IMG/VR virus record: IMGVR_UViG_3300036853_000205
Coordinates: 1-62,441 of that record
Length of the DNA stretch: 62,441 nt
Direction: 5' to 3' (one strand)
Source: a virus
Lineage: Duplodnaviria; Caudoviricetes
Made by a program: the position numbers and the translations under genes. The notes beneath the pieces are model-generated. The model was given only the letters and a program-made list of their open reading frames with translations. It did not search any database and was not told the origin of the DNA. This document shows, one piece after another, positions 1 through 62,441 of this stretch. Positions within the stretch are counted from its first letter, which is position 1. Each line of letters opens with the position of its first letter.

Positions 1-127
1 AACGCGCCGGGCATCACGACGTCGCCCACGGCATCGATGTTGTTGAAAACGGAGGCGAGGGCGGTGAACTGTCCTTCTTGCAGGCTCGCGTCGTCGGCGG
101 CGGTGGCCTTCACCAGCACCGCGCACG
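1..127. repeat. Terminal direct repeat (assembly overlap, circular contig), copy 1
   Basis: 1-127 identical to 62315-62441; lies inside the protease gene. Confidence 0.95.
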
Positions 128-140
128 TCTTGATCGGCAT
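1..140 (-). CDS. 5' part of HK97-family prohead protease (continues across the contig junction)
   Basis: ATG at 140 gives MPIKTCAVLVKATAADD..., in frame with ORF 61513-62433; GGAG upstream. Confidence 0.85.
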   Translation of the reverse strand, partial: MPIKTCAVLVKATAADDASLQEGQFTALASVFNNIDAVGDVVMPGA

Positions 141-308
141 GGGTTAGGTGCTCCGCTCGCTCGACTGGGTGCTTGGGATTGAGGTCGGGGTGTCCTGAGC
201 GCGCGGGAGCCAGGCTCTATAGAGGTTGAAAGGGGCCCGCCGAGTCCTGGGGCTGCCTCGTGGCGTGATCGCTACCCAGGCACCTTGAATCGCCCTCGAC
301 GGGCTTGG

Positions 309-2276
309 TTACTGCGGGACGGAAATGCTCACGTCGCAGTTGCAGTTGCTGTCCAACTCGGCGTCGCCGGAGCCACCGGGCCAACGCGACCCGTCGCTGA
401 ATTCGGCGTCGATGGCGACGGTTTCGCCGTTGAGGGCGGCGTGTTCGGGGCGCGGGTTGTCGCCGGTGATCCAGGTTTTCGTGGCGCCGTCACCGCCGTG
501 GTGTCTGCCCGCTTCGACGGTGCCGAAGCCGGACATGGCAGATGTGAGGGTCGCGGCGATCTGCGAGGCGCGGCCGGACGGCGCTTGAGTGTCCGGGTCG
601 GCCTTCCAGCGGTCGAACAGTGCGTTCACTGCGCCCAGCGCGGCGCCCACCTCGGCGGCGGCAAGCACATCGCTCAGGCGCCGCGCGGTGGTGGCGTTGA
701 TGGCCTTGGCTACGCCGTCGGCGTGCGCGGCGAGCCAACCTGCGATGACCTGCGGGTCGAAGTCGGCCGGGTCCAAGCCCATCTTGGCCATTGTGGCGCG
801 AGCCGCCGACACCGCCATCTTGCTGCCGAGCAGCAGCAGATCAGCGGCCAGCTCTCCGTCCCAGCGGGACGCGTCGAACACGTCGACCACGGCTGCTTTG
901 ACGACTCCCCTGGACTTCTCCGCACCGAGCACCGATGCGATGGCGTTGCCCTGCCGGGTGAAGAACCGCGACAGGGTCACCGCGGCCTTGTCTGTCTCGG
1001 CCTGCGGCACACGCGCTTTCGCCAGCACTGCCACGCTTTTCGGCGGCACGAGTTCCGCCGGCGGGAGCGCCGGAGAACCTGCGGGTGGCGGAGTCACGCC
1101 GACGTTCAGCGGCCGGATCAGTTCGTCGCCGCCGTCAATCATCGGCAGGTTCAACCGGGCGCGTCCCTCATTGGGGACCATGTAGGGAGCACCGATTGCG
1201 GCTTGCAACTGAACGGCCTGCTCCTCGAAGCTACCGTTGAGCTTGGCGGCAATGTTGAACTCGACGTAAACGTTCTTGGTGTCGGGCACGTCCGGCAGCA
1301 GTTGCAGCTCAATTTCCTGCTGCATGTTCTCCAGCCACGGGCCGAGGCAGTCCTGATACAGGTTCTTGTGCAGTTCCTTGATGTTGGTGAACGTCGCGTG
1401 ATCGAGGATGCCGACCATAGGCAGCGGCACGTGGTAGGTGCGGGCGACCTCTTCACGGGTCAGCTTGCGGGACTCGATGTACTGCGAGTCGCGGGGGGTG
1501 ACGGCGGCGGCCGTGAAGGTCATGCCGTCCTCAAGAATCGCGGTTTCGCCAGCCTTTGTCGAGTCGCCGGAGTAGCTGGCCTGCCACTGGTCGCGGAACC
1601 GCTTCTTGGCTTGCGTCCCCCATTCCGGGGCGTCGACCGGGCGCGAGATGTAGCCGGAGAGCCGGGCGCCGTTGCGCCACAACTGTTCGCGGTAGACGTT
1701 CGCAGCCCACTCCTCGGACAGGATCTGCCGCAGGCTTTCCACCGGCGGAGTGCCAAGCCGGTCGTCGTTGGGGTTGTAGCCGCGAAAGTGGACGACGTCG
1801 TCAGCGCGGACCTTCAGGCGCGCACGGCTGCCGATGATCTCGTAGCCCTCAGGCTCCAACCAGTCGTCGCCGGTCGGAACGATGCGGCCGGGGCGCACCC
1901 GGCGCAGGGCCAGTGTCGTCCCGTCGTCGTCGCGGACCTTCAGCCAATAGCCGTTGTCGAAGATGCACACGTCGTGGACCAGCGCGTCAACCATCCGGTA
2001 TGCCGTGGTGCTCGGATTCGGGCGCCCGAGCAGGGCCGCGAGGGGGTGATCGGTCAGCCGTACCCGGTCAACGTCACTTACCCGCCGGAACACGTGCAAG
2101 CCGAGCTGGGCGAGGTTGCGGGCCAGGAAGTCGACCACAGTGCGCAGTTCTGGTTGCGCCCGCCACAGAGCGGCGTAGTCGCGGTACTCGTTGCCGCCGA
2201 TACGCATGGAGTAGACGGGTGGGGGTGCCGCGCGCTCCACGCCGCGCAGCGCGCCGGAAGAGACCACGAACGCCAT
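309..2276 (-). CDS. HK97-family portal protein fused to C-terminal MuF-like (head morphogenesis) domain
   Basis: Portal motifs (VVHFRGYNP, ILEDGMTF, EEVARTYHVP); C-term KTWIT..RPEHAALNGE..NCNC typical of MuF. Confidence 0.9.
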   Translation of the reverse strand: MAFVVSSGALRGVERAAPPPVYSMRIGGNEYRDYAALWRAQPELRTVVDFLARNLAQLGLHVFRRVSDVDRVRLTDHPLAALLGRPNPSTTAYRMVDALVHDVCIFDNGYWLKVRDDDGTTLALRRVRPGRIVPTGDDWLEPEGYEIIGSRARLKVRADDVVHFRGYNPNDDRLGTPPVESLRQILSEEWAANVYREQLWRNGARLSGYISRPVDAPEWGTQAKKRFRDQWQASYSGDSTKAGETAILEDGMTFTAAAVTPRDSQYIESRKLTREEVARTYHVPLPMVGILDHATFTNIKELHKNLYQDCLGPWLENMQQEIELQLLPDVPDTKNVYVEFNIAAKLNGSFEEQAVQLQAAIGAPYMVPNEGRARLNLPMIDGGDELIRPLNVGVTPPPAGSPALPPAELVPPKSVAVLAKARVPQAETDKAAVTLSRFFTRQGNAIASVLGAEKSRGVVKAAVVDVFDASRWDGELAADLLLLGSKMAVSAARATMAKMGLDPADFDPQVIAGWLAAHADGVAKAINATTARRLSDVLAAAEVGAALGAVNALFDRWKADPDTQAPSGRASQIAATLTSAMSGFGTVEAGRHHGGDGATKTWITGDNPRPEHAALNGETVAIDAEFSDGSRWPGGSGDAELDSNCNCDVSISVPQ

Positions 2277-2288
2277 GTGGTGCTCCCT

Positions 2289-2507
2289 TTATCCGGTGAC
2301 TTGAATGAATTCGATTTGGCGGCGTTCGATGACGATCTCCCCGTCGACCGGGGCCGCTGCCGCGCCAGGCTCGTGCATGGTGACGTTGCGCAAAACGATG
2401 AGCGGGCCACGCTTTGCCCAGAAAATGCCGACGAAGGCACGGCTGGAGTGAAGATTGACAACGACCTTTTTGCGTAGCAGGGTGCGCCGAAAGTCGAGCC
2501 CGATCAC
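2289..2507 (-). CDS. Small conserved pre-portal protein (Sm-like beta fold likely)
   Basis: GTGA overlap with upstream stop; KVVVNL..AFVGI..PVDGEIVIERRQIEFIQV. Confidence 0.7.
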   Translation of the reverse strand: MIGLDFRRTLLRKKVVVNLHSSRAFVGIFWAKRGPLIVLRNVTMHEPGAAAAPVDGEIVIERRQIEFIQVTG

Positions 2508-2764
2508 TGGTCGGCGATCCCGATGTTGGCCGGGCGGTTGCCGCCCCATACGTGCGCCTGGCCGGTACCGCGTCGATGGTCGGAGGGGCACGGCAACTCT
2601 CCGTTTGCGGGAGGGTGACCGGTGAAGGCGACGCCCCAGAGCTTGCGCAGCAACTGCCAGCCGGGATTTTTGTCGCAGTACTCGCACTCGCCGGGGGCGT
2701 GCAGCACGTCCTGGTCACAGTGCGGGACCTTGCCCAGCTTTACGAAGTCCTCGAACGTCGTCAT
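2504..2764 (-). CDS. Hypothetical Cys/His-rich protein
   Basis: ATGA overlap with terminase stop; HCD..LHAPGECEYCD. Confidence 0.65.
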   Translation of the reverse strand: MTTFEDFVKLGKVPHCDQDVLHAPGECEYCDKNPGWQLLRKLWGVAFTGHPPANGELPCPSDHRRGTGQAHVWGGNRPANIGIADQ

Positions 2765-4485
2765 GACACGCCTTCGCCTTCGATCTCGTCGTTGGGGTCC
2801 TCGTACGCCGAGCGGCGCGGCTTGCCTGTGACCATTGCCCGCGAAAGGGCGGTGACGAGGGCGGCCACTCCGTCGATCTTGTCGACGGACCGTGCCCGGT
2901 CGGGTTTGACGTTGCCCGCCGGGTCCATCGCCACTGAGATGTTGTCGATCATCCAGCGCATGACCGGGTTGGCGCCGTGCCGTACCAACGGCTTGGCGGC
3001 GGTGCCTTGCAGCAACAGTCGGCTGAGTTGCTTCATGGGCGGGGACAGCGATGCGTATCCCTGCCGCACGGTGACCATCGGGGCGCCGTCGCTCTGCAAA
3101 TCGGTGACGAGTTGGGTGGCGTTCCACGGGTCGTAGGCCAGCTCGACCACTTTGAACGTGGTCAGGTCCTTGTTGATCTGTGCGCGCACATGGGCGTAGT
3201 CGGTGACCTCACCCGGGGTGAGCCGCAGGTAGCCGCGTTTCACCCAGCTCGTGGCGGCCCCGGCGGTGCGGTCGTCCAGCTTGCGCAGGTTCATCTCCGG
3301 CGTCCAGAAGCGCCACAGTGCGTCGTATCCGGCTGCGTCGTCGGGGAACAGCCAACACAGGGCGGTCAGGTCTGATGTAGACGCGAGGTCGAGCCCGCCG
3401 AACGCGTGCCGCCGCTTCAGCCGCGACTCGTCCACGAGACTCGCGTTGCGGTCCCAGACGGGCAGCTCGAAGTACTTGGTTTCCTGGCGGGTGCGCACGC
3501 CCAGGTGCAGGCGAAGGAACCGAGCCAGGTTCACCGGATTCTGTTGCGCCTTGGAGGCTTCGACCTTCAGGAAGGCCCGGGTGGGGCTGATGCCGTAACC
3601 GGGGTTGGCTTTCTTCCACGTCGACTCCAGGAACGGGTCATCGAGCGGGTCGGCTGCGAACACCACCCCGTACACACTGGGCTGCTTGATGCCGCCACGC
3701 GCCAGCCGCTCGATGTAGTCCCGTTTGTGGGCGTAGACGCTCTCCGGGCGACCATCGTCGGCGGTGGTGATGGTGATGATCAGTGGCTGAGACCTGGCTC
3801 CGGTGCCGGATTCAACCGCATCTACAACGGCGGATGTCTTATGGATGTGTAGCTCGTCAATGCCCGCGGCGTGAATGTTCGCGCCGTGCAACAGGTCGCC
3901 GAGGCTGGCAGCGACAGCGAAGTAGCTGCCGCTGGACTCCTGCACAATGCGCGACTGCAAGGGGCGGATGCCCGCCTGCTTCAGTTGCGGCGAGGACTGC
4001 GCGAGCTGCTTGGCGGGGTCGAAGCAGTGCCGGGCCTGGTCTTTGCTTCCCGCGACGGCCAGCACTTGCGCGCCGGCCTCGTCGTCTGCGAACGCCAGCA
4101 CGAGCAGCAATCCACTGATCAGAGTGGTCTTGCCCGCCTTGCGGGGCACGTCGATGTACACGGAGCGCACGATCCGCACGTAGACGCCGTCATCGTCGGG
4201 CGCCACCCACCCGAAAACCGGTGCGAGGATGTAGGCGACCTGCCAGGCGTCGGGCTTGAGGGGCCTGCCTGCCCACTTGCCCTGCGTGTGGCGCAGGCAC
4301 TCCAAACCAGCGATGACCTTGTCGACCCGGGATGCGTCAAAAACGGCACGGGGGTACCGGTTCGGCTCGGGCGTGCGTACGGCGGGCACGCACCAGTCGG
4401 GCACGACGTAGCCGCGCGACTCCAGATACCAATTGACCTCGGGAGACAGATCAGCCCGTGTGCGAGAACGGGTTCGTGTTGGCAT
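2761..4485 (-). CDS. terL: Terminase large subunit
   Basis: PRKAGKTT Walker A, IDELH Walker B, ITTA coupling motif, GLDLASTSD and KIDG nuclease motifs. Confidence 0.97.
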   Translation of the reverse strand: MPTRTRSRTRADLSPEVNWYLESRGYVVPDWCVPAVRTPEPNRYPRAVFDASRVDKVIAGLECLRHTQGKWAGRPLKPDAWQVAYILAPVFGWVAPDDDGVYVRIVRSVYIDVPRKAGKTTLISGLLLVLAFADDEAGAQVLAVAGSKDQARHCFDPAKQLAQSSPQLKQAGIRPLQSRIVQESSGSYFAVAASLGDLLHGANIHAAGIDELHIHKTSAVVDAVESGTGARSQPLIITITTADDGRPESVYAHKRDYIERLARGGIKQPSVYGVVFAADPLDDPFLESTWKKANPGYGISPTRAFLKVEASKAQQNPVNLARFLRLHLGVRTRQETKYFELPVWDRNASLVDESRLKRRHAFGGLDLASTSDLTALCWLFPDDAAGYDALWRFWTPEMNLRKLDDRTAGAATSWVKRGYLRLTPGEVTDYAHVRAQINKDLTTFKVVELAYDPWNATQLVTDLQSDGAPMVTVRQGYASLSPPMKQLSRLLLQGTAAKPLVRHGANPVMRWMIDNISVAMDPAGNVKPDRARSVDKIDGVAALVTALSRAMVTGKPRRSAYEDPNDEIEGEGVS

Positions 4486-4906
4486 CGGAACGGCCCTCCG
4501 CCACGATTCGGGTCCGCCCTGACGGCGTCAACCCGAACTCCTGCGCGAAGCCGCGCACCGTGTGGGCGGCGTCGCGCTGGATTTGGAGTGCGGGATTGCG
4601 AACCATGTTGCCGTGCATTCCCCGCACCAACACCGAGGTCTTGGCGAGGATTGCGCTTGCCTTCCGGTGCGCCACCACGGCTTCGCAGTAGCAGCGAAGG
4701 GTGTCACGGTCGGCGGACGTGGCGATCTTCATCACGAGCAGTTCGTTGAGTGTGTAGTCCCAGATTTCGCGGACGTCGTCGGCCATGTCGGGCGGCGGCT
4801 CGGGAGGAAAGTCGCGGGTGATCGGCTCACGCAGATTGACGTGGCTCGGTCGGCTCTCACCCCGCAGCAGCCGCAGTTTCAGGGGCACTGGCGGTGGTCC
4901 GGACAT
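4451..4906 (-). CDS. terS: Terminase small subunit, P27 family
   Basis: GPPPVP..LRGE N-term; RNPALQI..FAQEFGLTPSGR. Confidence 0.93.
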   Translation of the reverse strand: MSGPPPVPLKLRLLRGESRPSHVNLREPITRDFPPEPPPDMADDVREIWDYTLNELLVMKIATSADRDTLRCYCEAVVAHRKASAILAKTSVLVRGMHGNMVRNPALQIQRDAAHTVRGFAQEFGLTPSGRTRIVAEGRSDANTNPFSHTG

Positions 4907-5810
4907 CGGTCAAACCTCCTTGCCCCTCGCGGAGCCTCACAGCCCGTTCGTATTCCTCGTCGGGCGACCCGCACTGGGCGATTTTCGTTCGGAAGTAGCT
5001 GACGACGCTGATGCGTTCCGCGCCGCAGCTCTCACAGGGGGCGCGCACCCGCTCTCCGCAACCGCAGACGATGGTGGTGTTTCCGTGCCAGTCGTGGGCA
5101 TCCATCAGCAACAGGTCACCGTCGTGCATGTCCACGGCCACCCGATAGGCGGGAAACACCAGTTGTCCGCCGGTGTAGGGGCCGCGCCGCAGGCAGGCAA
5201 TGGTGGAGAACCCGGCGTCGAGATCGCCCCTGTCGGTGTGGACCCCCGTCGGGTAGGTGTTGTTGACGGTGACCGTGGAAAACGGGGTACCCGGCACGAT
5301 CCACGCCGCATCACTCACGGCGGCCTGCGCGGCCTGGTTGGCGTAGCGGTCGGGGACGTGCTCGGCCAGGTGCCCGGCCACAGCCCGCAGCAACGGGTGG
5401 AGCTGCTGCCAGTAAGGCAGATTGCGCGCGGTCCACGACGTCTGGCGACAGTAGCGCTGCTGTCCTAACGCATCCACCGCACCGACCACCATCGACGGGG
5501 TTTCGGCCGCATAGGAGCGGCCACGCCCCGTCGGGTCGAGACGCGGCGTTCCGCTGGCGGCGCCACGATTTTTGGTGACCATGCCGCGCAACGAGTGCAG
5601 CACGTCATAGGTGACAGGGTCGGCGACCTGCGCGGCGAGCGCACCCGGCAAGTACACGCACAGGGGGCGCCCGTCGGGTTTGATGAGGCGCGCCGGGCCG
5701 GTCAGCAACACGTCGAAGTCCGCCGCGCCGAGCACCTTACCGGCGAGGCTTTCGCGGATGGCGGAGTCAGCGACCCGGCTGCGTAGCCGAAGTTCGGTGT
5801 GAACCGTCAT
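4857..5810 (-). CDS. TET/JBP-family 2OG-Fe(II) 5-methylpyrimidine dioxygenase
   Basis: FSTVTVNNTYPTGVHTDRGD (HxD), GGQLVFP, LLMDAHDWHGNT (distal His), ERISVVSYFR (RxS); ATGA coupling at 5807-5810. Confidence 0.88.
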   Translation of the reverse strand: MTVHTELRLRSRVADSAIRESLAGKVLGAADFDVLLTGPARLIKPDGRPLCVYLPGALAAQVADPVTYDVLHSLRGMVTKNRGAASGTPRLDPTGRGRSYAAETPSMVVGAVDALGQQRYCRQTSWTARNLPYWQQLHPLLRAVAGHLAEHVPDRYANQAAQAAVSDAAWIVPGTPFSTVTVNNTYPTGVHTDRGDLDAGFSTIACLRRGPYTGGQLVFPAYRVAVDMHDGDLLLMDAHDWHGNTTIVCGCGERVRAPCESCGAERISVVSYFRTKIAQCGSPDEEYERAVRLREGQGGLTDVRTTASAPETAAAAG

Positions 5811-6367
5811 TGCAGTACCCGCAGCGGAAGCCGTGCCAGCGCCGGAAGCAGCTCCGTCAACCGCGCGACGTTGGCGGCGGGGTGGGCGGTGCCGTCGAGC
5901 TGGACCAGGCGGTGGCGGCCTACGGCGTGCTCGGCGAGCCTGGCCGCCTTGGTGGCGCGGCCCGTCCGCCACGACACCGACTGGGCGGAACCCCGGGAGG
6001 CGGCACGCCGGTCCAACTCATCGTCAGGCACGGTCAGATAGACCGCAGTGACTGTGTAGCCCGCGTTGACGCCCGCGTCGAGAAAGCCACTGTGGGCCAA
6101 CCGGTCACCTTCACCGAGCACCAACGCGGACGGCTGACCGGCAAGAAACGACTTGGCCAGGGGGGAGACGTTGAGGCCGAGGGCATCAGTGCCGGAGAAC
6201 GCGGCCCGGCGCTTGCCCAGTTCGATCCCGACGACATCGGCGCTGCGCGTGAGGAGGTCGTGGGCGAACGGCTTGGCCATCGGGTGGCGCCCACAGCCAC
6301 CGGTCAGTTCAGCCATGAGCGTCGACTTTCCGGCGGCGGGCGGCCCGAAGACGTAGACCAGGTTCAC
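5807..6367 (-). CDS. P-loop nucleotide kinase (base-modification type, Ploopntkinase3-like)
   Basis: GPPAAGKST; FSGTDAL, EGDRL, RGSAQS..GRATK motifs. Confidence 0.85.
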   Translation of the reverse strand: MNLVYVFGPPAAGKSTLMAELTGGCGRHPMAKPFAHDLLTRSADVVGIELGKRRAAFSGTDALGLNVSPLAKSFLAGQPSALVLGEGDRLAHSGFLDAGVNAGYTVTAVYLTVPDDELDRRAASRGSAQSVSWRTGRATKAARLAEHAVGRHRLVQLDGTAHPAANVARLTELLPALARLPLRVLQ

Positions 6368-7482
6368 GCCGCGACGTCTCTGCCGTCGATGATCGCCTGG
6401 CGGACGTGGGCGTCGGCCAGCACGTCAACGACCAGATGCACCCGATCCACGCCGGAACGGTTATCCACGGCGTGCGGCTTGCGGGCGTCGAGATACCACA
6501 TCGACCAGGCGGGCAGGTGCGCGTTGTACCGCTCACCCCGCAGATTCCACGCGGACATGGTGATGTCGGGATGGGTGACCAACGGGATGTGGAACCGCAC
6601 AATTTGCCGGTCACGGGTGCCTGCGGCGCGATCGGTGATGTCGGTGTGGCGCGAGAGGCTGCCACCCTTGCCGCCGCGACCCGCCATGCGTAGCAGGCGC
6701 ACCCGCTCCAGTTGCCCCCACCACTCCACACCGCGCACCAGCTCCACCGTCGCCGGGCACTTCGCGGCGAGCACGGTCCAGGCGCATCGGGTGTACTGCA
6801 CGGCCTCAGGGTGCGCCGTCCACCACGCCTTCGACATCTCGGCGGGTTTGATGCCCCAGGCGGGGTCGGCGGGGTTGAAGCCCCGCAGGCTTACCGCACC
6901 CCAGGAGCCGTCGGAATAGTACGGGTAGTCGTCGGTCCAACCACGGATATTCGTGGCCTCGGCAACGATCGCGGCGCGCTGCGTCGCGGTGACCGCCAGG
7001 GGCACGCGGACAAGGGTGGCGGAGTCAGCGGCGGGGTAACTGTGCCCGGAGCCAGCCCGACCCCAGCAGTTGACGATCTCTGATGCCGCCGACACGCGCA
7101 CTGCCGCGATCTCGCGGTTTTGCAGCCGCAACTGCCGGGTGATGTGGGTGTCTTCGGCATAGGCGAAAACGTAGTCGAAGGCCGCCAACGAGGGCAGCGT
7201 CACGCTCGGCAGGCACGCCAGGTGGGTGATGACGCGGGCACCGTCGCCGAGAACGTAGGCGCGGCCGGAGAAGTCCAGCCGAGTCGAGCTGCGGGTCAGC
7301 CGCCGCGACACCGCTGCCGCCCCTTGGCCCCACCAGTGCCACGTCCCGTGGGCCATGTGGTTGTCGATCTCGGCGGCAGTCGGTACGGCGAAGGCGCCGG
7401 CGGCGAAGTTCTTCGCGTAGGCCCCCAGGAACCGTGCGGCTTCGCGGCCGGTCGTCGGGGTCCTCAGGTCGACGGCGGTCAT
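6364..7482 (-). CDS. Two-domain protein: unknown (possibly degenerate GNAT-like) N-term + aspartyl/asparaginyl beta-hydroxylase-like 2OG-Fe domain
   Basis: RVRLLRM..LSRHTD..RFHIPLVTHP..WYLDARKPHAVDN..DRVHLVVD. Confidence 0.82.
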   Translation of the reverse strand: MTAVDLRTPTTGREAARFLGAYAKNFAAGAFAVPTAAEIDNHMAHGTWHWWGQGAAAVSRRLTRSSTRLDFSGRAYVLGDGARVITHLACLPSVTLPSLAAFDYVFAYAEDTHITRQLRLQNREIAAVRVSAASEIVNCWGRAGSGHSYPAADSATLVRVPLAVTATQRAAIVAEATNIRGWTDDYPYYSDGSWGAVSLRGFNPADPAWGIKPAEMSKAWWTAHPEAVQYTRCAWTVLAAKCPATVELVRGVEWWGQLERVRLLRMAGRGGKGGSLSRHTDITDRAAGTRDRQIVRFHIPLVTHPDITMSAWNLRGERYNAHLPAWSMWYLDARKPHAVDNRSGVDRVHLVVDVLADAHVRQAIIDGRDVAA

Positions 7483-8387
7483 GCGGCCCCCTCCATCACG
7501 GCGAGCTGTGGCGTCCGCACGATCCCGGTCTCGCGGTAGCAGCGCCCGAGTTTTTTGTCCGCGCCCGGAGGTACGTCACGCCACGGCGCGGGGACCGCCG
7601 AGCGGAACGCCTCGCGCAGCACAAGCTTGTCCATGAGTAGGGCCAGGCCCTCGATCTCTTCACGGATCATCGCCAGGTGCTTGCCGGGGTAGTACCGGCC
7701 CTTGCGCATGACGTTGAAATCGCAGATGACCGTCTCGAAGTCCCACCAGGACAGGGCCACCCCGTTGTCAGCGAGCATCGCTCGGCACTCGACGGCAGTG
7801 GCGTTGAGCCAATCCACGCTGGGCTGATCGTTGCCGTACAGACGTTCCAGCGACTCGCGGGGCCCGCTGGACTCCCACAGGAACGCGTGCGGAGTCTCCA
7901 CCGGCAGGCCGATGACCTTGGCCGTGAACTCAGCCCATTCGAACGCGGTCAGCCGCCCGACGCCCCAGACACGACGCAGGTAGGGCATCAGCGTCAGAAA
8001 AGCGTCAGCGGGGTCGGCGTCGGCGGGCACCGCTTCCCGCAGCCACAGCAACTGCCGCTGCCCGCCGAGCAGGCTCACGTACGAGTCGAGGTGCTGAAGA
8101 ACTTTGCCGCCGCGCAGGTTGCGGCGTTCACCCGAGCAGGGCAGCCGAGCCACGGCGGCACGGTCGACGTGTGGCCAGGCCACAGGTTCTGGGCAGCCGG
8201 CCAGCACGGTCATCGCGGAGCCGAGGTCGTCGAAGGCGTTGTAGAGCTTGACCGCCCAGAGCAGCCGTTCGGTGTCCCACCCGGCGACGGTGCGCAGCTC
8301 GGCGAGCACGGCCGCCCACGGTTCGATGTCGGCGGCGGCGACTTCGTAGCGGGCGAACGTCACCAGGTCGGCCAGCACAACATCCAT
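7479..8387 (-). CDS. Amino-acid:DNA transferase (aGPT-Pplase2-like, HhH glycosylase fold)
   Basis: DIEP, ERRNLR, HhH-like VWGVGRLTAFEWAE, SGPRESL, FETVICDF..GRYYPG; TGATG coupling at 8385-8389. Confidence 0.8.
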   Translation of the reverse strand: MDVVLADLVTFARYEVAAADIEPWAAVLAELRTVAGWDTERLLWAVKLYNAFDDLGSAMTVLAGCPEPVAWPHVDRAAVARLPCSGERRNLRGGKVLQHLDSYVSLLGGQRQLLWLREAVPADADPADAFLTLMPYLRRVWGVGRLTAFEWAEFTAKVIGLPVETPHAFLWESSGPRESLERLYGNDQPSVDWLNATAVECRAMLADNGVALSWWDFETVICDFNVMRKGRYYPGKHLAMIREEIEGLALLMDKLVLREAFRSAVPAPWRDVPPGADKKLGRCYRETGIVRTPQLAVMEGAA

Positions 8388-9235
8388 CAGGCGGCCACGT
8401 CCGCCGTCCATCCGGCGTACTTGGCCAGGTCGGCGGCGGCCGGGTCGTGTGGTGCGGCGTGCAGCACCGCACCCATCGTGCGCAGCCCGCGCAGCATTAC
8501 GTCGGATGCGCGCAGGTCGCCGTCACCCAGGGCGGTGCGGGCGGCGGCCACCAGGGCCACGGCTTCAGCGCGGTCGTCCTCGGAGTACACGAGGATCATT
8601 TCGGTGAAGCCGCCGCTTGCCGGGCCGATGCGCGGCTCGTAGGCGGCGATGCGGTCGGTACGCGCGGCGAGCTGTTCGGGGGTTTCGGCGTAGGCGGCGT
8701 CCGTCGCGGGCACGGCCACGGCCTGCTCCGGCTCGGGTAGCTCGGCGGCGGCCAGCAGGTCTTCCAGCTCTGACGGGGTCCACCCGGCCAGCTCCGCCAG
8801 GTCGAAGTCTTCGCCAGCGAGTGAGGTCAGCACGTCGGCCAGACCAGCGTCATCCCAGCCGCCCAGTTCGGAGTGCTTGTTGTCGGCGAGTAGGTACGCA
8901 TCGGCCTCAGCGTCGGATCGGCTGGCCCAGCCACGAACTACCGGCACCAGCCACCGTCCGGTCGCGTCGAGCTGCACACCGTCGGGTGGGGTCTGGCCCG
9001 CGTCGCGCATCAGCGCCAGCGTTTCGGCCCGGCCGTGACCCACGACCAGGCGGCCGGTGCGCTCGTCTCGCAGTACGGGGGCGGCGAAACCGAAGCGGTC
9101 CATGGAGGAGCGCAGCAGATCGAGCCGGTGTTTCTTCGGGTTGCGGGTGGCCGGGACGATCTCATCCAGCGGCATATAGATGATGTTGCGCGCGGGTGCC
9201 TGCTTCATATTGATGCCTATCGCTGATGGCTTCAT
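8387..9235 (-). CDS. ParB-like N-terminal domain protein
   Basis: PATRNPKKH..SMDRFGFAAPV..LVVGHGR..AYLLADNK..GGWD. Confidence 0.88.
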   Translation of the reverse strand: MKPSAIGINMKQAPARNIIYMPLDEIVPATRNPKKHRLDLLRSSMDRFGFAAPVLRDERTGRLVVGHGRAETLALMRDAGQTPPDGVQLDATGRWLVPVVRGWASRSDAEADAYLLADNKHSELGGWDDAGLADVLTSLAGEDFDLAELAGWTPSELEDLLAAAELPEPEQAVAVPATDAAYAETPEQLAARTDRIAAYEPRIGPASGGFTEMILVYSEDDRAEAVALVAAARTALGDGDLRASDVMLRGLRTMGAVLHAAPHDPAAADLAKYAGWTADVAA

Positions 9236-9322
9236 TGACTGGACTCAACCTGCGCAACCTGACCGGCGGTGCGCTACATCACCACGGCGTCTCGCGTGAT
9301 GGTCCCCTCCGGAGATTTGGAA

Positions 9323-9360
9323 CCCCCCTACCCATCGGTGCGTGTCAATAGGTAGGGGGG
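9323..9360. other. Inverted repeat in probable cos/packaging region
   Basis: CCCCCCTACC-N18-GGTAGGGGGG just downstream of HNH gene; HNH + P27 terS phages are typically cos-type. Confidence 0.5.
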
Positions 9361-9388
9361 CGGCTTTGATGCTGGGGTTGATGCGGGT

Positions 9389-9802
9389 CTATGCGCGCGG
9401 CTTGTGCCAGCCGCCAGGCTGGAGACGCGCGGTCGAGCTGGAGTGACAGCGACGGCACAGGCCGCGCCCGTGGGCGGGGTCGTCGCTGTCGAGCCCGGCC
9501 GCGAGCAGGGCGCGCTTGTCTATGGGCCAGTGATCTGCGTCAGTGCTGGGCGCGGGGCACGGACCCTTACCGTGCCAGGCGTGGTCGTGCAGATCGCATT
9601 GGCAGTACGGGTGCTTCTTCAGCACGCCGCGCCGGAAGCGCCAACGGTGGCTCGGGCCGTAGACCACATCTTGACGCTCGCGGCGGAATCTCGCGCTGAC
9701 GCGTCGCGCGTGGGAGACGTGCTCGTCGCAGCGCCCTCCGCCGCCATAAACCAGCGTGGGACAACCGAGAAAGGAGCAGGGCGTGGGCGGTCGTAGCGGC
9801 AT
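9389..9802 (-). CDS. HNH endonuclease (terminase-associated)
   Basis: PC..GCP..RCDEH; HPYCQC..STDADH..GLCRRCHSSST. Confidence 0.88.
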   Translation of the reverse strand: MPLRPPTPCSFLGCPTLVYGGGGRCDEHVSHARRVSARFRRERQDVVYGPSHRWRFRRGVLKKHPYCQCDLHDHAWHGKGPCPAPSTDADHWPIDKRALLAAGLDSDDPAHGRGLCRRCHSSSTARLQPGGWHKPRA

Positions 9803-9888
9803 CGTTGGCGTCCCCCGCCCCAACGCCCTGCCCTCAGGTGATGCGCGGGGTCAAGCGCCACGCGGCGGTCGCTCCGGGGCGCCCCGCG

Positions 9889-10233
9889 TCACGATCCGAC
9901 CTTCGTTGTCACCGGCGCGCCGTCCTCCCAAACGAACTCGCCGTGGGCGCCGACGGGGCGATGCTGCCCGCACGTTGTGCAGTAGGTGGCGCCGTAGAAG
10001 CCGGGGTTGCGGGCGTAGGTCTCGGCGAGTGCCTGGCTCATGGTGGTGACCGCGCCGCAGGTCAGGTGCCTGTAGCTGCGCCGGACGGGCCGAACAAATC
10101 CCTGCGCGCGTTCCTGCTCGGATAGCACCAGGTAGGCGGCGGCCTGCGGAACACGTGGACCGTCAACCGGGTCTTCACCGTGGGTCAGGTCAGGGTCTTC
10201 GGGGTCAGACGTGATACGACCCATCGAGGCCAC
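9889..10233 (-). CDS. Hypothetical protein with Zn-ribbon motifs
   Basis: HLTCGAVT..TYCTTCGQH. Confidence 0.7.
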   Translation of the reverse strand: MASMGRITSDPEDPDLTHGEDPVDGPRVPQAAAYLVLSEQERAQGFVRPVRRSYRHLTCGAVTTMSQALAETYARNPGFYGATYCTTCGQHRPVGAHGEFVWEDGAPVTTKVGS

Positions 10234-10283
10234 CTTTCGCTGGGTACAAACGGGGCAAAAGGCAGACTGCGGTGATGATGGAC

Positions 10284-10312
10284 ATATTGGGTGATAGCTG
10301 AGTGAATGTCAA
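10284..10312 (-). promoter_or_regulatory. Sigma70-like promoter upstream of late/packaging operon
   Basis: Minus strand TTGACA-N17-CAATAT. Confidence 0.5.
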
Positions 10313-10533
10313 ACCGACGCGCGGTGCCTCTTGCCTCGCATCGCAGGCCACGGCGTCACGCCCTCCAGGGCCGCCCTTGCGGCGTCATGGTCGTAAAGAG
10401 CGCGGCCCGTATTTTCGTCGTAGGCCACGGCCCGCAGCCGCACCCGAATGGTGACTTCTGACAGCCCTGTCTCATCGGCGAGCACCTGACGGTCGACCAG
10501 GGCCCCTCCCCCGGCGAGGTGCTGAACGATCAC
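10309..10533 (-). CDS. Small HTH DNA-binding protein
   Basis: LVDRQVLADETGLSEVTIR..GRALYD. Confidence 0.65.
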   Translation of the reverse strand: MIVQHLAGGGALVDRQVLADETGLSEVTIRVRLRAVAYDENTGRALYDHDAARAALEGVTPWPAMRGKRHRASV

Positions 10534-10548
10534 GTTGCCCCCCGATCC

Positions 10549-10752
10549 TCACGCACGGAACCAACCCCTACGGTACGACTGCGGCGTGGCATTCGGGTCC
10601 GTGTCCCAATCCGGGTCGTAGAACTCGCCGTATGCGCGTTCGAGGTCGGCTTCAGCCTCAGCGGCACGGGAAACGCGCCACAGCTCGTCGCATTCGCAGT
10701 CGTCCCACGGGTCAGGGCAGCGCGCGTGATGCGAGCCAGCGAAGTACCTCAC
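10549..10752 (-). CDS. Hypothetical protein
   Basis: GTGA overlap; acidic, C..CEC. Confidence 0.5.
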   Translation of the reverse strand: MRYFAGSHHARCPDPWDDCECDELWRVSRAAEAEADLERAYGEFYDPDWDTDPNATPQSYRRGWFRA

Positions 10753-11918
10753 GTGAACGCTTCGCAGCCCGCTGAGCAGGTCAGCTTGCCGGGGCGCCAG
10801 AAACGCTCCCGGTCGGCCCGCTCGGTCGCTTCGATCCACTCCACCGCAGTGGGTTTGCCGCACCTGGCGCACGGGGGTATGCGGAGCACTTTGATCAGCC
10901 CGCGTGGGTAGCGGCGGCGGGGGTCGATCGGCCACGTGTCGAGGATGCGCCGGGCGAGCCAGACACGGCGGTCGTGGCTGGTCTCGGTGTGGCATCGGGG
11001 GCATGTGATCACCGAGGCGTAGGGGTCGTGCCAGAGCGGGGCGCCGCAGACTGCCACCGCGCCACTCGCTCTGTTCGTGATCTCGTCGGGGCATCGCCCC
11101 AGATACTCCAGGTCGTCGCGGTCGTCCAGTGCGGCCCGCACCGCGCCGGTGAGTGAGCGGAGGCTTGCCGCGAAGTCGCCGATGTGCTGCTGCGTGTCGC
11201 ACGCCTCTTCCAGCCAGGTGTACAGGTACGAAAAGTGGTGTCGCGTCGCCGGGCCCCAGCCGGCGGAGTCAGATGGCCACCGTAGCTGCCACTCCTGCGC
11301 CGTCGGGTCGTCGGGGCGGTCGGCGGGCTGCCGCGCCGGGGCGATGCCCAGCCGTGCCATCGCCAGGGCCCTGCGCTGTTCAGCCGTAAGGGCGGGCGGC
11401 TCGGGCTGCGGGTGCCGTCGGGCGTCCGAGCCCCGGCGCGCGGTGTTGTGCCCAAATGCGTGCCGCCATTCCAGGGCCCACGCGCGCAGCCACTCCCGAA
11501 TCGGCAACACCCCAGCCTGGTCGTCCGCCAGCACCATCACGGGTTTGCCCTGCGCGTCGTGGATCGGCTCCCGGTGCCAGCAGAGAGCCGGTCGACCCAG
11601 ACCACCATCCGAGTCGACCGGACCGGGTTCCACGGTAGTCCACACCCGTACACCGGGCACGAACAGGCACCGCGCGTCGTCGCTGCCCCCGGCTTCGAGA
11701 GTCAGCGCTGCCAGGCGTGCGGGCATCGGTGCCTCGCCGCGCGGGGAGGTGATCCGCTCGCCCGTGCAGTTGGCGGGCACCAGCGCGACCCGCAACCGCT
11801 TCTGTAGGGCGGGCAGGTCGGTCAACGCGTTGGCCATCCGGGTGCGGCATCGGTCGCACACGGGGCCCGCACCCCGGCCGCAGACCTTGCACGCGTCAGC
11901 CTCGTCGTCGTTTTTCAC
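10749..11918 (-). CDS. Multi-Zn-finger protein, possible late-gene regulator
   Basis: CKVC..CDRC; LGRCP..CGAPL..CPRC; CARC..C; position at end of early operon. Confidence 0.65.
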   Translation of the reverse strand: MKNDDEADACKVCGRGAGPVCDRCRTRMANALTDLPALQKRLRVALVPANCTGERITSPRGEAPMPARLAALTLEAGGSDDARCLFVPGVRVWTTVEPGPVDSDGGLGRPALCWHREPIHDAQGKPVMVLADDQAGVLPIREWLRAWALEWRHAFGHNTARRGSDARRHPQPEPPALTAEQRRALAMARLGIAPARQPADRPDDPTAQEWQLRWPSDSAGWGPATRHHFSYLYTWLEEACDTQQHIGDFAASLRSLTGAVRAALDDRDDLEYLGRCPDEITNRASGAVAVCGAPLWHDPYASVITCPRCHTETSHDRRVWLARRILDTWPIDPRRRYPRGLIKVLRIPPCARCGKPTAVEWIEATERADRERFWRPGKLTCSAGCEAFT

Positions 11919-12184
11919 CGTAGAGCCTCGTTGAGCCCAACCAGCCGCACCAGCCGGAGCATGTCTTCGCCGCTGGGCCGCTCCAGGCTGCGCAGGGTGG
12001 CTGAGCGGGACGGCGACCACGCAACCGCCTGCCAGGCGTGGGTGAGTTTGTCAACGAACACCCCAAGTTCGTCGTCTTGCCAGGTCCACCGAGCGAGGTC
12101 GGGGTCTTTCTCGGGCGGACCCAGACGCTCGACCAGGACCGGCAGCCATTGGTCGGTCTGAGCGGGTGCGAAAGTCGAGGACAT
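11915..12184 (-). CDS. Hypothetical protein
   Basis: AAGGAG RBS; GTGA overlap downstream. Confidence 0.6.
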   Translation of the reverse strand: MSSTFAPAQTDQWLPVLVERLGPPEKDPDLARWTWQDDELGVFVDKLTHAWQAVAWSPSRSATLRSLERPSGEDMLRLVRLVGLNEALR

Positions 12185-12207
12185 CGTGGCTCCTTCGGGG
12201 TTGTCGG

Positions 12208-15200
12208 TCATGCCGAGTCGGCCCAGGCGAACGCGGGCGCGCTGGGTTCGGCTTCGATGCTCACGCCGAACAGTTCGGTCTTCATGCATCGCACCAGTTC
12301 GGCGGTCGCCACCTCGGCGTCGGCCGCAGGCACGAACACGTCCAGTTCGTCATGCACGGGCAGTAGCACGCAGGCACCCCAACGGGTCTCGCGCCACCGA
12401 ACCAGGGCATCGACTAGCAGCTCCCTTGCGGTCCCCTGGATGCAGAAGTTCGGGCCCTTGTGGGGGAACTCGCGGGGTAGGTGGATGACGCGTCCGGCGT
12501 AGGTGGCGAACTGGGTCTGGCCGCGCTGAACCGCTTCCCGGATCGACTGGGACCAGGCCGTCAGTTGCGGCGCAAGCGCGTCCAGCGCATCCACCACCCG
12601 CTGCATCTCAGCGTGCGACACGCCCAACTGCGCGGCCAGGGCGGGCACCCCACCGCCGTAGATCCGCCCGAACACACCGCGCTTGACCCGGTAGCGCTGG
12701 GCCTTGTTGGCGTCCGGCCCGTACACCATGCGGGCGATCTCCCAGTGCAGGTCGCGTCCGTCGAGCAGGAATTGCAGCAGGTTGCGGTCCTGGGACAGGG
12801 CGGCGGCCACCCGGATTTCTACGCTGGAGAAGTCCGCCCCGATCATGAGCATTTCCGGGTCCGCGGTCAGGCACGCCCGCATTCCGCCTTCGCGGGGCAG
12901 TTGCTGGAGGTTGGGCCGGACGCAGGACATGCGGCCGGTGTCAGTGCCGAGCGTGTAGACCGTGGGTCGGGCACGCCCGTCGCCGCGTTCGCACAGTTGC
13001 CGGTACGGGTCCAGGAACAGCCCAAGAGCGGTGTCGGCGTGCCGGTAGTCGAGCACCGCCCCCACGAGGACGCCGAGCGGCCCTTCAGCGGCCCGTAGCG
13101 GCTCCAGAACGCCCGCAGCCACTGAGGGGCGCCCCGTCTTCGTTGTCGGCAACGTCGCGCCGAGCTGGGTGGCTGCCTGGCCCACCTGCTGGTCGGAACC
13201 GGGGTTGTCGATCCCGAACGTGCGCACCCGGACGGCGGCGTCGGCCCGGCCCGCGATGTGCAGCTCGCTCAGCCGGGCGATGTGCTCGGCGTCGAGCCGA
13301 ACGCCTTCATGCGCTACTCGGGCAGTCATGCGCTGCGCCAGCCGCTCCCGCCAGTACACCTTGGGGGCTGGCTGGGGCAGGACTTCGGCGAGGGCAGCGG
13401 TGTCGAGCACGTCCGACGCCGCGTAGCGCAGCATCGTCGCCGAGTGGGTGTCGACCTGTGCCCAGCCGGACCGCTCAACCGGGGTGTCGGCCTTGGTCTT
13501 TTCGAGCCAACGGCCCGCCTTGAACAGCGCTGCCCGACTGGCGTCGGCAGCCGGAGCGACCGCGCGCACGCCGAGCACGGCCGCCGCCAACTTCTTCAGA
13601 CCGGGATCGGAGCCGGTGCTGGCGGGGTCGGCGAGCTTGGCGGGGATGACGGTGTCGCGCATCCGCAGCCATGCCGCGTCGGCGTCGATCAGTCCCGCGT
13701 GGGCCAGCGGCACCAGGTCGGCGGTGGCCGAGTGCGCGTGCAACGTCGGCGCCTCGTCCAGCAGGGAGCTGATCAGCGCGGCCTGCTCGATGGGGTCGAA
13801 CACCACGGCGGCTGTGGCGTCGCCGAGCTGCACTGACCGCAGAGCGTAATCACCGTGGCCCACCGGGTAGCCCGTGGTCTCCACGTCCACGGTCAGCGCA
13901 CCCGAGCGCTCCACGGCACCCCGGACCACGGCTGCGGCCTGCTCCAGACTCAGCGCCATGATCGTGCCGTCGCGGTCGACCACGGCGGGCAGCGCCACCG
14001 TCGCGCCAGCCGCCGCAAGGATCGACGCCGAGCGTGCCTCAGCCTTGAGCTGCGCGCGGGCCTCGGTTTTGGTGATCTTCGATGTGCTGGCACGTAGCGC
14101 CACGTCGGCGAGGGTGGTCTGTGACGGGGTGACCCGTGACGGGACCTGTTCCCCTTTATCTGTATTTATATAGTGTGTGTTATTTGTATGTTGTTGATGA
14201 TTGTTGTCTAAACTATTCAAACTAGTCACTGAACAAGAAGAAACAGGGTCTGACCTGGTGTTATCGTCCGTGACGGGCGTGGTCGAAACCAGTCGCTCAA
14301 CGCGTCCCACTCCAGTCACCGATGCGTCAGACGTTTCGACCTCCGGACTCGTTCGTCCTAGGAAGGCGGCCGGGGTGGGTGTCGTCGGCATGGACCCTTC
14401 GGTCCAACCCAGGATCGAGAGCGGTCTGACCTTTCCGTTTCGCGTGTGCTGCGCCGGAAAACCCATCTCCGTCAGGGTCCGACCGAAGGAAGTCACTGAT
14501 GGTATGACCGTTTTCCGGTAGATGGGATTGTCCTGATGCCACTGCGCGAACGCGTTGTAAAGGGTGCGGGCGGCGGTGCCCGGCTCGGTCGGGATGGTGC
14601 GGTTTTCGACCCACTCTCGGACCGGGTTCTGGTCCTCCGCGAGCGTCTGCGCCAGGCCGCGCACAGCCGCCGGGGCCACTGCGTTCGACGCTGAGTCCCG
14701 GTCGGCCAGATAGCCCGCCGTCTCCCGCATCAGGGCGGCCAGGATGCCTGGTGCCTCCTCGGCCAACGCAACGCCGAGCAGCGCGAGCCGGGCTGGTCGA
14801 ACGTCACTCTCCGTAGCGTTGCAGGGGATCAGGCGCATCCGGGCGCGTAGGGCGGGGTCGGTCAGGTGGGGCTCGTCGTTCGTCGTCATGACCAGGGTGT
14901 GACTCGGCGGGAACGTCACCGAGTTGGCGCGCATCGGGCGCCCGGTCAGCGACCCTCCGCCGGTGAGCTGCTTCAGGCGTTCGGTGGCGTCGTGGCCGCG
15001 CCGGGGCCCCTCGTCGATGAACGAGAACCGGCGCCCTTTCAGGTCCCAGATAATCTCCGGGTGGCTGGTGTCCTGCGCGCTGAGCAGTCTCGGGCTGGCG
15101 GCGTGCGCATAGGAGCCCAGCACCTCAACCAGCATCTCGATCAGCGAGGTCTTGCCCGAGCGCTCCGTGCCGTAGAGCACCGGCAGGGCTGCGTCCGCGT

Positions 15201-16842
15201 GGCCTGTGAGGCCGATGGCCAGCACCCGCAGCGCCCACGCGCGCACCTCGGGGTCGGGAAGCACCGCGGCCACGAACGCATCCCATCGTGGCGTCGCGCA
15301 GTTCGGGTCCGGGGCGCACAGGGCAGTACGGAGGTGCGGGGTGCCCGGGTCGACCCACCGTGCCAGGGTCGGCACGTCGCCACTCGCCCGCAGATCCCAT
15401 GGAGCTCCCCCGGCCCAAAGAATCTCCGGGTTGGCGTCGAGTGTTGCGCTGCGCAGGGCGGCCGGATGGTCAGAGCTGACGATGGCGCGCAGCTTGCGGG
15501 CGACCTTGCTCGCGCCCGCCGACGACATGAACTGTGCCCGCCGCACGGCCCGCCAGTGCGCTTCTGTCCGGTCGCCCAGCTCCTTCGGTACCGGTGTCTC
15601 CCCGATCGGCATCAACTCCGCCAGCACCGCGATTGCCCACTCGGACAGGTCGTCGGCGTGCTCCCGCCACACGTCCCGGCCGCGCACGATCCACAGCTTG
15701 GCGTCGCTGGCGAACCGCAGCGCCGGATACATCCGGTAGGCGACAGCCTTGGCCAGGCCCTGATCGCTGGAGTCCAGCGCCGGATCGAACGGCTCCCCGC
15801 CCAGCACCGCATACACTGACCACGGAGGCTCTGCCGGAGGTGCTTCGTCACCCGGCGGAGCCTCCCCCTGCCCGGCGATGGCCTCGTGCTCGTGCTGGTG
15901 AGCCTGCTCCGCCGTGAACACGTGGAACGGCTGGACCGCCCCGTCGTCCAGACCCTGTTGCACCCAGAGCTGGTCATCGGCATCGGGGCAGCCCCACACC
16001 TCACCGATGGCCTCTTCCAGCCGCTTGCGGGCCACCCCTTCATCGAGGTATCCGCCGCCGACATACCCGCCCAGGGTCAGCGCCGCGCGCAGCAGCACCG
16101 TTCGGAAGCCGATCCCGCCGTCGCTGGTCCACGTCGACACCTCGGCGAGCTTGGCGGAGATGGCCTTCTCGGCAGCCGGCGCGGACTGCGGCTCGCGGCA
16201 GGCGACGAACGACTGCCACCAGTCAGGCCCGCCGGCCGAGCGCATACCCGTCCCCGCCGCACGGACCTCCCCGATGCGCGCCGCGAGCGCTGACCCGCTG
16301 GCGTCTTGCCCTGTGCGCCAGGCGTAGTCGCCGAATCCGCCGGGGTCGGGTACCCGCTGCCACTGGTAGGCGACCGGTGCCCGCGTCACAGCCGACGCCC
16401 GCACGGTCGGCGCGATGAAGGCGAACCCACGGCCGCTGCCGTCCGGCAGGCCGCCCTTGACGTCGATGCCGGGCCAGAGGTTGTCGCGGCTGCCCACGCC
16501 GAGCGACGCGATGAACAGGTGCCAGCCGCCGGACGGCGTGGCCGCACAGGCGTACACCGTGGGCATCAGCCCTTCCAGCGCACCGAGGTCAGCGCCGTTG
16601 CGCGGGTCGATGTCGATCAGATCCAGACCGCAGCCCATCACCGCGCACAGCGCGAGTCCCGGCACCCACAGGTCGACGACGCCCGGGTCAGGCTCGGTGC
16701 GTTCCCAGTGCTTCGGCGGCCGGAATCCGGTCTTCGCGTCCGGGTCGGGGTGCGCCAGGAACAGCGGAACGCCCGCAGCGACCAGGGTCCGGGCCACGTC
16801 CAGGTCGGCGCGCTGCTGTTCTGTCAGGTCAGGATTAGTCAT
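12208..16842 (-). CDS. Fused replicase: bifunctional Prim-Pol + D5-like SF3 helicase + 3'-5' exonuclease/family A DNA polymerase
   Basis: DLIDIDPRNG/TPSGGWH; GTERSGKTS, FIDE, MTTN; DVETTG, YAASD; TGRMS..PNLQQLP, ADFSSVEIR, RYRVKRGVFGRIYG, VHDEL in one ORF. Confidence 0.9.
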   Translation of the reverse strand: MTNPDLTEQQRADLDVARTLVAAGVPLFLAHPDPDAKTGFRPPKHWERTEPDPGVVDLWVPGLALCAVMGCGLDLIDIDPRNGADLGALEGLMPTVYACAATPSGGWHLFIASLGVGSRDNLWPGIDVKGGLPDGSGRGFAFIAPTVRASAVTRAPVAYQWQRVPDPGGFGDYAWRTGQDASGSALAARIGEVRAAGTGMRSAGGPDWWQSFVACREPQSAPAAEKAISAKLAEVSTWTSDGGIGFRTVLLRAALTLGGYVGGGYLDEGVARKRLEEAIGEVWGCPDADDQLWVQQGLDDGAVQPFHVFTAEQAHQHEHEAIAGQGEAPPGDEAPPAEPPWSVYAVLGGEPFDPALDSSDQGLAKAVAYRMYPALRFASDAKLWIVRGRDVWREHADDLSEWAIAVLAELMPIGETPVPKELGDRTEAHWRAVRRAQFMSSAGASKVARKLRAIVSSDHPAALRSATLDANPEILWAGGAPWDLRASGDVPTLARWVDPGTPHLRTALCAPDPNCATPRWDAFVAAVLPDPEVRAWALRVLAIGLTGHADAALPVLYGTERSGKTSLIEMLVEVLGSYAHAASPRLLSAQDTSHPEIIWDLKGRRFSFIDEGPRRGHDATERLKQLTGGGSLTGRPMRANSVTFPPSHTLVMTTNDEPHLTDPALRARMRLIPCNATESDVRPARLALLGVALAEEAPGILAALMRETAGYLADRDSASNAVAPAAVRGLAQTLAEDQNPVREWVENRTIPTEPGTAARTLYNAFAQWHQDNPIYRKTVIPSVTSFGRTLTEMGFPAQHTRNGKVRPLSILGWTEGSMPTTPTPAAFLGRTSPEVETSDASVTGVGRVERLVSTTPVTDDNTRSDPVSSCSVTSLNSLDNNHQQHTNNTHYINTDKGEQVPSRVTPSQTTLADVALRASTSKITKTEARAQLKAEARSASILAAAGATVALPAVVDRDGTIMALSLEQAAAVVRGAVERSGALTVDVETTGYPVGHGDYALRSVQLGDATAAVVFDPIEQAALISSLLDEAPTLHAHSATADLVPLAHAGLIDADAAWLRMRDTVIPAKLADPASTGSDPGLKKLAAAVLGVRAVAPAADASRAALFKAGRWLEKTKADTPVERSGWAQVDTHSATMLRYAASDVLDTAALAEVLPQPAPKVYWRERLAQRMTARVAHEGVRLDAEHIARLSELHIAGRADAAVRVRTFGIDNPGSDQQVGQAATQLGATLPTTKTGRPSVAAGVLEPLRAAEGPLGVLVGAVLDYRHADTALGLFLDPYRQLCERGDGRARPTVYTLGTDTGRMSCVRPNLQQLPREGGMRACLTADPEMLMIGADFSSVEIRVAAALSQDRNLLQFLLDGRDLHWEIARMVYGPDANKAQRYRVKRGVFGRIYGGGVPALAAQLGVSHAEMQRVVDALDALAPQLTAWSQSIREAVQRGQTQFATYAGRVIHLPREFPHKGPNFCIQGTARELLVDALVRWRETRWGACVLLPVHDELDVFVPAADAEVATAELVRCMKTELFGVSIEAEPSAPAFAWADSA
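14120..14320. other. Candidate replication origin inside replicase gene
   Basis: Strongly AT-rich tract ~14155-14245 in a GC-rich genome, flanked by repeated GTGAC/GTCAC pentamers. Confidence 0.6.
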
Positions 16843-17047
16843 GCTGCACGCACCGTTCGCCATTTCCGCCAAGGTGCTCGATCTGAAACGACCGGACCTG
16901 ATCAAGCGGTATCCAGGTGCGCGGCACCCCTCGGCCGATCACCAGGCAGCGACTCGGTGCGTCAATCTTCCAGCCGCCGCCCTCGGCACTAACGGGGTAG
17001 TACATGTGCGTGTGGTCGTGATAGAGGATTACCAGTTGCAGCCTCAT
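16835..17047 (-). CDS. Hypothetical protein
   Basis: Overlap-coupled ORF in replication operon. Confidence 0.6.
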   Translation of the reverse strand: MRLQLVILYHDHTHMYYPVSAEGGGWKIDAPSRCLVIGRGVPRTWIPLDQVRSFQIEHLGGNGERCVQHD

Positions 17048-17531
17048 GTTGCACGCGCCTTTGCCGAGAGTGGGTCGGGCAGACCGCAGTCACGGACGGC
17101 GGCGAACAGGGCGTGTCGGGCGGCAGCGCGAGCGTGCGGCATGGCCCTGGTGATGTCGTACAGGCCAGCGGCCGTGAGCCGTTTGTCGCTCGCCCACGGC
17201 ATCACCTCCGCCGCGCAGCGCTGCACCACCGACACTCCGGGCAGTTCACGGCCGAGCGCTGTCACCGCGCCTACCATGTCCCGGGTGGTGGCTGCTGCGC
17301 GCGGCGTGGACAAGCGGCTAGAGCGCATGGCGACGATGAACCGCTCGACGGCCAGCACCACCGGGCCGCACTGATCGCCGATCGTCAGCAGCGTTTGGAC
17401 GAGCCGCAGGACTGAGCCAGGGTCGCACTGCAAGACGGTGTGCAGCCTCTCTTGCCCGCCGCCGCCGGTCAGCAACATCACCACGCCAGGGATGGGCCCC
17501 GGGTCAACGCCAACGACGCGAAACGGCGAAG

Positions 17532-17535
<4 letters not shown>
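17044..17535 (-). CDS. RuvC-like Holliday junction resolvase
   Basis: VVGVDPG, LAVERF, HARAAARHA. Confidence 0.78.
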
Positions 17536-17648
<113 letters not shown>

Positions 17649-17722
17649 CATCCAGCTCACCTTTTGCCTCCGGTTCTCGTTGTTGTTGTCATTTCGCGGA
17701 TTCAGCACTGCCAAGCAAAAGG

Positions 17723-18145
17723 TCAGCCCCGCACGGTCACCACATCGGGGCAGTCGCATGTGGACAACGGCCCGTCTGCGCTCGGGTCGTAGCCGAGGCA
17801 GCGGAACGGAGTAGCTGGATCGGTGGGGTCTAAGTTCAGCGTGTCGTCTAGTCGGTGCCAGTCATGCGGATGACGACAGCGCAGGCACATGGGCAAACGG
17901 GAGCACTCGATCGGGTCGAGCGGTGGCCGGGCGTTGGCGAATACCAAAAGGGACAGTGCGTGCTCGTACTCCACTACGGCGTCGAGCGGGTCGACCCACC
18001 GATGCCGGTCAACCCACGCGCGGGCGATGTTCTTTTCCGCTTCAGTCGGCTCGCGGTGGGGTGGATTGCCCAGCGTGAAAATCCAGTCGCTGAGGTCGGA
18101 GCCTTCCGGCCGCACGATCGCTGCATACTCCGGCGCTTCATTCAT
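17723..18145 (-). CDS. Hypothetical protein with C-terminal Cys/His finger
   Basis: CLRCRHPHDWH..C..CDCP. Confidence 0.6.
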   Translation of the reverse strand: MNEAPEYAAIVRPEGSDLSDWIFTLGNPPHREPTEAEKNIARAWVDRHRWVDPLDAVVEYEHALSLLVFANARPPLDPIECSRLPMCLRCRHPHDWHRLDDTLNLDPTDPATPFRCLGYDPSADGPLSTCDCPDVVTVRG

Positions 18146-19938
18146 GCCGCTGCCCTCTTTCTACGTAGGTCGCGGACTTCCGCGCCGCCCAGCAACTCGG
18201 CGACAACGCGTGGGTCCTGAACGAGATCGGCGAGCTGTCCGGCGCGCTCGCGCAGCACGGCACGCACACGGGTGTCGATTGTTTTCGACGCGACGATGTC
18301 AATGACTTCGATGGATTCGTGCCCCTCGGCGCCGATGCGGTGCAAGCGGTCCTCGGCCTGCATCGCTTCCACCAAGCTCCACGGACGTTGGAGAAACACG
18401 GCGGTGCGTGCCGCGGTGAGGGTCAATCCGACTCCGCCGGCGCCCGTGGTGACGCAGACCATGTCGAGGTCTCCGCGCTGGAACGTCTCCCGTACTGCTG
18501 TGCGCTCCTTGGGGGTCTGCCCGCCGACGATGTAGCCGACCTTCAACCCCACTGCGGCTGCCGCGTTCCCTGCCAGCACCATCAACTGGCGCGACGGCGC
18601 GAACGCGACCACAGGTTGACCAGGCCGCTCCTCCAGCACCTCCAGCAGAGCATCGACCTTCCAGCTCGGCGCCTTCAGAGTGACCTTCTGGTGCTCCCGT
18701 TCGATGGGCAGACCGGTCATCGGGTCCGCCACGACCTCGGTGGTGATCTCGATGTCGGCGGCGGCACTGGCGAGCTGGGCAAGCCGGGTCAGTTGGGCGA
18801 GCACCGACATGACCGACAGCTCACCGCCGTCGGGTAGCTGCGCGAGCATGTCTTCTTCCAACCCGTCATACGCTTCGCGGTAGCCGGGTGGAAGGTCCAC
18901 GGTCCGCACGGTGTAGACCTTGGGCGGCAGCTCGGCGAGCACGTCCGCTTTGGCGACTCGGCGGTGACGCCCGAGCAGGGTCGTACGAAATTCGGGCTCG
19001 GCGTGCTGGTTGAGGCCGAGCGCGGTGGTGCTGTAGTCGCCGGGACGGTTGAGGCAGTACCGCTGCACCCAGCGTTCCCGCGACGGCCACGCCCCCGGCT
19101 CCAACGCGACCAGGCTCGGCCACAGGTCGGCCGGGCTGTGCGTGATCGGAGTGCCGGACAGGCCGATGAACGTGGAGGCACCACCCGCCAGCCGCCGCAC
19201 CGCCCGAGACTGCGCGCTGGCCTGGTGCTTGAGCATGTGCACCTCGTCCGCGACGACGACGGCCGCGCGCAGTCCGATCAACGGCGACGTGCGGGGGTTG
19301 GTGTCGGGCGCGTCGCGGCGGGCGGTGCCGTAGCTGGTGACGTACACGTCGGCGGTACCAGCAAGGGCTCGCCGCTGCGCGGGACTGCCCCGCCAGGCGC
19401 GCACTCTCCAATGCGGTGCCCATGCTCGGAATTCGTCAATCCACGGGTCGACCACCGACGATGGGGCGATGACGACGGTGGGGTGGACGCGATGCCCGGC
19501 GTGCGCACGTTCCACCAGCCCGAGAACCGTTTCCATGCTCTTGCCGGTGCCGGGTTCATCGAAGATCAGCATGGACCCGGCTTCCCGGATCATGCATGCT
19601 GCTTCAACCTGGTAGCGGCGCGGCACCTTGCCCGGCGGCGGCGGCACGGCGAGCGCGAGCGTGGCAGGGTTGGCGGTGCGACGGCGGACCTGGTCAGCGA
19701 TCCAGGCGGCGAGGCCAGGGCCCGGCCGCCAGTACCGGCCGAATGCCGCCGACAACTGCACCACCCCGGGCCAGGAGGCGGGCATCTCAAGGGCTCCGGG
19801 TGGGGTGGTCGGTTTGCAGTGTGGTGTCAGGACTTGCAGGAGGCGGCTGGCGTCGGCGACTTCCCAGTCCGGGCCGACCGCCATGAGAACGATGTTGCAG
19901 CGGTTGGTGGTCAGCTCCCCCACGACGATCGCTGGCAC
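18142..19938 (-). CDS. SNF2-type SF2 helicase
   Basis: DEPGTGKS, ADEVH, LSGTP, GGVGLTLT, QAEDRLHRIG. Confidence 0.92.
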   Translation of the reverse strand: MPAIVVGELTTNRCNIVLMAVGPDWEVADASRLLQVLTPHCKPTTPPGALEMPASWPGVVQLSAAFGRYWRPGPGLAAWIADQVRRRTANPATLALAVPPPPGKVPRRYQVEAACMIREAGSMLIFDEPGTGKSMETVLGLVERAHAGHRVHPTVVIAPSSVVDPWIDEFRAWAPHWRVRAWRGSPAQRRALAGTADVYVTSYGTARRDAPDTNPRTSPLIGLRAAVVVADEVHMLKHQASAQSRAVRRLAGGASTFIGLSGTPITHSPADLWPSLVALEPGAWPSRERWVQRYCLNRPGDYSTTALGLNQHAEPEFRTTLLGRHRRVAKADVLAELPPKVYTVRTVDLPPGYREAYDGLEEDMLAQLPDGGELSVMSVLAQLTRLAQLASAAADIEITTEVVADPMTGLPIEREHQKVTLKAPSWKVDALLEVLEERPGQPVVAFAPSRQLMVLAGNAAAAVGLKVGYIVGGQTPKERTAVRETFQRGDLDMVCVTTGAGGVGLTLTAARTAVFLQRPWSLVEAMQAEDRLHRIGAEGHESIEVIDIVASKTIDTRVRAVLRERAGQLADLVQDPRVVAELLGGAEVRDLRRKRAAA

Positions 19939-20016
19939 AGGTCCTCCTCTTTCGTGTCTACCGGCGCGTCGGCCGTGGGTTTGCTGCCGAGCAGAATGGT
20001 TGGATGGGCAGGGCTG

Positions 20017-20122
20017 GCCCCCGTGGTGGAATTGGTAGACACACCCGCCTTAAAAGCGGTCCTCGCTTGGGAGTGCGCAATACACGCCCTGGCATGTGCG
20101 GGTTCGAATCCCGCTGGGGGCA
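20017..20122 (+). tRNA. tRNA-Leu(UAA), bldA-type anticodon, 37-nt variable arm
   Basis: GCCCCCG/TGGGGGC-A acceptor, GTGGAATTGGTAGACAC D-arm, loop CTTAAAA, GCGGG-TTCGAAT-CCCGC T-arm; no encoded CCA. Confidence 0.85.
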
Positions 20123-20125
20123 CGA

Positions 20126-20165
20126 GCGCGGTCCGGGCTCTCCAACCGTCGAGCCCGGACCGCGC
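20126..20165. terminator. 15-bp perfect hairpin after tRNA / after SSB stop
   Basis: GCGCGGTCCGGGCTC-N10-GAGCCCGGACCGCGC. Confidence 0.6.
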
Positions 20166-20172
20166 GTTGCCG

Positions 20173-21021
20173 CTAGCTCTGGCCGGTGAGTTGTGCGAGC
20201 AGCGCCGTCTGCTCGGGGCTCAGCTCGACGGGTGGGGCGGCGACCGGCGTGGGCGGCACGGGCGAGGTCGCGTGGGTGGCGGTGTTGGAGGCGTAGACGG
20301 GCGGCGGTGCCGGTTGGTAGTGACCCATCTGCACGTGCGCCATCGCCCCGTTGAGGTTGGTCGGTGCGGGTGCGGGCGGCTGGTAGGCGGGCGCGTCGCT
20401 CAGCGGCGCCGGGGCTGCTGCGGGAGCCGTGTTTTGCGCGCCCTGGGGGCGGCGGTAGCTGACGTGGAACAGCTTCGTCGGGTTCATTCCGGCGCCGCTG
20501 GGTCGCGTTCCGGTCATGGTGATCGTGATGACGGAACCGGCTTCCGGGGGCCCTTCGGGTGCGCCCGCCTCCGCCATCGCGCGCACCAGCTCGTCCCGCG
20601 CGGCACCCTTCACGTACCACTGCGCCAGGCCGTCCGGATACGCCTGGCTCGGCTGCATCTGCAACGGCACCTTCATCACGAACTTCGGGCGCCCGTCCCG
20701 AAAGAACGACGGTCGGCCCTGGGTGTCGGTCTGCTGAGAGATGTCGCCGTTGCCGAGCGGCCGAGTCACGATGCCGGTGTAGCTGGTGTTGGGTGCCTCG
20801 AAGGCCAGGGACTTTCCGCCGCCGGTGCTGGGCTGGCTGTAGAACTGGTCCAGGGTGCCAGGCACGACCGGGGCGGCGGGGGCGGGTTGCTGATACTGCG
20901 GCGGCGGCGGGTAACCCTGGGGCGGCCCGTACTGCGGCGGGGCGGCCGGGTAGGGCTGCGGCGCGTAAGGCTGCTGAGGCTGCTGCGGGTACTGCGGCTG
21001 CTGCGGGTATTGCGGCTGCAT
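20173..21021 (-). CDS. Probable ssDNA-binding protein with Pro/Gln/Tyr-rich tails
   Basis: Central beta-rich OB-like core; position between exonuclease and helicase. Confidence 0.6.
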   Translation of the reverse strand: MQPQYPQQPQYPQQPQQPYAPQPYPAAPPQYGPPQGYPPPPQYQQPAPAAPVVPGTLDQFYSQPSTGGGKSLAFEAPNTSYTGIVTRPLGNGDISQQTDTQGRPSFFRDGRPKFVMKVPLQMQPSQAYPDGLAQWYVKGAARDELVRAMAEAGAPEGPPEAGSVITITMTGTRPSGAGMNPTKLFHVSYRRPQGAQNTAPAAAPAPLSDAPAYQPPAPAPTNLNGAMAHVQMGHYQPAPPPVYASNTATHATSPVPPTPVAAPPVELSPEQTALLAQLTGQS

Positions 21022-21036
21022 GACTGGTTTTCCCTT

Positions 21037-21864
21037 TCAGGGTGTGAGCGGCGGGGTGTCGGGATAGGTGCTTCCAGTGCCGGGACAGCCAGGTCCGCTG
21101 TCCCGGGCAGACTGAGGGCGAAAGAACTCGCAGAAATGACATCCGTCGGCGGTGTCCGCCGGGACGTCCCGCAGTTGTGCAGCGCCGCGCATCAATGCGG
21201 CTGCCCAGTCCTTGCGGGCGTTGAGCTGATGGACGACGTCGTCTAAGAGATCGTCATCAGCCGGGGTGTACGGCCGGTCCCAGACGTACAGCCCGTCCAG
21301 TGAGGCGAGAGTGCGCGGGTAGGCCAGGATCGTGACCCGGGTGACCGGGAGGCCGAGACGCCGGTAGCCCCGTGCGTACAACAGCAGTTGCACCACGTAA
21401 TGCCGCGGTGGTCCGCCGGCCGAGCGGACCTTCGCCATGCTGGTATGGCCGAGGACTTTGTGGTCGCACACCGCCTGCTCCTCGGCGTCGTACAAGTCGG
21501 CGGTGCCGGGGTGCCCGTCAATCGGGGTGACCCGTGCCTCAGGTACCCAGCGGATGCAGCCGATGCGATCGTTCTCCGAGCGGAAAGCCTGCTCCAGCCA
21601 GGCATGTGTGGCGGTGCCGACGATGGAGGGCCAGGGGTCCTGGACGTGGTTGGTGCGCGCGAGCCCGGCGAGCTTCCCGGCGACCTGGCGATCGCAGACG
21701 TGCCCGATCTCTGATGGGCCGAGGTGGTGCTGCAACGACCGGGGGGCCTGCGCGGCGGCGGCGAACACCACCCGCCGGATCTCCGACGCGTACCGCGCAC
21801 CCCACGCCGTGTTGGAGTTGAGTGGTCGCGGTGCGGCCTTCATGAATTCGGCTGGCGTGGTCAC
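21037..21864 (-). CDS. Cas4-like PD-(D/E)xK exonuclease
   Basis: GPSEIGHVCDR, GTATH, GTAD..DHK, QLLLY, CHFC..C. Confidence 0.85.
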   Translation of the reverse strand: MTTPAEFMKAAPRPLNSNTAWGARYASEIRRVVFAAAAQAPRSLQHHLGPSEIGHVCDRQVAGKLAGLARTNHVQDPWPSIVGTATHAWLEQAFRSENDRIGCIRWVPEARVTPIDGHPGTADLYDAEEQAVCDHKVLGHTSMAKVRSAGGPPRHYVVQLLLYARGYRRLGLPVTRVTILAYPRTLASLDGLYVWDRPYTPADDDLLDDVVHQLNARKDWAAALMRGAAQLRDVPADTADGCHFCEFFRPQSARDSGPGCPGTGSTYPDTPPLTP

Positions 21865-22166
21865 GACGACTGCTCCGGCAGCGGCGTGGGCGCGTAGCTC
21901 GTCACCGCGAGCTGGGCTTGAATCATCGCGCGAGCCCGGGTGGCGCAGTCCTCCACTGTGCCCGCGATATGGCTGGGGTCCAGCTCGCAACCGAGGATGT
22001 CGAGACTGAGTGTCAGCGTGAGCTTGTCGTGAGGCCCGAGGGTGACCGCGTGCGGTCTGGGCAGCTCACGCATCGGCTGAACCTCGGTCGACGTGCTGTC
22101 GGGCGTGCGGCGTAGCGGTCGGACAGCCTTAAGCTTGCGGAGGAGCCTCCATGGCCAGATGTTCAT
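21861..22166 (-). CDS. Hypothetical protein
   Basis: Overlap-coupled ORF. Confidence 0.55.
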   Translation of the reverse strand: MNIWPWRLLRKLKAVRPLRRTPDSTSTEVQPMRELPRPHAVTLGPHDKLTLTLSLDILGCELDPSHIAGTVEDCATRARAMIQAQLAVTSYAPTPLPEQSS

Positions 22167-22516
22167 GACTGCCCCCGCCCGGCGACGGCGCGAAGCTCCC
22201 AGTACGTGGCCTGCTTCGCGTACTGCACATAGATGTGAGGTACCTCGGCCTTGAGCCGGGTGGTGTCGAGTCGCCACGACGTCTTCGCGGCCAGCCGCAG
22301 CGGCGCATCGAGGGCCGTTGCGGTGAAGTCGACCTTGTGTGCGCCGGGGGCGGCTTCGCTCAGCGCGAGCTTGAGGGCGGCGGTGATCTCCTCCAGGCGG
22401 CCCTTCGCCGCGTCGGCAGCGGGCTTGGCGATTGCGTACGCTTCCGCGAGCTGTTCCAGCCGGCTGCCTGGCTCTGCCACGACGGCGGCGTGCTCGGGGG
22501 TCAACGGGTCGGTCAT
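22163..22516 (-). CDS. Hypothetical coiled-coil protein of the recombination module
   Basis: Helical N-term; RLDTTRLKAEVPHIY C-term. Confidence 0.65.
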   Translation of the reverse strand: MTDPLTPEHAAVVAEPGSRLEQLAEAYAIAKPAADAAKGRLEEITAALKLALSEAAPGAHKVDFTATALDAPLRLAAKTSWRLDTTRLKAEVPHIYVQYAKQATYWELRAVAGRGQS

Positions 22517-23205
22517 AGTGTGACTCCGGTGGAAAGGTGCGCGGTGCCGAGCCAATGTGTGTAGGCGGGCGGAATGGCTTCAGTCAGTTCTGGTCGGGCG
22601 TCAGTCCAGTCGATGCCCATTGCCTGCTGCATCTCCGTCACGGAAGCCTTACCGCCGCCGTCCCCGTAGGCGGCGACGTACGGGCCCTCGCGCCAGACGC
22701 CGTGGCGCATTCCACGAACGAATCCCCGATGGGCGATGTGGTCGGGTTGTTGCACGGCCCACCCACCCAGCTCGAAGTTGCGGTGCCGCAGAACGCCGAG
22801 GCCGAACATTTCGCCGCACAGCCGCACGTCCTTACGGATCGGGGCCCCGCCGTTCGGCTGCTCGATCACGTAGGGCACGCCCGCCCGCACCAGCAGCCTG
22901 CGCAGCGGGGGCAGTAGTCGGGGGTGGAGCTGGCCGCGCGTCGCGCGGTTGGTGCCCTGGGTGAGCGCGCAGTCGGCCTGGCACGGCGGCGAGGCGTGAA
23001 CCAGCGCGTACCGCTTGACACCTCCCGACTTAATCAGGAGCGACAGCGCTGCCAACGCGTCGACTTGCAGCAGTGGGTACGGGTAGCGCGGCCGGTCGGC
23101 GATGTCGATGCCGGTCACGTCGAAGCCAGCGCGGGCGTACCCGACCGAGGCGCCCCCGGCGCAGCAGAACAAATCGAGCAGGCGCGGCCGGGTGGGTGGG
23201 GTCAC
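22513..23205 (-). CDS. Compact C5-cytosine DNA methyltransferase
   Basis: LLDLFCCAGG (motif I), HASPPCQ (IV), VIEQP (VI variant), RHRNFE (VIII), EAIPPAY (X). Confidence 0.82.
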   Translation of the reverse strand: MTPPTRPRLLDLFCCAGGASVGYARAGFDVTGIDIADRPRYPYPLLQVDALAALSLLIKSGGVKRYALVHASPPCQADCALTQGTNRATRGQLHPRLLPPLRRLLVRAGVPYVIEQPNGGAPIRKDVRLCGEMFGLGVLRHRNFELGGWAVQQPDHIAHRGFVRGMRHGVWREGPYVAAYGDGGGKASVTEMQQAMGIDWTDARPELTEAIPPAYTHWLGTAHLSTGVTL

Positions 23206-23780
23206 TCGACGCCTCGCCGGTGATCAGAGCGGGAGTCGTCCCAGATGATCTGAGCAAGCTCCTCGCCAGCGCGGTCCTCCACCGCTTCGTCGTGGTACGC
23301 AACGCTGACGATCAGGCCGTCACGGGCGAGCTTCGACAGCACCTCGGCGGCTCGTTCCGCGGTGACCCGTCCGTCAACCCAGTCGGCAAAGGCTTGGCCT
23401 GCCTCGATGAAGCTGGCGGGCCCGTCGAAGGGGTCGGGGTCCGGGTCGCCGGGGTCGGGTGTGTCGTCTGGGCGAAGGTCGCCGAGCAGCTTTTCGCCCA
23501 GAGGACACAGCTCGACGGGAAGGTGGCCGAGCGCGGCCAACACGTTCAACGCCACGTCGGGCGTCTCGACCGGCACCAGAGTCACCCGGCAGCGCAACGG
23601 CGACGAGTCGGGGTCAACCCGGGCGATGACCAGGGTGCTGTCAATCGAGTCGAACCGCACGTGGGTTCGGTCGTCGGTGGAGCGAAAGGTGTTCGGGTAT
23701 ACGTCGTGAGCCCAACCGTTGAAGCGTGACCAGCGCATTGCGCGAGCCAGGCTGTTGCGGTGTTCGCGGGCAAGCGGCAT
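23202..23780 (-). CDS. Hypothetical protein
   Basis: GGAGG RBS; first gene of leftward operon. Confidence 0.6.
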   Translation of the reverse strand: MPLAREHRNSLARAMRWSRFNGWAHDVYPNTFRSTDDRTHVRFDSIDSTLVIARVDPDSSPLRCRVTLVPVETPDVALNVLAALGHLPVELCPLGEKLLGDLRPDDTPDPGDPDPDPFDGPASFIEAGQAFADWVDGRVTAERAAEVLSKLARDGLIVSVAYHDEAVEDRAGEELAQIIWDDSRSDHRRGVE

Positions 23781-24360
23781 CGCCGCCTCCAATGGCAGGA
23801 GTCGTTGAAAAGAAGGACGGTTTTGTGCCGGGTACTACTGGCGGCTGAGCGGCATCGGTAAACCCCCGTTGGATCGGTAACTGGGCAGCGCGAAATGATC
23901 GCCGAACAACTTGGGTTTCCCCTCGCGGCTTGTCGGCGAGACGGGTCCAAAGGGCAGTTGGCGATGGTGATTGCGGTGGCTGGTCATTGCAGGCTACGAC
24001 GGTTGGCGGCCGTGTGTGCGAAGAGTCAACGCGGTGAATACGACCGGTTTAGGGCATGGTTGCGGTGCCGTGCCCCGGTCTGCCCCACGCCCAGCCGGGG
24101 TCCGAGCCCGGAAGGTCACCCGTTCGAGTGACAGAAACCCACCCTCAAGCGGTCGAAGCAGGCATGTCGCACGTTCCGTTCAGGTGCGGGGTCGTCGCCG
24201 CGCGTAACTGTGGACGGGGCACCCTCGTTGGGTGCTCGACCGGTCTACGCCTGGACCCGGCGCGGGGGCGACGGCACACTATTGCGAAGAGGGGGTTCGC
24301 CTGCTCCACCCCGGATGGACAAAGATCAATACGAGTCATCAAAACGAATGGGGACGCGTA

Positions 24361-25647
24361 ATGGCTACTCGCAGCACCGACGCAGCAGCTCTCATAGCTC
24401 GATGCAAAAGAGCCGGATGGAAGGTCGAGCACAGGCCGGACGGTGAGCTGCTTACCGCCGTCAACGGTTGGAGCACGATTCTGCACCGCTCATTGTCCGA
24501 CATGAATGCCCTCAAGCAGGCCGAACGCAACATGAAGCGGTACGGCAACCTACTGGAGGACGAGGCAAAGGCCGAAGCCGCCCGGACCAAGCTCAAAGAG
24601 GCGCGAGCAGCCGCCGCGAAGAAGGCCACGGATGACAAGCTTCGCCTGGCCGCCAGCCGACAAACGCTCACCGAGAAGGCGGCCGGTCCGTACGCGGGCC
24701 CAGAGGAGGTGCCGCTGTCGTGGTTCCTCGCCGAGCACCCAGCGCCGTGGATGCGGTGGGTCATCATCACTCCGGAACTCGCCACCGAATTGATGAAACG
24801 CAACACCGACAACCGGCCGATGATCAACAGCACCCGCGAGGACTACGGCCGGATCGTGGAAGCCAACGGGTGGCGCCTCACCCACCAGGGCGGGGCGATG
24901 GACCGGCGCGGCGTTCTGCAAGACGGACAGCACCGGTTCCAAGCGTGCATCGACACAGGCAAACCAATCGTGATGCCGTTCTTTGTCGGCATGGACCCAG
25001 AGAACTTCAAAGCTATCGATGAAGGCCGCAACCGGCGAGCCGCTGACCTGTTCGGCAAAGATGGAGAGGTCGACGTTACTTTGCTGTCTGCGACGGTGCG
25101 CCTGGTGCTCGCGTATCGAGAGCCGTACCCCCGGGCCTTCCTGCGACGCAAGATGACCAATGCGACCATCTACGACGCATTCAAGGGTGACCCGGACCGG
25201 CTGGCCACGGCCGTGCGATGGGGCCGCAAGAACTACCAACGGGCCCATGTGGTCGGTGCGGCAATCAGCGCTGCGCGCTATCTGATGCTGGAGGCCAACG
25301 GCCCGGACAATCAATACGTCCACGCGTTCTTCGAGGGCCTGGCCCATGGCTGCAAGCCGAACAGGATGCTGCTGGACATGGACGACCCCCGTGCGTTGGC
25401 CCGCACCGTCATGGAGAACCGGCGCGGCCGAGGCAAGCGCTTCAATTCCATTGAGCAGGTTGGCATTCTGATCACCGCCTGGAACCAACTCGTGGCCGGC
25501 CGGCGGGGCGGCAGTTACCTCCGGTGGGCGGAGACGCAGCAGGACATCCCGTCGATCACCGTCTGCGTGGACAAGGGCCACAACGCCAGCGCACCACCCG
25601 AATTCCTGCGCGGAGAGTTCGTTCCAGAAGAGAGCGACCAGCGGTGA
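24361..25647 (+). CDS. HicA-like N-terminal domain + coiled coil + ParB-like (DGQHR) domain protein
   Basis: LIARCKRAGWKVE..HRSLSD..RNMKRYG; ITPELA..NTDNRP..LQDGQHR..IDEGRNR. Confidence 0.72.
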   Translation: MATRSTDAAALIARCKRAGWKVEHRPDGELLTAVNGWSTILHRSLSDMNALKQAERNMKRYGNLLEDEAKAEAARTKLKEARAAAAKKATDDKLRLAASRQTLTEKAAGPYAGPEEVPLSWFLAEHPAPWMRWVIITPELATELMKRNTDNRPMINSTREDYGRIVEANGWRLTHQGGAMDRRGVLQDGQHRFQACIDTGKPIVMPFFVGMDPENFKAIDEGRNRRAADLFGKDGEVDVTLLSATVRLVLAYREPYPRAFLRRKMTNATIYDAFKGDPDRLATAVRWGRKNYQRAHVVGAAISAARYLMLEANGPDNQYVHAFFEGLAHGCKPNRMLLDMDDPRALARTVMENRRGRGKRFNSIEQVGILITAWNQLVAGRRGGSYLRWAETQQDIPSITVCVDKGHNASAPPEFLRGEFVPEESDQR

Positions 25648-26225
25648 CCGACGCGACGAACGATCAGGAGCCCGACGGAATTTGGGTCACAACCGACCTG
25701 AACCTTGACGGGACCTCCACGTACACCGTGACTGTCTCCGTGAACGCCGACCTCGCGCTGTCCTTGCAGGCAGACAAAGCGGTGCGCTACGTCGCAGCGG
25801 TGTACCGGGCGGCGGTCATCGCGCAACACGACTCCGCCGTGATTCAGCAGCTCAGCGGCAGGCTCGGACTGGACAAGAGCACGGCAGCGTCAACGGTCGT
25901 GGACCTGCGCCAAGATCGGGAACCGGTGCAGAATGCCGCGACCGTGCCGCTGCGCTTTGAGCCGATCGTCTCGGGCAGTACCTTGCGGCCGTACGTACAC
26001 GTCTGGGCGGGCAAGCAGCACATCACACAGTGGACACCGGAAGACTGCTTTCAGCACGCGAGTCAAGTGATGCAGGTCCTCGCGGGTGTGGACCTGGACT
26101 CCGCGTACTGCCGGTATCTCACAAACAAGATCGGCGTCGACGCCGCAACCGCCAGGGCTGCCGTACATGACCTCGGCAGCTATGCCACGGGTCTGCGCGA
26201 CGACAAGCCCCGGGAGGCCCCGTGA
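25644..26225 (+). CDS. Hypothetical protein
   Basis: GTGA overlap. Confidence 0.65.
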   Translation: MTDATNDQEPDGIWVTTDLNLDGTSTYTVTVSVNADLALSLQADKAVRYVAAVYRAAVIAQHDSAVIQQLSGRLGLDKSTAASTVVDLRQDREPVQNAATVPLRFEPIVSGSTLRPYVHVWAGKQHITQWTPEDCFQHASQVMQVLAGVDLDSAYCRYLTNKIGVDAATARAAVHDLGSYATGLRDDKPREAP

Positions 26226-26289
26226 TCAAGGCCCGAGCCGCAGTCGTCGGCAAACCCTGTGTCGTCATCGCTAACCCGAGGGAGGCCAC

Positions 26290-26610
26290 GTGACTGAGCC
26301 CACGGACGCCGAAGTGGCGACGGAGCTGGAGGCGCAGGTGCGTGCGTATGCCGACGGGTGGGACAACTACCGGGCACGCCGCGCCAAGCTCGCTCGATTG
26401 TTCGCCATCCCCTACAGCATTCTTGCGCTCGTCACGGGCATAGCTATGGCGAAGGTATTTGATCACGGAATGCGGGCTACGTTCATAACGCTGGCCGTCG
26501 GCTATTCCGGCGCGGTCTTTCTGCCAGTTTTCGAATCGGCGCTGCTGCTGCGAAGCGTCTCGCCACGGGCCGTGAACGGGCGCCGAGACAAGGACGGTGA
26601 AACGCCATGA
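26290..26610 (+). CDS. Membrane protein (2 TM)
   Basis: GGAGG RBS; two hydrophobic segments. Confidence 0.65.
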   Translation: MTEPTDAEVATELEAQVRAYADGWDNYRARRAKLARLFAIPYSILALVTGIAMAKVFDHGMRATFITLAVGYSGAVFLPVFESALLLRSVSPRAVNGRRDKDGETP

Positions 26611-26972
26611 CGACGTCGATCACGTGTCCACGCTGCCATATGACCAGCCATCACCCGAAAGACGTGGAGAACCGCTATTGCGGCAACTGCCACAAGTTCA
26701 TCGATGACCTTGACGTAATCCTGCGTGGAGCAAGCTTCGAGGGAACTGGCCACGAGCACGATTACCTGTCCACCGCCTGTCTGCACGGCCAGCACACCTA
26801 CTGCCAGTCGGACAGCGGCGCTGCCGGAGCCAAGATCCCCGGCAAGTGCAAGTTCTGCCCGGCCCTGTGTAGCTGCGAGTGCCACGGCTGGGAAGAGCCC
26901 CGGCCCGCCGGTCACGCGTGCAGCTCGGCTTGCACCCACACGCGACCAGCCAACGGCGAGATAGCGGCATGA
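26607..26972 (+). CDS. Cys/His-rich Zn-binding protein
   Basis: CPRC..YCGNCH; HDYLSTACLHGQH..C..CKFC..CSCECH. Confidence 0.7.
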   Translation: MTTSITCPRCHMTSHHPKDVENRYCGNCHKFIDDLDVILRGASFEGTGHEHDYLSTACLHGQHTYCQSDSGAAGAKIPGKCKFCPALCSCECHGWEEPRPAGHACSSACTHTRPANGEIAA

Positions 26973-27493
26973 CCATGGCTAACGTTCCGCAGGCCGAGCT
27001 AGCCGCTCAGCAGTGGCACGACGAGAGCGTCCAGGCAGTTGCTGACTACGTGTTCGTCCGGCCCAACGGCAAGCCGTACCGTCCGCGCACCGACAAGCTT
27101 CGTGCGCGCGCCTGGGAAAACCAGGGCGGCCACGACGACGACTCCTGCGGTGTGATCGTCTTTGGCACCCTCAGTGTCGAGGAAGCACAGACGTTCGCGC
27201 GGGAGTCGGCAGCACACTGGTTCGGCGTCGGTACCGTCGCCGAGCCAGTCAGCGGTTGGTGGCGGGACGCCATCGAGCGAGGCGAGCGGCGCTGGGTCGG
27301 AGACGATATCCGGGGTGCTCCCGGCGTCATGTTCACCTGGGAGCCCACGTACGCCGGTCTGGCGCTGGCGACTACCGGTTCGCGTTCGTCGACGGTGAAC
27401 TGCGGCTGCCCGCGACGGTGGTCACCCTCTACGAGATCAGCGGTGAACTGTGGCTGCCCCCGACGGTGGTCACCTACGGAGTCCGGAGGCTGA
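26969..27493 (+). CDS. Hypothetical protein with duplicated C-terminal VNCGCPRRWSP motif
   Basis: ATGA overlap; direct repeat 27393-27426 / 27441-27474. Confidence 0.6.
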   Translation: MTMANVPQAELAAQQWHDESVQAVADYVFVRPNGKPYRPRTDKLRARAWENQGGHDDDSCGVIVFGTLSVEEAQTFARESAAHWFGVGTVAEPVSGWWRDAIERGERRWVGDDIRGAPGVMFTWEPTYAGLALATTGSRSSTVNCGCPRRWSPSTRSAVNCGCPRRWSPTESGG

Positions 27494-27494
27494 G

Positions 27495-27770
27495 ATGACT
27501 CCTCGAAAGACCGCCCGGAAAAAGGCTTCGATGAGTGGGCTAGCCAGGCGCACTTCGGACACTCGACCGAGCGCGGCTGAAATGGCGGCGCAGATGTGGC
27601 ACAAGGAATGGCACAGCGGCCCCGGCTACAGAAAGTGCTGGTGTTGCTGCGTCGCCTGCAAGCACGCCAACCCGCACCACTGCGAGGCTCGCAAGGCTGC
27701 GGTGGCAGACATCGCAGCGCGGATTCGTGACTCGTTCGCAAGCGCACTGCCACCGAAGCCCGAGCAGTAG
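27495..27770 (+). CDS. Hypothetical basic Cys-rich protein
   Basis: GGAGG RBS; CWCCCVAC..H. Confidence 0.6.
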   Translation: MTPRKTARKKASMSGLARRTSDTRPSAAEMAAQMWHKEWHSGPGYRKCWCCCVACKHANPHHCEARKAAVADIAARIRDSFASALPPKPEQ

Positions 27771-27893
27771 AGGAGTTGGTCAGATTTGGCGAGGCGGAAC
27801 GGCAGGCACGTGGAGCTGGGTCGGCAAACCCGTCGACTTCGTTGCCCTCGTGAGTCGCTGAGTAGCTGTTCCGCCTCGCCCCAAACGGTCGCA

Positions 27894-28329
27894 TCAGCGC
27901 AGGTCGTCGCGCACGTGAGTGAAGGACTCATCCTGCCCTGGGTGTAATTGCGACGAATCGGGCGGCCGTCGGGTCCAACGCAAGAAACGTTCGAACAGAA
28001 CTCCCTGCTTCTCGCGCGGCAGCTCCCCGGCGGCCAACCGCATCCACTCCGACATCACCACCGCGAGGGTGCGCCCGGTCAGAGAATTCCTGAGCGCGGT
28101 TCGGGCCCACTCGCACGGCCACGGCGCCAAACAAATTCGGCAATGCCAGTTCTTCGGTCTCGACGGCAAGTGCCCGTCGGTCAGCCACCACTGCGTTGCT
28201 GCTGCCCACGATTCGTCAATGGAGCACGTAGCTGCTGAAAGGGGGTCAACAGAGGGGCGCGCAGCACCGTGGGCACAAAACGCGTCGGCTGATTCCAATC
28301 GGGGCCTGGGGTACCAGGCGCCTCCCATG
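27894..28329 (-). CDS. Micromonosporaceae-type HxPxRPxWxCxxC-PWPC protein (often mislabelled flavin reductase); start uncertain
   Basis: HLPSRPKNWHCRICLAPWPCEWAR..LFERFLRW; divergent from XRE gene. Confidence 0.65.
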
Positions 28330-28541
28330 CCGCCCCCTCCTCCGCCGTTCCATTCGGTGTTGTCGTTCCAACGTCGATCCATCTCCGCCACCTCCGGGGA
28401 CGCCACTTGAATTGGCCCATTGACGCACCCCTCTCCGCCCGGTTTGTATGGAAGAACCCTGTACCTAGGTAGTAGCCTGCCGCTCACACACAGTCGCCCG
28501 CGACCCCACCGGCGACTCCAATCCACTCCAGAGGTCCACGG

Positions 28542-29738
28542 ATGGTCGACAGCTTCGGTGCCACACTGCGAGCCTTACGTCAGCAGAACGAACTCAGCTT
28601 GGAAGCCCTCGCCGAGCGCACCACCTTCAGCGCGGGCTACCTCGGCAACATCGAGACGGGCGAACGCGCACCCACCCTGGGCGTAGCCGCAGCCTGTGAC
28701 GACGTGTTCGGCTGCGCCCCCTTGCTGGCAACCCTGCACAGCATCGAGCGAGGAGACCCCATGCTGCGACGGGCGTTACTCGGCGGTACTTTCGCCGCCA
28801 CATCCACTGCGCTGCTCGCCACCGTGGACGGCACCGCGGCATTGGCCGCCGTCCTGCAATCGAGCCTCCACGACGCGATCGAGGCGCCCACCGACTGGGA
28901 TGCCCTGGCCGCCAGCTTCGCCCGCCGTCACGTGCTGGCCCCGTCCCCCGCGTTCGGCGTCGAGCTGGCCGCACAGATCGCCGTTGCGCAACATCGCGTC
29001 ACCGCCGGGGATCGTGATGCTGCCCGGGGCGCCGCGCTGCTCGCGCTCACATACGGGCTGTGGATCGCCGATACCGGGCGGGTGCCCACCGCGCACGGCC
29101 TGTACGCCACCGCTGCTGCCCTCGCTGACCGCTCCGGCGACCCCGCTACCCGCGCCCTGGTCCGGGCCCGCGCCGCGAACCGGGGCATCTACGAGGGCTG
29201 GACCGCTGACCGGGCACAGGCCACCGCCGACGAAGCCCTCGCAATCTCCACCACCGGCACGGCCGCGCTGGAAGCGCACGCTGCCCGGGTACACCTACAC
29301 GCGCTGACCGGCAACCTGTCGGCGGGGCGGGCAGCCGTGGCACAGATGCGGGCGGCGGCTGACTCGCTGCCCGAAGCCGGCGGACCCACGGCGCATCAGC
29401 GCGTCGCCTCGTTCCACGCCTACCTGGAGTGCCGCGCGGGCAGCCTCACAGACGCCCAACGGGCCTTCGAGCAGGCCGAGCGGGATCTTCGGCAGGTGCC
29501 GCTGTGGCTGGCGGACGCCACGATCTACATGGGTCGAGCCCTGGTCGCGGCGGGTGACGTCACCGGCGGGGCACAACTCACCCTGGACGCCGTGCAGCAC
29601 CTCCCGTTCTCAACGCGCATCCTCGGTATCGGGGTACGTGACGTGCTCTACGCTGCCGGGCGTCGGCGCAGCGACGTCCTAGACGTGCTGCGCGGCTACG
29701 CCAGCCCCGGCCCGGCCCCTTGGGAGACCCTGACATGA
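28542..29738 (+). CDS. XRE-family HTH regulator with helical-repeat C-terminus
   Basis: FGATLRALR..LSLEALA..FSAGYLGNIETGERAP; TTA codons at 28575 and 28776. Confidence 0.88.
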   Translation: MVDSFGATLRALRQQNELSLEALAERTTFSAGYLGNIETGERAPTLGVAAACDDVFGCAPLLATLHSIERGDPMLRRALLGGTFAATSTALLATVDGTAALAAVLQSSLHDAIEAPTDWDALAASFARRHVLAPSPAFGVELAAQIAVAQHRVTAGDRDAARGAALLALTYGLWIADTGRVPTAHGLYATAAALADRSGDPATRALVRARAANRGIYEGWTADRAQATADEALAISTTGTAALEAHAARVHLHALTGNLSAGRAAVAQMRAAADSLPEAGGPTAHQRVASFHAYLECRAGSLTDAQRAFEQAERDLRQVPLWLADATIYMGRALVAAGDVTGGAQLTLDAVQHLPFSTRILGIGVRDVLYAAGRRRSDVLDVLRGYASPGPAPWETLT

Positions 29739-30208
29739 CTAAGCCCCGTCAACACGAACCTGTACGGCAGCCATCACCGGATCAGATCCTGGCGCTAATC
29801 GGCGAGTACGGCGAGGTGCGCGAGCAAATGGGCGTGGTACTGGGTAGGAATGGCTTTGGCCGCACCAGCAGAGACCTTGACATTGACGCGGCCACGCTGG
29901 GCCAGAAGTCGGCCGGGCTGCTCGCGTTGATCGACGTATATGGCGAGCTACGCGAGCGCATCGGCGTGCTGATGGGCAACGGGCCGCTCGACGCGGATTC
30001 GGCGCGAGCCGTTGAGGTCGGCGTCTTGCGCGAGGACGCGGCCAACCTTTTCGCCCGGATCGGAGCGCGGTTGCTTAGGGCGGAGAAACCAAGCGCGGCC
30101 GAGGCAACGGTGCAGTTCCGGGCCGGGCACCGTGGCGACCCCGAACGGGTACAGGGCTCTATCCAGCGCCGGGGCAACTGCGCCGACGACGGCCTGTGCG
30201 AAATCTAA
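29735..30208 (+). CDS. Hypothetical protein with internal duplication
   Basis: LALIGEYGEVREQMGV / LALIDVYGELRERIGV. Confidence 0.6.
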   Translation: MTKPRQHEPVRQPSPDQILALIGEYGEVREQMGVVLGRNGFGRTSRDLDIDAATLGQKSAGLLALIDVYGELRERIGVLMGNGPLDADSARAVEVGVLREDAANLFARIGARLLRAEKPSAAEATVQFRAGHRGDPERVQGSIQRRGNCADDGLCEI

Positions 30209-30283
30209 AGCGCGCCTGTGGATTTCCTTTCACTTGCCTTTTGCAACTCTAACCAACCCGAGTAAAAAAGGAGCGTCACCGTC

Positions 30284-30385
30284 GTGAACCGGTACAACAA
30301 CTCGCCGTGCGACTGGTGCGGGCACCCGCACGACTACGACCAGCCATGTCGGCTACCGCTGCCAAAGCCTAGGCTCAGCGCATAA
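30284..30385 (+). CDS. 33-aa Cys/His peptide (not in ORF track)
   Basis: AAAGGAG RBS; MNRYNNSPCDWCGHPHDYDQPC..; TAATG coupling to methyltransferase. Confidence 0.6.
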   Translation: MNRYNNSPCDWCGHPHDYDQPCRLPLPKPRLSA

Positions 30386-31182
30386 TGGACGATGCGTACG
30401 AGCGGAAGCTGAACGTAGAAATACCGCAATCAGCGCGCATCTACGACTGGTGGCTCGGCGGCAAGGACAACTTCGCCATCGACCGGCTGGTGGGCGCCCA
30501 GATGGTGGAGGCCATTCCCGAGCTGCCGGAGATGGCACGCGAGAACCGCAACTACATGAACCGCGTGGTGCGCTACCTCTCCGAGCAGGGCATCCGGCAG
30601 TACCTGGACATCGGTACCGGCATCCCGACCAGCCCGAACGCGCACGAGGTCGCCCAGTCCATCAACCCGGAATCCACAGTGGTCTATGTGGACAATGATC
30701 CGCTGGTGCTGGTCCACGCCCGCGCCCTGCTGACCGGCGTGCCGCAGGGCGAGGTGGCCTACATCGACGCGGACTTCACCCAGCCCGCGCAGATCCTGGC
30801 CGACCCGCAGCTACGCGCGGTGCTGGACCTGAACAAGCCGGTCGCGTTGCTGATGATCGCGGTGCTCATGCTGGCCGACGACTCCGCGGACCCGTGGGGC
30901 GCCACCCGGACCCTGATGGACGCCCTGCCTTCGGGTAGCTACCTGGCGGTCACTCACCCCAGCAACGACTTCGACCCCGAACGCATGGGGGCGGCGGTGA
31001 AGGCGGCAACCAGTCACGGCATGACTTTGGTCCCCCGCCCCCGCCACGAAGTTGAACGCTTCTTCGACGGCTGGGAGCTTCTGGAGCCCGGTGTGGTGCC
31101 GGTTATGGACTGGCGCCCCGACGGGCCACACGAGCCGGGCAAGATCGCCTATTACTGGGCGGGACTCGCCCGCAAGCCATAA
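30385..31182 (+). CDS. Actinomycete SAM-dependent methyltransferase (Methyltransf_19/DUF574 family)
   Basis: SARIYDWWLGGKDNF, GIRQYLDIGTGIPT, VVYVDNDPLVLVHARALL. Confidence 0.92.
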   Translation: MDDAYERKLNVEIPQSARIYDWWLGGKDNFAIDRLVGAQMVEAIPELPEMARENRNYMNRVVRYLSEQGIRQYLDIGTGIPTSPNAHEVAQSINPESTVVYVDNDPLVLVHARALLTGVPQGEVAYIDADFTQPAQILADPQLRAVLDLNKPVALLMIAVLMLADDSADPWGATRTLMDALPSGSYLAVTHPSNDFDPERMGAAVKAATSHGMTLVPRPRHEVERFFDGWELLEPGVVPVMDWRPDGPHEPGKIAYYWAGLARKP

Positions 31183-31234
31183 CTTTGTGCGAGCTGGCAG
31201 TAACCCTCCGCCCTGCCGGTCGTTGCAGTCAGTA

Positions 31235-31450
31235 GGGCCTCGGCGCCGGGGTTCTTCCTCTCCAGGCCATCTCAAACCGGCGCCGAGTCCCGCTAAGACA
31301 GGGCCCGCAGAACTTGCCGTCCACTACCCGAGGTCACCCACCCGGAGCCTCGGGGGCAAGTTCTGCGGGTCCGCCGCCGGAAGGGCCGATCTTTCGTGAG
31401 CGCGCAGTCAGGCCGAGGTCGACTCAAACGCCTCGGGGTCAAGTTCAGCG
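31235..31450 (+). ncRNA. Candidate structured RNA leader/switch
   Basis: Hairpins 31235-31291 and 31301-31372 (18-bp stem, one G-U); 21-nt near-repeat 31347-31367 / 31430-31450. Confidence 0.45.
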
Positions 31451-31542
31451 ACAAGCCGTTGCGAAAGACGCACCTACCCGCCTGGTGGCGGCGCCGCCTA
31501 CGCCGCTTGGAGCGTCGACGCAGGAACAAAGAGCAGGACTGA
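31396..31542 (+). CDS. 48-aa Arg-rich peptide (not in ORF track)
   Basis: GGAAGGG upstream; MSAQSGRGRLKRLGVKFSDKPLRKTHLPAWWRRRLRRLERRRRNKEQD. Confidence 0.5.
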   Translation: MSAQSGRGRLKRLGVKFSDKPLRKTHLPAWWRRRLRRLERRRRNKEQD

Positions 31543-31619
31543 TCCCCTGCTCAGGCCCCTCACTGCCTTACCGTTGACCCGTGAACGGGCAGGGGGCCGA
31601 TGGGCGATGGGTGTCAGCC

Positions 31620-32003
31620 ATGCACACGCGACTGTGGCGCCGGGTCGGGCGCCGGGGCGCCACCCTGCTGTTTCTCGCATTGCTCGACCTGCTGTACCCG
31701 CTCGGGCTCGCGGGGCAGGCACCAGCCGCTCGCGCCGGCTACGAACTGATCGCTCCCTGGCAGGCGTGGGCCGGACTGTGGGCGGCAACCGGGCTTGTGT
31801 GCCTGGTTCAGGCGTTCGCGCGTCGAGACCGCATCGCGTTCACCGCCGCAGTCGGGATCAAGCTCGCCTGGGGGTCAACGTCGCTGGCCGCCTGGGCGGT
31901 GGGGATGAGCCCGCGCGGCTGGCTGGCTGCCGTGATCTGGCTGTCGTTCGCGGGGCTGATAGCCGTAGATTCAACCTGGTCCGAGCATTGGGACCGGCCG
32001 TGA
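31620..32003 (+). CDS. 4-TM membrane protein of actinophage lysis-associated type
   Basis: GRRGATLLFLALLD; four hydrophobic helices. Confidence 0.7.
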   Translation: MHTRLWRRVGRRGATLLFLALLDLLYPLGLAGQAPAARAGYELIAPWQAWAGLWAATGLVCLVQAFARRDRIAFTAAVGIKLAWGSTSLAAWAVGMSPRGWLAAVIWLSFAGLIAVDSTWSEHWDRP

Positions 32004-32329
32004 CCGTCGGGAGCACCCTGATTCAAAGCGGCCTCGCTGTGCTGATCGCGGGGGTGCCCACCTCGATCGGCGGCTGGTTCGCGTTCCGCCAGGCGACCAA
32101 GGTTCAGCGAAGCGCCGACCGAGCCAACCTGACCGACGATTTGCAGGACGAGGTGGCGGCACTGCGGGCTGCCGTGGCCGAGGCCCGCAAAGAGTGCGAC
32201 CAGCTACGGTACCGGCTACGCGGCGCGATGGAGTACCTGGACGTGTGCATGGCGGTGATGCGGCGAGCGGACCTCAACCCCCCGCAACCCTCGATCACCG
32301 TCTACCCGTGGGAAGGCGACATCAAATAG
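32000..32329 (+). CDS. 1-TM + coiled-coil membrane protein
   Basis: GTGA overlap; TM then LQDEVAALRAAV heptads. Confidence 0.7.
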   Translation: MTVGSTLIQSGLAVLIAGVPTSIGGWFAFRQATKVQRSADRANLTDDLQDEVAALRAAVAEARKECDQLRYRLRGAMEYLDVCMAVMRRADLNPPQPSITVYPWEGDIK

Positions 32330-32527
32330 TGGGGTGCGGGGGTCAGCCCTGCCATGTTGGGTTGGAGTGCTGGTAGCTTTTGCGCTCGGCAGTACCTCGC
32401 ACCAAGCCGGTAGCTCTGGCGCGAGTGCGGGCGGGCGAGACGAGCGGGCGGGCTGATCATCCGTCGGGGCGTAGGCCGTGGTCCGCGCCCCTTAAGGAAG
32501 ACGCTCCCAGCCTACGGACACACAGAT

Positions 32528-32562
32528 AGGGCGGCCTCCCGCTTCCGAGGGATGACCGCCCT
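32528..32562. terminator. Hairpin between convergent operons
   Basis: AGGGCGG..TCCC / GGGA..CCGCCCT. Confidence 0.4.
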
Positions 32563-32580
32563 GCCTTGCTCTCAGGCCCC

Positions 32581-32883
32581 CTAGCAGGCTGCCCACGCGT
32601 GAACCTGCATCCAGGCCCCGTCCGTCCGCCGCGCCACACTGATCCGCCGCTCGCCGCTCGGCATCACCGTCACCGTGAACGAGTAGGGGTGACCGTTGAT
32701 CGTGCGACCCCACGCCCGCGCGGTGCCGCTGGTGGTGTCGCGGCGCCGGACCGGCGGGCGGACGAACACCGTCGAGCGTGGCCCGATCTCCATTCGTTCT
32801 GCGGTGTCCGCAGCGGTGGCCTGACACGCTGGGCAGTCAGGTACCGACCCGACCAGGTGCGGGTACGCCAGATGCCGAGTCAT
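32581..32883 (-). CDS. Hypothetical protein
   Basis: ATGA overlap; H..CPAC. Confidence 0.55.
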   Translation of the reverse strand: MTRHLAYPHLVGSVPDCPACQATAADTAERMEIGPRSTVFVRPPVRRRDTTSGTARAWGRTINGHPYSFTVTVMPSGERRISVARRTDGAWMQVHAWAAC

Positions 32884-33113
32884 GCCCGTGCTCGGGTCTT
32901 GCGGAGGCGACCGGGGGCGCCGCGTCCGGGCCGCTGCTGGGGGTCGGCGAGCCACGCCTTGATCGTGCTCTCGAACCAACGCGGCCGGTCCGGGGCGGGC
33001 AGGGCGTCCGGGGCGGGCATCCGACCGTGCGCCTTGTAGTGGCGCAGCGTGGCGACCTTGAGACCGGTCAACGCGGACACGCCCTTGTAGTCCAGCGGCT
33101 CGGGCTCGCTCAT
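32880..33113 (-). CDS. MerR/AlpA-like HTH protein
   Basis: LDYKGVSALTGLKVATLRHY..MPAPD..PRWFESTIKAW..RPGRG. Confidence 0.8.
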   Translation of the reverse strand: MSEPEPLDYKGVSALTGLKVATLRHYKAHGRMPAPDALPAPDRPRWFESTIKAWLADPQQRPGRGAPGRLRKTRARA

Positions 33114-33421
33114 GACGCGTCCTGCGGGGTGCCGGGGCAGTCCTGGTCGTCGTGGCCCGAGGTGTCGCAGATTCCGCAGTCGGCGGTGCGTCGGGCGTAC
33201 ACCCGGTGTTCGTTGCCGACCCGTCGCGCCGTGGCCTCGAACCCTTCGCCGTACTCGCGGCCGAGCATGACCCGTTCGACCATCGCGGTGGCGCGTGCCG
33301 CCCGGTCGTGCCGAGCGACGATCGCCCAGTTACCCGGCCGCTCCAACAACAGCTTTGCGATGTCGTCGCGGGTGAGCGCGTACGGGTTGTCAGTCTCCGG
33401 GGGGGTCTCGAACGTCAACAT
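33110..33421 (-). CDS. Hypothetical protein
   Basis: AAAGGAG RBS; RPGNWA..FEATAR..VYAR. Confidence 0.7.
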   Translation of the reverse strand: MLTFETPPETDNPYALTRDDIAKLLLERPGNWAIVARHDRAARATAMVERVMLGREYGEGFEATARRVGNEHRVYARRTADCGICDTSGHDDQDCPGTPQDAS

Positions 33422-33445
33422 CGATTGCTCCTTTTGGGCGGTACT

Positions 33446-33492
33446 GGCGGGCGAGACATAAACATACCGCGCCGCGCGTTATCTTAAAATCG
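33446..33492 (-). repeat. Conserved promoter-like repeat, copy 1
   Basis: GGGCGAGACATAAACATACCGCGnnGCGCGTTRTCTTAAA(A)TCG. Confidence 0.85.
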
Positions 33493-33726
33493 ACTGTTCG
33501 GCCCCACTGCGTACACGCCGCTGTGCTCGGCGCTCGCGCGGATCAGTGCAACCGGGTGATTCGCCATGAGCACCCAGCCGTGGACCTTGTCCGCCGGAAA
33601 CGTGCTACGACCCAGAGCTATAGCCCGGTCCATGCCCTCAGGGTGCGTCGGGCAGGAGCACCTGATCTCCACGGCGGACTGCCCTCCACGCTCAGTGATG
33701 CTGGTGACAGTGATGGTGTGTTTCAT
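33484..33726 (-). CDS. Hypothetical protein
   Basis: Ends RF-TAA inside repeat copy 1. Confidence 0.55.
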   Translation of the reverse strand: MKHTITVTSITERGGQSAVEIRCSCPTHPEGMDRAIALGRSTFPADKVHGWVLMANHPVALIRASAEHSGVYAVGPNSRF

Positions 33727-33736
33727 CGGAATGATT

Positions 33737-33943
33737 TCAGGCCGGGTCGCTCGGCTCAACCTTGCCATCGACAACCACCAGGCGCCCGAGCTTGATGAGA
33801 GCGTGGACGGCGGTGGCATTTACACCCTTGTACGCCTTAACCCCCGAGTAGGAAATACCCGGCTCGACCTTGCCGTACGGCGCATCCGCCGGAAGATTGC
33901 GAATCGCTTCGAGGGTTACGGCCTGAGTCTTGGTGAGATTCAT
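33737..33943 (-). CDS. Small winged-helix-like hypothetical protein
   Basis: AGGAG RBS; LTKTQ..ATAVHALIKLGRL. Confidence 0.65.
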   Translation of the reverse strand: MNLTKTQAVTLEAIRNLPADAPYGKVEPGISYSGVKAYKGVNATAVHALIKLGRLVVVDGKVEPSDPA

Positions 33944-33958
33944 CGGGTGCTCCTGTTC

Positions 33959-34005
33959 GGCGGGCGAGACATAAACATACCGCGTGGCGCGTTGTCTTAA
34001 AATCG
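33959..34005 (-). repeat. Conserved promoter-like repeat, copy 2
   Basis: 3 mismatches to copy 1. Confidence 0.85.
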
Positions 34006-34260
34006 GCCAAACGGTTCGCGGGCTCCGGGAAGAGGGCGAAAGGTGGCGGCCTGATCGGGGGTGGTCTTGCGGTACCGGGGGCCCCGTACTGCGTTAGCGT
34101 TGGTGAACAAGACGAATTCGATACGGACCTCCTCGGCGTTCGTCGCAGTGGTGCCGTCCGCGCTAAAAGTCGTCACTTTGTAGGTGTTCCTGTGGGCTGT
34201 GCGGCGGGTGCCGTCTGCCATCGTGACGGTCCCGGCTACGCTTTCGATCAGCTTGTGCAT
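33997..34260 (-). CDS. Hypothetical protein
   Basis: AAAGGGG RBS; ends RF-TAA inside repeat copy 2. Confidence 0.6.
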   Translation of the reverse strand: MHKLIESVAGTVTMADGTRRTAHRNTYKVTTFSADGTTATNAEEVRIEFVLFTNANAVRGPRYRKTTPDQAATFRPLPGAREPFGRF

Positions 34261-34314
34261 CGAGCCCCTTTTCCCTGTCGGGCGTTGAGTCGGCACCCCC
34301 CGGACCCGAGGTTT

Positions 34315-34599
34315 TCAGCAGGCACCGCAATCGCTCTCGCACAGGCACTCGACGGGGGCTGCACCGGCGGCGGGAATGATGCGCATGTGCTCGAACACCC
34401 ACGACTCCGCCATCATGTCGTCGCGCTTGCCGGTGCGGGTGTTAAGCGACGAGAACGTGTACCCGCTCTCCGAGAGGCCACCGACCACAAAGTGCGTTCC
34501 GACGCTGCGCTCCGACCAACGCGGGTTGAGAAATGTGAGGTCCTTGACGAACGTGAACACAGTGCCAGCGGTCAGGTCGGCGGCGGTGATGGCGTTCAT
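34315..34599 (-). CDS. Hypothetical protein
   Basis: AAAGGAG RBS; C-terminal CLCESDCGAC. Confidence 0.65.
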   Translation of the reverse strand: MNAITAADLTAGTVFTFVKDLTFLNPRWSERSVGTHFVVGGLSESGYTFSSLNTRTGKRDDMMAESWVFEHMRIIPAAGAAPVECLCESDCGAC

Positions 34600-34631
34600 C
34601 GGGTGCTCCTTTTGCTTGGGGGCGCTTTGTG

Positions 34632-34674
34632 GGGCGAGACATAAACATACCGCGCGGCGCGTTATCTTAAATCG
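34632..34674 (-). repeat. Conserved promoter-like repeat, copy 3
   Basis: Same consensus; directly downstream (minus sense) of terminator. Confidence 0.85.
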
Positions 34675-34689
34675 AACGTTCAGGCGGAC

Positions 34690-34736
34690 AAAAAAGCTTT
34701 AGGGCGGCCACCCCGTGAAAGGGGGTGGCCGCCCTA
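34690..34736 (-). terminator. Intrinsic terminator
   Basis: TAGGGCGGCCACCCC / GGGGTGGCCGCCCTA 15-bp stem, A6 tract at 34690-34695 (U-tract on minus). Confidence 0.75.
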
Positions 34737-34750
34737 TGGTTGGCGTTTTC

Positions 34751-34915
34751 CTAAATCAGGCCGAGCCGCACGAGCCACGATGGGTGGCCGTGGTGGCAGG
34801 TTCCGTCCGGCTCGATGGCACAGCCGTCCGTGGCCTCGGGCATCTCGACGTCCAGAATCCAGTTCTCGATGGTCGTGTCATCTGGTGGGTCGGTGGTGGG
34901 TTCCGGGTAGGCCAC
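34751..34915 (-). CDS. 54-aa phage hypothetical protein (not in ORF track)
   Basis: EATDGCAIEPDGTCHHGHPSWLVRLGLI, a motif I recall from other phage proteins. Confidence 0.6.
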   Translation of the reverse strand: MAYPEPTTDPPDDTTIENWILDVEMPEATDGCAIEPDGTCHHGHPSWLVRLGLI

Positions 34916-34921
34916 CGTGGA

Positions 34922-35551
34922 CTACTTCGCGCCGCGCGGGCGGGCACCCAGGCCGCTGTGCCACGCGGTACCGGGGCAGTAGCTGAGCCAGGTTGCGATC
35001 AGCTCACCGGCGACCTTGGCGCTGACACCATCGATGTCCTTCTGGGTTTCGTCGGTGGCGGCGGCCGTGGCGCGCTCCCAGTTGTTGGCTACCATCTCGC
35101 CGACCTGCTCAATGAGGACTGCGGCGACGGCGCGCTTCTGCTCGCGGGTCATCTCCTTGACGGTGGTCGGCTTGACCTTGACCGGGGTGGCGGCCTTCGC
35201 GGGGGCGGTCTTCGCCGGGGTGACGGCCGGGGCCTTCGCCATCGTGGTCGGTGCGGCCTTGCCCGGGGTGGTGGCGGGGGCAGCGGTGTCGGTCTTGGGG
35301 GCGGTCATGGGGGGCTCCTGGTTGCTCGGGGTGGCGGTGACCTTGGCGCGGTCGGTGCCGTAGTGGTGGACCGTGAGCTGCACGTCACCGTAGGCTTCCG
35401 TGATCGACTCGTACTTGCTGACCTCCACCGCGAACTTGACAACGCGCCGCTGGCGGGCGATGGCCGTTGCGCTGAGGGTCCGCCCTGCGTTCTCGGCGAA
35501 CTCTTTGGCGTGGGCGGCGGTGATAAAGGTGGCGGTGAAGTCGGTGATCAT
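34922..35551 (-). CDS. Hypothetical protein with Ala/Lys/Pro/Thr linker (possible internal start at 35308)
   Basis: GAGGAAG RBS; internal AGGAG-ATG. Confidence 0.6.
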   Translation of the reverse strand: MITDFTATFITAAHAKEFAENAGRTLSATAIARQRRVVKFAVEVSKYESITEAYGDVQLTVHHYGTDRAKVTATPSNQEPPMTAPKTDTAAPATTPGKAAPTTMAKAPAVTPAKTAPAKAATPVKVKPTTVKEMTREQKRAVAAVLIEQVGEMVANNWERATAAATDETQKDIDGVSAKVAGELIATWLSYCPGTAWHSGLGARPRGAK

Positions 35552-35761
35552 GGGGTGGCTTCCTCTGCTTCGGGTGGGCCGTGCGGCGCTTGTCCGGGTA
35601 CAACTCCAATTAGTGGGGTTACGCCCAAGTTCCGCGCCGCACGACCAGCCCATGCTTATGGGGCCGTTCAGCTATAGATCATCCGGGGGCGATTTGAAGA
35701 GATCCACAGCCTTCGCGGTGGCTTCGAACGTCGCGCGGGGATTGCCCTCGCGTCCGTTAGC

Positions 35762-36172
35762 TCACTCATGGTCAGCCACCTTACGGTCGGCGGCCTGCGC
35801 CACTGCGGGCTCATGGTGCCCGATAAGAGGGTCACCCGCACCGTCGTACATGACGTCGGCGCCACAGGCGGTACCGTCGCGCGCTGTCCAATCTGCCACG
35901 CCGTCGACTACCACTCGCGTAAGTGCCATGCCGCACTTGCCGCAGCACACGACTTCGGGGTTACGCACGTCGACCACCTCAATACCCTGACGCTCCAATA
36001 TCGGCAGCACCGTCTCCCAAGACGCGACGGGCATAGTCCGCTGCACAACATCGTCAGCCGGGTACGCCACGTCCAACACGGCGCGCATGGCGCCAATGTT
36101 CTTGTCGTCGGGCGCGTACAGGTAGACCGTGCCCCCGCCTGCCAGCAGCGTCACGCGCTCGCCGCTTACCAC
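35762..36172 (-). CDS. Hypothetical protein
   Basis: Overlap-coupled; CCGKCG. Confidence 0.55.
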   Translation of the reverse strand: MVSGERVTLLAGGGTVYLYAPDDKNIGAMRAVLDVAYPADDVVQRTMPVASWETVLPILERQGIEVVDVRNPEVVCCGKCGMALTRVVVDGVADWTARDGTACGADVMYDGAGDPLIGHHEPAVAQAADRKVADHE

Positions 36173-36495
36173 TTCTCCGCTCCCACGAGAGTCGACTTCG
36201 GCATGTTCGCCTCGGCGAAGGACCTGGCCCACTCCGGCGCATTGTTCATGTTCAGAATCCCGACCCCGGACCCGAAGAACTCGCCGAGCCACCGGCCTCT
36301 GATCTCGATGTTGCCGATGGTCCAGCCCTCGTCGCCGAGCTGGGTGCGCCAGTGGTACTTCACGGTGACACGGCCCGGGGTGAATGCGCGCCTACCTAGC
36401 GTGATCGGTTCGGCGCCGGCGACGTCGGCATACGCGGTTGCGTGGGCCTCGGTGTAGGCCCGAACGTCGGTGATCTGTGGTTCGTCCTCAGCCAT
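36166..36495 (-). CDS. Hypothetical protein
   Basis: GAGAGG RBS; first gene left of attP. Confidence 0.65.
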   Translation of the reverse strand: MAEDEPQITDVRAYTEAHATAYADVAGAEPITLGRRAFTPGRVTVKYHWRTQLGDEGWTIGNIEIRGRWLGEFFGSGVGILNMNNAPEWARSFAEANMPKSTLVGAEKW

Positions 36496-36648
36496 GGTGG
36501 TGGCCTCTCAATCGTTTGGCTTGACAAGCTGCGCGCAACAGTGCATACCGGGGCGCCGCGCGGACCTCGACCCTATATCACCGCCTAGCAAGATGGCCCT
36601 GACCTGGGGTTATGTGGCCCGCGCTGGACGGGGGTATAGGCTCTAGAC

Positions 36649-36705
36649 TAGGGGTACCCTAATCCGGGGTACCGGTAAGCCCGTACCCCGGATTAGAGAC
36701 CCCTA
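36649..36705. other. Candidate attP
   Basis: CTAATCCGGGGTAC-N10-GTACCCCGGATTAG plus outer TAGGGGT/ACCCCTA, ~70 bp upstream of serine integrase. Confidence 0.65.
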
Positions 36706-36777
36706 ACTGTGCAAGGGTAAAGATGTTGGCCCCCCCGGTCACCTGGCCTGCCCTGCCGGAACCGAGGAGGGAACCCC

Positions 36778-38262
36778 GTGACTGCCACCGACCTATACGT
36801 CAGGTACTCCGACCTAAAGGCCGAGAATCTAACGCCTGACGGTGAGGCGAAGAACATCGAGAACGCAGTTCAGTTGCTACGCGGGCGGGCCACACTGTAC
36901 GGCTGGCAGGTCGCTGAGGTGATCGTTGAAAACGACGTGTTGGGCGACGGGCGACTCAAGCCCGCGTCGGCGTACAAGCGGCGGGCCGTCATTTTGCCGA
37001 ACGGCGACGTGATTCAGCGTGTGATCCGGCCAGGTTTCACGCGGCTGGTGGACCGACTCAAGGCGGGCGTATCGCAGGCCGTGGTGGCGCTGGACCTTGA
37101 CCGGCTGGTGCGCGATCCGCGCGACCTGGAGGACTTCATTGACGTGTGCCGGGCGACCAACGCTAACGCCCGGTCGCTATCAGGCTCGTTGACCTTCACC
37201 GACGGCGGCACCGACGGGGAGATCACCATGGCGCGGATCATGGTGGCGGTAGCGAGCAAAGAGTCGGCGGACAAGGTGCGGCGACAGAAGGTGGCCCGCA
37301 AGCGCAAGGCGGAGGCGGGCGAATTCGGCGGCGGCCCGCGACCTTACGGGCGAGAGGCAGACGGCAGAACTCTGCGCGAACCCGAGGCCGAGGTGATCCG
37401 TGTGGGGTGCCGCCGGGTGCTTGCGGAGCCGCCCGTCAGCCTGCGCTCACAGGTCCGCTCCCTGAACGAGCAAGGCTTCCGCACCGTGGCTGGTCACCTG
37501 TTCAAGGCCCCGGACTTTCGGGAGATGCTGCTTCGGCCGTGGAACGCCGGTCTGCGCGTTCACGACAAGCAGATCATCGGGGAGGACCCAGCAGCAGCCA
37601 TCGTCAAGCGTGAGGTGTGGGAGGCGGTGGTGGACAAGCTGACTGCCCCCGGCCGCCGCAAGTGCCCCCCGGGTCCGGCACACAAGTACCTGGGCACCGG
37701 GTTGTTTCTGTGCTGGTGCGGCAGCACGGTCACGCCCCGGATCTCCAGCCGGAGGTCAAACCGGTACGGGTGCAAGCTGGGGGCGAACGGGGGCGCCGGG
37801 GGCGGGCACGCGGTGCGGGTCATGGCGGACGTAGACGCCTGGGTGGTCGACAACGTGCTTGCCCGCCTGGCCGAGCCGGACGCCGCCGAGCTGGTCGCGC
37901 CGCGCGCCGGTGCCACGATCGACGTAGCCGCGCTGCGCGCCGAGGTCAGGCAACTACGCGACCGCAAGGTTCGGCTGGTTCGGATGTTCGTCGAGGACGG
38001 GGACGAGGAAGCCCTGATGAAGGGCAAGCGGGATATCGACGCGAAGTTGAACACGAAAACGGAGCTGCTGCACGCGGCCACCGAGGTCTCACCACTGCGT
38101 GACCTAGTCGGCGCCGACGACGTGCGGGCCGTCTGGGAAACGATGACTCTCGGCGAGCGGCGAGCCGTGATCGCGCTCGTTTGCCGGGTCGAAATCTGGC
38201 CGCTGAACCACGGGGAGCGCCGGTTTGACCCGAGCGCGGTTCGGGTTCTCTGGAACGCCTGA
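36778..38262 (+). CDS. int: Large serine integrase
   Basis: LYVRYS catalytic Ser, SAYK..RPGF, LDRLVR, GGPRPYG, LGTGLFLCWCG..YGC Zn ribbon, coiled coil. Confidence 0.95.
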   Translation: MTATDLYVRYSDLKAENLTPDGEAKNIENAVQLLRGRATLYGWQVAEVIVENDVLGDGRLKPASAYKRRAVILPNGDVIQRVIRPGFTRLVDRLKAGVSQAVVALDLDRLVRDPRDLEDFIDVCRATNANARSLSGSLTFTDGGTDGEITMARIMVAVASKESADKVRRQKVARKRKAEAGEFGGGPRPYGREADGRTLREPEAEVIRVGCRRVLAEPPVSLRSQVRSLNEQGFRTVAGHLFKAPDFREMLLRPWNAGLRVHDKQIIGEDPAAAIVKREVWEAVVDKLTAPGRRKCPPGPAHKYLGTGLFLCWCGSTVTPRISSRRSNRYGCKLGANGGAGGGHAVRVMADVDAWVVDNVLARLAEPDAAELVAPRAGATIDVAALRAEVRQLRDRKVRLVRMFVEDGDEEALMKGKRDIDAKLNTKTELLHAATEVSPLRDLVGADDVRAVWETMTLGERRAVIALVCRVEIWPLNHGERRFDPSAVRVLWNA

Positions 38263-38370
38263 CTTCGCCGCCGCTCGGCGTTGCGCCCGGTTGCCGCTCG
38301 GGTCGGTGTCGAGTAGGCGGTGCTCGCGCCGTCGGATCTTGCGGGGTCGGCTCATCCCCTGTCAAACGAG

Positions 38371-38406
38371 AAAGCCCCGGTGCCGGATACGGCCGCCGGG
38401 GCTTTT
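38371..38406 (+). terminator. Bidirectional intrinsic terminator
   Basis: AAAGCCCCGG..CCGGGGCTTTT. Confidence 0.75.
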
Positions 38407-38468
38407 CATTCCTCCGACTTTCGCGGAATCCCGGACGGCTGCCCTTGTGCCCGGTGTTGCATAGGGGC

Positions 38469-38696
38469 ATGGGGACTGGCACGGAAGCGGCCGACGAACG
38501 CGCGGCTCTGATCACCCGCAACGTGGCGAATGCCCCACCGTTCACAACCGCGACGCTGGAAAGGTTGGCCGTGCTGCTTGGCCCAGTCGCGGCGGAGGTT
38601 CAACGGCGGAAACGGTCGCCGTCGGGGTCACCGTCGGGGTCGAACAGGTCGCGGGCGACGGGCTCGACGCTGGGGCAGGCGCACGGGATGCCGTAG
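38469..38696 (+). CDS. Small protein, candidate recombination directionality factor
   Basis: VANAPPFTTATLERLAVLL motif, directly after serine integrase. Confidence 0.5.
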   Translation: MGTGTEAADERAALITRNVANAPPFTTATLERLAVLLGPVAAEVQRRKRSPSGSPSGSNRSRATGSTLGQAHGMP

Positions 38697-39004
38697 CTGT
38701 CCAGTGCCCGGCAGCGGCCCTCGCCCCGGCGGCGGTGCTCTCCGCGGTAGTGGTCGCACTCGCAGAGATCCCCCGGGGCGGGCAGCGGTTGCGCTCGGGT
38801 GAGCCGGTCGATGATGTCGAGCAGGAAGGCTTCAAAGCTGGTGGTCTTCACACTTACTAGGGCCACGGCAGGCCGCATTCGTGAAGATGTGTGGCGCGGG
38901 TCACACCGACGATTTTGCCCAACGGCCCAGGAGGTGGTCTGCTGGGCGGGTAAGGCACCCGCCGCGCCGTCAATCGGCTCGCCGTCCAGCCCGTAGAACA
39001 TCAT
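38600..39004 (-). CDS. Hypothetical protein with Cys/His finger
   Basis: CECDHYRGEH..C..CACP; ATGA overlap. Confidence 0.5.
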   Translation of the reverse strand: MMFYGLDGEPIDGAAGALPAQQTTSWAVGQNRRCDPRHTSSRMRPAVALVSVKTTSFEAFLLDIIDRLTRAQPLPAPGDLCECDHYRGEHRRRGEGRCRALDSYGIPCACPSVEPVARDLFDPDGDPDGDRFRR

Positions 39005-39564
39005 GCTTCGCAACGAAACCGGCCGAGAGGCCCGATGTCGACAGCGGCGCAGATAAGACCCCGGAGGCGGGCCCGCTCGTCTGGGTAGAGGGCCCCTGTC
39101 AGTGCCTGAGGCCCGAAGATGGTGCCCGCCTTCGGGCCGGTCACGAAGTGGTGCCCGATCCACCGACGGCCGTCTCGGCACGCCGCGTACAGAGTCGTCA
39201 TCTCGATAGCGCTGGGATGCTCGTGCAGCCTGCGCTCGGGGCCCAGGATGCGGGCACGATTCTCGGTCACTTCGTTGCCGTCGGGCATGACGACGAAGAC
39301 CTCGCTCGCCAGCCCGGCGAACTGGATCACCGCCTTTTTCTCGCGTGCCTCCGCGACGGCTGCCATGACCGCGCGGGCGATGAACGCCGCGTCACTTGAC
39401 TCCGGCGCGATGGCGTAGATCGTGGTGGACAGCGAAGGAACGCCGAGCGCGGTTTCGGCGCCGGGCGCCGTGGTGGCGACGAGCAGATGATGCAGGACGG
39501 CACCCGGCTCGGAGTTCCCGAGTAGGCAGGCGAGGTACCCGTCAATGGTGTCCTGCGGGATCAC
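39001..39564 (-). CDS. Hypothetical protein
   Basis: Overlap-coupled ORF. Confidence 0.65.
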   Translation of the reverse strand: MIPQDTIDGYLACLLGNSEPGAVLHHLLVATTAPGAETALGVPSLSTTIYAIAPESSDAAFIARAVMAAVAEAREKKAVIQFAGLASEVFVVMPDGNEVTENRARILGPERRLHEHPSAIEMTTLYAACRDGRRWIGHHFVTGPKAGTIFGPQALTGALYPDERARLRGLICAAVDIGPLGRFRCEA

Positions 39565-39968
39565 TCCGACACCCCCTGGGGCGCCGCAACAGTGTAGATG
39601 TTGGAATCAGCGCGAGTCGTCATCTGCAAGTGGTTGCGGCGCAGCCAGCGCTCGAAGCGACCGCGGAGGACGCTGGACATGACGATGGTGAACGTCTCGT
39701 CGCAGGCGGTGACGGGGGTGGGCGTCCCGTCGCCGTCGTCGCTTCGCAAGGTGTTGCGGCGCCTCCACTCGGGGTCGCGCAGGCGACGCCACAGTTCGCG
39801 TGCGGCTACACGGCTCGTCGGGTCGTAGCCGGTGCAGCGGCAGACGCCGTAGTCGTGCCCCACGGTGCCGAGGGCCAGACACTCCGGGTGTGCGTCTGTC
39901 TGGGCGCGGGGCGTCAACCCCATCGGCTCGCCGCAGACCAGACAGGAGTAGCCGACGGGGACGCTCAC
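39561..39968 (-). CDS. Hypothetical Cys-rich protein
   Basis: CLVCG..HPEC..HDYGVCRC. Confidence 0.6.
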   Translation of the reverse strand: MSVPVGYSCLVCGEPMGLTPRAQTDAHPECLALGTVGHDYGVCRCTGYDPTSRVAARELWRRLRDPEWRRRNTLRSDDGDGTPTPVTACDETFTIVMSSVLRGRFERWLRRNHLQMTTRADSNIYTVAAPQGVSE

Positions 39969-40945
39969 GACGCGCTCTCGCGGTTCACGGCGAACACCAC
40001 GGCGTCAAGAACCTGGGTGTAGGTGCCGGACGGGACGGTGCCGTCTCCGGCGCACAGCGGGCACCTGACGGGCGTGGGCGGGAGCGACGGGGGTTCCGCC
40101 GGCGGAAGCGCGGCAAAGGGCGTCAGGGCCGCGAAGAGGCGGTTGACGGCGGCCTGCCCCGCCGCGTCCAGCACGATCAGCGCGTCATCCTCCGTGCCGG
40201 GCGAGTTGAAGACGAGATAGAAGTCGGGCAGCGCGTCGGGTGCGAGCCCCGCCAGCCAGGCGCACTCATCGTCGATGGCGCTGGCGCGCACCAGGGACTC
40301 GGAGCTGTCCGCGATCCAGCCGCGCTCGCTGACGGCCCAGCGTGCCCCGGGCGGACGCGTGGCCTTCCATCGGCGCCAGGCGGTCGACGTGCCGAGAGTC
40401 ATGGTCAGCGGGAACGAGCGACCGCTGTACAGGTCGATGCTGTGGATGGATGCCTCAGTCACCCATTCCGTGGCCTCCTGGTCGGTCATGCCGCCGTCGC
40501 GGTAGGCGTAGCCGAGCGCTGCGTGACTGGTCAGGATGGTGGGGTCGACGCTCTTGAGCCAGCCGTGGACCTTGTTGAACAGCCGCACGAAGGTGGCGGG
40601 CGTCGTGAAAAACTTGCCGATGTCGTTCTCGGGCTCGTGCCAGATCACGATGACGGTGCAGTCCTGAAGGTTGTTATCGACTAGGTACCGGGCGAGCGCC
40701 AGCACGTGCGGGCGCCAGGCGCCAGACTGGACGTCGGCAGGCAGCGGCTTGAAGCTCCACACCACAGTCTTGCCCGCCGCCCACGCAGCGCCGCACCGGG
40801 CGGTGATCCGCTTGACGAGATCCTGCGCGCCAATGGGCTTCGTCTCGAACTCACGCGTCACCCCCATTTGCGGAAATGCGAAGACGGTGTGTCCCAACGT
40901 CGTGGGCTTCTTCCCGCGATAGTTCTCATGTACCCCGAGCCTCAC
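39965..40945 (-). CDS. Glycoside hydrolase, GH26-like (clan A) with C-terminal CxxCxGxG
   Basis: IWHEPEND acid/base motif, SIDLY, WAVSERG nucleophile. Confidence 0.7.
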   Translation of the reverse strand: MRLGVHENYRGKKPTTLGHTVFAFPQMGVTREFETKPIGAQDLVKRITARCGAAWAAGKTVVWSFKPLPADVQSGAWRPHVLALARYLVDNNLQDCTVIVIWHEPENDIGKFFTTPATFVRLFNKVHGWLKSVDPTILTSHAALGYAYRDGGMTDQEATEWVTEASIHSIDLYSGRSFPLTMTLGTSTAWRRWKATRPPGARWAVSERGWIADSSESLVRASAIDDECAWLAGLAPDALPDFYLVFNSPGTEDDALIVLDAAGQAAVNRLFAALTPFAALPPAEPPSLPPTPVRCPLCAGDGTVPSGTYTQVLDAVVFAVNRESAS

Positions 40946-40970
40946 TGCGCATCCTCTCGTTGGGGTTGAC

Positions 40971-41102
40971 CTACCAGTATTTGGCGATGAAGTGCCAAGC
41001 GGCGATGCCGCCTGCGATCCAGAAGCCCGACCCGAGCAGCGCGGCAGAACAAGCGAGCACGGTCCACGATCGTGGTGCACGTGGAAACTCGTGTCTGCTC
41101 AC
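40971..41102 (-). CDS. Small membrane protein
   Basis: GGAGG RBS; one TM. Confidence 0.5.
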   Translation of the reverse strand: MSRHEFPRAPRSWTVLACSAALLGSGFWIAGGIAAWHFIAKYW

Positions 41103-41242
41103 GGGTTCACCTCCCTGTTGCAGCGGACGCAGCGTCCGCGTGAGTCCATCTTGACGCGATGCCGTCGGCGCACCTCGCACTCGATCAGCCGTTCCCACAG
41201 ATCAGCGAGGGCCCCGTTCGCTGGCTCCTGGCAATGCTTCAT
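41099..41242 (-). CDS. Small hypothetical protein
   Basis: C..H..CVRC; GTGA overlap. Confidence 0.4.
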   Translation of the reverse strand: MKHCQEPANGALADLWERLIECEVRRRHRVKMDSRGRCVRCNREVNP

Positions 41243-41660
41243 GACCAGCCACGTTAACCCTGCCGGAGACACAAAAGAGCCGCCTCGCCGTACCCGATCC
41301 GGTGAAAGGATCAAGGGTCCAGCGAGGCGGACTCATTTTGCGTACCCCCCAGCACGCACGATCACTCTACCCTGACGCACGGGCGGGGATCGTCAGCGCC
41401 GTCGCGATTCCTGATGGGAGCGAACGCGGCGCGGCGAGGTGATGTGGAGGCGGTTGCAGTTGGGGCAGCCGTGGCAGCCGTGGACTATCAGCGGGGGTGC
41501 GGTTTCCAGCACCCACAGAAGTCGGTCGCCGATTTCCAGTGGAACAACGCGGTGATGCATGAGTTGGTTCCTTCCGAACCGGGGTCTTGGGCTCGCTTGC
41601 AAGCGGAAAAAGCGTGCCCGGTGCGGCTCGGCGGCGGCAAGGGACGCCACCCGATCGGGG

Positions 41661-41948
41661 TCACTCGAAAGAGGTGGCGCTTTCGATGGCAGGCGCAAGG
41701 CCGCTCGGCTTCCACAGCGCGTGATACATGACCAGGGCGGCACCGGTCACCAGAATGGCCGTAGCGCGCCAGTTGTCGAAGGTGAGTGTCCCGTGTAGTG
41801 CGCAGAGCAGAGCGGCGGCGCCGAGGCACAGCCCGAACGCGACGATGCCTCGCAGCTTGGGCCCCCAGCTCGACTGGTTGACGAGGGCGATCAGGAACGG
41901 CATCGCTACGCCACCGATGGCGAGGTCGACGCTGGCAGTCTCGGGCAT
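41661..41948 (-). CDS. Holin
   Basis: 3 TM; PFLIALVNQSSW..YHALWKPSG..IESAT. Confidence 0.8.
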   Translation of the reverse strand: MPETASVDLAIGGVAMPFLIALVNQSSWGPKLRGIVAFGLCLGAAALLCALHGTLTFDNWRATAILVTGAALVMYHALWKPSGLAPAIESATSFE

Positions 41949-41969
41949 GATGATCCCTTTCGAAGGGTT

Positions 41970-42527
41970 TCAGTGCGTGGCGAGCGCGATGGCGAAGTTG
42001 ACCACAAGGACGATCACCGAGACCCCGGCAAGCAGATAGCCCCAGCCGGATTGCAGTCCCGACGAACGACCGGCGGTGGTAGTCGCACCGAGCTTGAGGT
42101 CGTCGACCTTTTCAGAGATCGAGTTCAGTCGGGCCTCCGCCTCGGACCGGGGGATGAACGTCGCTGTCTGGTCGGTCAGGGTCTCCCGAAAGGCGTTGAC
42201 GGAGTCGAATCGTTTTTCTGACGCCTGCTCGGCTTTCATGGTGGCCTTCTCGGCGGCGACGAGCGCTGTCTGAACCGCCTCCTTCTGTGCGGCAAGGGCC
42301 GCGTCGAGCGCTTTGGTCTGCGCGTCGAAACGCTGCTGGTAGCGCAGGTCGGTGTCGATGAAGCGCTGGGCGATGTACTCCTTGAGGTCGGAGTGCGAGG
42401 TGTCGAAGCGTCGGTCCAGGGTGGCGACCAGGCCGGTGACGTGTTCCATCACACGGTCGCCGAGAGTCGCTGTCACCTTTTGGTCCGACGGCATTGGCGG
42501 TTGCGGGGGCAATGGCGGCAGGGACAT
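41970..42527 (-). CDS. Coiled-coil + C-terminal TM lysis-cassette protein
   Basis: AEKATMKAEQASEKRFDSVNAFR; terminal TM; AGGAG RBS. Confidence 0.72.
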   Translation of the reverse strand: MSLPPLPPQPPMPSDQKVTATLGDRVMEHVTGLVATLDRRFDTSHSDLKEYIAQRFIDTDLRYQQRFDAQTKALDAALAAQKEAVQTALVAAEKATMKAEQASEKRFDSVNAFRETLTDQTATFIPRSEAEARLNSISEKVDDLKLGATTTAGRSSGLQSGWGYLLAGVSVIVLVVNFAIALATH

Positions 42528-42591
42528 GGCGCTCCTCTCGCTTGTGGTGGGTGGGGGCGTAACCGGGTGGGGCGTCAGTCGTTGTCCCGGC

Positions 42592-43242
42592 ATGGACATG
42601 ATCACCTTGGACACGAAGCGCATTCGTGACATCCGCCCTGAGGTGTTGGACAGCGATGGCCGGATGCGTGTGCTCCCGGCGGCGTACTGGGCCAACACGA
42701 CGGTGCTCGAACGCGCGTTGTTCGGGCACCGCAACGGCATCTACTCGTTCCCGACGACGGAGCTGGTCCACTACCTGCGCAAGGTGATCGGCGACCGTCG
42801 GGCGATTGAGATCGGTGCTGGCCACGGCGTGCTGGCGCAGGCGTTGGAAATCCCGGCCACCGACAGCTATCAACAGGACAAGCAGCCCTACCGGCTGGTG
42901 TACGAGGCCACGGGGCAACCGCGCGTGCGGTACGGGCCGAACGTCATCGACTGCGACGCGAGCCGCGCCGTGCGGCTCTTCAAGCCGGAGGTGGTAATCG
43001 GCTGCTGGGTCACGCACGTCTTCGACCCGGCTCGGCCCGGGGCGAAGGGAAACGAGGCGGGCGTGGATGAGGAGGACATCCTGCACAACACCCAGACGTA
43101 CGTCGCGATTGGAGACTCGCACGTTCACCGGCACAAAAAGATCTGGGGTCGCTCGCACACGCTTGACTGCCCGCCGTTTCTGTACTCGCGGGCCCACAAC
43201 GGGAGCCGTCAGTTCATCGCGACGTGGCCGGGGCAGGGCTGA
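42592..43242 (+). CDS. Class I SAM methyltransferase-like protein
   Basis: YSFPT.E..RAIEIGAGHGVLA..ATDS; opposite strand to flanks. Confidence 0.7.
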   Translation: MDMITLDTKRIRDIRPEVLDSDGRMRVLPAAYWANTTVLERALFGHRNGIYSFPTTELVHYLRKVIGDRRAIEIGAGHGVLAQALEIPATDSYQQDKQPYRLVYEATGQPRVRYGPNVIDCDASRAVRLFKPEVVIGCWVTHVFDPARPGAKGNEAGVDEEDILHNTQTYVAIGDSHVHRHKKIWGRSHTLDCPPFLYSRAHNGSRQFIATWPGQG

Positions 43243-43325
43243 GACTCACCCGCGCGGGAGTCTCAGCCCTGCCAGCTCCGGTGCGCGCCCGTCACCGCCA
43301 GGCGTGGTTGCGCGTTGGGGCATGT

Positions 43326-43535
43326 GTGACCCGACGATTTGGCCCCAAGCAAGCTGACCACCCCAGTGTCGGCGACGTGTGCCGCGCTTGTTCCGAGCTG
43401 TTCGACGTGGGCGACTTCACGGCGCTGATACCGCTAGGGCCCGGCGGCGACCCGGAAGCGCGCAAGGCACGCGATGAGGGGCGCGCGTACAACGCAGTAG
43501 CGATCGAGATCCACTACGAGTGCGCTGACCACTAG
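43326..43535 (+). CDS. Hypothetical protein (CxxC..HxxC)
   Basis: CRAC..IPLGPG.DPE..HYEC. Confidence 0.6.
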   Translation: MTRRFGPKQADHPSVGDVCRACSELFDVGDFTALIPLGPGGDPEARKARDEGRAYNAVAIEIHYECADH

Positions 43536-44320
43536 CCGAGCGGGCGGCTCCACGGCAGCGGCCACGTCGTGGGCCCGATGTCACCGTCGACCGCGACCCG
43601 GCACACCTTCTGGAAGCGGCGCACCACGTCCTCGGTCTTGGGTCCGAACAGGCCGTCAGCGGTGCCGAGCGAGCGCCAGCCGCGTGCGATCATGCGCGCC
43701 TGCCACAGCCGCACCGCCGGGTCGGGGCGCGCCGAGCCGTGCACCTGTTGCAGCACGCGGCCCGGGTAGAACGGCACCCGGACATGCGACGTGGATGGCT
43801 TGACGCCGATACTGATCAGGTACTCCGCGACCGTTTCCCCGCGCAGGGCGGACAGGATCGCCTTGTAGGCGGCTGCGCAAAGAATGTAGCGGCGGCGCAG
43901 CTCCAGGTGAAGGTGCCACCTGTGGTCGCTGCTGGCGCGGCTCATGGTGCGGGTGATGAAGTCGTAGCGGGTGGCGTCGCCGCTGCCGAGCCAGCCATTG
44001 AAAGCGTTGATGTACTTGCGTCGCGGGTCGCTGCGGTTGGTGAACACGGCGACGAGTCGACGCGTCGCCAGCACCATGTCCGTGCGGTTCATGCTCATGT
44101 CGATGGCCGAGGCAGCGTCGTCAGGGCCGTTGCCGGGCCGGTCGTCGCGGCGCACCACGCTGAAGTTGGTAGCCGGTTGGCAGCGGCGGCAAATGTGGTA
44201 GCCGCCGCGTAGCTGGTGCGCCCGGTCGCCGCAGATGCCGCTGCACACCGCCGAGCGGAAGCTGTCCTCGAACGACTGGGCGAACTGCCGGGTTGCCGGG
44301 TAGGCGACGGTGGCTTTCAT
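43532..44320 (-). CDS. Endolysin: Zn-peptidase (M15-like) + peptidoglycan-binding domain
   Basis: GYH..ASAID..HRWHLH; ADGLFGPKT..RFQ..VDGDIGPTTW. Confidence 0.85.
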   Translation of the reverse strand: MKATVAYPATRQFAQSFEDSFRSAVCSGICGDRAHQLRGGYHICRRCQPATNFSVVRRDDRPGNGPDDAASAIDMSMNRTDMVLATRRLVAVFTNRSDPRRKYINAFNGWLGSGDATRYDFITRTMSRASSDHRWHLHLELRRRYILCAAAYKAILSALRGETVAEYLISIGVKPSTSHVRVPFYPGRVLQQVHGSARPDPAVRLWQARMIARGWRSLGTADGLFGPKTEDVVRRFQKVCRVAVDGDIGPTTWPLPWSRPLG

Positions 44321-44730
44321 GTGACCACCGGGCCTTCAGGGTCGAAGGCGAGCACGTCGAAGCTGATGCCTTCGGCTGCGGGCCTCACGCTCTCGATGTC
44401 AACGACGTCGGTGGCGTTGCTGTGCAGGGCGTGGAATTCGTCGGGCCGCAGGGGGTCTGCGGCGTACAGCCACATGCGCCTGCCGGGCTTGTCGTACAGC
44501 AGGAATCCGTCGGGGAACCGGACGGCGACTGCGCGCCCATCGTACGGGCCACCTCGGCAGACTCCGCTGAAAGCGGGCTCGCGCGGCACGTAGACATCGG
44601 CGTCAAGCGGATCAATCTCCGCCTCGCCTTCGGGCATCAGCCGGGACAGCACCGGACCGTCGTCATCGACCTCCGCGGCGAGGTCGTCGTCGGGGTCAAC
44701 AGCCGGCGGGGACGCCGGAATATCAGACAT
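44317..44730 (-). CDS. Hypothetical acidic protein
   Basis: GGGAG RBS; GGPYDG. Confidence 0.65.
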   Translation of the reverse strand: MSDIPASPPAVDPDDDLAAEVDDDGPVLSRLMPEGEAEIDPLDADVYVPREPAFSGVCRGGPYDGRAVAVRFPDGFLLYDKPGRRMWLYAADPLRPDEFHALHSNATDVVDIESVRPAAEGISFDVLAFDPEGPVVT

Positions 44731-44749
44731 GTGGCTCCCTCATGGAAAG

Positions 44750-45190
44750 TCAGGCCGCGTCGAAGCGCCACGCGACGTCGGAGGTATCGGTGTTCTGCGA
44801 GGCGAGAATCGTGAATCCGGTGCCCGGAGTGCGCGCGGACACCGTCAGCGCCGACGGGACGGTGACCGTGCCAAGGTTCTGTGCGTTCAGCCGGATGCGG
44901 GACAAGGCGGTGACCGACGGCTCAGCGATAACGGCGGTACCGGCGACCAGCGTGACCAGCCCCGAGACCACGCCGGGTGTCGCCGGGACCAGCGACACCC
45001 ATCCGGTGCCGTCGTGGCGGAGGTGCCCGACGCCGGTCACGAAGCAGATCTGGCCTTCGACTGCGCCGCCCATCTGCGCGTCGCGCTCGACTGTGCTCAC
45101 GAAGCGGCAGACGACCTGCCCGACGAGGTATCCGTTGACGTCGTCGCTGTTGAGAAAGTCGTCATCGGTCCAGGTGCGATACCCGGCCAT
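44750..45190 (-). CDS. Minor tail protein
   Basis: MAGYRTW..LNSDDVNGYL..RF.S..ERD..EGQ. Confidence 0.75.
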   Translation of the reverse strand: MAGYRTWTDDDFLNSDDVNGYLVGQVVCRFVSTVERDAQMGGAVEGQICFVTGVGHLRHDGTGWVSLVPATPGVVSGLVTLVAGTAVIAEPSVTALSRIRLNAQNLGTVTVPSALTVSARTPGTGFTILASQNTDTSDVAWRFDAA

Positions 45191-46632
45191 CAGGGTCTCC
45201 TCGCTGCGATCGGCACGGCCGGGAACTGGAAGTCGACGCTGGCCCGGAAACCCTGCGGGGTGAAGGTGAGCGTGACGTGCTGCACCGGGGCGGGCGGCAG
45301 GCCCCCGTAGACGGGCAGCCGATCGGGAATGCGCCACCGGGAGCGGACCAGCCGCACATCGTCGGCGACGAGGTCCGCCGCGCCGGTGACGGTGACGGCG
45401 CCCGCGTTGGTGGCGAGCACGACATCGGTTGCGGTGTTGGCGGTGGACGCCGCGTGGTACAGGCTGTTGCCGTCCGCCGCCGTCCAGCCGGGGGGCAGTG
45501 GCACCGCCGGATCGACCATTTCGATTGTGGTGGGGCCGGTGATGCGTACTGCCCGTTTGACCCGCGACGAGAAGATCCGCACGAGATTCAGCAGGGTGTC
45601 CTCGCCGGTGTCCAACGTGGGCTGTATGACGCCCGGATCAAAGGGATCGGTAGGCAGGATTCCCGGGTCCGTCCACACGTCGGGCGGCGGCGGGGTGTAC
45701 TTGTTGGGGTCGTTGGTGGGCGCCTGTACGACGGATTTGGCGCCGGTCAGCCAGAGTTGGTACTGCTGAAAACCGACGACGCCGTTCGACGGCACGGCCG
45801 GGTACTGCGATCCGCCGGGCTGACCCACGAGTCCGATCTGGATATAGATCAGGTCGTGGGCCTGCACGCTCGCCGTAGTCTCGGCCGGGTTGCCGTTCAA
45901 CGACGACAACAGCGTCAGCACGCCGTCCGTCCCGGCCCGGTACACCGACACGCCCACGTCCTGGAAGTTCTCGGGTGTGGTGAAGGCGGTGGCGTGCAGC
46001 GTCGTGTCCGACAACGGCTCGTACTTCCACCAGGCGGTACCGAGCCGGATCAGCGACTGGTCGTCAATCGCCGCCAAACTGTGCGTGAAGCCGTAGTTGA
46101 ACACGGTCGGGGATTTGTAGGTCTGCCCGTCCGCCGCGATGATGACGTCAAACGCGTCGTCGCGCAGGTCGTTGGACTGCGTCGACGCGTAGTCGACTTC
46201 GAGAACGATGTCTTGACCGAAGCCACGTCCGTCGTTTGCGATGCCGCCGCTGCCGACGAGCAGATAGTAGGTCTGCCCCGACACCAGGAAGAACTTCAGG
46301 GCGGCTGTGCAGGTGAAGTAGTCAGGGTCAGGCGGCGCAGGCGATCCGACGCCGAGCGACACAGCCTCGTAATAGCCATAGGCGCCGGGCGCCTTGTCGA
46401 GATTGACGAGTGCGAGAGTGACGCCCTGATAGGTGCCCGTGGCGTAGAACGCTACGTCACGGCCTTCACCGACAATGCTGTAGACGACGATGTTGCCGCC
46501 ATAGGTGGGGCTGACGTGGTGCAACGGCTCGCTGTCGCCACCGTCCGGCAGGGCCGTGACGAAGTCGGAGCTGTACGAAACGATGAACGGCAAGACGTCG
46601 ATCGACTCGCCGGGCCAGTAGTGCTCGGGCAT
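45190..46632 (-). CDS. Minor tail protein
   Basis: Beta-rich, in tail module. Confidence 0.65.
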   Translation of the reverse strand: MPEHYWPGESIDVLPFIVSYSSDFVTALPDGGDSEPLHHVSPTYGGNIVVYSIVGEGRDVAFYATGTYQGVTLALVNLDKAPGAYGYYEAVSLGVGSPAPPDPDYFTCTAALKFFLVSGQTYYLLVGSGGIANDGRGFGQDIVLEVDYASTQSNDLRDDAFDVIIAADGQTYKSPTVFNYGFTHSLAAIDDQSLIRLGTAWWKYEPLSDTTLHATAFTTPENFQDVGVSVYRAGTDGVLTLLSSLNGNPAETTASVQAHDLIYIQIGLVGQPGGSQYPAVPSNGVVGFQQYQLWLTGAKSVVQAPTNDPNKYTPPPPDVWTDPGILPTDPFDPGVIQPTLDTGEDTLLNLVRIFSSRVKRAVRITGPTTIEMVDPAVPLPPGWTAADGNSLYHAASTANTATDVVLATNAGAVTVTGAADLVADDVRLVRSRWRIPDRLPVYGGLPPAPVQHVTLTFTPQGFRASVDFQFPAVPIAARRP

Positions 46633-46633
46633 G

Positions 46634-47641
46634 TCAGTCCCAGCCCTTCACGGTCACCCAGCGGCGGATGCGTCTGATGGCAGTCTCTTGCGGCAGGTTC
46701 TTCCACTTGACGATGCGGCCCATCATCACCGCGTACGTTCCGGCTGCGGTCGCCGAGAAGTCCACGCGCCGGGTCGCGCCGTGCCTGCTGGCCTCGGGGT
46801 CGATCACGTAGGTCAGCGCCGTCGAGTCCACTGTGCCCTTGAACAGCAGTTCACCCGCGTAGCGCACCTCGATGATGTCGCCCGCGTACAGCAGCGGTCC
46901 CGGGTTGTCCCAGTAGCTCAACGCGATGCTGGCGGTCTCCTGCTCGATGAGCAGTGTGTGGAAGCAGCGCTGGGGCCCTTTCGGGGGCGGTGTCGGGTAG
47001 GTGGTGGTGTCGGGGGCGTAGCTCTGATTGATCGTCACCGTGGCTGCGGGAATGTTTACCCAGACCGTGGCGGGGGTGGCGAACTTCGACTTGCCGAGGG
47101 TGAACGCGCCGAGCCGCGAGGTCACCGACGTTGCCCGGCGCAGCACCAGCAGGTCCGGGTTGTAGTCGTGGTACACCTTCGCAGGCAGCCCCCCGCCAAG
47201 CGGCACACCGGTCGCGCCGGCTACCTCGATGCTCAGGTCGGTCTCGAACGCGATCGGCACGACTGCCAGCAACGTCGACAGCGGCACCCGCGCGTCGACC
47301 AGCGCAGCCGTCAAGGTGACCGTCGCGGCGAGGTGGGTTGCCCCCAGTACCGTCGCGTCGATCAGTGTGGTGGTCACGAGGTCGAGCGTCACGGTGATCG
47401 GGGCCGGGTCGAGCGCCGTCGCGTCGATCAGCTCCGTGGCGGTCAGGGTGAACGCTACGGCGATCGGCTCCGGGTCGAGCAACACCGTGGGGATGACAAC
47501 GTCGAGCGACGTGGCGATGGTGATCGCGGTGGTGAGGGCGGCCGGGTCGAGTAGGTCCGTGTCGCCGGGATTCTCGGGCGTGACCAACAACGTGCGTGTG
47601 ACAACGGTTGGCGCGTCCGCGGAGTCGACAATGACGGTCAT
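46634..47641 (-). CDS. Minor tail protein
   Basis: Thr/Ile/Leu repeats N-term; FTLGKS, LLFKGTVD hub-like C-term. Confidence 0.65.
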   Translation of the reverse strand: MTVIVDSADAPTVVTRTLLVTPENPGDTDLLDPAALTTAITIATSLDVVIPTVLLDPEPIAVAFTLTATELIDATALDPAPITVTLDLVTTTLIDATVLGATHLAATVTLTAALVDARVPLSTLLAVVPIAFETDLSIEVAGATGVPLGGGLPAKVYHDYNPDLLVLRRATSVTSRLGAFTLGKSKFATPATVWVNIPAATVTINQSYAPDTTTYPTPPPKGPQRCFHTLLIEQETASIALSYWDNPGPLLYAGDIIEVRYAGELLFKGTVDSTALTYVIDPEASRHGATRRVDFSATAAGTYAVMMGRIVKWKNLPQETAIRRIRRWVTVKGWD

Positions 47642-47731
47642 GGCCGCACCGGTCCTATCTTGGCGCGACGATGATCGTGCGGACTACCACCACCGGGGTC
47701 TGGTCGTCGTCCGGCACCGTGGCGGACGGCA

Positions 47732-48610
47732 TCACTCCCACCTGATCGCGGCGCAGTGGCCCACGACAGGCGCCGCCGACCAGTAGTTCACGAACACGCC
47801 CATCGGCAGGTACACGTGGGCGGAGCCCAGCACGGTGGCGGTAAACGGGGTCAGGGCCCCGAACTCGGCGTTGTAGTACGTCAGCGCGCCGAGCGAGGGC
47901 CGCACCCCCGGCACCATCATGTAGTGCCGGAACACGTTGACGTTGGAGCCTTCCGACGACGTCGTGGCCGTCTTCGACGGGATCATCGCCGGAATGAACG
48001 CGTCGTTGGTGGCAGGTGACGCCGCGCCGAACAGCGACCTGCTCTGTGAGGCGGCGGTGGCGCAGGTGGTGCAGGACTCGGCAAGGAAGCCGGTGGCGGT
48101 GGCGGTGCCGGTGGCGTCGCGGGAGCGGTCCACCACCAGCGACGCGACGCAGTTGTTGGCGGTGCCGCCCGAGAGGTACCCGGCGCCCAGCACCATCGTG
48201 AACGTTCCATCGACGTAACACGCGTACGAGGTCAGCCCGGACTGCAACGCGCCCATGTTGGTGTTGTTGGCCAGGCTGAACGATGGGCTGGACAGGGTGC
48301 CCGCCCCGTTGGTGACCGAACCCACGTCCAGGCGCAACGCCGGACGGGCAAGGCCGTCGGTGTAGTAGGTGACCTTGACGATGATCGGAGTGGTCGTTTG
48401 CAAGGTGTCCGGGAATTTGAACGCGTGGTAGCCGAGGTTCGTAGTCGACGTGTTCACGGTGGAGGTGATGGTGCTGACGTCGAGCTGCCCGGTGTCGGTC
48501 GTGGCGACGAGCCCGGCAGCGATGATCAGGTCGTGGACGCCGTTGATCCAGGTGCGGGTGTCCACGGCGGCGGTGTTGGACCACGAAAAGACGCTGGTGG
48601 CGGTCGTCAC
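47732..48610 (-). CDS. Minor tail/virion protein
   Basis: Thr/Gly/Ala-rich, in tail module. Confidence 0.65.
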   Translation of the reverse strand: MTTATSVFSWSNTAAVDTRTWINGVHDLIIAAGLVATTDTGQLDVSTITSTVNTSTTNLGYHAFKFPDTLQTTTPIIVKVTYYTDGLARPALRLDVGSVTNGAGTLSSPSFSLANNTNMGALQSGLTSYACYVDGTFTMVLGAGYLSGGTANNCVASLVVDRSRDATGTATATGFLAESCTTCATAASQSRSLFGAASPATNDAFIPAMIPSKTATTSSEGSNVNVFRHYMMVPGVRPSLGALTYYNAEFGALTPFTATVLGSAHVYLPMGVFVNYWSAAPVVGHCAAIRWE

Positions 48611-48612
48611 GG

Positions 48613-49020
48613 TCAGACCGCCGTGATGGAGATCGAACCGGCGGCCAGCGTCGGCACTGCGCCGGAACCGATGGCGCGGGGCGTCGCCAGCAGGGAGAAC
48701 GCCCGCACCGTCCCGGACGCACCGTCCTTGAAAACGACGTACGTCACGGTGCCCCAGCTACCCGTGGCGGTCGGGAACACGATGGCCACCCCGTTGGTCT
48801 TGGCGCCGGAGGCGGCGTCCGGGAAGTTGGTGGCGTTGTTCACCACGGCAACAGTCGCGTACCCGTTACCGGACGGCTCGGTGACGTTGCCGCCGGTCGC
48901 GGTCGGGGTGGTGGTCGACAACCCGACGTAGTAGGTACCTGGGGCGTTGGTCGCCGCCGCCGCACCGCCGCCGAACCGGGAGTCGAGACTGTTGTTGCAA
49001 TCGCTGGTCACGAGCGGCAC
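48613..49020 (-). CDS. Fibre-associated structural protein
   Basis: YVGLST..TEPSGNGYA..IVFPTATGSWGTVTY. Confidence 0.75.
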   Translation of the reverse strand: MPLVTSDCNNSLDSRFGGGAAAATNAPGTYYVGLSTTTPTATGGNVTEPSGNGYATVAVVNNATNFPDAASGAKTNGVAIVFPTATGSWGTVTYVVFKDGASGTVRAFSLLATPRAIGSGAVPTLAAGSISITAV

Positions 49021-49044
49021 GGGAAATCCCTTCGTTGAGTTGTG

Positions 49045-52000
49045 TCAGGACGTGGTGGGCAGCAGGCGTCGTCGCCCGGTGCGCCGTTCGTACGCTTCGA
49101 TGGCGGACACGACCTGGCGGCCCGCTTCGGCGGGGTCGGCGCCGGGCGCAACGCTGACGTTGATGACGATTCCGGGTAGCGGCGCGGCCGATCCGGCGAG
49201 CGCCGTCACGGGCACCCGCCCGGTCGCCGAAAGGTCGACATTGGCTTGGGCCGAGACGCCACCCTGGATCAACGAGGACACGCCCGCAAGCTGGGTCCTG
49301 AGCGTGGGGACCTGTGACTGGATTCCGTCGATCAGGCTGCCGAGGATGAGCTTCCCGTTGGCGTGCAGCAGCTTCGCGTCTCGGGCAGGAGGGCCCTTCC
49401 ACGACGCGATCTTTCCGGTGAGGTCCGTGAAGACACCCCGGACCTTGTCGAAACCAGCGCGCACACCGTCGATGAAGCCTTGGATGATCGAGCCTGCGAT
49501 ATCGCGGAATTTCTGGATCAGCCCCGAAACAACAGCGATCACCCGGTCGCGGAATGCGATTGCGCGGTCGACCAGTGCGGTAAGGCCCCCCCAGATTATC
49601 GCTACTCCGGTGATGAAGTCGCGGAACCGGTCTCGCACCCATTTGAACACGTTGACGAAATAGCCCCGGATTTTGTCGAACACGGCCACCGTCGTGTCGT
49701 GGATCTGCCGCCAGTGCGACGTCACGAAAAGCACGATTAGCCCAACCGGGCCGGTGATAATGCCGAGGACAAGCTTCCAGTGGTCCTTGAGCCACCCGAA
49801 GACTTCCTTGGCCCCCTCCCACAGGAATTTGAACGCCGAGGCGACCGCGCGGAATGCCCCGTCCACGATCTTGCGGAACGTCTCGCTGTGCTTGTACGCG
49901 TAGATCAATCCGCCCGCCAGCGCGGCGATCGCCAGGACGATCAAGCCAATCGGGTTGGCGTCCAACGCGACGTTGAGCAGCCACTGCGCCGCCGTCGCCA
50001 CACCGCTGGCCACACTCGACGCGATCATTGCCACCTTTGCGGCGATAAACGACACGCCCGCGCGCACGTTGGCGAGAATGGTCGAGTTGATGGCTGCGTT
50101 GTAAAGGCCCTGCGCGATTGCGGAGGCCCGGGTGGCGACCGCCTGAGCCTTCGTAATGATCAGAGCCTTGGCGGCGTCGGCGGCGAGCTTCGCCATACCC
50201 GCACCCTTGATGACGACGTTGTATGCGCCCTGGGCGATCACCCCCGCCTTGGTGGCTACGGCCTGCGCCTTGGTGGTGACCAGCATCTTGGCGTATTCCA
50301 GCCGGAACGGGATCAGCTTCGCAACGTCCATGACCGCCGTGTAGGCGACCTGCGCGGCCTTTGCCACATCCACGGCGTTGGCTAGCGCAAGCTGCGCCAG
50401 TCTCCACGCCTTGACGGCGACCACAATCCCGAGGACAGCAAGAGCGAACGTGCCGAACGCCGGGTTGGCGACCAGCGCGGTCAGCTTGTCGAGAATCGGC
50501 ACCAGAATGGCCACGGCGCCGGGAACAGCTTTGCCGATCGCATCAGCGACATCGACCAGGGTGGGCACCAGCGCCAGCGCGGCCGGAACCAGCGAGGTCA
50601 GCAGAGCGGCGGCGAGCTGCCCGACCGGCGGGATCAGCGGCAGCAGCGCGACGAGGATTCTGCCGAGCGGATCGACCAATGTGCCCGCTGCGGACACGAT
50701 CGACGGCAGTGCGTCACCAAGGGCCGCCAACACCGGCGTCACACCGGTCGAGACAGCCGCAACGACCTTTGTCAGCACCGGAAACAGCGGGGCGAACGAC
50801 GTCAGCAACTGCGCGACGGAGCGGGCGACCACGATGATGGCGGGCACCAGCGCGGCCACCAACACGGGCGCGATCCGCACCAAGGCGATGACCAGAGCAG
50901 CAATCGGCGGTATCAGCTTCGCGAAGACGGGGAACAGCGGCGCGAGCGCGGTGAGCAGCTTCCCGCCGGTTTGGGCTACGACAATGAGCGCGGGGGCGAG
51001 GTCCGCGACCAGGATCGGTGCGACCTTCACGAACGCCACGATGAGCGCGGATACCGGCTTCAGTAGTGCGATCACCGCGCCGACGATCAGGGCGAAGACC
51101 GGTCGGAGCTGAACCAGGGCCGCGCTGACCGCCTGGACCACCGGGATCATCGCTTCACGGAACGCGAGGATCAGCGGGTACAGGATCGGCAGGAACGTGG
51201 CGAGCACGCTGACAATGCCGACCAGCGCGGGCAACAGCGGCGAAAGGCCAGTGAGGACGTTGACAAACACGTCGGCGAGCTGCTTCACGATCGGCAACAG
51301 CGTCGGCACCAGCGGCACGAGCTGACCGGAGATGACGTCCGCGAATTTCAGGAACGCGGTGATCAGCACGGACACGATCGGTGCGACCGCTGGAACGATC
51401 TTGGCGATGTGGGCGACGAACGCGCTGATTTCCGGCCCGGCGAACGCGACCTTCAGGGCGCCCGCAATCGCGGCCAGGGCGTGGAGGACGGGCCCGGCGA
51501 GCGGCGCAGCGGCCTTGATGAGGTTGCCGAACGCGCCCCCGAGGTTGCTGAGGAGGCTGCCGATGACGGGCAGCAGCGCAGTCGCTGACCGGGCGAGGGC
51601 GTCGAAGTTGATCAGGCGCATTGCGGCGGTCAGCGGGATCAGCTTCGCAAGGATCACGTTGCCGAGAGGGGCGAACGCGGTCACCAGGTGTCCCGCGACC
51701 ACGAGCAGGTTGCCGATGGTGGTGGAGACGGACAGGAACGCGGGTACGCCCTGGGTCTTGATCAGCGACACGAGCGGCCCGACGCTGCGGGTCAGCCCTG
51801 CGAAGCCCTTGGAGCTGACGCTCTGGACCGCCTTGCCCATGTCCGTGATAGCCGGCGTGAGCCGAGGGATGATCCGGCCCAGGGTTCCCGCCGCCGTGGA
51901 GATGATGCCCAGCACCACGGGCGCCTGGGACTCGGACAGGTCGCTCCACGCCTTGTTCATGGCGAGGGTTTGCAGGGTGGCGGCCCGCTGCAACGGCGTC

Positions 52001-52545
52001 AACGCGCCCAGCGACGAGGCCATGGCCTGCTGCGCCTTCGTCATGGCCTTGGTGTCGCCGATGGACTTGGCACGGTCGTACGCGTGGCTGGCCGTGTTGT
52101 ACTCGCCCACGGCCGCTGTAACAGCTTTGAAGGTGGGGGCCGCTACCGCCGCGAACAGGCCCACGCCGATGGTGGCGGCGCCCAGGGCCGCGCCTACCGC
52201 GAGTGTCGCCGCGACCAGGGGCAGCGTTGCGGAGGTGGCGGCGAGCGCGCCAGCGGCGACCAGGGCGTACTTGTTCGCCACGCCGGTCAGTCCGAACGAC
52301 AGGTCCGGTAGGCCCTGGCGGATGCGGTCGAGCGCGAGATTCGCCACGACGATCTGTGCGACGCCTTGCGCGAATCCCTTGGTCTTCAGCTCGATGTCGA
52401 CATTGCGTCCGTCGAGCTTGTCCACGCGCCGTTGCAGAACGGCCAGGCGTGCCCCGGTCTGGTCGGCGGCGGAACCAGTGTTTCGCAGGCCGCGCACGGC
52501 GTTGGCGGCATCGGCCAGAATGGAAATACGGATGGTTGATGCCAC
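49045..52545 (-). CDS. Tape measure protein
   Basis: 1166 aa amphipathic repeats; ANPIGLIV..SETFRKIV; KGPP..D..LL..G. Confidence 0.93.
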   Translation of the reverse strand: MASTIRISILADAANAVRGLRNTGSAADQTGARLAVLQRRVDKLDGRNVDIELKTKGFAQGVAQIVVANLALDRIRQGLPDLSFGLTGVANKYALVAAGALAATSATLPLVAATLAVGAALGAATIGVGLFAAVAAPTFKAVTAAVGEYNTASHAYDRAKSIGDTKAMTKAQQAMASSLGALTPLQRAATLQTLAMNKAWSDLSESQAPVVLGIISTAAGTLGRIIPRLTPAITDMGKAVQSVSSKGFAGLTRSVGPLVSLIKTQGVPAFLSVSTTIGNLLVVAGHLVTAFAPLGNVILAKLIPLTAAMRLINFDALARSATALLPVIGSLLSNLGGAFGNLIKAAAPLAGPVLHALAAIAGALKVAFAGPEISAFVAHIAKIVPAVAPIVSVLITAFLKFADVISGQLVPLVPTLLPIVKQLADVFVNVLTGLSPLLPALVGIVSVLATFLPILYPLILAFREAMIPVVQAVSAALVQLRPVFALIVGAVIALLKPVSALIVAFVKVAPILVADLAPALIVVAQTGGKLLTALAPLFPVFAKLIPPIAALVIALVRIAPVLVAALVPAIIVVARSVAQLLTSFAPLFPVLTKVVAAVSTGVTPVLAALGDALPSIVSAAGTLVDPLGRILVALLPLIPPVGQLAAALLTSLVPAALALVPTLVDVADAIGKAVPGAVAILVPILDKLTALVANPAFGTFALAVLGIVVAVKAWRLAQLALANAVDVAKAAQVAYTAVMDVAKLIPFRLEYAKMLVTTKAQAVATKAGVIAQGAYNVVIKGAGMAKLAADAAKALIITKAQAVATRASAIAQGLYNAAINSTILANVRAGVSFIAAKVAMIASSVASGVATAAQWLLNVALDANPIGLIVLAIAALAGGLIYAYKHSETFRKIVDGAFRAVASAFKFLWEGAKEVFGWLKDHWKLVLGIITGPVGLIVLFVTSHWRQIHDTTVAVFDKIRGYFVNVFKWVRDRFRDFITGVAIIWGGLTALVDRAIAFRDRVIAVVSGLIQKFRDIAGSIIQGFIDGVRAGFDKVRGVFTDLTGKIASWKGPPARDAKLLHANGKLILGSLIDGIQSQVPTLRTQLAGVSSLIQGGVSAQANVDLSATGRVPVTALAGSAAPLPGIVINVSVAPGADPAEAGRQVVSAIEAYERRTGRRRLLPTTS

Positions 52546-52555
52546 GACGCGTCAC

Positions 52556-52983
52556 CTACCTCTGTTTCATCGCATTGACGGCGGTGGCGAACGCGTCTCG
52601 TTGGCGCAGGGTCAGGCTGTAGAACACGTCGGGGCCGAATCCGGTGCCTACGCACCAGTTCGCAAGCGACTGGTCGGCGTCGCGTCTGGCTAAAATCCTT
52701 TTCCCAGCTCGGTGTCCGGGTCACTCGCGTCGGCGTCGATCGGCTCAGGCGCGAACACCGCGTTGAGTTGCTTGAGGGTCATCGACTTCACTGCGTTCCA
52801 CGACAGGGTTGCCCCGTCACGGTTTCCGTACGCCCAGACGGCTCCGAGCAGGGTCCGGGCACCACCGAGGTCGGACAGGTCCGCCTTGAAGTGCGTTTGG
52901 ATGGCGATGACCTCGAAGCCGGTCAGTTCTTCGGCGGCCACGGACAAAGGGAGGTCACAGTTCAGCGCGGGTACATCGGTCAT
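52556..52983 (-). CDS. Tail assembly chaperone G and -1 frameshifted G-T
   Basis: G = 52690-52983; slippery GGGAAAA at 52699-52705; -1 frame open to 52556 (..WCVGTGFGPDVFYSLTLRQRDAF..). Confidence 0.82.
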
Positions 52984-53351
52984 GACAGGTTTCTCTCTCT
53001 GAGCAGTCGATCGACAGCGGTCACGAGGTCACGCAGCACGCGCGGTCGGATGGCCACGTCGGCTTTCTGCATGAATCCGTCGCCCTTGATGTTGCGTTTG
53101 GGCCAGCCGTAGTTGATCGGTCCCGCGTAGGGCGCGCGGGTACCGCCCGCCGAAACGGTGGCGTAGTTCTTGGCGGAGCTGCCGCGAATGGTGGCGGCGA
53201 GCTTTCCGGAGCGGTGCGGCGCAAAGCCGGCTGCCAACGACCTGGCCTCCTGGGCGATGCCCCCGAACGCCGCTTTGAGGTCCGCGACCTGGACCCCCGT
53301 TCTTTCCAGGTCGCGGACCAGCTTTGTTAGGCCGTCAACCTTCACGGTCAT
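52980..53351 (-). CDS. HK97 gp10-like neck/tail protein
   Basis: APHRSGKLAATIR..APYAGPINYGWP. Confidence 0.8.
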   Translation of the reverse strand: MTVKVDGLTKLVRDLERTGVQVADLKAAFGGIAQEARSLAAGFAPHRSGKLAATIRGSSAKNYATVSAGGTRAPYAGPINYGWPKRNIKGDGFMQKADVAIRPRVLRDLVTAVDRLLRERNLS

Positions 53352-53353
53352 GA

Positions 53354-53773
53354 CTAGGCCGTGACCTTGGTGGGCTTGGCCGTGAAGATCCATTCCACTT
53401 CGGTGACGAACCGGGCGGACGTGCTCGGGTCGGCGTCGCCGCCGAGGAAGTCTCCGGACGGTTCGCTGATGGTGACGGTGCCGTGGAAGTGCGGCTCCGT
53501 CGCCGATGCAGTCGCGTTGCCGTACGGGCGCACAACGACTGCGACGTCAGTGCCCGCCGCAGACCACACCTGATTCCACAGGCTTGTCGACTCGGCGTCC
53601 TGAATGAACTTCAGCTTGAGGCCGTATTCGCGCGAGCCACCGGCGGCGGCGTCGGCGAAGGAGACGAAGTCGCTTTTTGCTTCCTTGCTGGTGATGGTGG
53701 CGCTGCTCACCTCAGCCGCGACTTCATCGCCGTCGATGGTCAGGGTGAGCTTGCGGGTACCGATAGCGGCCAT
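53354..53773 (-). CDS. Major tail protein
   Basis: Size, position before chaperone; VRPYGNA..P.F.GTV. Confidence 0.78.
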   Translation of the reverse strand: MAAIGTRKLTLTIDGDEVAAEVSSATITSKEAKSDFVSFADAAAGGSREYGLKLKFIQDAESTSLWNQVWSAAGTDVAVVVRPYGNATASATEPHFHGTVTISEPSGDFLGGDADPSTSARFVTEVEWIFTAKPTKVTA

Positions 53774-53790
53774 GGCTGATTCCTCGATCT

Positions 53791-54165
53791 CTACAGGGTT
53801 ACAGGCTTGGACAGGTGCAGCACGGTGCCCAAATAGTCAGCGCCGCTTTCGGTGACGGTGATGGGTGCAGGGGGCTCGACACCGGCCAGAACCCAGTCCA
53901 TCGAATTGACGATTGCCAGCTCGATAAGGTCTTCCAGCGTCTCCAGGGACTCGACCACGTCAGCGTGATCCGCGAGAATCGCCACGTCGATGTGCACCAG
54001 GTACTCGCGGAAGTTGGGCCCAGCGGCAATGTAGACACTTCCCAGCGGGGGCATGACGTAGACGCAGGGCAGCGCTATCTGATCTGGCCACGAGGCGAAG
54101 ACGGGCACTCCGAGCACCGCCAGGTCGGTGGTGAGTTGGACCCGCAAATCTCGAAGTACAGACAC
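53791..54165 (-). CDS. Tail terminator-like protein
   Basis: Position; PDQIALPCVYV. Confidence 0.62.
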   Translation of the reverse strand: MSVLRDLRVQLTTDLAVLGVPVFASWPDQIALPCVYVMPPLGSVYIAAGPNFREYLVHIDVAILADHADVVESLETLEDLIELAIVNSMDWVLAGVEPPAPITVTESGADYLGTVLHLSKPVTL

Positions 54166-54196
54166 GTTTTCAGGGCTCCCTATGGCGGCTGAGGGG

Positions 54197-54607
54197 TCAC
54201 GGACGCGTCACCAGCGCGAGCCCTAGGACGTAGTGCGACACGTTGGGGTCGTCGGCGTTCGGTGCCCACGTCAACCCGGCCGCATCCGCCACGTCGTACA
54301 GGCTGAGGCCCTGGCCGGTGAATGCGCTGCGCGCGGCGAACACGGCTGCCCGCGCGGCCACCGCCATGTCGTAGGCGGCTGCCTTGCTCTCGGCGAAGGA
54401 CTCGATGTCGATGACGGGGTTGTCGAGTTTCATCCACAGCGTGGGCACCCCGCCGGTGCGCGCCACCCGCAACCTACGGGCGGGGTAGGCGTAGCCGACG
54501 AGATCGGTGGCGACGGTGACGCCGGTGATGGCCGTGATGTGGGTGCTGGCCCGCAGAATGTCGCACACTGCTGCTTCGGCGTCGCCAAACACGGTGTAGT
54601 CGGCCAC
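54197..54607 (-). CDS. Second tail terminator-like protein
   Basis: DAEAAV..RVARTGG..DNPVIDIESFA..A. Confidence 0.7.
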   Translation of the reverse strand: MADYTVFGDAEAAVCDILRASTHITAITGVTVATDLVGYAYPARRLRVARTGGVPTLWMKLDNPVIDIESFAESKAAAYDMAVAARAAVFAARSAFTGQGLSLYDVADAAGLTWAPNADDPNVSHYVLGLALVTRP

Positions 54608-54609
54608 GG

Positions 54610-54939
54610 TCAACCTTCCACGCGCTGGAGGTCGGCTTCGATGTGGGCGAGGGCGCCGGACGGTGACGCCCAGCGCCGCACCTCGCCGGTGACGTCGTAC
54701 AGGGTGCCGTTCCAGCGAATGCGGTTGGCGGAGACCAGGGCGGTGCCGAGCGGGGCGAACAACACCCAACGCCGGGTGAGCCGGTCTAGCACCTCATCGC
54801 CCGGTACGGGTTGCACCCGGCACCCGGTCACCGTCGTCACGACCGGGCTGTCCCAGTCCAGGGCGGTGGTGTTGCCGTACCGGTCCGTAAGGGGCGGGGC
54901 CTCCAACACGTCCACGGTTTCGGTGTGGAAGGAAATCAT
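54610..54939 (-). CDS. Head-to-tail stopper
   Basis: DRYGN..DW..CRVQP..YDVTGE..W..HIEA. Confidence 0.82.
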   Translation of the reverse strand: MISFHTETVDVLEAPPLTDRYGNTTALDWDSPVVTTVTGCRVQPVPGDEVLDRLTRRWVLFAPLGTALVSANRIRWNGTLYDVTGEVRRWASPSGALAHIEADLQRVEG

Positions 54940-54943
54940 GTCG

Positions 54944-55540
54944 TCAGGCCGCCAACGGGACACGGATGCGGTCGAGCATCCGCTTTTCGAACGTCAACAG
55001 GGTCACCGTGCCGGGTGGTGCCGTGGGCAAGGTGGTCGTTCGGGGGGCCGAGTAGGTGACGGACTCCCCGCCCGAGGTTTCCTGTGTGATCGGGCCGGAC
55101 CTGGCGTCGGCGGCGAGGGCGGGGCCGATGGCCCGTCCGGCGACCGCGCACACGAGCGTGATGACCCAGCCGGGTGTGGTGGCGAAGCCGTGGCCCATCT
55201 GCGTGATGACGCCCCGACGTCGCCCCGTCCAGCACCCTCCGCGACGCTTCTCCATCACCCCGTTGGTGGACCAATCGATGCCGGTCACGTCGAGCGCTCG
55301 CCCGTCCTCGCTGACGGAGGTGAGCGATAGCAGGTTCATCGTGGGCAGGGTTTGGATGGCGGTGCCTGTGCCGTCCACGACCACTGTCGCGTCGAGCACT
55401 GGCGCGATGTGCCAGCCGCAGTAGTCCGTGACCGCGTCACAGGCCCCGTTCAGCAGCAGTTGTGCGGTGTAGGCGTCGAACGCGTCCAGGTCCCGCTTCA
55501 GGTATGCCGCGAAGTCTTCGATAGTGACCAGGGTTTCCAT
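54944..55540 (-). CDS. Head-to-tail adaptor
   Basis: DYCGWHIAP..DGTG..LPT..HGF..GGESVTY. Confidence 0.82.
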   Translation of the reverse strand: METLVTIEDFAAYLKRDLDAFDAYTAQLLLNGACDAVTDYCGWHIAPVLDATVVVDGTGTAIQTLPTMNLLSLTSVSEDGRALDVTGIDWSTNGVMEKRRGGCWTGRRRGVITQMGHGFATTPGWVITLVCAVAGRAIGPALAADARSGPITQETSGGESVTYSAPRTTTLPTAPPGTVTLLTFEKRMLDRIRVPLAA

Positions 55541-55548
55541 GTGCGCGC

Positions 55549-58500
55549 CTACCTCTGGGGTCGTGCGACTGCGGCGGTGGCGCGCGGCCTGGTGACCGGC
55601 CCGTGTGCTGTGCGGGTGACGACGGGGTTGGGGTCGCTCGCCCCTGCCCGGTCGGTGTAGTGCCGGACCCGCAGCAGCGCGCCGTCCGCCCGATCGGTCA
55701 CGGTGGTGGTGTCGATGAATCGGATTGCCGCCGCCGCCGCGAGGCCACTGGCGGCGCCCGCCGAGTCGGTGAGCCCGATTTTGAGGGTCAACCGCACCAG
55801 GTCGACAACGCTGGCCAGGTCAGGGAAGGCGAACGTGCGGGCTGGAGCGGCGGCGTCGGTGGGTGCCGCGTCGTCGGTGAACGCCTTGGTGAAAGTGCCC
55901 GTGGAACGCATCGCGTCCGTTGCGCCCGCCACGCTCGCAGGGACTCGCCGTAGGTCGGCCTGGCGCCCGAACGAGTCGGCGGCGGTGACCTGCTCGGTGA
56001 TGCTGAGCACGACGTGGTGCGCGAGCACCGGCGCTGCTGCGTCCGTGCAGCCGGCGGAATCGGTGAAGACCAGGCGATGGTGTACGGACACGTCGTCAAC
56101 CGCACCGGCCGTGCTGGTCAACAGCCCCACTCGGCGCGCGGACAGAGTGGCCGTGTCGGACGGTGCGGGCAGAAGCCACGGGTACGCGAACGGTGTGGCC
56201 AGCTCCGACAGGCGCCGCACCGTGTCCCGAACGGCGGCGGTCGTGTCGTCCGCGGTGACCGTGTCGATCAACGCTCGCACTCCGCCGAGCGTCATTGCGT
56301 CGGAGGCTACGGCCGAGTCGGTAAACGCCAGGTTGATGCCGAGCGCGACTACGGGCGCGGCGGAGTCGGTGGCTCCGGCAACGGCTGCGGGCAGAGTGAC
56401 CGACGCGGTACGGCTTACCTGGTCGCTGGCGTCGCTCGGCGAGGTGCGGCGCATGATGCGGGTGCGGCGCAGCACCCCGCCCACCAGAACGTCGGTGGTG
56501 GTGTCGGTGTCGGCATCCGTGGCGTGGGTGTCGTCAAGCGGCTGCATGAGCCGCTGCCACACGAGCCCGTTGTCGCGCGCCCCGGCGGACTCGGTGAACG
56601 TGAGGGTGGTCGACGTGGCGCGGGTGAGCGCGTCGGCAGCGTCGGCTTGATCGCTCAGCGTCAGTGTAAAGGCTCGAACGAGGGTGTAGCTGTCCGCCGC
56701 TTCCGCAGTGTCCAGGACGGACACACTGTGCCCGGCCCAGAAGGTGACAATGTCTGACGCCGCAGCGGTGTCAACGAGCGGCGACTGTGCCGCGAACAAG
56801 GTGTTGTCGGCGGACCCGGCGACATCGGTGTAGGTGACGTGGTTGTCGCGGGTCAGCGCCACATCGTCGACCGCACCGGCGAGGTCACTACGCAAGAGCA
56901 CACCCGAGCCGGATATCTGCACGCTGTCAGTGCTCGTGGCCAAATCGAGCAGAGGCAACGTGCCGGAGGCGGTGAACGTCGTGGCGTCTGTGGCGCCAGC
57001 GTCGTCCTGCGCGGTCCAGGCGATCGCACCTCGGATGGTGGGCGTGGCCGTGTCGGCAGCGTCAACTGTGTCGCCCAGCTCCAGCCGGGTTGCCAGAGCG
57101 GCAGCATCGGCGGCCCCTGCCGAATCGGTGACGGCCTGGTGCAGCGACGAGGTGTGCGTATCGCGCGCCCCGGCGTCGTCGGCGGGCAAGGTGATGCTGT
57201 ACGCGGTGACCAGGCTGACAATGTCGGAGCCAGCAGCAGTGTCTTGCAGGGCCACCGTGGGGCGCAACAGGGCGTCGTCAGAGGCGCCCGCGTCCTCGTC
57301 CGGCGCGGTGGCCAGCGCGGCTGCTCTCGCGTCGCTGCTGGCGGCTGCGTCGGTGCGGGCGAGGGTCAGCGCAGCGGTGCGGCTGTCTCCCGCTCCGGCG
57401 TCGTCGGCGAAGCTCAACGTGGTGTGCAGCGCGTAACTGTCGCTGGCGCCAACGTCGTCGGCCAGCACGATCGCCGATGCCGTCGCATCAGAGGCGCCCG
57501 CGTCGTCGGCAAGCGCGGGGGCCAGCGCGGCTGCTCTCGCGTCGCTGCTGGCGGCTGCGTCGGTGCGGGCGAGGGTCAGCGCAGCGGTGCGGCTGTCTCC
57601 CGCTCCGGCGTCGTCGGCGAAGCTCAACCCGGCGCCGGCGGTCACGGTGACCGTGACGGCGTCAGAGGCCCCAGCGCGGTCCTGCCGGATCAGACGAGTT
57701 GTGCGCGCGGCGGTGTCGCTGGACCCGGCGCGCTCAGCAGGCCGCTGAACCTTTCGCAGGGCGGCGGTGTCGGTGACCGTACTGGATTCGGCGTAAGTGA
57801 AACGCCGAATGAGGGAGTCGGTGGCCCCTGCGGTCTCGGAGAACTTGACGGCCGACAACTTGATGGACGACACGGCGACATGGATGCTGATCGGGTTCGG
57901 AGCGACATACTCGGGCTCGAACTCAAACAGGGCGGCAGAAGTCCACGGCGGATAAGTCGTGTTCCAGGTCTGGGCGACCGTCGAAGACACGATCTTGTAC
58001 TGCGAGCGCACCATGACGTTGGTGGTCGCCGTGCCGCCGGTAGTGCCCGCACCAAGGATCGCCGACCAGGACCCAGCGGTGGTGTCGGCGTCGCCGGTCA
58101 CGGCGGTTGTGGGTGCCGCCGAGGCGGACAAACCGACAACCAGATTGAGTGCGGCGGCAGGGGTCAACGTGCTCGACAGCGCCGAACTCACTGAAGAGTT
58201 GACAACCGCAGTAGAGGCGTTGACCGCGCTTAGGCCAAGGTATTTGAATGCGTAAATGTTGACGGTCTGGGCGGTGGCGCCCACCGTGGTGCCAGCCCAG
58301 TCGAACGTCAAGTTGGTCGTGGTCAGCCATGCCGTCGTCAGGCGCGATGTGTAGATGACGCACAAGGCCTTCGGGTACGCGCCTGCCTCGTTGGTGAAGA
58401 GACTTTGGGCCCCGAGAACGTTGCCAAGGTCGTCTGAAAGATTCGGGTAGTTCAGGTCTGGCCCTGGTAGCGAGAACCCGACAACGATCAGTGCGACTGA

Positions 58501-58605
58501 CCCGGCAGGGACCGCGAGCCCGGTCGGTACGCTCCACGGGCTCTGGTTTGTCGCCTTGAGGGAGGTGACAGTGCCAGCGCCCAGAAACGTGATCGCATAA
58601 GCCAC
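55549..58605 (-). CDS. Large repetitive virion protein (DxAxAxD repeats), candidate head/neck fibre
   Basis: ~235-aa globular N-term then many ~16-19-aa D-x-A-G-A-x-D units. Confidence 0.7.
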   Translation of the reverse strand: MAYAITFLGAGTVTSLKATNQSPWSVPTGLAVPAGSVALIVVGFSLPGPDLNYPNLSDDLGNVLGAQSLFTNEAGAYPKALCVIYTSRLTTAWLTTTNLTFDWAGTTVGATAQTVNIYAFKYLGLSAVNASTAVVNSSVSSALSSTLTPAAALNLVVGLSASAAPTTAVTGDADTTAGSWSAILGAGTTGGTATTNVMVRSQYKIVSSTVAQTWNTTYPPWTSAALFEFEPEYVAPNPISIHVAVSSIKLSAVKFSETAGATDSLIRRFTYAESSTVTDTAALRKVQRPAERAGSSDTAARTTRLIRQDRAGASDAVTVTVTAGAGLSFADDAGAGDSRTAALTLARTDAAASSDARAAALAPALADDAGASDATASAIVLADDVGASDSYALHTTLSFADDAGAGDSRTAALTLARTDAAASSDARAAALATAPDEDAGASDDALLRPTVALQDTAAGSDIVSLVTAYSITLPADDAGARDTHTSSLHQAVTDSAGAADAAALATRLELGDTVDAADTATPTIRGAIAWTAQDDAGATDATTFTASGTLPLLDLATSTDSVQISGSGVLLRSDLAGAVDDVALTRDNHVTYTDVAGSADNTLFAAQSPLVDTAAASDIVTFWAGHSVSVLDTAEAADSYTLVRAFTLTLSDQADAADALTRATSTTLTFTESAGARDNGLVWQRLMQPLDDTHATDADTDTTTDVLVGGVLRRTRIMRRTSPSDASDQVSRTASVTLPAAVAGATDSAAPVVALGINLAFTDSAVASDAMTLGGVRALIDTVTADDTTAAVRDTVRRLSELATPFAYPWLLPAPSDTATLSARRVGLLTSTAGAVDDVSVHHRLVFTDSAGCTDAAAPVLAHHVVLSITEQVTAADSFGRQADLRRVPASVAGATDAMRSTGTFTKAFTDDAAPTDAAAPARTFAFPDLASVVDLVRLTLKIGLTDSAGAASGLAAAAAIRFIDTTTVTDRADGALLRVRHYTDRAGASDPNPVVTRTAHGPVTRPRATAAVARPQR
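57310..57628. repeat. 109-bp perfect direct repeat, 210-bp period
   Basis: 57310-57418 = 57520-57628. Confidence 0.9.
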
Positions 58606-58636
58606 TGTGACCGCCCAATCCTTCGCTGCCTACTGC

Positions 58637-59059
58637 CTACGCTATGGACAGAATTTTTCCGAGGACGTTGAGGCTGAGGGTGATCGATCCGGTGGGCGGA
58701 TAGACGGCAATGCCCGCACCGGTGTCCGCGTAGCAAATGAGCTTCTGGGCACTGGTAGCGACGTCTGCTCCACCGGTGACTGCGGACGACTGATAGAACA
58801 GCAACGCATGAGCCACGGCGGACGCTGTCGTCGTGAGAGTCGCGTCGGCGGCGGTGAAATTGCCACCGGTGATCGCCGCTGATGCCAGGGTCGCGGAACC
58901 GTTGACGACAGCCCCGGCGGCAAGAGCGTCGGCCATGGTGGCGTGTGCCGCGCTGAACGTGTAGGAGCGCACCAGTGCGACTTTCACGGTGGCGGTGTTC
59001 AGGTCGTACTCGGCGTTCATCACACCTGTCACGAACGCGGTATAGGGCAGATTGGCCAC
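58637..59059 (-). CDS. Structural protein (fibre-associated type)
   Basis: DLNTATVKVALV..FTAAD..LICYAD. Confidence 0.68.
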   Translation of the reverse strand: MANLPYTAFVTGVMNAEYDLNTATVKVALVRSYTFSAAHATMADALAAGAVVNGSATLASAAITGGNFTAADATLTTTASAVAHALLFYQSSAVTGGADVATSAQKLICYADTGAGIAVYPPTGSITLSLNVLGKILSIA

Positions 59060-59129
59060 AGCGGTACTCCTTTGACTGGTCGGGCGGGCCGGTTGCCAGC
59101 CCGGCCCGCCATGTCAGATCAGAGGTGCC

Positions 59130-59651
59130 CTAGCTGCCGAGCTGCTTGTGTGCCCACGCGATGGCCAGAGTGTCCGTCGCGCCCTTGGGTGTCGCCGTGA
59201 ACACCACGCGGGCGATGGTGTTGGCGGCGGTGCTGGTGGCGTTGCTCGCCGCGTCGTTCACCAGCACGACTTCGGTCAGTGCGGCGTGCGTGCCGACACC
59301 AGCGACGAAGGTCGTCTGATACGTCACCGTCCACCCGAGACCGGAGCCCAGGTTCTGCGTGGTCGGGAAGCCCGTGTCGAAGGCGACGTTGGTGCCGGTC
59401 AGATAGGTCACCAGCGCCGCACCCGCGCCAGCCTTCGAGGCAGCGGTGGTTCCGGTGCCCAGCTTCATCCCGGTGACCTTGGTGGCGTCGGCGGGTGCGA
59501 GCGGCACGACCGCCGAGGCGATACGTGTCACGTGGTACTGGTCGCCCGCGTCGGTGATCAGATTCTTGACCGCCTGCTGCGACTTGATGTTGCCGTTCTT
59601 GTCGATCAGTGTGACGACGACGAGGCCGGTTACCTCAGAGGTCTCAACCAT
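59130..59651 (-). CDS. Structural protein (fibre-associated type)
   Basis: KNLITDAG..MKLGTGTTAA..F.AG.GT..LTEV..KGATDTLAI.W. Confidence 0.72.
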   Translation of the reverse strand: MVETSEVTGLVVVTLIDKNGNIKSQQAVKNLITDAGDQYHVTRIASAVVPLAPADATKVTGMKLGTGTTAASKAGAGAALVTYLTGTNVAFDTGFPTTQNLGSGLGWTVTYQTTFVAGVGTHAALTEVVLVNDAASNATSTAANTIARVVFTATPKGATDTLAIAWAHKQLGS

Positions 59652-59697
59652 GGTGAAGCTCCGTTTCAGTGTGTGACGTTGGTTGGTGGTTCGACGC

Positions 59698-59907
59698 TCA
59701 TCGGTCGCCCGGGTCCGTGCCGCGCATTTTGTTGGTGACAAGCCGTGGGGGCTTGGCCTCGCGGGGCGGAGCCGGCGGCGGCGGTTTTGGTGCCTCCGCC
59801 ACGGGAACGGCGTTGTCGCCCATCGCCTTGGCGTCGCGGTCGTCAAGCCGCATCCGGGTCTTGTTCGCGCCTACGGTCACGTCGTATAGGCGCAGTTCGC
59901 TACCCAT
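59698..59907 (-). CDS. Small post-capsid protein
   Basis: LYDVTVG..TRMRL..DAKAMG..NKMR. Confidence 0.7.
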   Translation of the reverse strand: MGSELRLYDVTVGANKTRMRLDDRDAKAMGDNAVPVAEAPKPPPPAPPREAKPPRLVTNKMRGTDPGDR

Positions 59908-59923
59908 CGGAGGTTGCCTCCCG

Positions 59924-60199
59924 CTAAGCAATGAGGGCGGCGGCGTCGCCGTAGCGGGCCGCGTCGCTGGTGTTGAGACGCATCTGTGTGGTGGTGCCGT
60001 AGAGAGTCACGGCGTAGAGCTGAAGCGGGCCCCCGGCCACGGCTGTCTCGTCGCTGTCGGGGTCAACCGGCGGGTACGGCATCGGGACCGCTGCGGCGTC
60101 CGGGCATGCGCCGGTTGTGTCGCAGATAGGGCAGCGGTCACCGATGCCGTCGTGAAGGCCCGTGTACGGGCGGCCGGAGCGGTACGGGTCGGGGTACAC
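59924..60199 (-). CDS. Small post-capsid protein, paralogue of the downstream gene
   Basis: CPIC..C; LYAVTLYGTTTQMRL..DAARYG. Confidence 0.65.
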   Translation of the reverse strand: MYPDPYRSGRPYTGLHDGIGDRCPICDTTGACPDAAAVPMPYPPVDPDSDETAVAGGPLQLYAVTLYGTTTQMRLNTSDAARYGDAAALIA

Positions 60200-60211
60200 G
60201 GGAACCCGGAC

Positions 60212-61516
60212 TTACGGGGTGAGGTCGATGCTGGCGAACGCGGACGGCTGGAGAATGCCGAACGCGGCGCGCATCTCGGCGAGGATGGCCACGAGGTTCT
60301 GCACGAAGAACGAGGCGTGACTGTCGCTCATGGTGATGGACGACTGCTCCCGGTCCCACAGGATCGCCTTGCGCCAGTCACCGATCCACGCCTGCCCGAC
60401 AGGTGTGGCTTCGGACTCGATCACCGGCAGGTTCCACACCGGTGCCGTGGTCGCCCCGGCGAGACCCCCGTTGCTGAGGGTGCCGCTCGGACCGCCGAAG
60501 TAGTACCGGCCCGTCAGGTCCGTCAGCAGGTCCAGGTCTTCCACGTCGGCCGGATTCATCACATAGCCGGTGGCGATGGACCGGCCGACCGTACGGATCT
60601 TCGTCTTCGCCTTGCGCAGGGTGACCAGCTTGCTCGTGTCGTACGCCTGCGCCTGCACGCCCGAGGTGGCGGTGAGCCCGGTGAAGTTCTCACCGAGACC
60701 GTCCCCGGAGATCATCTGGTCTTCCAGCTCCTCTTCGAGCCCGTACTCCAGGAAGTTGTCGATGAGAGTGCGGATCTGCGCCGCGTCGGACAGCGCTCGC
60801 TTCGTGATGGGAATCCAGTGCGCGATGGTGCGCACGGGGGTACTGACCTTGACGGTGGCGATCCCCGACTCGGGCTTGGTGCCGTTGGCGGTGGTCGTTG
60901 CCTCGGCCACGGGTGCGGCGTTGTTGGTGGTACCGGTCACGCGCACGTATTCGATGTGGTCGGTGCTGGTGGTGCCCGGGGTCACCAGGTCGCGCAGCAT
61001 CAACGGACGCTCGAAGGGGCCCAGGCCGACCTGGAGGCCGAGGTGGTCCGGCACGAGCAGCGATCCGGCGGACGTGGTGCTGGCGCCGGTCACCAACGCC
61101 TTGGAGCGGTTGCGCAGCAAGCTGTCCACGGCGACGGGACGGGTCTGCACGCGGTGGTCCTTGGAGAAACTGCCGCCGGGCACCGACCCCAACAGTTGGG
61201 TGTACTCGCTGGACTCGGTGAACGTCTGGCCCAGGCCCTTGCCGCTGCGGCGGGCGTTCGGCACGGCAGCCGGAGCGGCCTTGCCGTCGGCTTCGAGGTC
61301 GGCGCCGAGACTGGCGAGGGTCTGACGGACCTTCGCGTCGGCCTGCGCTGTCTTCAGTTCCGTCTTGATCGTGCCCGACTCGTTGATGAGCGCGGCGACC
61401 TCGGTACGTTCCTCGGTGGTGAAGTCACGGTTCTCCTCGTCGGCCTTCGTGGCGATGGCCTGCGCCTTGCCGAGGCATTCCTTGAGCCGCTGAAGCAGCT
61501 TGTCTGCGTTGTTCAT
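60212..61516 (-). CDS. Major capsid protein, HK97 fold with delta domain
   Basis: N-term coiled coil; APVAE..KPES, RTIAHWIP.T..L.D, VMNPAD, NLVAILAE.R. Confidence 0.96.
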   Translation of the reverse strand: MNNADKLLQRLKECLGKAQAIATKADEENRDFTTEERTEVAALINESGTIKTELKTAQADAKVRQTLASLGADLEADGKAAPAAVPNARRSGKGLGQTFTESSEYTQLLGSVPGGSFSKDHRVQTRPVAVDSLLRNRSKALVTGASTTSAGSLLVPDHLGLQVGLGPFERPLMLRDLVTPGTTSTDHIEYVRVTGTTNNAAPVAEATTTANGTKPESGIATVKVSTPVRTIAHWIPITKRALSDAAQIRTLIDNFLEYGLEEELEDQMISGDGLGENFTGLTATSGVQAQAYDTSKLVTLRKAKTKIRTVGRSIATGYVMNPADVEDLDLLTDLTGRYYFGGPSGTLSNGGLAGATTAPVWNLPVIESEATPVGQAWIGDWRKAILWDREQSSITMSDSHASFFVQNLVAILAEMRAAFGILQPSAFASIDLTP

Positions 61517-62441
61517 TGGTGGGAACTCCCATTCGTCTCATGCGAAGTGACATCGGCCGACAACAGGTCGATGGCGGTGCGCAGACGAGACTCGGCGGGT
61601 CCGTGCCGGGTAGCTGGCGAATCCGTCTTGACCCCTTGGGGTTCCTCGGCGGTAGCGGGCTGGGCGGGATTGGCCTTGCCGTCGTTGCTCGTGTCGAGGG
61701 AGTCCAGGACCGACTTCACGTCGGCCATGCCCCCGGCGATCTGGTCGAGTGCGGCGCGTAGCGTCGACTCGTTCTTGGCGGAAAGGGTGCGGCCCGCTTT
61801 GCTGGCAGGCGCATCGGTTTTGGATGTGGTCTGGTCCGTGCCGGGGGCGGTCGGGGGCTCGGCGGGCTGGATCAGGCTCAGCATCTGCCCGAGCAGTTCG
61901 GCGAGCTGCGGGTCGGCGGAAGCGTCCTTGAGCAGGTGCGCTTTGCGGCGTTCGGCTGCGGCCTTGACCTGTTGGATGGTGGCGGCCGGGTTCGCGGGCA
62001 CCTGCACCACGGACACCTCGTGCAACTTGAGCTTGCGCAGCTCGTACACGCCTTGGCCGTTGCGCTCGCCGGGGGCCCCGTCCTCGATGTCGTAGGCGAA
62101 CGACATCTTCCTAACCCGCTTGCCCTTGAGTAGCCGGTACACCTGCGCGGCCTTAGGGTTTTCGAGGTCCAGTTGCGCGGTGATCAGCAGCCCGGCGTCA
62201 GTTTCGCTGGCCTGCAACACCTCCCCGATGTTCATGTCGGGGTCCTGCATCTGGTGGCCCCACAGCAGCGGGATCGGGTCGCCGGACGCTGTCCACGACT
62301 TGAGGTCGTCGGTGAACGCGCCGGGCATCACGACGTCGCCCACGGCATCGATGTTGTTGAAAACGGAGGCGAGGGCGGTGAACTGTCCTTCTTGCAGGCT
62401 CGCGTCGTCGGCGGCGGTGGCCTTCACCAGCACCGCGCACG
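61513..62441 (-). CDS. HK97-family prohead protease (3' part; starts at 140)
   Basis: ASVFNNID..DVVMPGAF, LLWGH, MSFAY, LHEVSVVQVPAN. Confidence 0.94.
   Translation of the reverse strand, partial: CAVLVKATAADDASLQEGQFTALASVFNNIDAVGDVVMPGAFTDDLKSWTASGDPIPLLWGHQMQDPDMNIGEVLQASETDAGLLITAQLDLENPKAAQVYRLLKGKRVRKMSFAYDIEDGAPGERNGQGVYELRKLKLHEVSVVQVPANPAATIQQVKAAAERRKAHLLKDASADPQLAELLGQMLSLIQPAEPPTAPGTDQTTSKTDAPASKAGRTLSAKNESTLRAALDQIAGGMADVKSVLDSLDTSNDGKANPAQPATAEEPQGVKTDSPATRHGPAESRLRTAIDLLSADVTSHETNGSSHQ
62315..62441. repeat. Terminal direct repeat (assembly overlap), copy 2
   Basis: Identical to 1-127. Confidence 0.95.

Follow-up and report, generated by a model that had tools for sequence, protein, structure and literature searches.

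Can one phage gene carry primase, helicase and proofreading polymerase on a single chain and, if so, where would the replication that it drives begin? The locus that raises this question lies in a 62,441-base stretch of DNA, referred to here as the window. The window contains direct terminal repeats, a serine integrase and siphovirus-type structural genes, and is a complete temperate actinophage genome; the phage source is soil and the host group is actinobacterial. A near-identity DNA search against phages gave no match to the window, and a plasmid search found no close relative (0 of 583 records cover 80%).

An uninterrupted frame for a probable replicase

The gene and its upstream neighbors are arranged as follows.

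12208..16842, minus strand: fused replicase gene, 1544 codons from an ATG at 16842 to a stop at 12208-12210
16838..17047 (frame 16835-17047), minus strand: 70-codon ORF, its 3' end a few bases inside the replicase start
18142..19938, minus strand: SNF2-type SF2 helicase, two genes upstream of the replicase and in the same replication module

An initial annotation of this DNA had described a single uninterrupted ORF of about 1544 aa at 12208..16842. We found no stops inside it, the database gene call (P0002) is 100% identical to the ATG form (1544 aa), and a second assembly agrees; the coordinates hold, and we add the minus strand, which had gone unstated. The longest form of the frame begins at a TTG and covers 12208..16905 on the minus strand (1565 aa; P0001), also without internal stops. 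All residue numbers of domains and motifs given here follow P0001, and homologue alignments start at about its residue 22. The GC3 of the gene is 0.84, like that of other window genes. The second assembly is a Logan contig from run X1 (8332 nt, depth 28.8), which spans 13500-15000 with zero differences and zero gaps; X1 is probably the source sample, and the contig therefore represents an independent assembly rather than an independent sample. Run X2 held scattered short pieces only, and no RNA run was among the public runs listed as holding the sequence. Translational coupling of the replicase to the 70-codon ORF is possible; a family search with this small ORF gave no match.

Four predicted enzymatic domains on one chain

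The following domains were assigned along the chain.

16306..16842, minus strand: predicted AEP Prim-Pol catalytic domain (P0001 aa 22-200), by profile-profile and fold match; DxD = D98/D100, His = H129, Asp = D148
15871..16305, minus strand: predicted helical bundle after the primase domain (aa 201-345), from the model
14401..15240, minus strand: predicted D5/P4-type SF3 helicase core and C-terminal domain (aa 556-835); Walker A GTERSGKTS 579-587, Walker B FSFIDE 627-632, motif C VMTTN 672-676
13384..13914, minus strand: predicted 3'-5' proofreading exonuclease (aa 998-1174), DNA_pol_A_exo1; ExoI DVET 1007-1010, ExoII HSATAD 1058-1063, ExoIII YAASD 1161-1165
12211..13353, minus strand: predicted family A polymerase domain (aa 1185-1565); motif A ADFSSVEIR, motif B RYRVKRGVFGRIYG (aa 1404-1417), motif C VHDE

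The combination of Prim-Pol, D5-like helicase, 3'-5' exonuclease and PolA had been proposed before, and domain searches, motifs and fold matches bear it out. On the window's aa 22-345, PF09250 gave no Pfam match even at E 10, and the placement of this domain comes instead through its homologues: two relatives, 52% and 49% identical, exceed the PF09250 cut-off, the family model matches 18 of 30 aligned N-domains, and hhalign of the window's N-domain with the PF09250-positive relatives returned 96.2% probability (E 2.3e-9, 257 columns). A fold search was needed because searching the PDB with a sequence profile of the N-domain returned nothing but spurious matches (a lectin and a ribosomal protein). 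Using an AlphaFold model of the N-part (pLDDT 81.6), the top four PDB matches were all pRN1 prim-pol (9aam, 3m1m, 1ro0 and 1rni; E 2.6e-5 to 4.4e-4). The motif residues D98, D100, H129 and D148 are kept in 120, 120, 104 and 116 of 120 alignment rows, respectively. The PF09250-positive homologues, the DxD/His/Asp motifs and the modeled fold place this domain among the AEP Prim-Pols. In the same model, residues 184-323 are entirely helical, matches to full-length pRN1 primase plus RepB' structures extend over about 350 columns, and the PHROG 'DNA primase' spans aa 36-819.

The helicase part scored above cut-off with DUF5906 (PF19263; 33.7 bits at aa 577-681, cut-off 27.6) and with NCBIfam TIGR01613, the P4-family primase C-terminal region (119.8 vs. 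108.7). All 120 rows keep G579, G584 and K585 of Walker A and the D631-E632 pair, and 117 of them keep N676. Its family profile matches ASFV C962R at 1e-13 and poxvirus D5/E5 at 1e-4, while the structural model (pLDDT 91.3) matched ASFV PrimPol (8iqi; TM 0.75 over 311 columns) and also MPXV E5 in Foldseek, as well as the SaPI5 primase-helicase 7ola (E 1.8e-8, 269 of 283 columns). Model scores, motifs and a D5-like predicted fold place this part among the D5/P4-type SF3 helicases; its last ~100 residues comprise helices followed by a beta-hairpin.

In the C-terminal part, DNA_pol_A_exo1 (PF01612) matched aa 998-1174 with 26.8 bits (cut-off 23.6), which places this segment among the DnaQ-like exonucleases, and 119 of 120 rows retain its D1007, E1009, D1063, Y1161 and D1165. 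DNA_pol_A (PF00476) matched aa 1234-1544 (E 2.9e-46; 158.6 bits vs. a cut-off of 34.3), as expected of a family A enzyme, and the PHROG 'DNA polymerase' spans aa 999-1563. The motif formulas of family A are DxSxxE (A), RxxxKxxxFGxxYG (B) and HDE (C); D1358, R1404, K1408, F1412, Y1416 and H1518-D-E are conserved in 118-119 of 120 rows, and the motif B string given in the initial annotation is present as listed above. The Phe noted at the 762-equivalent site is there too, but it is canonical for Pol I-like enzymes rather than unusual (passage on this site in PMC10201439). The polymerase had also been called compact. It is of ordinary size, since the exo-pol part (606 aa) aligns over 582 residues, at 29% identity, with gp44 of phage D29, a 607-aa polymerase. 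The 1544-residue protein, ~168 kDa as computed from its length, is very probably the phage's replicase; the full-length chain would be its working form, with each enzymatic activity predicted from intact motifs.

Fused and split forms among relatives

Among the 119 non-self clusters listed, 118 contain proteins of 1527-2038 aa that carry PolA and are 44-74% identical to the query; they derive from JGI, ENA, Logan and NCBI isolate genomes. The same fusion was found in 64 of the best 150 representatives at 50% identity. A survey of homologues for fused versus split forms, as had been suggested, covered 78 IMG/VR loci: 55 are fused in one stop-free frame, 12 are split, 7 are cut by a contig end and 4 are other or odd fusions. 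Ten of 18 genome loci are also fused (Labedaea, Micromonospora, Haloactinopolyspora, Nocardioides, Jatrophihabitans and a Mycobacterium MAG), and prophages of Micromonospora, Nocardioides, Labedaea and others carry the same fusion. The fused loci are related to each other, so these counts are not counts of independent events. The addition of PolA to a primase-helicase had been described as rare, which is overstated in view of these clusters, of Pas55, described in 2016 (PMC4889955), and of AEP-PolA fusions noted in 2023 (PMC10201439, Table 1). We found no description of an AEP-SF3-PolA fusion in the literature, although the supplementary domain tables of PMC4889955 and PMC10201439 may list members.

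Cultured phages gave a different picture. None of 4194 matching cultured-phage records covers 80% of the query, an absence confined to these records, and in all 40 of the 40 cultured-phage records listed the primase/helicase and the polymerase are two separate genes. Stand-alone polymerases of ~630 aa, 50-74% identical, start just before a conserved LPAxV motif. On the PolA tree the fused/split label changes 24 times when all split forms are counted, a number inflated by split database proteins from short contigs; a recount that kept 17 split forms from contigs of at least 20 kb, made without gene context, gave 8 changes. Many 'split' entries in the databases sit on contigs of 2-5 kb and are probably fused genes that were truncated. 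At least three kinds of N-module (Prim-Pol+SF3, DUF3854/Toprim-like and Prim-Pol+AAA_25) occur fused to the window's PolA subfamily, which is also seen as a free-standing protein next to DnaB+DnaG, TrwC or divergent Prim-Pol genes.

An origin-like element in the linker DNA

Between the helicase and the exonuclease lies a linker with the following features.

14011..14400, minus strand: variable linker (aa 836-965), translated, poorly conserved as protein
14154..14253, no strand: A+T-rich patch inside the linker, candidate DNA-unwinding element
14119..14322, no strand: origin-like element as a whole, repeats flanking the A+T patch
14319-14312, gene strand: degenerate repeat GTGACTGG
14296-14289, gene strand: degenerate repeat GCGACTGG
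14277-14270, gene strand: CCCGTCAC
14258-14247, gene strand: box CCAGGTCAGACC
14229-14222, gene strand: GTGACTAG
after the A+T patch, gene strand: GGGGAA; CCCGTCAC at 14143-14136; GGGTCAC; CCCGTCAC at 14128-14121

This origin-like DNA is the most unusual feature of the locus and was absent from the initial annotation. Column identity falls to 0.27-0.45 in the linker, compared to 0.6-0.8 in the domains, and linker length varies from 95 to 356 aa among relatives. Over 100 nt the patch has a G+C content of 0.31, the minimum of all 62,441 bases (next lowest 0.47; genome mean 0.673, sd 0.05), and its GC3 is 0.29 compared to 0.84 for the gene. It contains the sole TTA codon detected (0 in 7324 reference codons), and across it the gene's own frame is open while the five others contain stops. 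Copies of GTGACTGG, GCGACTGG and GTGACTAG lie on one side, and two copies of CCCGTCAC together with GGGTCAC lie on the other in the opposite sense. Three exact CCGTCAC copies occur in the window's element and the rest are degenerate; by alignment and repeat maps, the order of elements matches that of relatives, which carry 6-14 exact copies. The window's repeats are enriched 5.0-fold, compared to 2.4- and 2.1-fold in its own control segments. Genome-wide, CCGTCAC (23 found vs. 23.06 expected) and ACCCGTCAC with at most two mismatches (312 vs. 327) occur at chance, and it is their local clustering alone that stands out.

The repeat architecture is shared with relatives. The locus-wide G+C minimum falls inside the linker in 37 of 55 fused relatives (3.0 expected by chance) and elsewhere in the other 18. 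An 8-mer enriched at least 10-fold was present in 34 of the 55 linkers and at least six exact copies in 32; among 108 equal-length control segments from the same ORFs, one had such an 8-mer and none had six copies. All 32 of these loci have repeats pointing both ways, and 25 of the 32 have them in every one of the three codon phases, so they are DNA elements and not peptide repeats. A promoter and terminator scan of 13800-14600 found none of either, Tandem Repeats Finder reported a single 9-nt x2.1 repeat in the patch, and folding of 14110-14330 as single-stranded DNA gave nothing remarkable (z = 0.24), on which ground we rejected a hairpin-type origin. With an A+T-rich center, at least two opposed repeats per side and a position 3' of the helicase part, the layout resembles that of a SaPI-like iteron origin with degenerate copies. 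Judging from this sequence pattern and the analogy, the linker DNA is most likely the phage's replication origin.

As to the protein that would bind it, ESM Atlas look-alikes of aa 690-840 were Pox_D5-type DNA-binding domains in 22 of 30 matches (score 0.96), and the Pfam Pox_D5 DNA-binding model matched 1 of 38 relatives (E 0.044); we regard a Pox_D5-type domain at this position as a lead. Repeat class changed 15-18 times on every protein-segment tree and no segment tracks repeat type, and for this reason the trees did not single out an origin-binding domain.

Proposed working and alternative explanations

We propose that the N-terminal half would be a self-loading initiator-helicase of the pRN1 ORF904, poxvirus D5 and SaPI5 PriRep kind, composed of an AEP Prim-Pol with helix bundle, an SF3 helicase that forms hexamers and, at its C-terminal end, a domain of helices and a hairpin, and that a proofreading family A polymerase of the D29 kind would be tied to this half by the variable linker of ~130 residues. 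The origin would be the A+T-rich unwinding stretch between opposed short repeats, 3' of the helicase part and within the initiator gene. The C-terminal domain of the helicase half would bind the repeats, hexamers loaded on its two flanks would melt the A+T patch, the Prim-Pol would prime the unwound strands, and the tethered PolA would extend and proofread the primers. We assign this whole reading, a single-chain replicase with its origin in the linker DNA, a probability of about 0.62.

The alternative that survives best, although we consider it unlikely, accepts the fusion and denies that the patch is an origin: the DNA could be a module-swap recombination joint, an array for a repressor or partition protein, or a rare-codon ribosome pause. 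The pairing of the PolA subfamily with several N-modules, or with none, marks the junction as a module-shuffling site; the lone TTA and low GC3 of the patch would suit a pause, a ParB-like protein is encoded in the window, and the repeat type follows no replicase domain. A mere joint or relaxed linker, however, would be expected to drift to the intergenic G+C of 0.43-0.47, not to 0.25-0.31, and would not preserve an ordered array of 6-14 exact inverted repeats on the two sides of the patch. The ParB-like gene sits within a DNA-modification cluster, which speaks against a partition array, and the arrangement as a whole fits a published helicase-loading origin (PMC9371898, in its description of the SaPI ori).

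Less probable again is a polyprotein or dual product, in which proteolysis of the linker or an internal start would yield separate halves and no single-chain replisome. That the halves can work unlinked follows from the stand-alone polymerases and from the repeated changes of the fused/split label (24, or 8 in the recount), and the linker is long and unconserved. Against an internal start, no in-frame start with a ribosome-binding site follows the patch in the window: the GGGGAA box precedes a GTC, the next in-frame GTG lies 45 nt on without such a site, and the scan of 13800-14600 revealed no promoter-like site. Moreover, the frame is kept open across the A+T-rich patch, where the five others are closed, and in all 55 fused linkers, which argues for selection on read-through, and the short-contig origin of many 'split' proteins lowers the weight of these forms. 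Finally, an error that merged two neighboring genes is extremely improbable, for although the record is a metagenome assembly and cultured actinophages carry separate, adjacent primase/helicase and DNA polymerase I genes in the same order, the same fusion recurs in the 118 clusters from four sources and a second assembler gave an identical linker at depth 28.8.

Significance of a candidate translated origin

A bolder version of the single-chain reading, which is unlikely, holds that the 4.6-kb gene is a one-gene replicon: initiator, helicase, primase, nuclease and polymerase together with their own origin in the translated linker, gene and origin being inseparable. If so, the origin would be transcribed and translated, and expression would thereby be linked to firing, in the way that transcription acts at ori-lambda. 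The rare A/T-ending codons, TTA included, would pause the ribosome just when the DNA-binding end of the helicase half becomes exposed, and the pause would favor loading in cis on the encoding molecule. With host SSB, ligase and primer removal, the gene could then replicate any carrier circle in high-G+C Gram-positives.

To our knowledge, no origin has been mapped in this group of uncultured and prophage actinophages, and the larger point is that a concrete, testable candidate is now at hand for many of them. It also suggests why the halves are fused in some relatives and split in others: their joint would be the origin, constrained as DNA rather than as protein. If the full-length chain is active, it would be a candidate for proofread, primer-independent synthesis of DNA by a single enzyme and a compact orthogonal replicon for Streptomyces-type hosts.

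Comparison with known systems

The combination of AEP, SF3 helicase, exonuclease and PolA extends a known series that includes DnaG-type+SF3+PolA and SF3+AEP+PolB. Apicoplast Prex likewise has primase, helicase and proofreading PolA in one ORF. The parallel, which had been drawn before along with the difference in primase and helicase families, is conceptual: Prex has a Toprim primase and a DnaB-like helicase whereas the window has AEP and SF3, the window's replicase gave no Toprim, DnaB_C or AAA_25 match in Pfam and so falls outside the Prex type, and its polymerase matches Taq and Klenow better (1e-32 vs. 2e-15 for Prex in PDB sequence searches). An N-terminal AEP occurs in ~7% of the bacterial 'Hot Spring 1' cluster #8 PolAs (PMC10201439, Table 1); the window's PolA differs from these and from Prex in its end-to-end alignment with D29 gp44.

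Pas55 of Actinoplanes phage phiAsp2 (NC_005885), described by Kazlauskas, Krupovic and Venclovas, also joins primase, SF3 helicase and PolA in a single polypeptide of a temperate-type actinophage (PMC4889955), and the order Pas53-Pas54-Pas55 (SF2 helicase, small ORF, fused replicase) is that of the window. Its primase is DUF3854/Toprim-like (called DnaG-type in PMC4889955), unlike the AEP of the window, from which DUF3854 is absent and which thus does not belong to the Pas55 type. Since BLASTP aligned the last 258 residues alone (30% identity), the two fusions are analogous, not orthologous. One locus, L021, combines a Pas55-like N-module with a PolA of the window's subfamily (62% identical PolA match). 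HelPrimPolB, of the Lactococcus phage 1706 gp55 group, also has SF3 helicase, AEP primase and a replicative polymerase on one chain (PMC4889955 and PMC7544198, in their passages on this group), but its polymerase is of family B and its domain order, by name, is helicase, primase, PolB.

The best structural matches for both halves of the N-terminal part are pRN1 ORF904, ASFV C962R and poxvirus D5/E5, in which a Prim-Pol (with helix bundle) likewise precedes a D5-type SF3 helicase; they have no fused polymerase and belong to archaeal plasmids or eukaryotic viruses. For the candidate origin, lambda O and ori-lambda offer a precedent, an iteron origin located within the gene of its own initiator and translated as part of it. 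Ori-lambda also has an A+T-rich stretch. Lambda O itself is not a helicase, primase or polymerase, and the protein families are unrelated. A similar layout is described for the SaPI ori, where 6-12 iterons flank an A+T-rich center just downstream of rep and the C-terminal domain of Rep supplies the winged helix that binds there (PMC9371898, in its description of the ori). SaPI5 PriRep5 (7ola) is, like the window's N-terminal half, an AEP primase with a self-loading SF3 helicase and a C-terminal DNA-binding domain (predicted in the window); it has no polymerase attached because SaPIs borrow that of the host. In both systems inverted iterons surround an A+T-rich center immediately 3' of the helicase coding sequence, but the SaPI ori is untranslated whereas the window's candidate origin is translated.

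Domains and integrity of the fused replicase

The replicase gene lies within a minus-strand frame without stops (12208–16905), and both the database gene call and the initial annotation start it at the ATG at 16842 (1544 aa), with which homologues' N-termini coincide. Residue numbers here follow P0001, the 1565-aa form starting from a TTG at 16905. Pfam, NCBIfam, and PHROGs searches placed three domains:

aa 525–793, minus strand: P4/D5-type SF3 NTPase (exceeds curated cut-offs)
aa 998–1174, minus strand: DnaQ-type 3'-5' exonuclease
aa 1234–1544, minus strand: family A polymerase

The N-terminal 320 residues had no Pfam match of their own. Relatives 49–52% identical to this region pass the Prim-Pol cut-off, a profile-profile comparison of the window-subtype N-domain with Prim-Pol-positive relatives gave 96.2% probability, and the best four PDB matches of an AlphaFold model of the N-terminal part (pLDDT 81.6) were pRN1 ORF904 prim-pol structures, followed by RepB', CAPP, and NrS-1. 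Together, these cut-off scores, profile match, and fold match show the region to be a Prim-Pol with its helix bundle. The helicase and its C-terminal domain, modelled separately (pLDDT 91.3), superposed on ASFV PrimPol (TM 0.75), mpox E5, and the SaPI5 primase-helicase. In an alignment of 120 family members, 104–120 rows keep the catalytic residues of each of the four activities. Across the linker joining the helicase and exonuclease-polymerase halves (aa 836–965; 14011–14400), a Logan contig from the probable source run, covering 13500–15000, showed zero differences from the window. The initial annotation's observation of primase, helicase, exonuclease, and polymerase in one uninterrupted ORF is confirmed, and its interpretation is supported in part: this is a real replicase encoded by one ORF. 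The polymerase had also been called compact, but its size is ordinary: the exonuclease-polymerase part and the mycobacteriophage D29 polymerase (607 aa) align from end to end at 29% identity, so this part is not unusually compact. Likewise, the Phe in motif B (762-equivalent site), singled out as notable, is described as the ordinary Pol I state in PMC10201439.

Spread and precedents of the fusion

We searched 5.8 billion clustered proteins, and 118 of the 119 non-self clusters among the matches listed were of fused size (1527–2038 aa, with a polymerase domain, 44–74% identity), including NCBI proteins from Pseudonocardia, Actinoplanes, Prauserella, and Labedaea. After clustering at 50% identity, 64 of the best 150 representatives were at least 1300 aa long. 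Among 78 IMG/VR loci retrieved using the polymerase part, both halves shared a single stop-free frame in 55, whereas 12 were split, 7 were interrupted by a contig end, and 4 were other or odd fusions. Species genomes carried the fusion in 10 of 18 loci, mostly within large chromosomal contigs, indicating prophages. No match among 50,697 cultured-phage records covered 80% of the fused replicase, and all 40 cultured-phage matches listed encode the primase/helicase and DNA polymerase I as separate neighbouring genes.

The rarity claimed for this architecture was overstated: soil metagenomes and prophages of actinobacteria commonly carry the fused replicase, and single-chain primase/helicase/PolA replicases have been known as a kind since 2016. 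Kazlauskas et al. (2016; PMC4889955) name two chains uniting helicase, primase, and polymerase, Lactococcus phage 1706 gp55 (SF3, AEP, and PolB) and Actinoplanes phage phiAsp2 Pas55 (SF3, DnaG-type primase, and PolA). Czernecki et al. (2023; PMC10201439) record AEP-PolA fusions for an Aquificae-like cluster and give D29-like polymerases 'no known partners'. Literature searches covering main texts yielded no description of a family combining AEP, SF3, exonuclease, and PolA. Although the phiAsp2 replication module is syntenic with ours (L079, the phiAsp2 locus, 40778–47551; window 17044–19938; SF2/SNF2 helicase, ~200-aa ORF, and fused replicase), the replicases are largely unrelated: Pas55 has DUF3854 where the window's protein has Prim-Pol, and alignment is limited to the last 258 Pas55 residues (30% identity). 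Pas55 is analogous in build and sits in a syntenic module, but it is not orthologous.

The polymerase module is promiscuous in its partners. Close relatives are fused to a DUF3854 module (L021:3349–7800; Toprim-like, as in Pas55) or to Prim-Pol plus AAA_25, where the helicase is of RecA type instead of SF3 (L036:3511–7839), and stand-alone ones adjoin DnaB and DnaG, a TrwC relaxase, or divergently oriented Prim-Pol helicases. In L086, a 60.9-kb Pseudonocardiaceae MAG contig, a 1417-aa TrwC relaxase-helicase precedes a stand-alone polymerase of the same subfamily (850–5100 and 5653–7821), which suggests that this element is conjugative or plasmid-like and not a phage. The fused/split label changed 24 times on the polymerase-part tree, where many 'split' proteins come from 2–5 kb contigs and resemble cut fused genes; restricting split forms to the 17 from contigs of at least 20 kb left 8 changes. 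Inserts of ~230–350 residues that divide the polymerase part in some relatives (P0091, P0027, P0115, P0071, P0080; loci L063, L066, L067, L071) carry LAGLIDADG (PF14528) or HNH_3 (PF13392) domains in precomputed Pfam lists and are probably inteins; the window's gene lacks them.

Genome and gene neighbourhood

The window comprises an entire virus record (62,441 bases) that carries direct terminal repeats and has a completeness rating of 100%. Its portal, large and small terminase, protease, major head, and tape measure genes and its serine integrase gene lie nearly all on the minus strand. This gene content, the terminal repeats, and a G+C of 0.67 identify the virus as a siphovirus-like temperate phage whose host is an actinobacterium of high G+C. 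Other features are:

16835–17047, minus strand: 70-codon upstream ORF, its 3' end a few bases within the start of the replicase gene
within 5807–9235, minus strand: P-loop nucleotide kinase 3 (PF18751, 118 bits)
within 5807–9235, minus strand: Asp/Arg-hydroxylase-like dioxygenase (PF05118)
within 5807–9235, minus strand: amino acid:DNA transferase (PF18724, 43.2 bits vs. cut-off 26.2)
within 5807–9235, minus strand: ParB-like protein (phrog_620)
28542–29738, plus strand: HTH_31 protein, 398 aa
30385–31182, plus strand: S-adenosyl methyltransferase (PF04672, 332 bits)

The four adjacent genes at 5807–9235, from families linked to hypermodified thymidine, resemble a thymidine hypermodification cluster; the window ORFs scanned included no dUMP hydroxymethylase. 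The phage DNA may hold modified bases, which its polymerase would have to copy. The HTH_31 and methyltransferase genes oppose almost all others and flank the genome's second-lowest G+C patch (30201–30300, 0.47); the region 28542–31182 is probably an immunity or moron region. Separately, a 105-nt unit occurs three times (58% matches) at 57287–57603, inside a 1018-aa ORF (55549–58605) without a PHROG match.

The translated linker as a candidate replication origin

The most interesting feature of the gene is its origin-like translated linker. Positions 14154–14253 have a G+C of 0.31, the lowest of any 100-nt stretch in the genome (next lowest 0.47; mean 0.673, sd 0.05), and GC3 falls there from 0.84 to 0.29; the gene's frame is open across this patch, and the five others are closed. 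It holds the only TTA (Leu) codon seen (14209–14211, codon 899), compared to 0 of 7324 codons in 14 other large phage genes, and tRNA genes are absent from the phage. In Streptomyces-type hosts, TTA codons are rare and subject to regulation. Copies of CCCGTCAC and a degenerate inverse, GTGAC(T/G)(G/A)G, border the patch in opposite senses on either side, and the element also includes the boxes CCAGGTCAGACC and GGGGAA. The window's repeats are few and degenerate (5.0-fold enrichment vs. 2.1–2.4 in its own control segments), and the motif is not over-represented genome-wide. We found no promoter-like site or terminator at 13800–14600, and folding 14110–14330 gave no stable single-strand structure. 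The public runs listed included no RNA run.

Relatives show the same element order far more clearly. The G+C minimum of the entire 8–14 kb locus falls in the linker in 37 of 55 fused loci (3.0 expected), but not in the other 18; an 8-mer is enriched at least 10-fold in 34 of 55 linkers vs. 1 of 108 equal-length control segments from the same ORFs, and at least six exact repeat copies occur in 32 of 55 vs. 0 of 108, these counts being non-independent as they come from related loci. Since the repeats run in both directions in 32 of 32 loci and fall in every one of the three codon phases in 25 of 32, they are DNA elements that are translated incidentally. The core varies among relatives (ACCCTCCA, ACCCGCCA, CCCGTCAC, AACTGTCC, and others), as expected for iterons co-varying with a binding protein; no protein segment of the replicase tracked repeat type. 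Fold resemblance and a language-model look-alike suggest a possible DNA-binding role for the C-terminal ~130 residues of the helicase half, an assignment that Pfam did not confirm.

We consider the linker a candidate replication origin, with a probability of about two in three. The SaPI origin is described as a set of six to twelve iterons surrounding an A+T-rich centre just 3' of rep, to which a self-loading helicase binds through a winged helix in its C-terminal domain (PMC9371898), and the linker layout in the window and its relatives, iterons with an A+T-rich centre 3' of the helicase part, fits this description.

Follow-up and report, generated by a model that had tools for sequence, protein, structure and literature searches.

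The locus and its genomic setting

Between the gene for an SNF2-family DNA helicase and a gene assigned to PHROG 1911, a soil phage carries a 234-bp cassette, which consists of a tRNA-Leu(UAA)-type gene with an oversized variable arm and of a G+C-rich hairpin (Table 1). The window, i.e. the whole stretch of DNA analysed, corresponds to the 62,441-bp IMG/VR record IMGVR_UViG_3300036853_000205; it derives from a soil metagenome and represents a complete temperate phage, with direct terminal repeats and a G+C content of about 67%. The phage is a temperate actinophage of high-GC bacteria. The cultured phages closest to it by helicase sequence are actinobacterial, with 28-35% identity; they are Actinomycetia phage DSL-LC01 and phages of Micrococcus, Arthrobacter, Gordonia and Microbacterium.

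Most of the called genes (52 of 66) are found on the minus strand, including those for structural proteins (portal, large terminase, major head protein and protease) and a replication block coding for a primase/DNA polymerase A fusion, the SNF2 helicase, a PD-(D/E)XK exonuclease and methyltransferases. The plus strand, which is shared by the tRNA gene, contains the genes for a serine integrase (36778-38262), a 398-aa XRE-type HTH protein and a PF04672 methyltransferase. A candidate attP is present just upstream of the integrase gene, at 36652-36703; it is a 24-nt imperfect inverted repeat, whose arms are 83% complementary and 4 nt apart.

The helicase gene also matches PHROG 62, "DNA helicase" (3.5e-91), and the alignment of its product with the orthologue from a related provirus (L001) starts at residue 1; the stop codon of the PHROG 1911 gene occupies positions 20173-20175. 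The tRNA gene lies on the strand opposite to the replication genes, as the earlier note on this DNA had stated, and it overlaps no gene. The same note had called the tRNA "antisense"; since the cassette is intergenic, this term can be kept only with respect to a possible read-through mRNA, to which the tRNA would be complementary, and not with respect to any gene. Pfam and PHROG annotation of the neighbours identified no defence or counter-defence gene adjoining the tRNA.

Table 1. Features of the cassette and its surroundings, with examples of oversized tRNA-Leu-like genes from other contigs
Feature	Position	Strand	Remarks
SNF2-family DNA helicase gene, 598 aa	18142..19938	-	divergent from tRNA; Pfam SNF2-rel_dom 6.2e-28, Helicase_C 9.2e-16
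Spacer, 78 nt	19939..20016		helicase ribosome-binding site on minus strand: GGAGG, complement of 19943-19947
tRNA-Leu(UAA)-type gene, 106 nt	20017..20122	+	Rfam RF00005, model positions 1-71
Anticodon UAA	20051..20053	+	within loop CUUAAAA (20049-20055)
Variable region, 37 nt	20061..20097	+	single long insertion in the Rfam alignment
Interrupted arm hairpin	20065..20093	+	9 pairs as three blocks of 3, 7-nt loop CGCAAUA
Perfect 15-bp G+C-rich hairpin, 10-nt loop	20126..20165		-42.9 kcal/mol
Gene of unassigned function, 282 aa, PHROG 1911 (5.5e-18)	20173..21021	-	convergent with tRNA
Oversized tRNA-Leu-like genes (examples)	L005:5205-5282, L039:245-360, L017:2036-2162		IMG/VR contigs

Structure of the tRNA gene

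The gene is recognised by the Rfam tRNA model RF00005 over the full length of the model, with a score of 52 bits against a gathering score of 29; the E-value is 2.7e-8 when the whole window is searched and 1.7e-10 for a 401-nt stretch. For comparison, a native tRNA-Leu(UAA) obtains 61.8 bits with the Rfam tRNA model. This is the sole Rfam match and the sole tRNA of the 62,441-bp record. The match bears out the earlier description of a 106-nt cloverleaf with a UAA anticodon and A73.

Pairing is complete in three of the four stems: seven pairs are formed in the acceptor stem, where G7-U66 is a wobble pair, three in the D stem and five in the T stem, the T arm being GCGGG-UUCGAAU-CCCGC. The anticodon stem contains four G-C pairs out of five and a C27/U43 mismatch, which is the only unpaired position of the cloverleaf. 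The D-loop is GGAAUUGGUAGAC. By reading, the conserved bases U8, A14, A15, G18, G19, A21, U33, A37 and U48 are all present, together with the GUUC of the T arm (G53, U54, U55, C56), A58 and C61. The discriminator A73 is found at position 20122 and the CCA end is not encoded; this absence and the mismatch at 27-43 had both been pointed out before and can be read directly from the sequence. The cloverleaf combined with the hairpin of the variable arm has a calculated energy of -43.1 kcal/mol, which is within 1.7 kcal/mol of the unconstrained optimum (MFE -44.8).

ARAGORN, one of the checks proposed in the earlier note, gave a divided answer. With default settings it called no tRNA, whereas with the intron option (-i) it returned tRNA-Leu(taa), only by treating 11 nt as an "intron". 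The default result is read here as a limit of that program on arm length. In the "intron" model, placed at position 39, the anticodon stem would have three Watson-Crick pairs and one G-U, with a mismatched closing pair, in contrast to the four G-C pairs of the direct fold; moreover, bacteria are not known to have a tRNA-splicing endonuclease, which counts against this model. Two other solutions were considered and rejected. A tRNA-Leu(caa) proposed by ARAGORN at low threshold takes the arm loop CGCAAUA as anticodon loop, and would have G at 33 and U at 37. On the reverse strand, tried as the functional one, only a sub-threshold Plastid-ycf2 match was obtained (27.4 bits versus a cut-off of 65.7).

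The stretch 19914-20151 (238 nt) recurs with 0 differences in a contig that comes from a different study's soil run. An assembly artefact is therefore unlikely, because the same sequence, odd arm included, occurs in the contig of a second soil study. Among the sequencing runs listed as containing the stretch, none is an RNA run.

The oversized variable arm

Standard tRNA numbering allows for a variable region of up to 24 positions, and the 37 nt of the phage gene exceed this range. The region is also more than twice as long as that of native actinobacterial tRNA-Leu(UAA), which has approximately 16-17 nt; the excess claimed in the earlier note is thus confirmed by native comparators of about 16 nt and by the 17 nt given for Streptomyces coelicolor tRNA-Leu(UAA) in PMC6614811.

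With the cloverleaf imposed as a constraint, the variable region folds best into the stem GCUUGGGAGUG/CACGCCCUGGC, which is interrupted by two 1x1 mismatches, U/U and A/G. The imperfect long stem noticed earlier is hence recovered as a fold, but its stability does not go beyond chance (-12.0 kcal/mol, z -0.83), as 39 of 200 shuffled sequences fold as well. If C46 and G80 were paired across a 2x2 internal loop, a single unpaired base would, by reading, be left on each side of the arm, which would be the usual geometry. The hairpin was also considered as a repeated phage element, but even with 3 mismatches allowed the window contains it a single time. Likewise, no support was obtained for the idea that T arm and acceptor end had been partly duplicated within the variable arm, since the similarity does not exceed chance (an equal score is reached by 526 of 2000 shuffles).

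Downstream hairpin and transcription signals

The 15-bp hairpin that had been described after the tRNA is indeed a perfect stem, with a stability well beyond chance (z -6.98; 0 of 200 shuffles fold as well). It starts 3 nt past the end of the tRNA gene on the plus strand and, on the minus strand, 7 nt past the stop codon of the PHROG 1911 gene. A U-run after the hairpin is absent on both strands and the terminator scan gave 0 sites with a T-run, so that of the two elements of an intrinsic (Rho-independent) terminator only the hairpin is present. Terminators that consist of a hairpin only and lack the U-run have been proposed for actinobacteria, and this hairpin could be one of them.

A scan with the sigma-70 consensus revealed no promoter on either strand of 19500-20700; a promoter for the tRNA, if any, would have to sit in the 78-nt spacer or further upstream. 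Comparison of this spacer with the rest of the genome, aimed at a shared promoter motif, yielded only scattered 11-mers with one mismatch.

The cassette as an insertion at a variable junction

In provirus L001 the orthologues of the helicase gene (62-63% identity) and of the PHROG 1911 gene (56% over 147 aa) overlap by 4 nt, leaving zero intergenic DNA. Because the flanking genes overlap in this relative, the cassette is, from sequence comparison, an insertion. An alignment-based search for relatives returned 65 loci, 27 of which have a helicase with 42-76% identity, and the gene order exonuclease, PHROG 1911, helicase is kept in most of these 27. The locus with 76% identity, L159, ends before reaching the junction. 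The length of the junction is highly variable among the 25 relatives in which both genes are present: 10 of them have at most 20 nt, four have 21-150 nt and 11 have more than 150 nt, the longest junctions reaching about 2 kb (relatives among L147-L176). At least eight of the 11 gaps above 150 nt contain extra candidate ORFs, on either strand. This variation in length and the presence of extra ORFs in the long gaps indicate that the junction between PHROG 1911 and helicase genes is a cargo site; on the same comparative grounds, the 234-bp unit of tRNA and hairpin is one of the cargos it carries.

No Rfam tRNA match was found at the junction in L001 and 20 further loci. When ARAGORN was run with introns on 30 loci, two calls only were obtained: the one in L147 is spurious, since it contains a 933-nt "intron", while that in L175 is a suppressor-type tRNA, in a locus whose helicase is only 32% identical. 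At the level of whole records, nine of 10 relatives have no tRNA match, and in an eleventh, the record of provirus L001, the sole tRNA is a tRNA-His near one end. The tenth is G405, the record that includes L150, with an array of 23 tRNAs according to ARAGORN and 22 according to Rfam, located at about 34.2-37.1 kb and devoid of Leu(UAA). In this array tRNA-Leu(CAA) and tRNA-Leu(UAG) are type I tRNAs with short variable loops (75-76 nt), thus departing from the norm in the opposite direction compared to the gene in the window. The tRNA-Tyr of G405 retains its long arm.

Relation to native tRNA-Leu(UAA) and leucine identity

The phage gene shares several features with the native type II tRNA-Leu(UAA) of high-GC Actinomycetota. 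The anticodon loop CUUAAAA is common to L126, L142 and L146, and in the latter two the 13-nt core CGCCUUAAAAGCG of the anticodon arm and the GGCAUG preceding the T stem are also the same as in the phage; the D-loop is identical to that of the native tRNA-Leu genes L126, L127, L128 and L145. Conversely, the variable region of L142 and L146 is 16 nt long and forms a 4-bp stem with a GCAA loop, as opposed to 37 nt in the phage, whose acceptor stem and T arm moreover bear no resemblance to their counterparts in the native Leu(UAA) genes compared. Pair 27-43 is a C/C mismatch in L142 and L146; the mismatch found at this pair in the phage gene is thus a family trait, not a mark of decay.

In Streptomyces, tRNA-Leu(UAA) is the bldA tRNA, which the earlier note had brought into the discussion. 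From sequence comparison the phage tRNA is probably not orthologous to bldA; only its 5' part matches tRNA-Leu (80-94% over 31-45 nt), whereas the 25 nt at the 3' end match tRNA-Glu.

The elbow of the phage tRNA is of the Leu type, with A14, A15 with U48, G18G19 and A20a, U being the last base of the variable region; the A at 20122 is the discriminator of bacterial type II tRNA-Leu. In Escherichia coli, leucine identity depends on A73, A15-U48, G18G19 and A20a, while sequence and folding of the arm do not matter, according to PMC9976931. According to Fan et al. 2019 (PMC6614811), S. coelicolor LeuRS still charges tRNA-Leu(UAA) after the stepwise loss of all five arm base pairs and, considering the type I and the type II forms of tRNA-Leu together, it accepts variable regions from 5 to 17 nt. 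Bacterial LeuRS recognises its tRNA by the discriminator and the D/T elbow and makes no use of the arm. As these elements are present in the phage gene, the phage tRNA is probably chargeable by LeuRS, by analogy with these systems. The variants tested by Fan et al. 2019 were shortened only, and the phage arm is 37 nt long; tolerance of such an arm is extrapolated, as no lengthened arm appears among the tRNAs tested in the cited papers.

TTA codon usage

TTA accounts for 9 of 17,128 codons of the phage with GC3-based gene calls, and for 7 of 16,958 with a stricter length cut. Its density is 0.41 per 1000 codons, compared to 0.31 per 1000 in the pooled loci of the 27 relatives (14 of 45,780); no enrichment over the relatives' loci, where the junction has no tRNA, is therefore seen, and codon usage carries no signature of a working tRNA. 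The sites fall at codon 899 of the primase/polymerase fusion and at codon 249 of the exonuclease, as well as in a 140-aa protein and a few small ORFs.

TTA is also present at codons 12 and 79 of the gene for the XRE/HTH_31 regulator (398 aa; 28542-29738, plus strand), codon 12 falling within the HTH DNA-binding domain. The PF04672 methyltransferase gene (30385-31182) is found a few hundred bases downstream of it, with a short candidate ORF in between. Streptomyces phages usually do without UUA altogether, as reported in PMC10732093. The presence of TTA codons and of a tRNA-Leu(UAA) in one phage would be notable only if the host were a streptomycete.

Distribution of long-armed tRNA-Leu genes

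Large collections were scanned, excluding the window's own record, with a pattern made of the end of a Leu-type D-loop, the loop CTTAAAA, a T-loop and room for a variable region of at least about 24 nt. IMG/VR gave 0 loci. A set with one genome per species (185,579 species) gave 1 locus, in which a normal tRNA of 85-88 nt is followed by an orphan T-loop fragment. JGI metagenomes gave 5 loci, none of them an intact long-armed tRNA-Leu(UAA): two consist of a normal tRNA plus an orphan T-loop fragment, L124 has a normal tRNA-Leu(UAA) followed by an additional T-loop motif, L123 shows no Rfam match at the pattern site, and L121 contains a 104-nt match of 40 bits, whose first 47 nt are in common with a normal copy about 35 nt downstream and whose acceptor strands, by reading, pair at only four of seven positions. 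Diverged relatives could be missed, because the scans require exact motifs.

In L119, L120 and L122, all from AT-rich genomes, a normal tRNA-Leu(UAA) is followed 15 nt later by the orphan T-loop fragment, an arrangement suggestive of a scar that was left when an element integrated into a tRNA 3' end.

Among cultured phages, blastn with an 801-nt query gave no match, and with the 106-nt gene it gave 212 matches, all of them partial and confined to the 5' half, with coverage of the query always below 80%. Neither the exact 5' 23-mer nor the D-loop combined with the exact 3' end was found in IMG/VR (0 in both cases). Among the papers listed in literature searches, none was found to describe a phage tRNA whose variable arm exceeds 30 nt.

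In Actinomycetota, 263 of 401 genomes (a tally that includes 12 unpublished ones) contain partial BLAST matches. The 5' part matches tRNA-Leu, with 80-87% identity over the 5' 39-45 nt or 90-94% over positions 6-36. The 25 nt at 20098-20122, corresponding to the T arm, the 3' acceptor strand and A73, are exactly those of tRNA-Glu(UUC) in 12 of the 401 genomes, and the 5' acceptor strand differs from that of tRNA-Glu(UUC) by one base, G7 for A7. As judged from these matches, the acceptor/T "minihelix" appears Glu-like, while the D, anticodon and variable arms appear Leu-like; the former could be explained either by chance in G+C-rich stems or by a mosaic origin. Among the matches listed for the 401 genomes none spans both halves of the tRNA, which argues against its having been copied recently from any of the host genes sampled.

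A looser pattern, consisting of a Leu D-loop, 48-75 nt and a T-loop, retrieved more than 117 IMG/VR contigs, mostly AT-rich, which include 98 distinct sequences when that of the window is counted. They are characterized by a tRNA-Leu-type acceptor/D/T scaffold, which in contigs L002-L118 is often AGTCAGGTGGCGGAATTGGTAGACGC ... ACAGGTTCGAATCCTGTCCTGACTAC, and by a hypervariable centre of 48-75 nt. Apart from the window's sequence, 97 remain, and in only six of these does a canonical anticodon arm occupy the position expected for it. These oversized tRNA-Leu-like genes are 97-127 nt in length and score 31-41 bits with Rfam, and their ARAGORN anticodon calls are scattered.

Interpretation

We favour, at about even confidence, the view that the locus is an acquired, independently transcribed and probably chargeable tRNA-Leu(UAA) cassette, a "moron" in the replication module. 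In the mechanism proposed, the cassette would have been acquired horizontally and inserted at the variable junction of the replication module. The tRNA gene would be expressed as a separate transcript, from the strand on which the integrase and regulator genes are also found, and the hairpin may stop or stabilise this transcript. RNase P and a 3' endonuclease would trim the precursor, CCA would then be added and the leucyl-tRNA synthetase of the host would charge the product. The charged tRNA would read UUA, and probably UUG as well; UUA is very rare in the phage and presumably poorly served in the host. The oversized arm would represent tolerated extra RNA, facing away from both synthetase and ribosome. 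Single "moron" tRNAs of temperate phages and actinophage tRNA arrays offer a parallel, since here too a rare-codon tRNA occupies a variable cargo site, ahead of a hairpin; compared to them, the gene in the window differs in being opposite in strand to its neighbours, in being the sole tRNA of its genome and in the unparalleled length of its arm.

The main rival, which we consider unlikely on balance, is that of an inactive relic, i.e. a captured tRNA-Leu gene that received an insertion of about 20 nt in its arm and is no longer properly processed, folded or charged, and that would persist only on account of the youth of the cassette. Several findings are consistent with a relic: the gene is a singleton, none of the relatives examined having it at the junction, its arm is longer than that of any tRNA-Leu(UAA) found in three large collections, the fold of the arm is within chance, no promoter was found by the consensus scan and TTA codons are not in excess. 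Furthermore, the other oversized Leu(UAA) look-alikes that were retrieved are rearranged or decayed copies (L121 and L123). Decay is argued against by the integrity of every core stem and conserved position, the sole irregular pair, 27-43, being mismatched in native genes too. The same sequence was moreover recovered in two soil studies. The extra sequence is placed exactly where bacterial LeuRS is indifferent (PMC6614811; PMC9976931).

It is improbable, in our estimate, that the gene produces a non-decoding, tRNA-like RNA. Such an RNA may act as a decoy or a resistant substitute against a tRNA-targeting defence, for which an anticodon nuclease and an acceptor-end nucleotidyltransferase toxin were considered, or it may be a processing or antisense element on a read-through mRNA. 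The position of the gene suits the latter role, as it lies between, and opposite to, a pair of genes whose translation is coupled in a relative; a read-through mRNA of helicase and PHROG 1911 genes would hence be complementary to the tRNA. The unusual arm would also fit, and so would the many tRNA-Leu-like genes of phage contigs that are oversized and whose centres are not normal anticodon arms, which suggest that phages use the tRNA-Leu scaffold in odd ways. Against this reading, the annotation revealed no gene for defence or counter-defence beside the tRNA, and its anticodon has the usual loop of native tRNA-Leu(UAA), CUUAAAA, instead of a variant one.

Serine recombinases do not usually target the 3' ends of tRNAs, and a recombination scar, in the form of a remnant attachment site or of a tRNA 3' end that was partly duplicated and engulfed by the variable region, is highly improbable: normal tRNA-Leu(UAA) genes with orphan T-loop fragments do exist (L119, L120 and L122) and the last 25 nt are shared with actinobacterial tRNA-Glu(UUC), but the tRNA is complete and not a 3' fragment, its variable region resembles the T arm and acceptor end only at chance level, and the integrase is a serine recombinase encoded 16.6 kb away. 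As the tRNA is complete and the integrase a serine recombinase, an attP that carries a tRNA 3' fragment beside a tyrosine integrase was discarded as an explanation of the gene.

Implications and other long-armed tRNA-like genes of phages

If the cassette yields a charged tRNA that is used in translation, as in the reading favoured above, bacterial translation would accept a variable arm about twice the natural length, and the arm could serve as an insertion site in tRNA engineering. Since default ARAGORN misses the gene in the window, tRNAs of such shape may be under-counted in phage genomes. If the gene is a dead relic, it would be an ordinary footnote.

A more ambitious form of the cassette hypothesis, to which we assign a slender chance, sees in it a device for lysogenic conversion or autonomy, namely a constitutive and distinct tRNA-Leu(UAA) whose arm would escape limits or attack on the UUA reader of the host and which, together with phage genes that have arms of 30-41 nt, would define an unrecognised class of phage tRNAs. 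Such a device would allow the phage to escape a tRNA-targeting defence or a bldA-type developmental control; its polymerase, exonuclease and XRE regulator, whose genes contain TTA, would be translated whatever the stage of the host, and TTA-gated genes of the host might be switched on in the lysogen.

The genes with 30-41-nt variable regions are those of the IMG/VR contigs L033, L064, L075 and L082, which also have a Leu-type D-loop and a canonical anticodon arm. Their variable arms fold into long hairpins, whose sequence is different in each case. They differ from the gene in the window, to which they are unrelated in sequence, since they are found in contigs with 33-38% GC and are characterized by the anticodon loop CUGUUUA, by G73 and by an encoded CCA.
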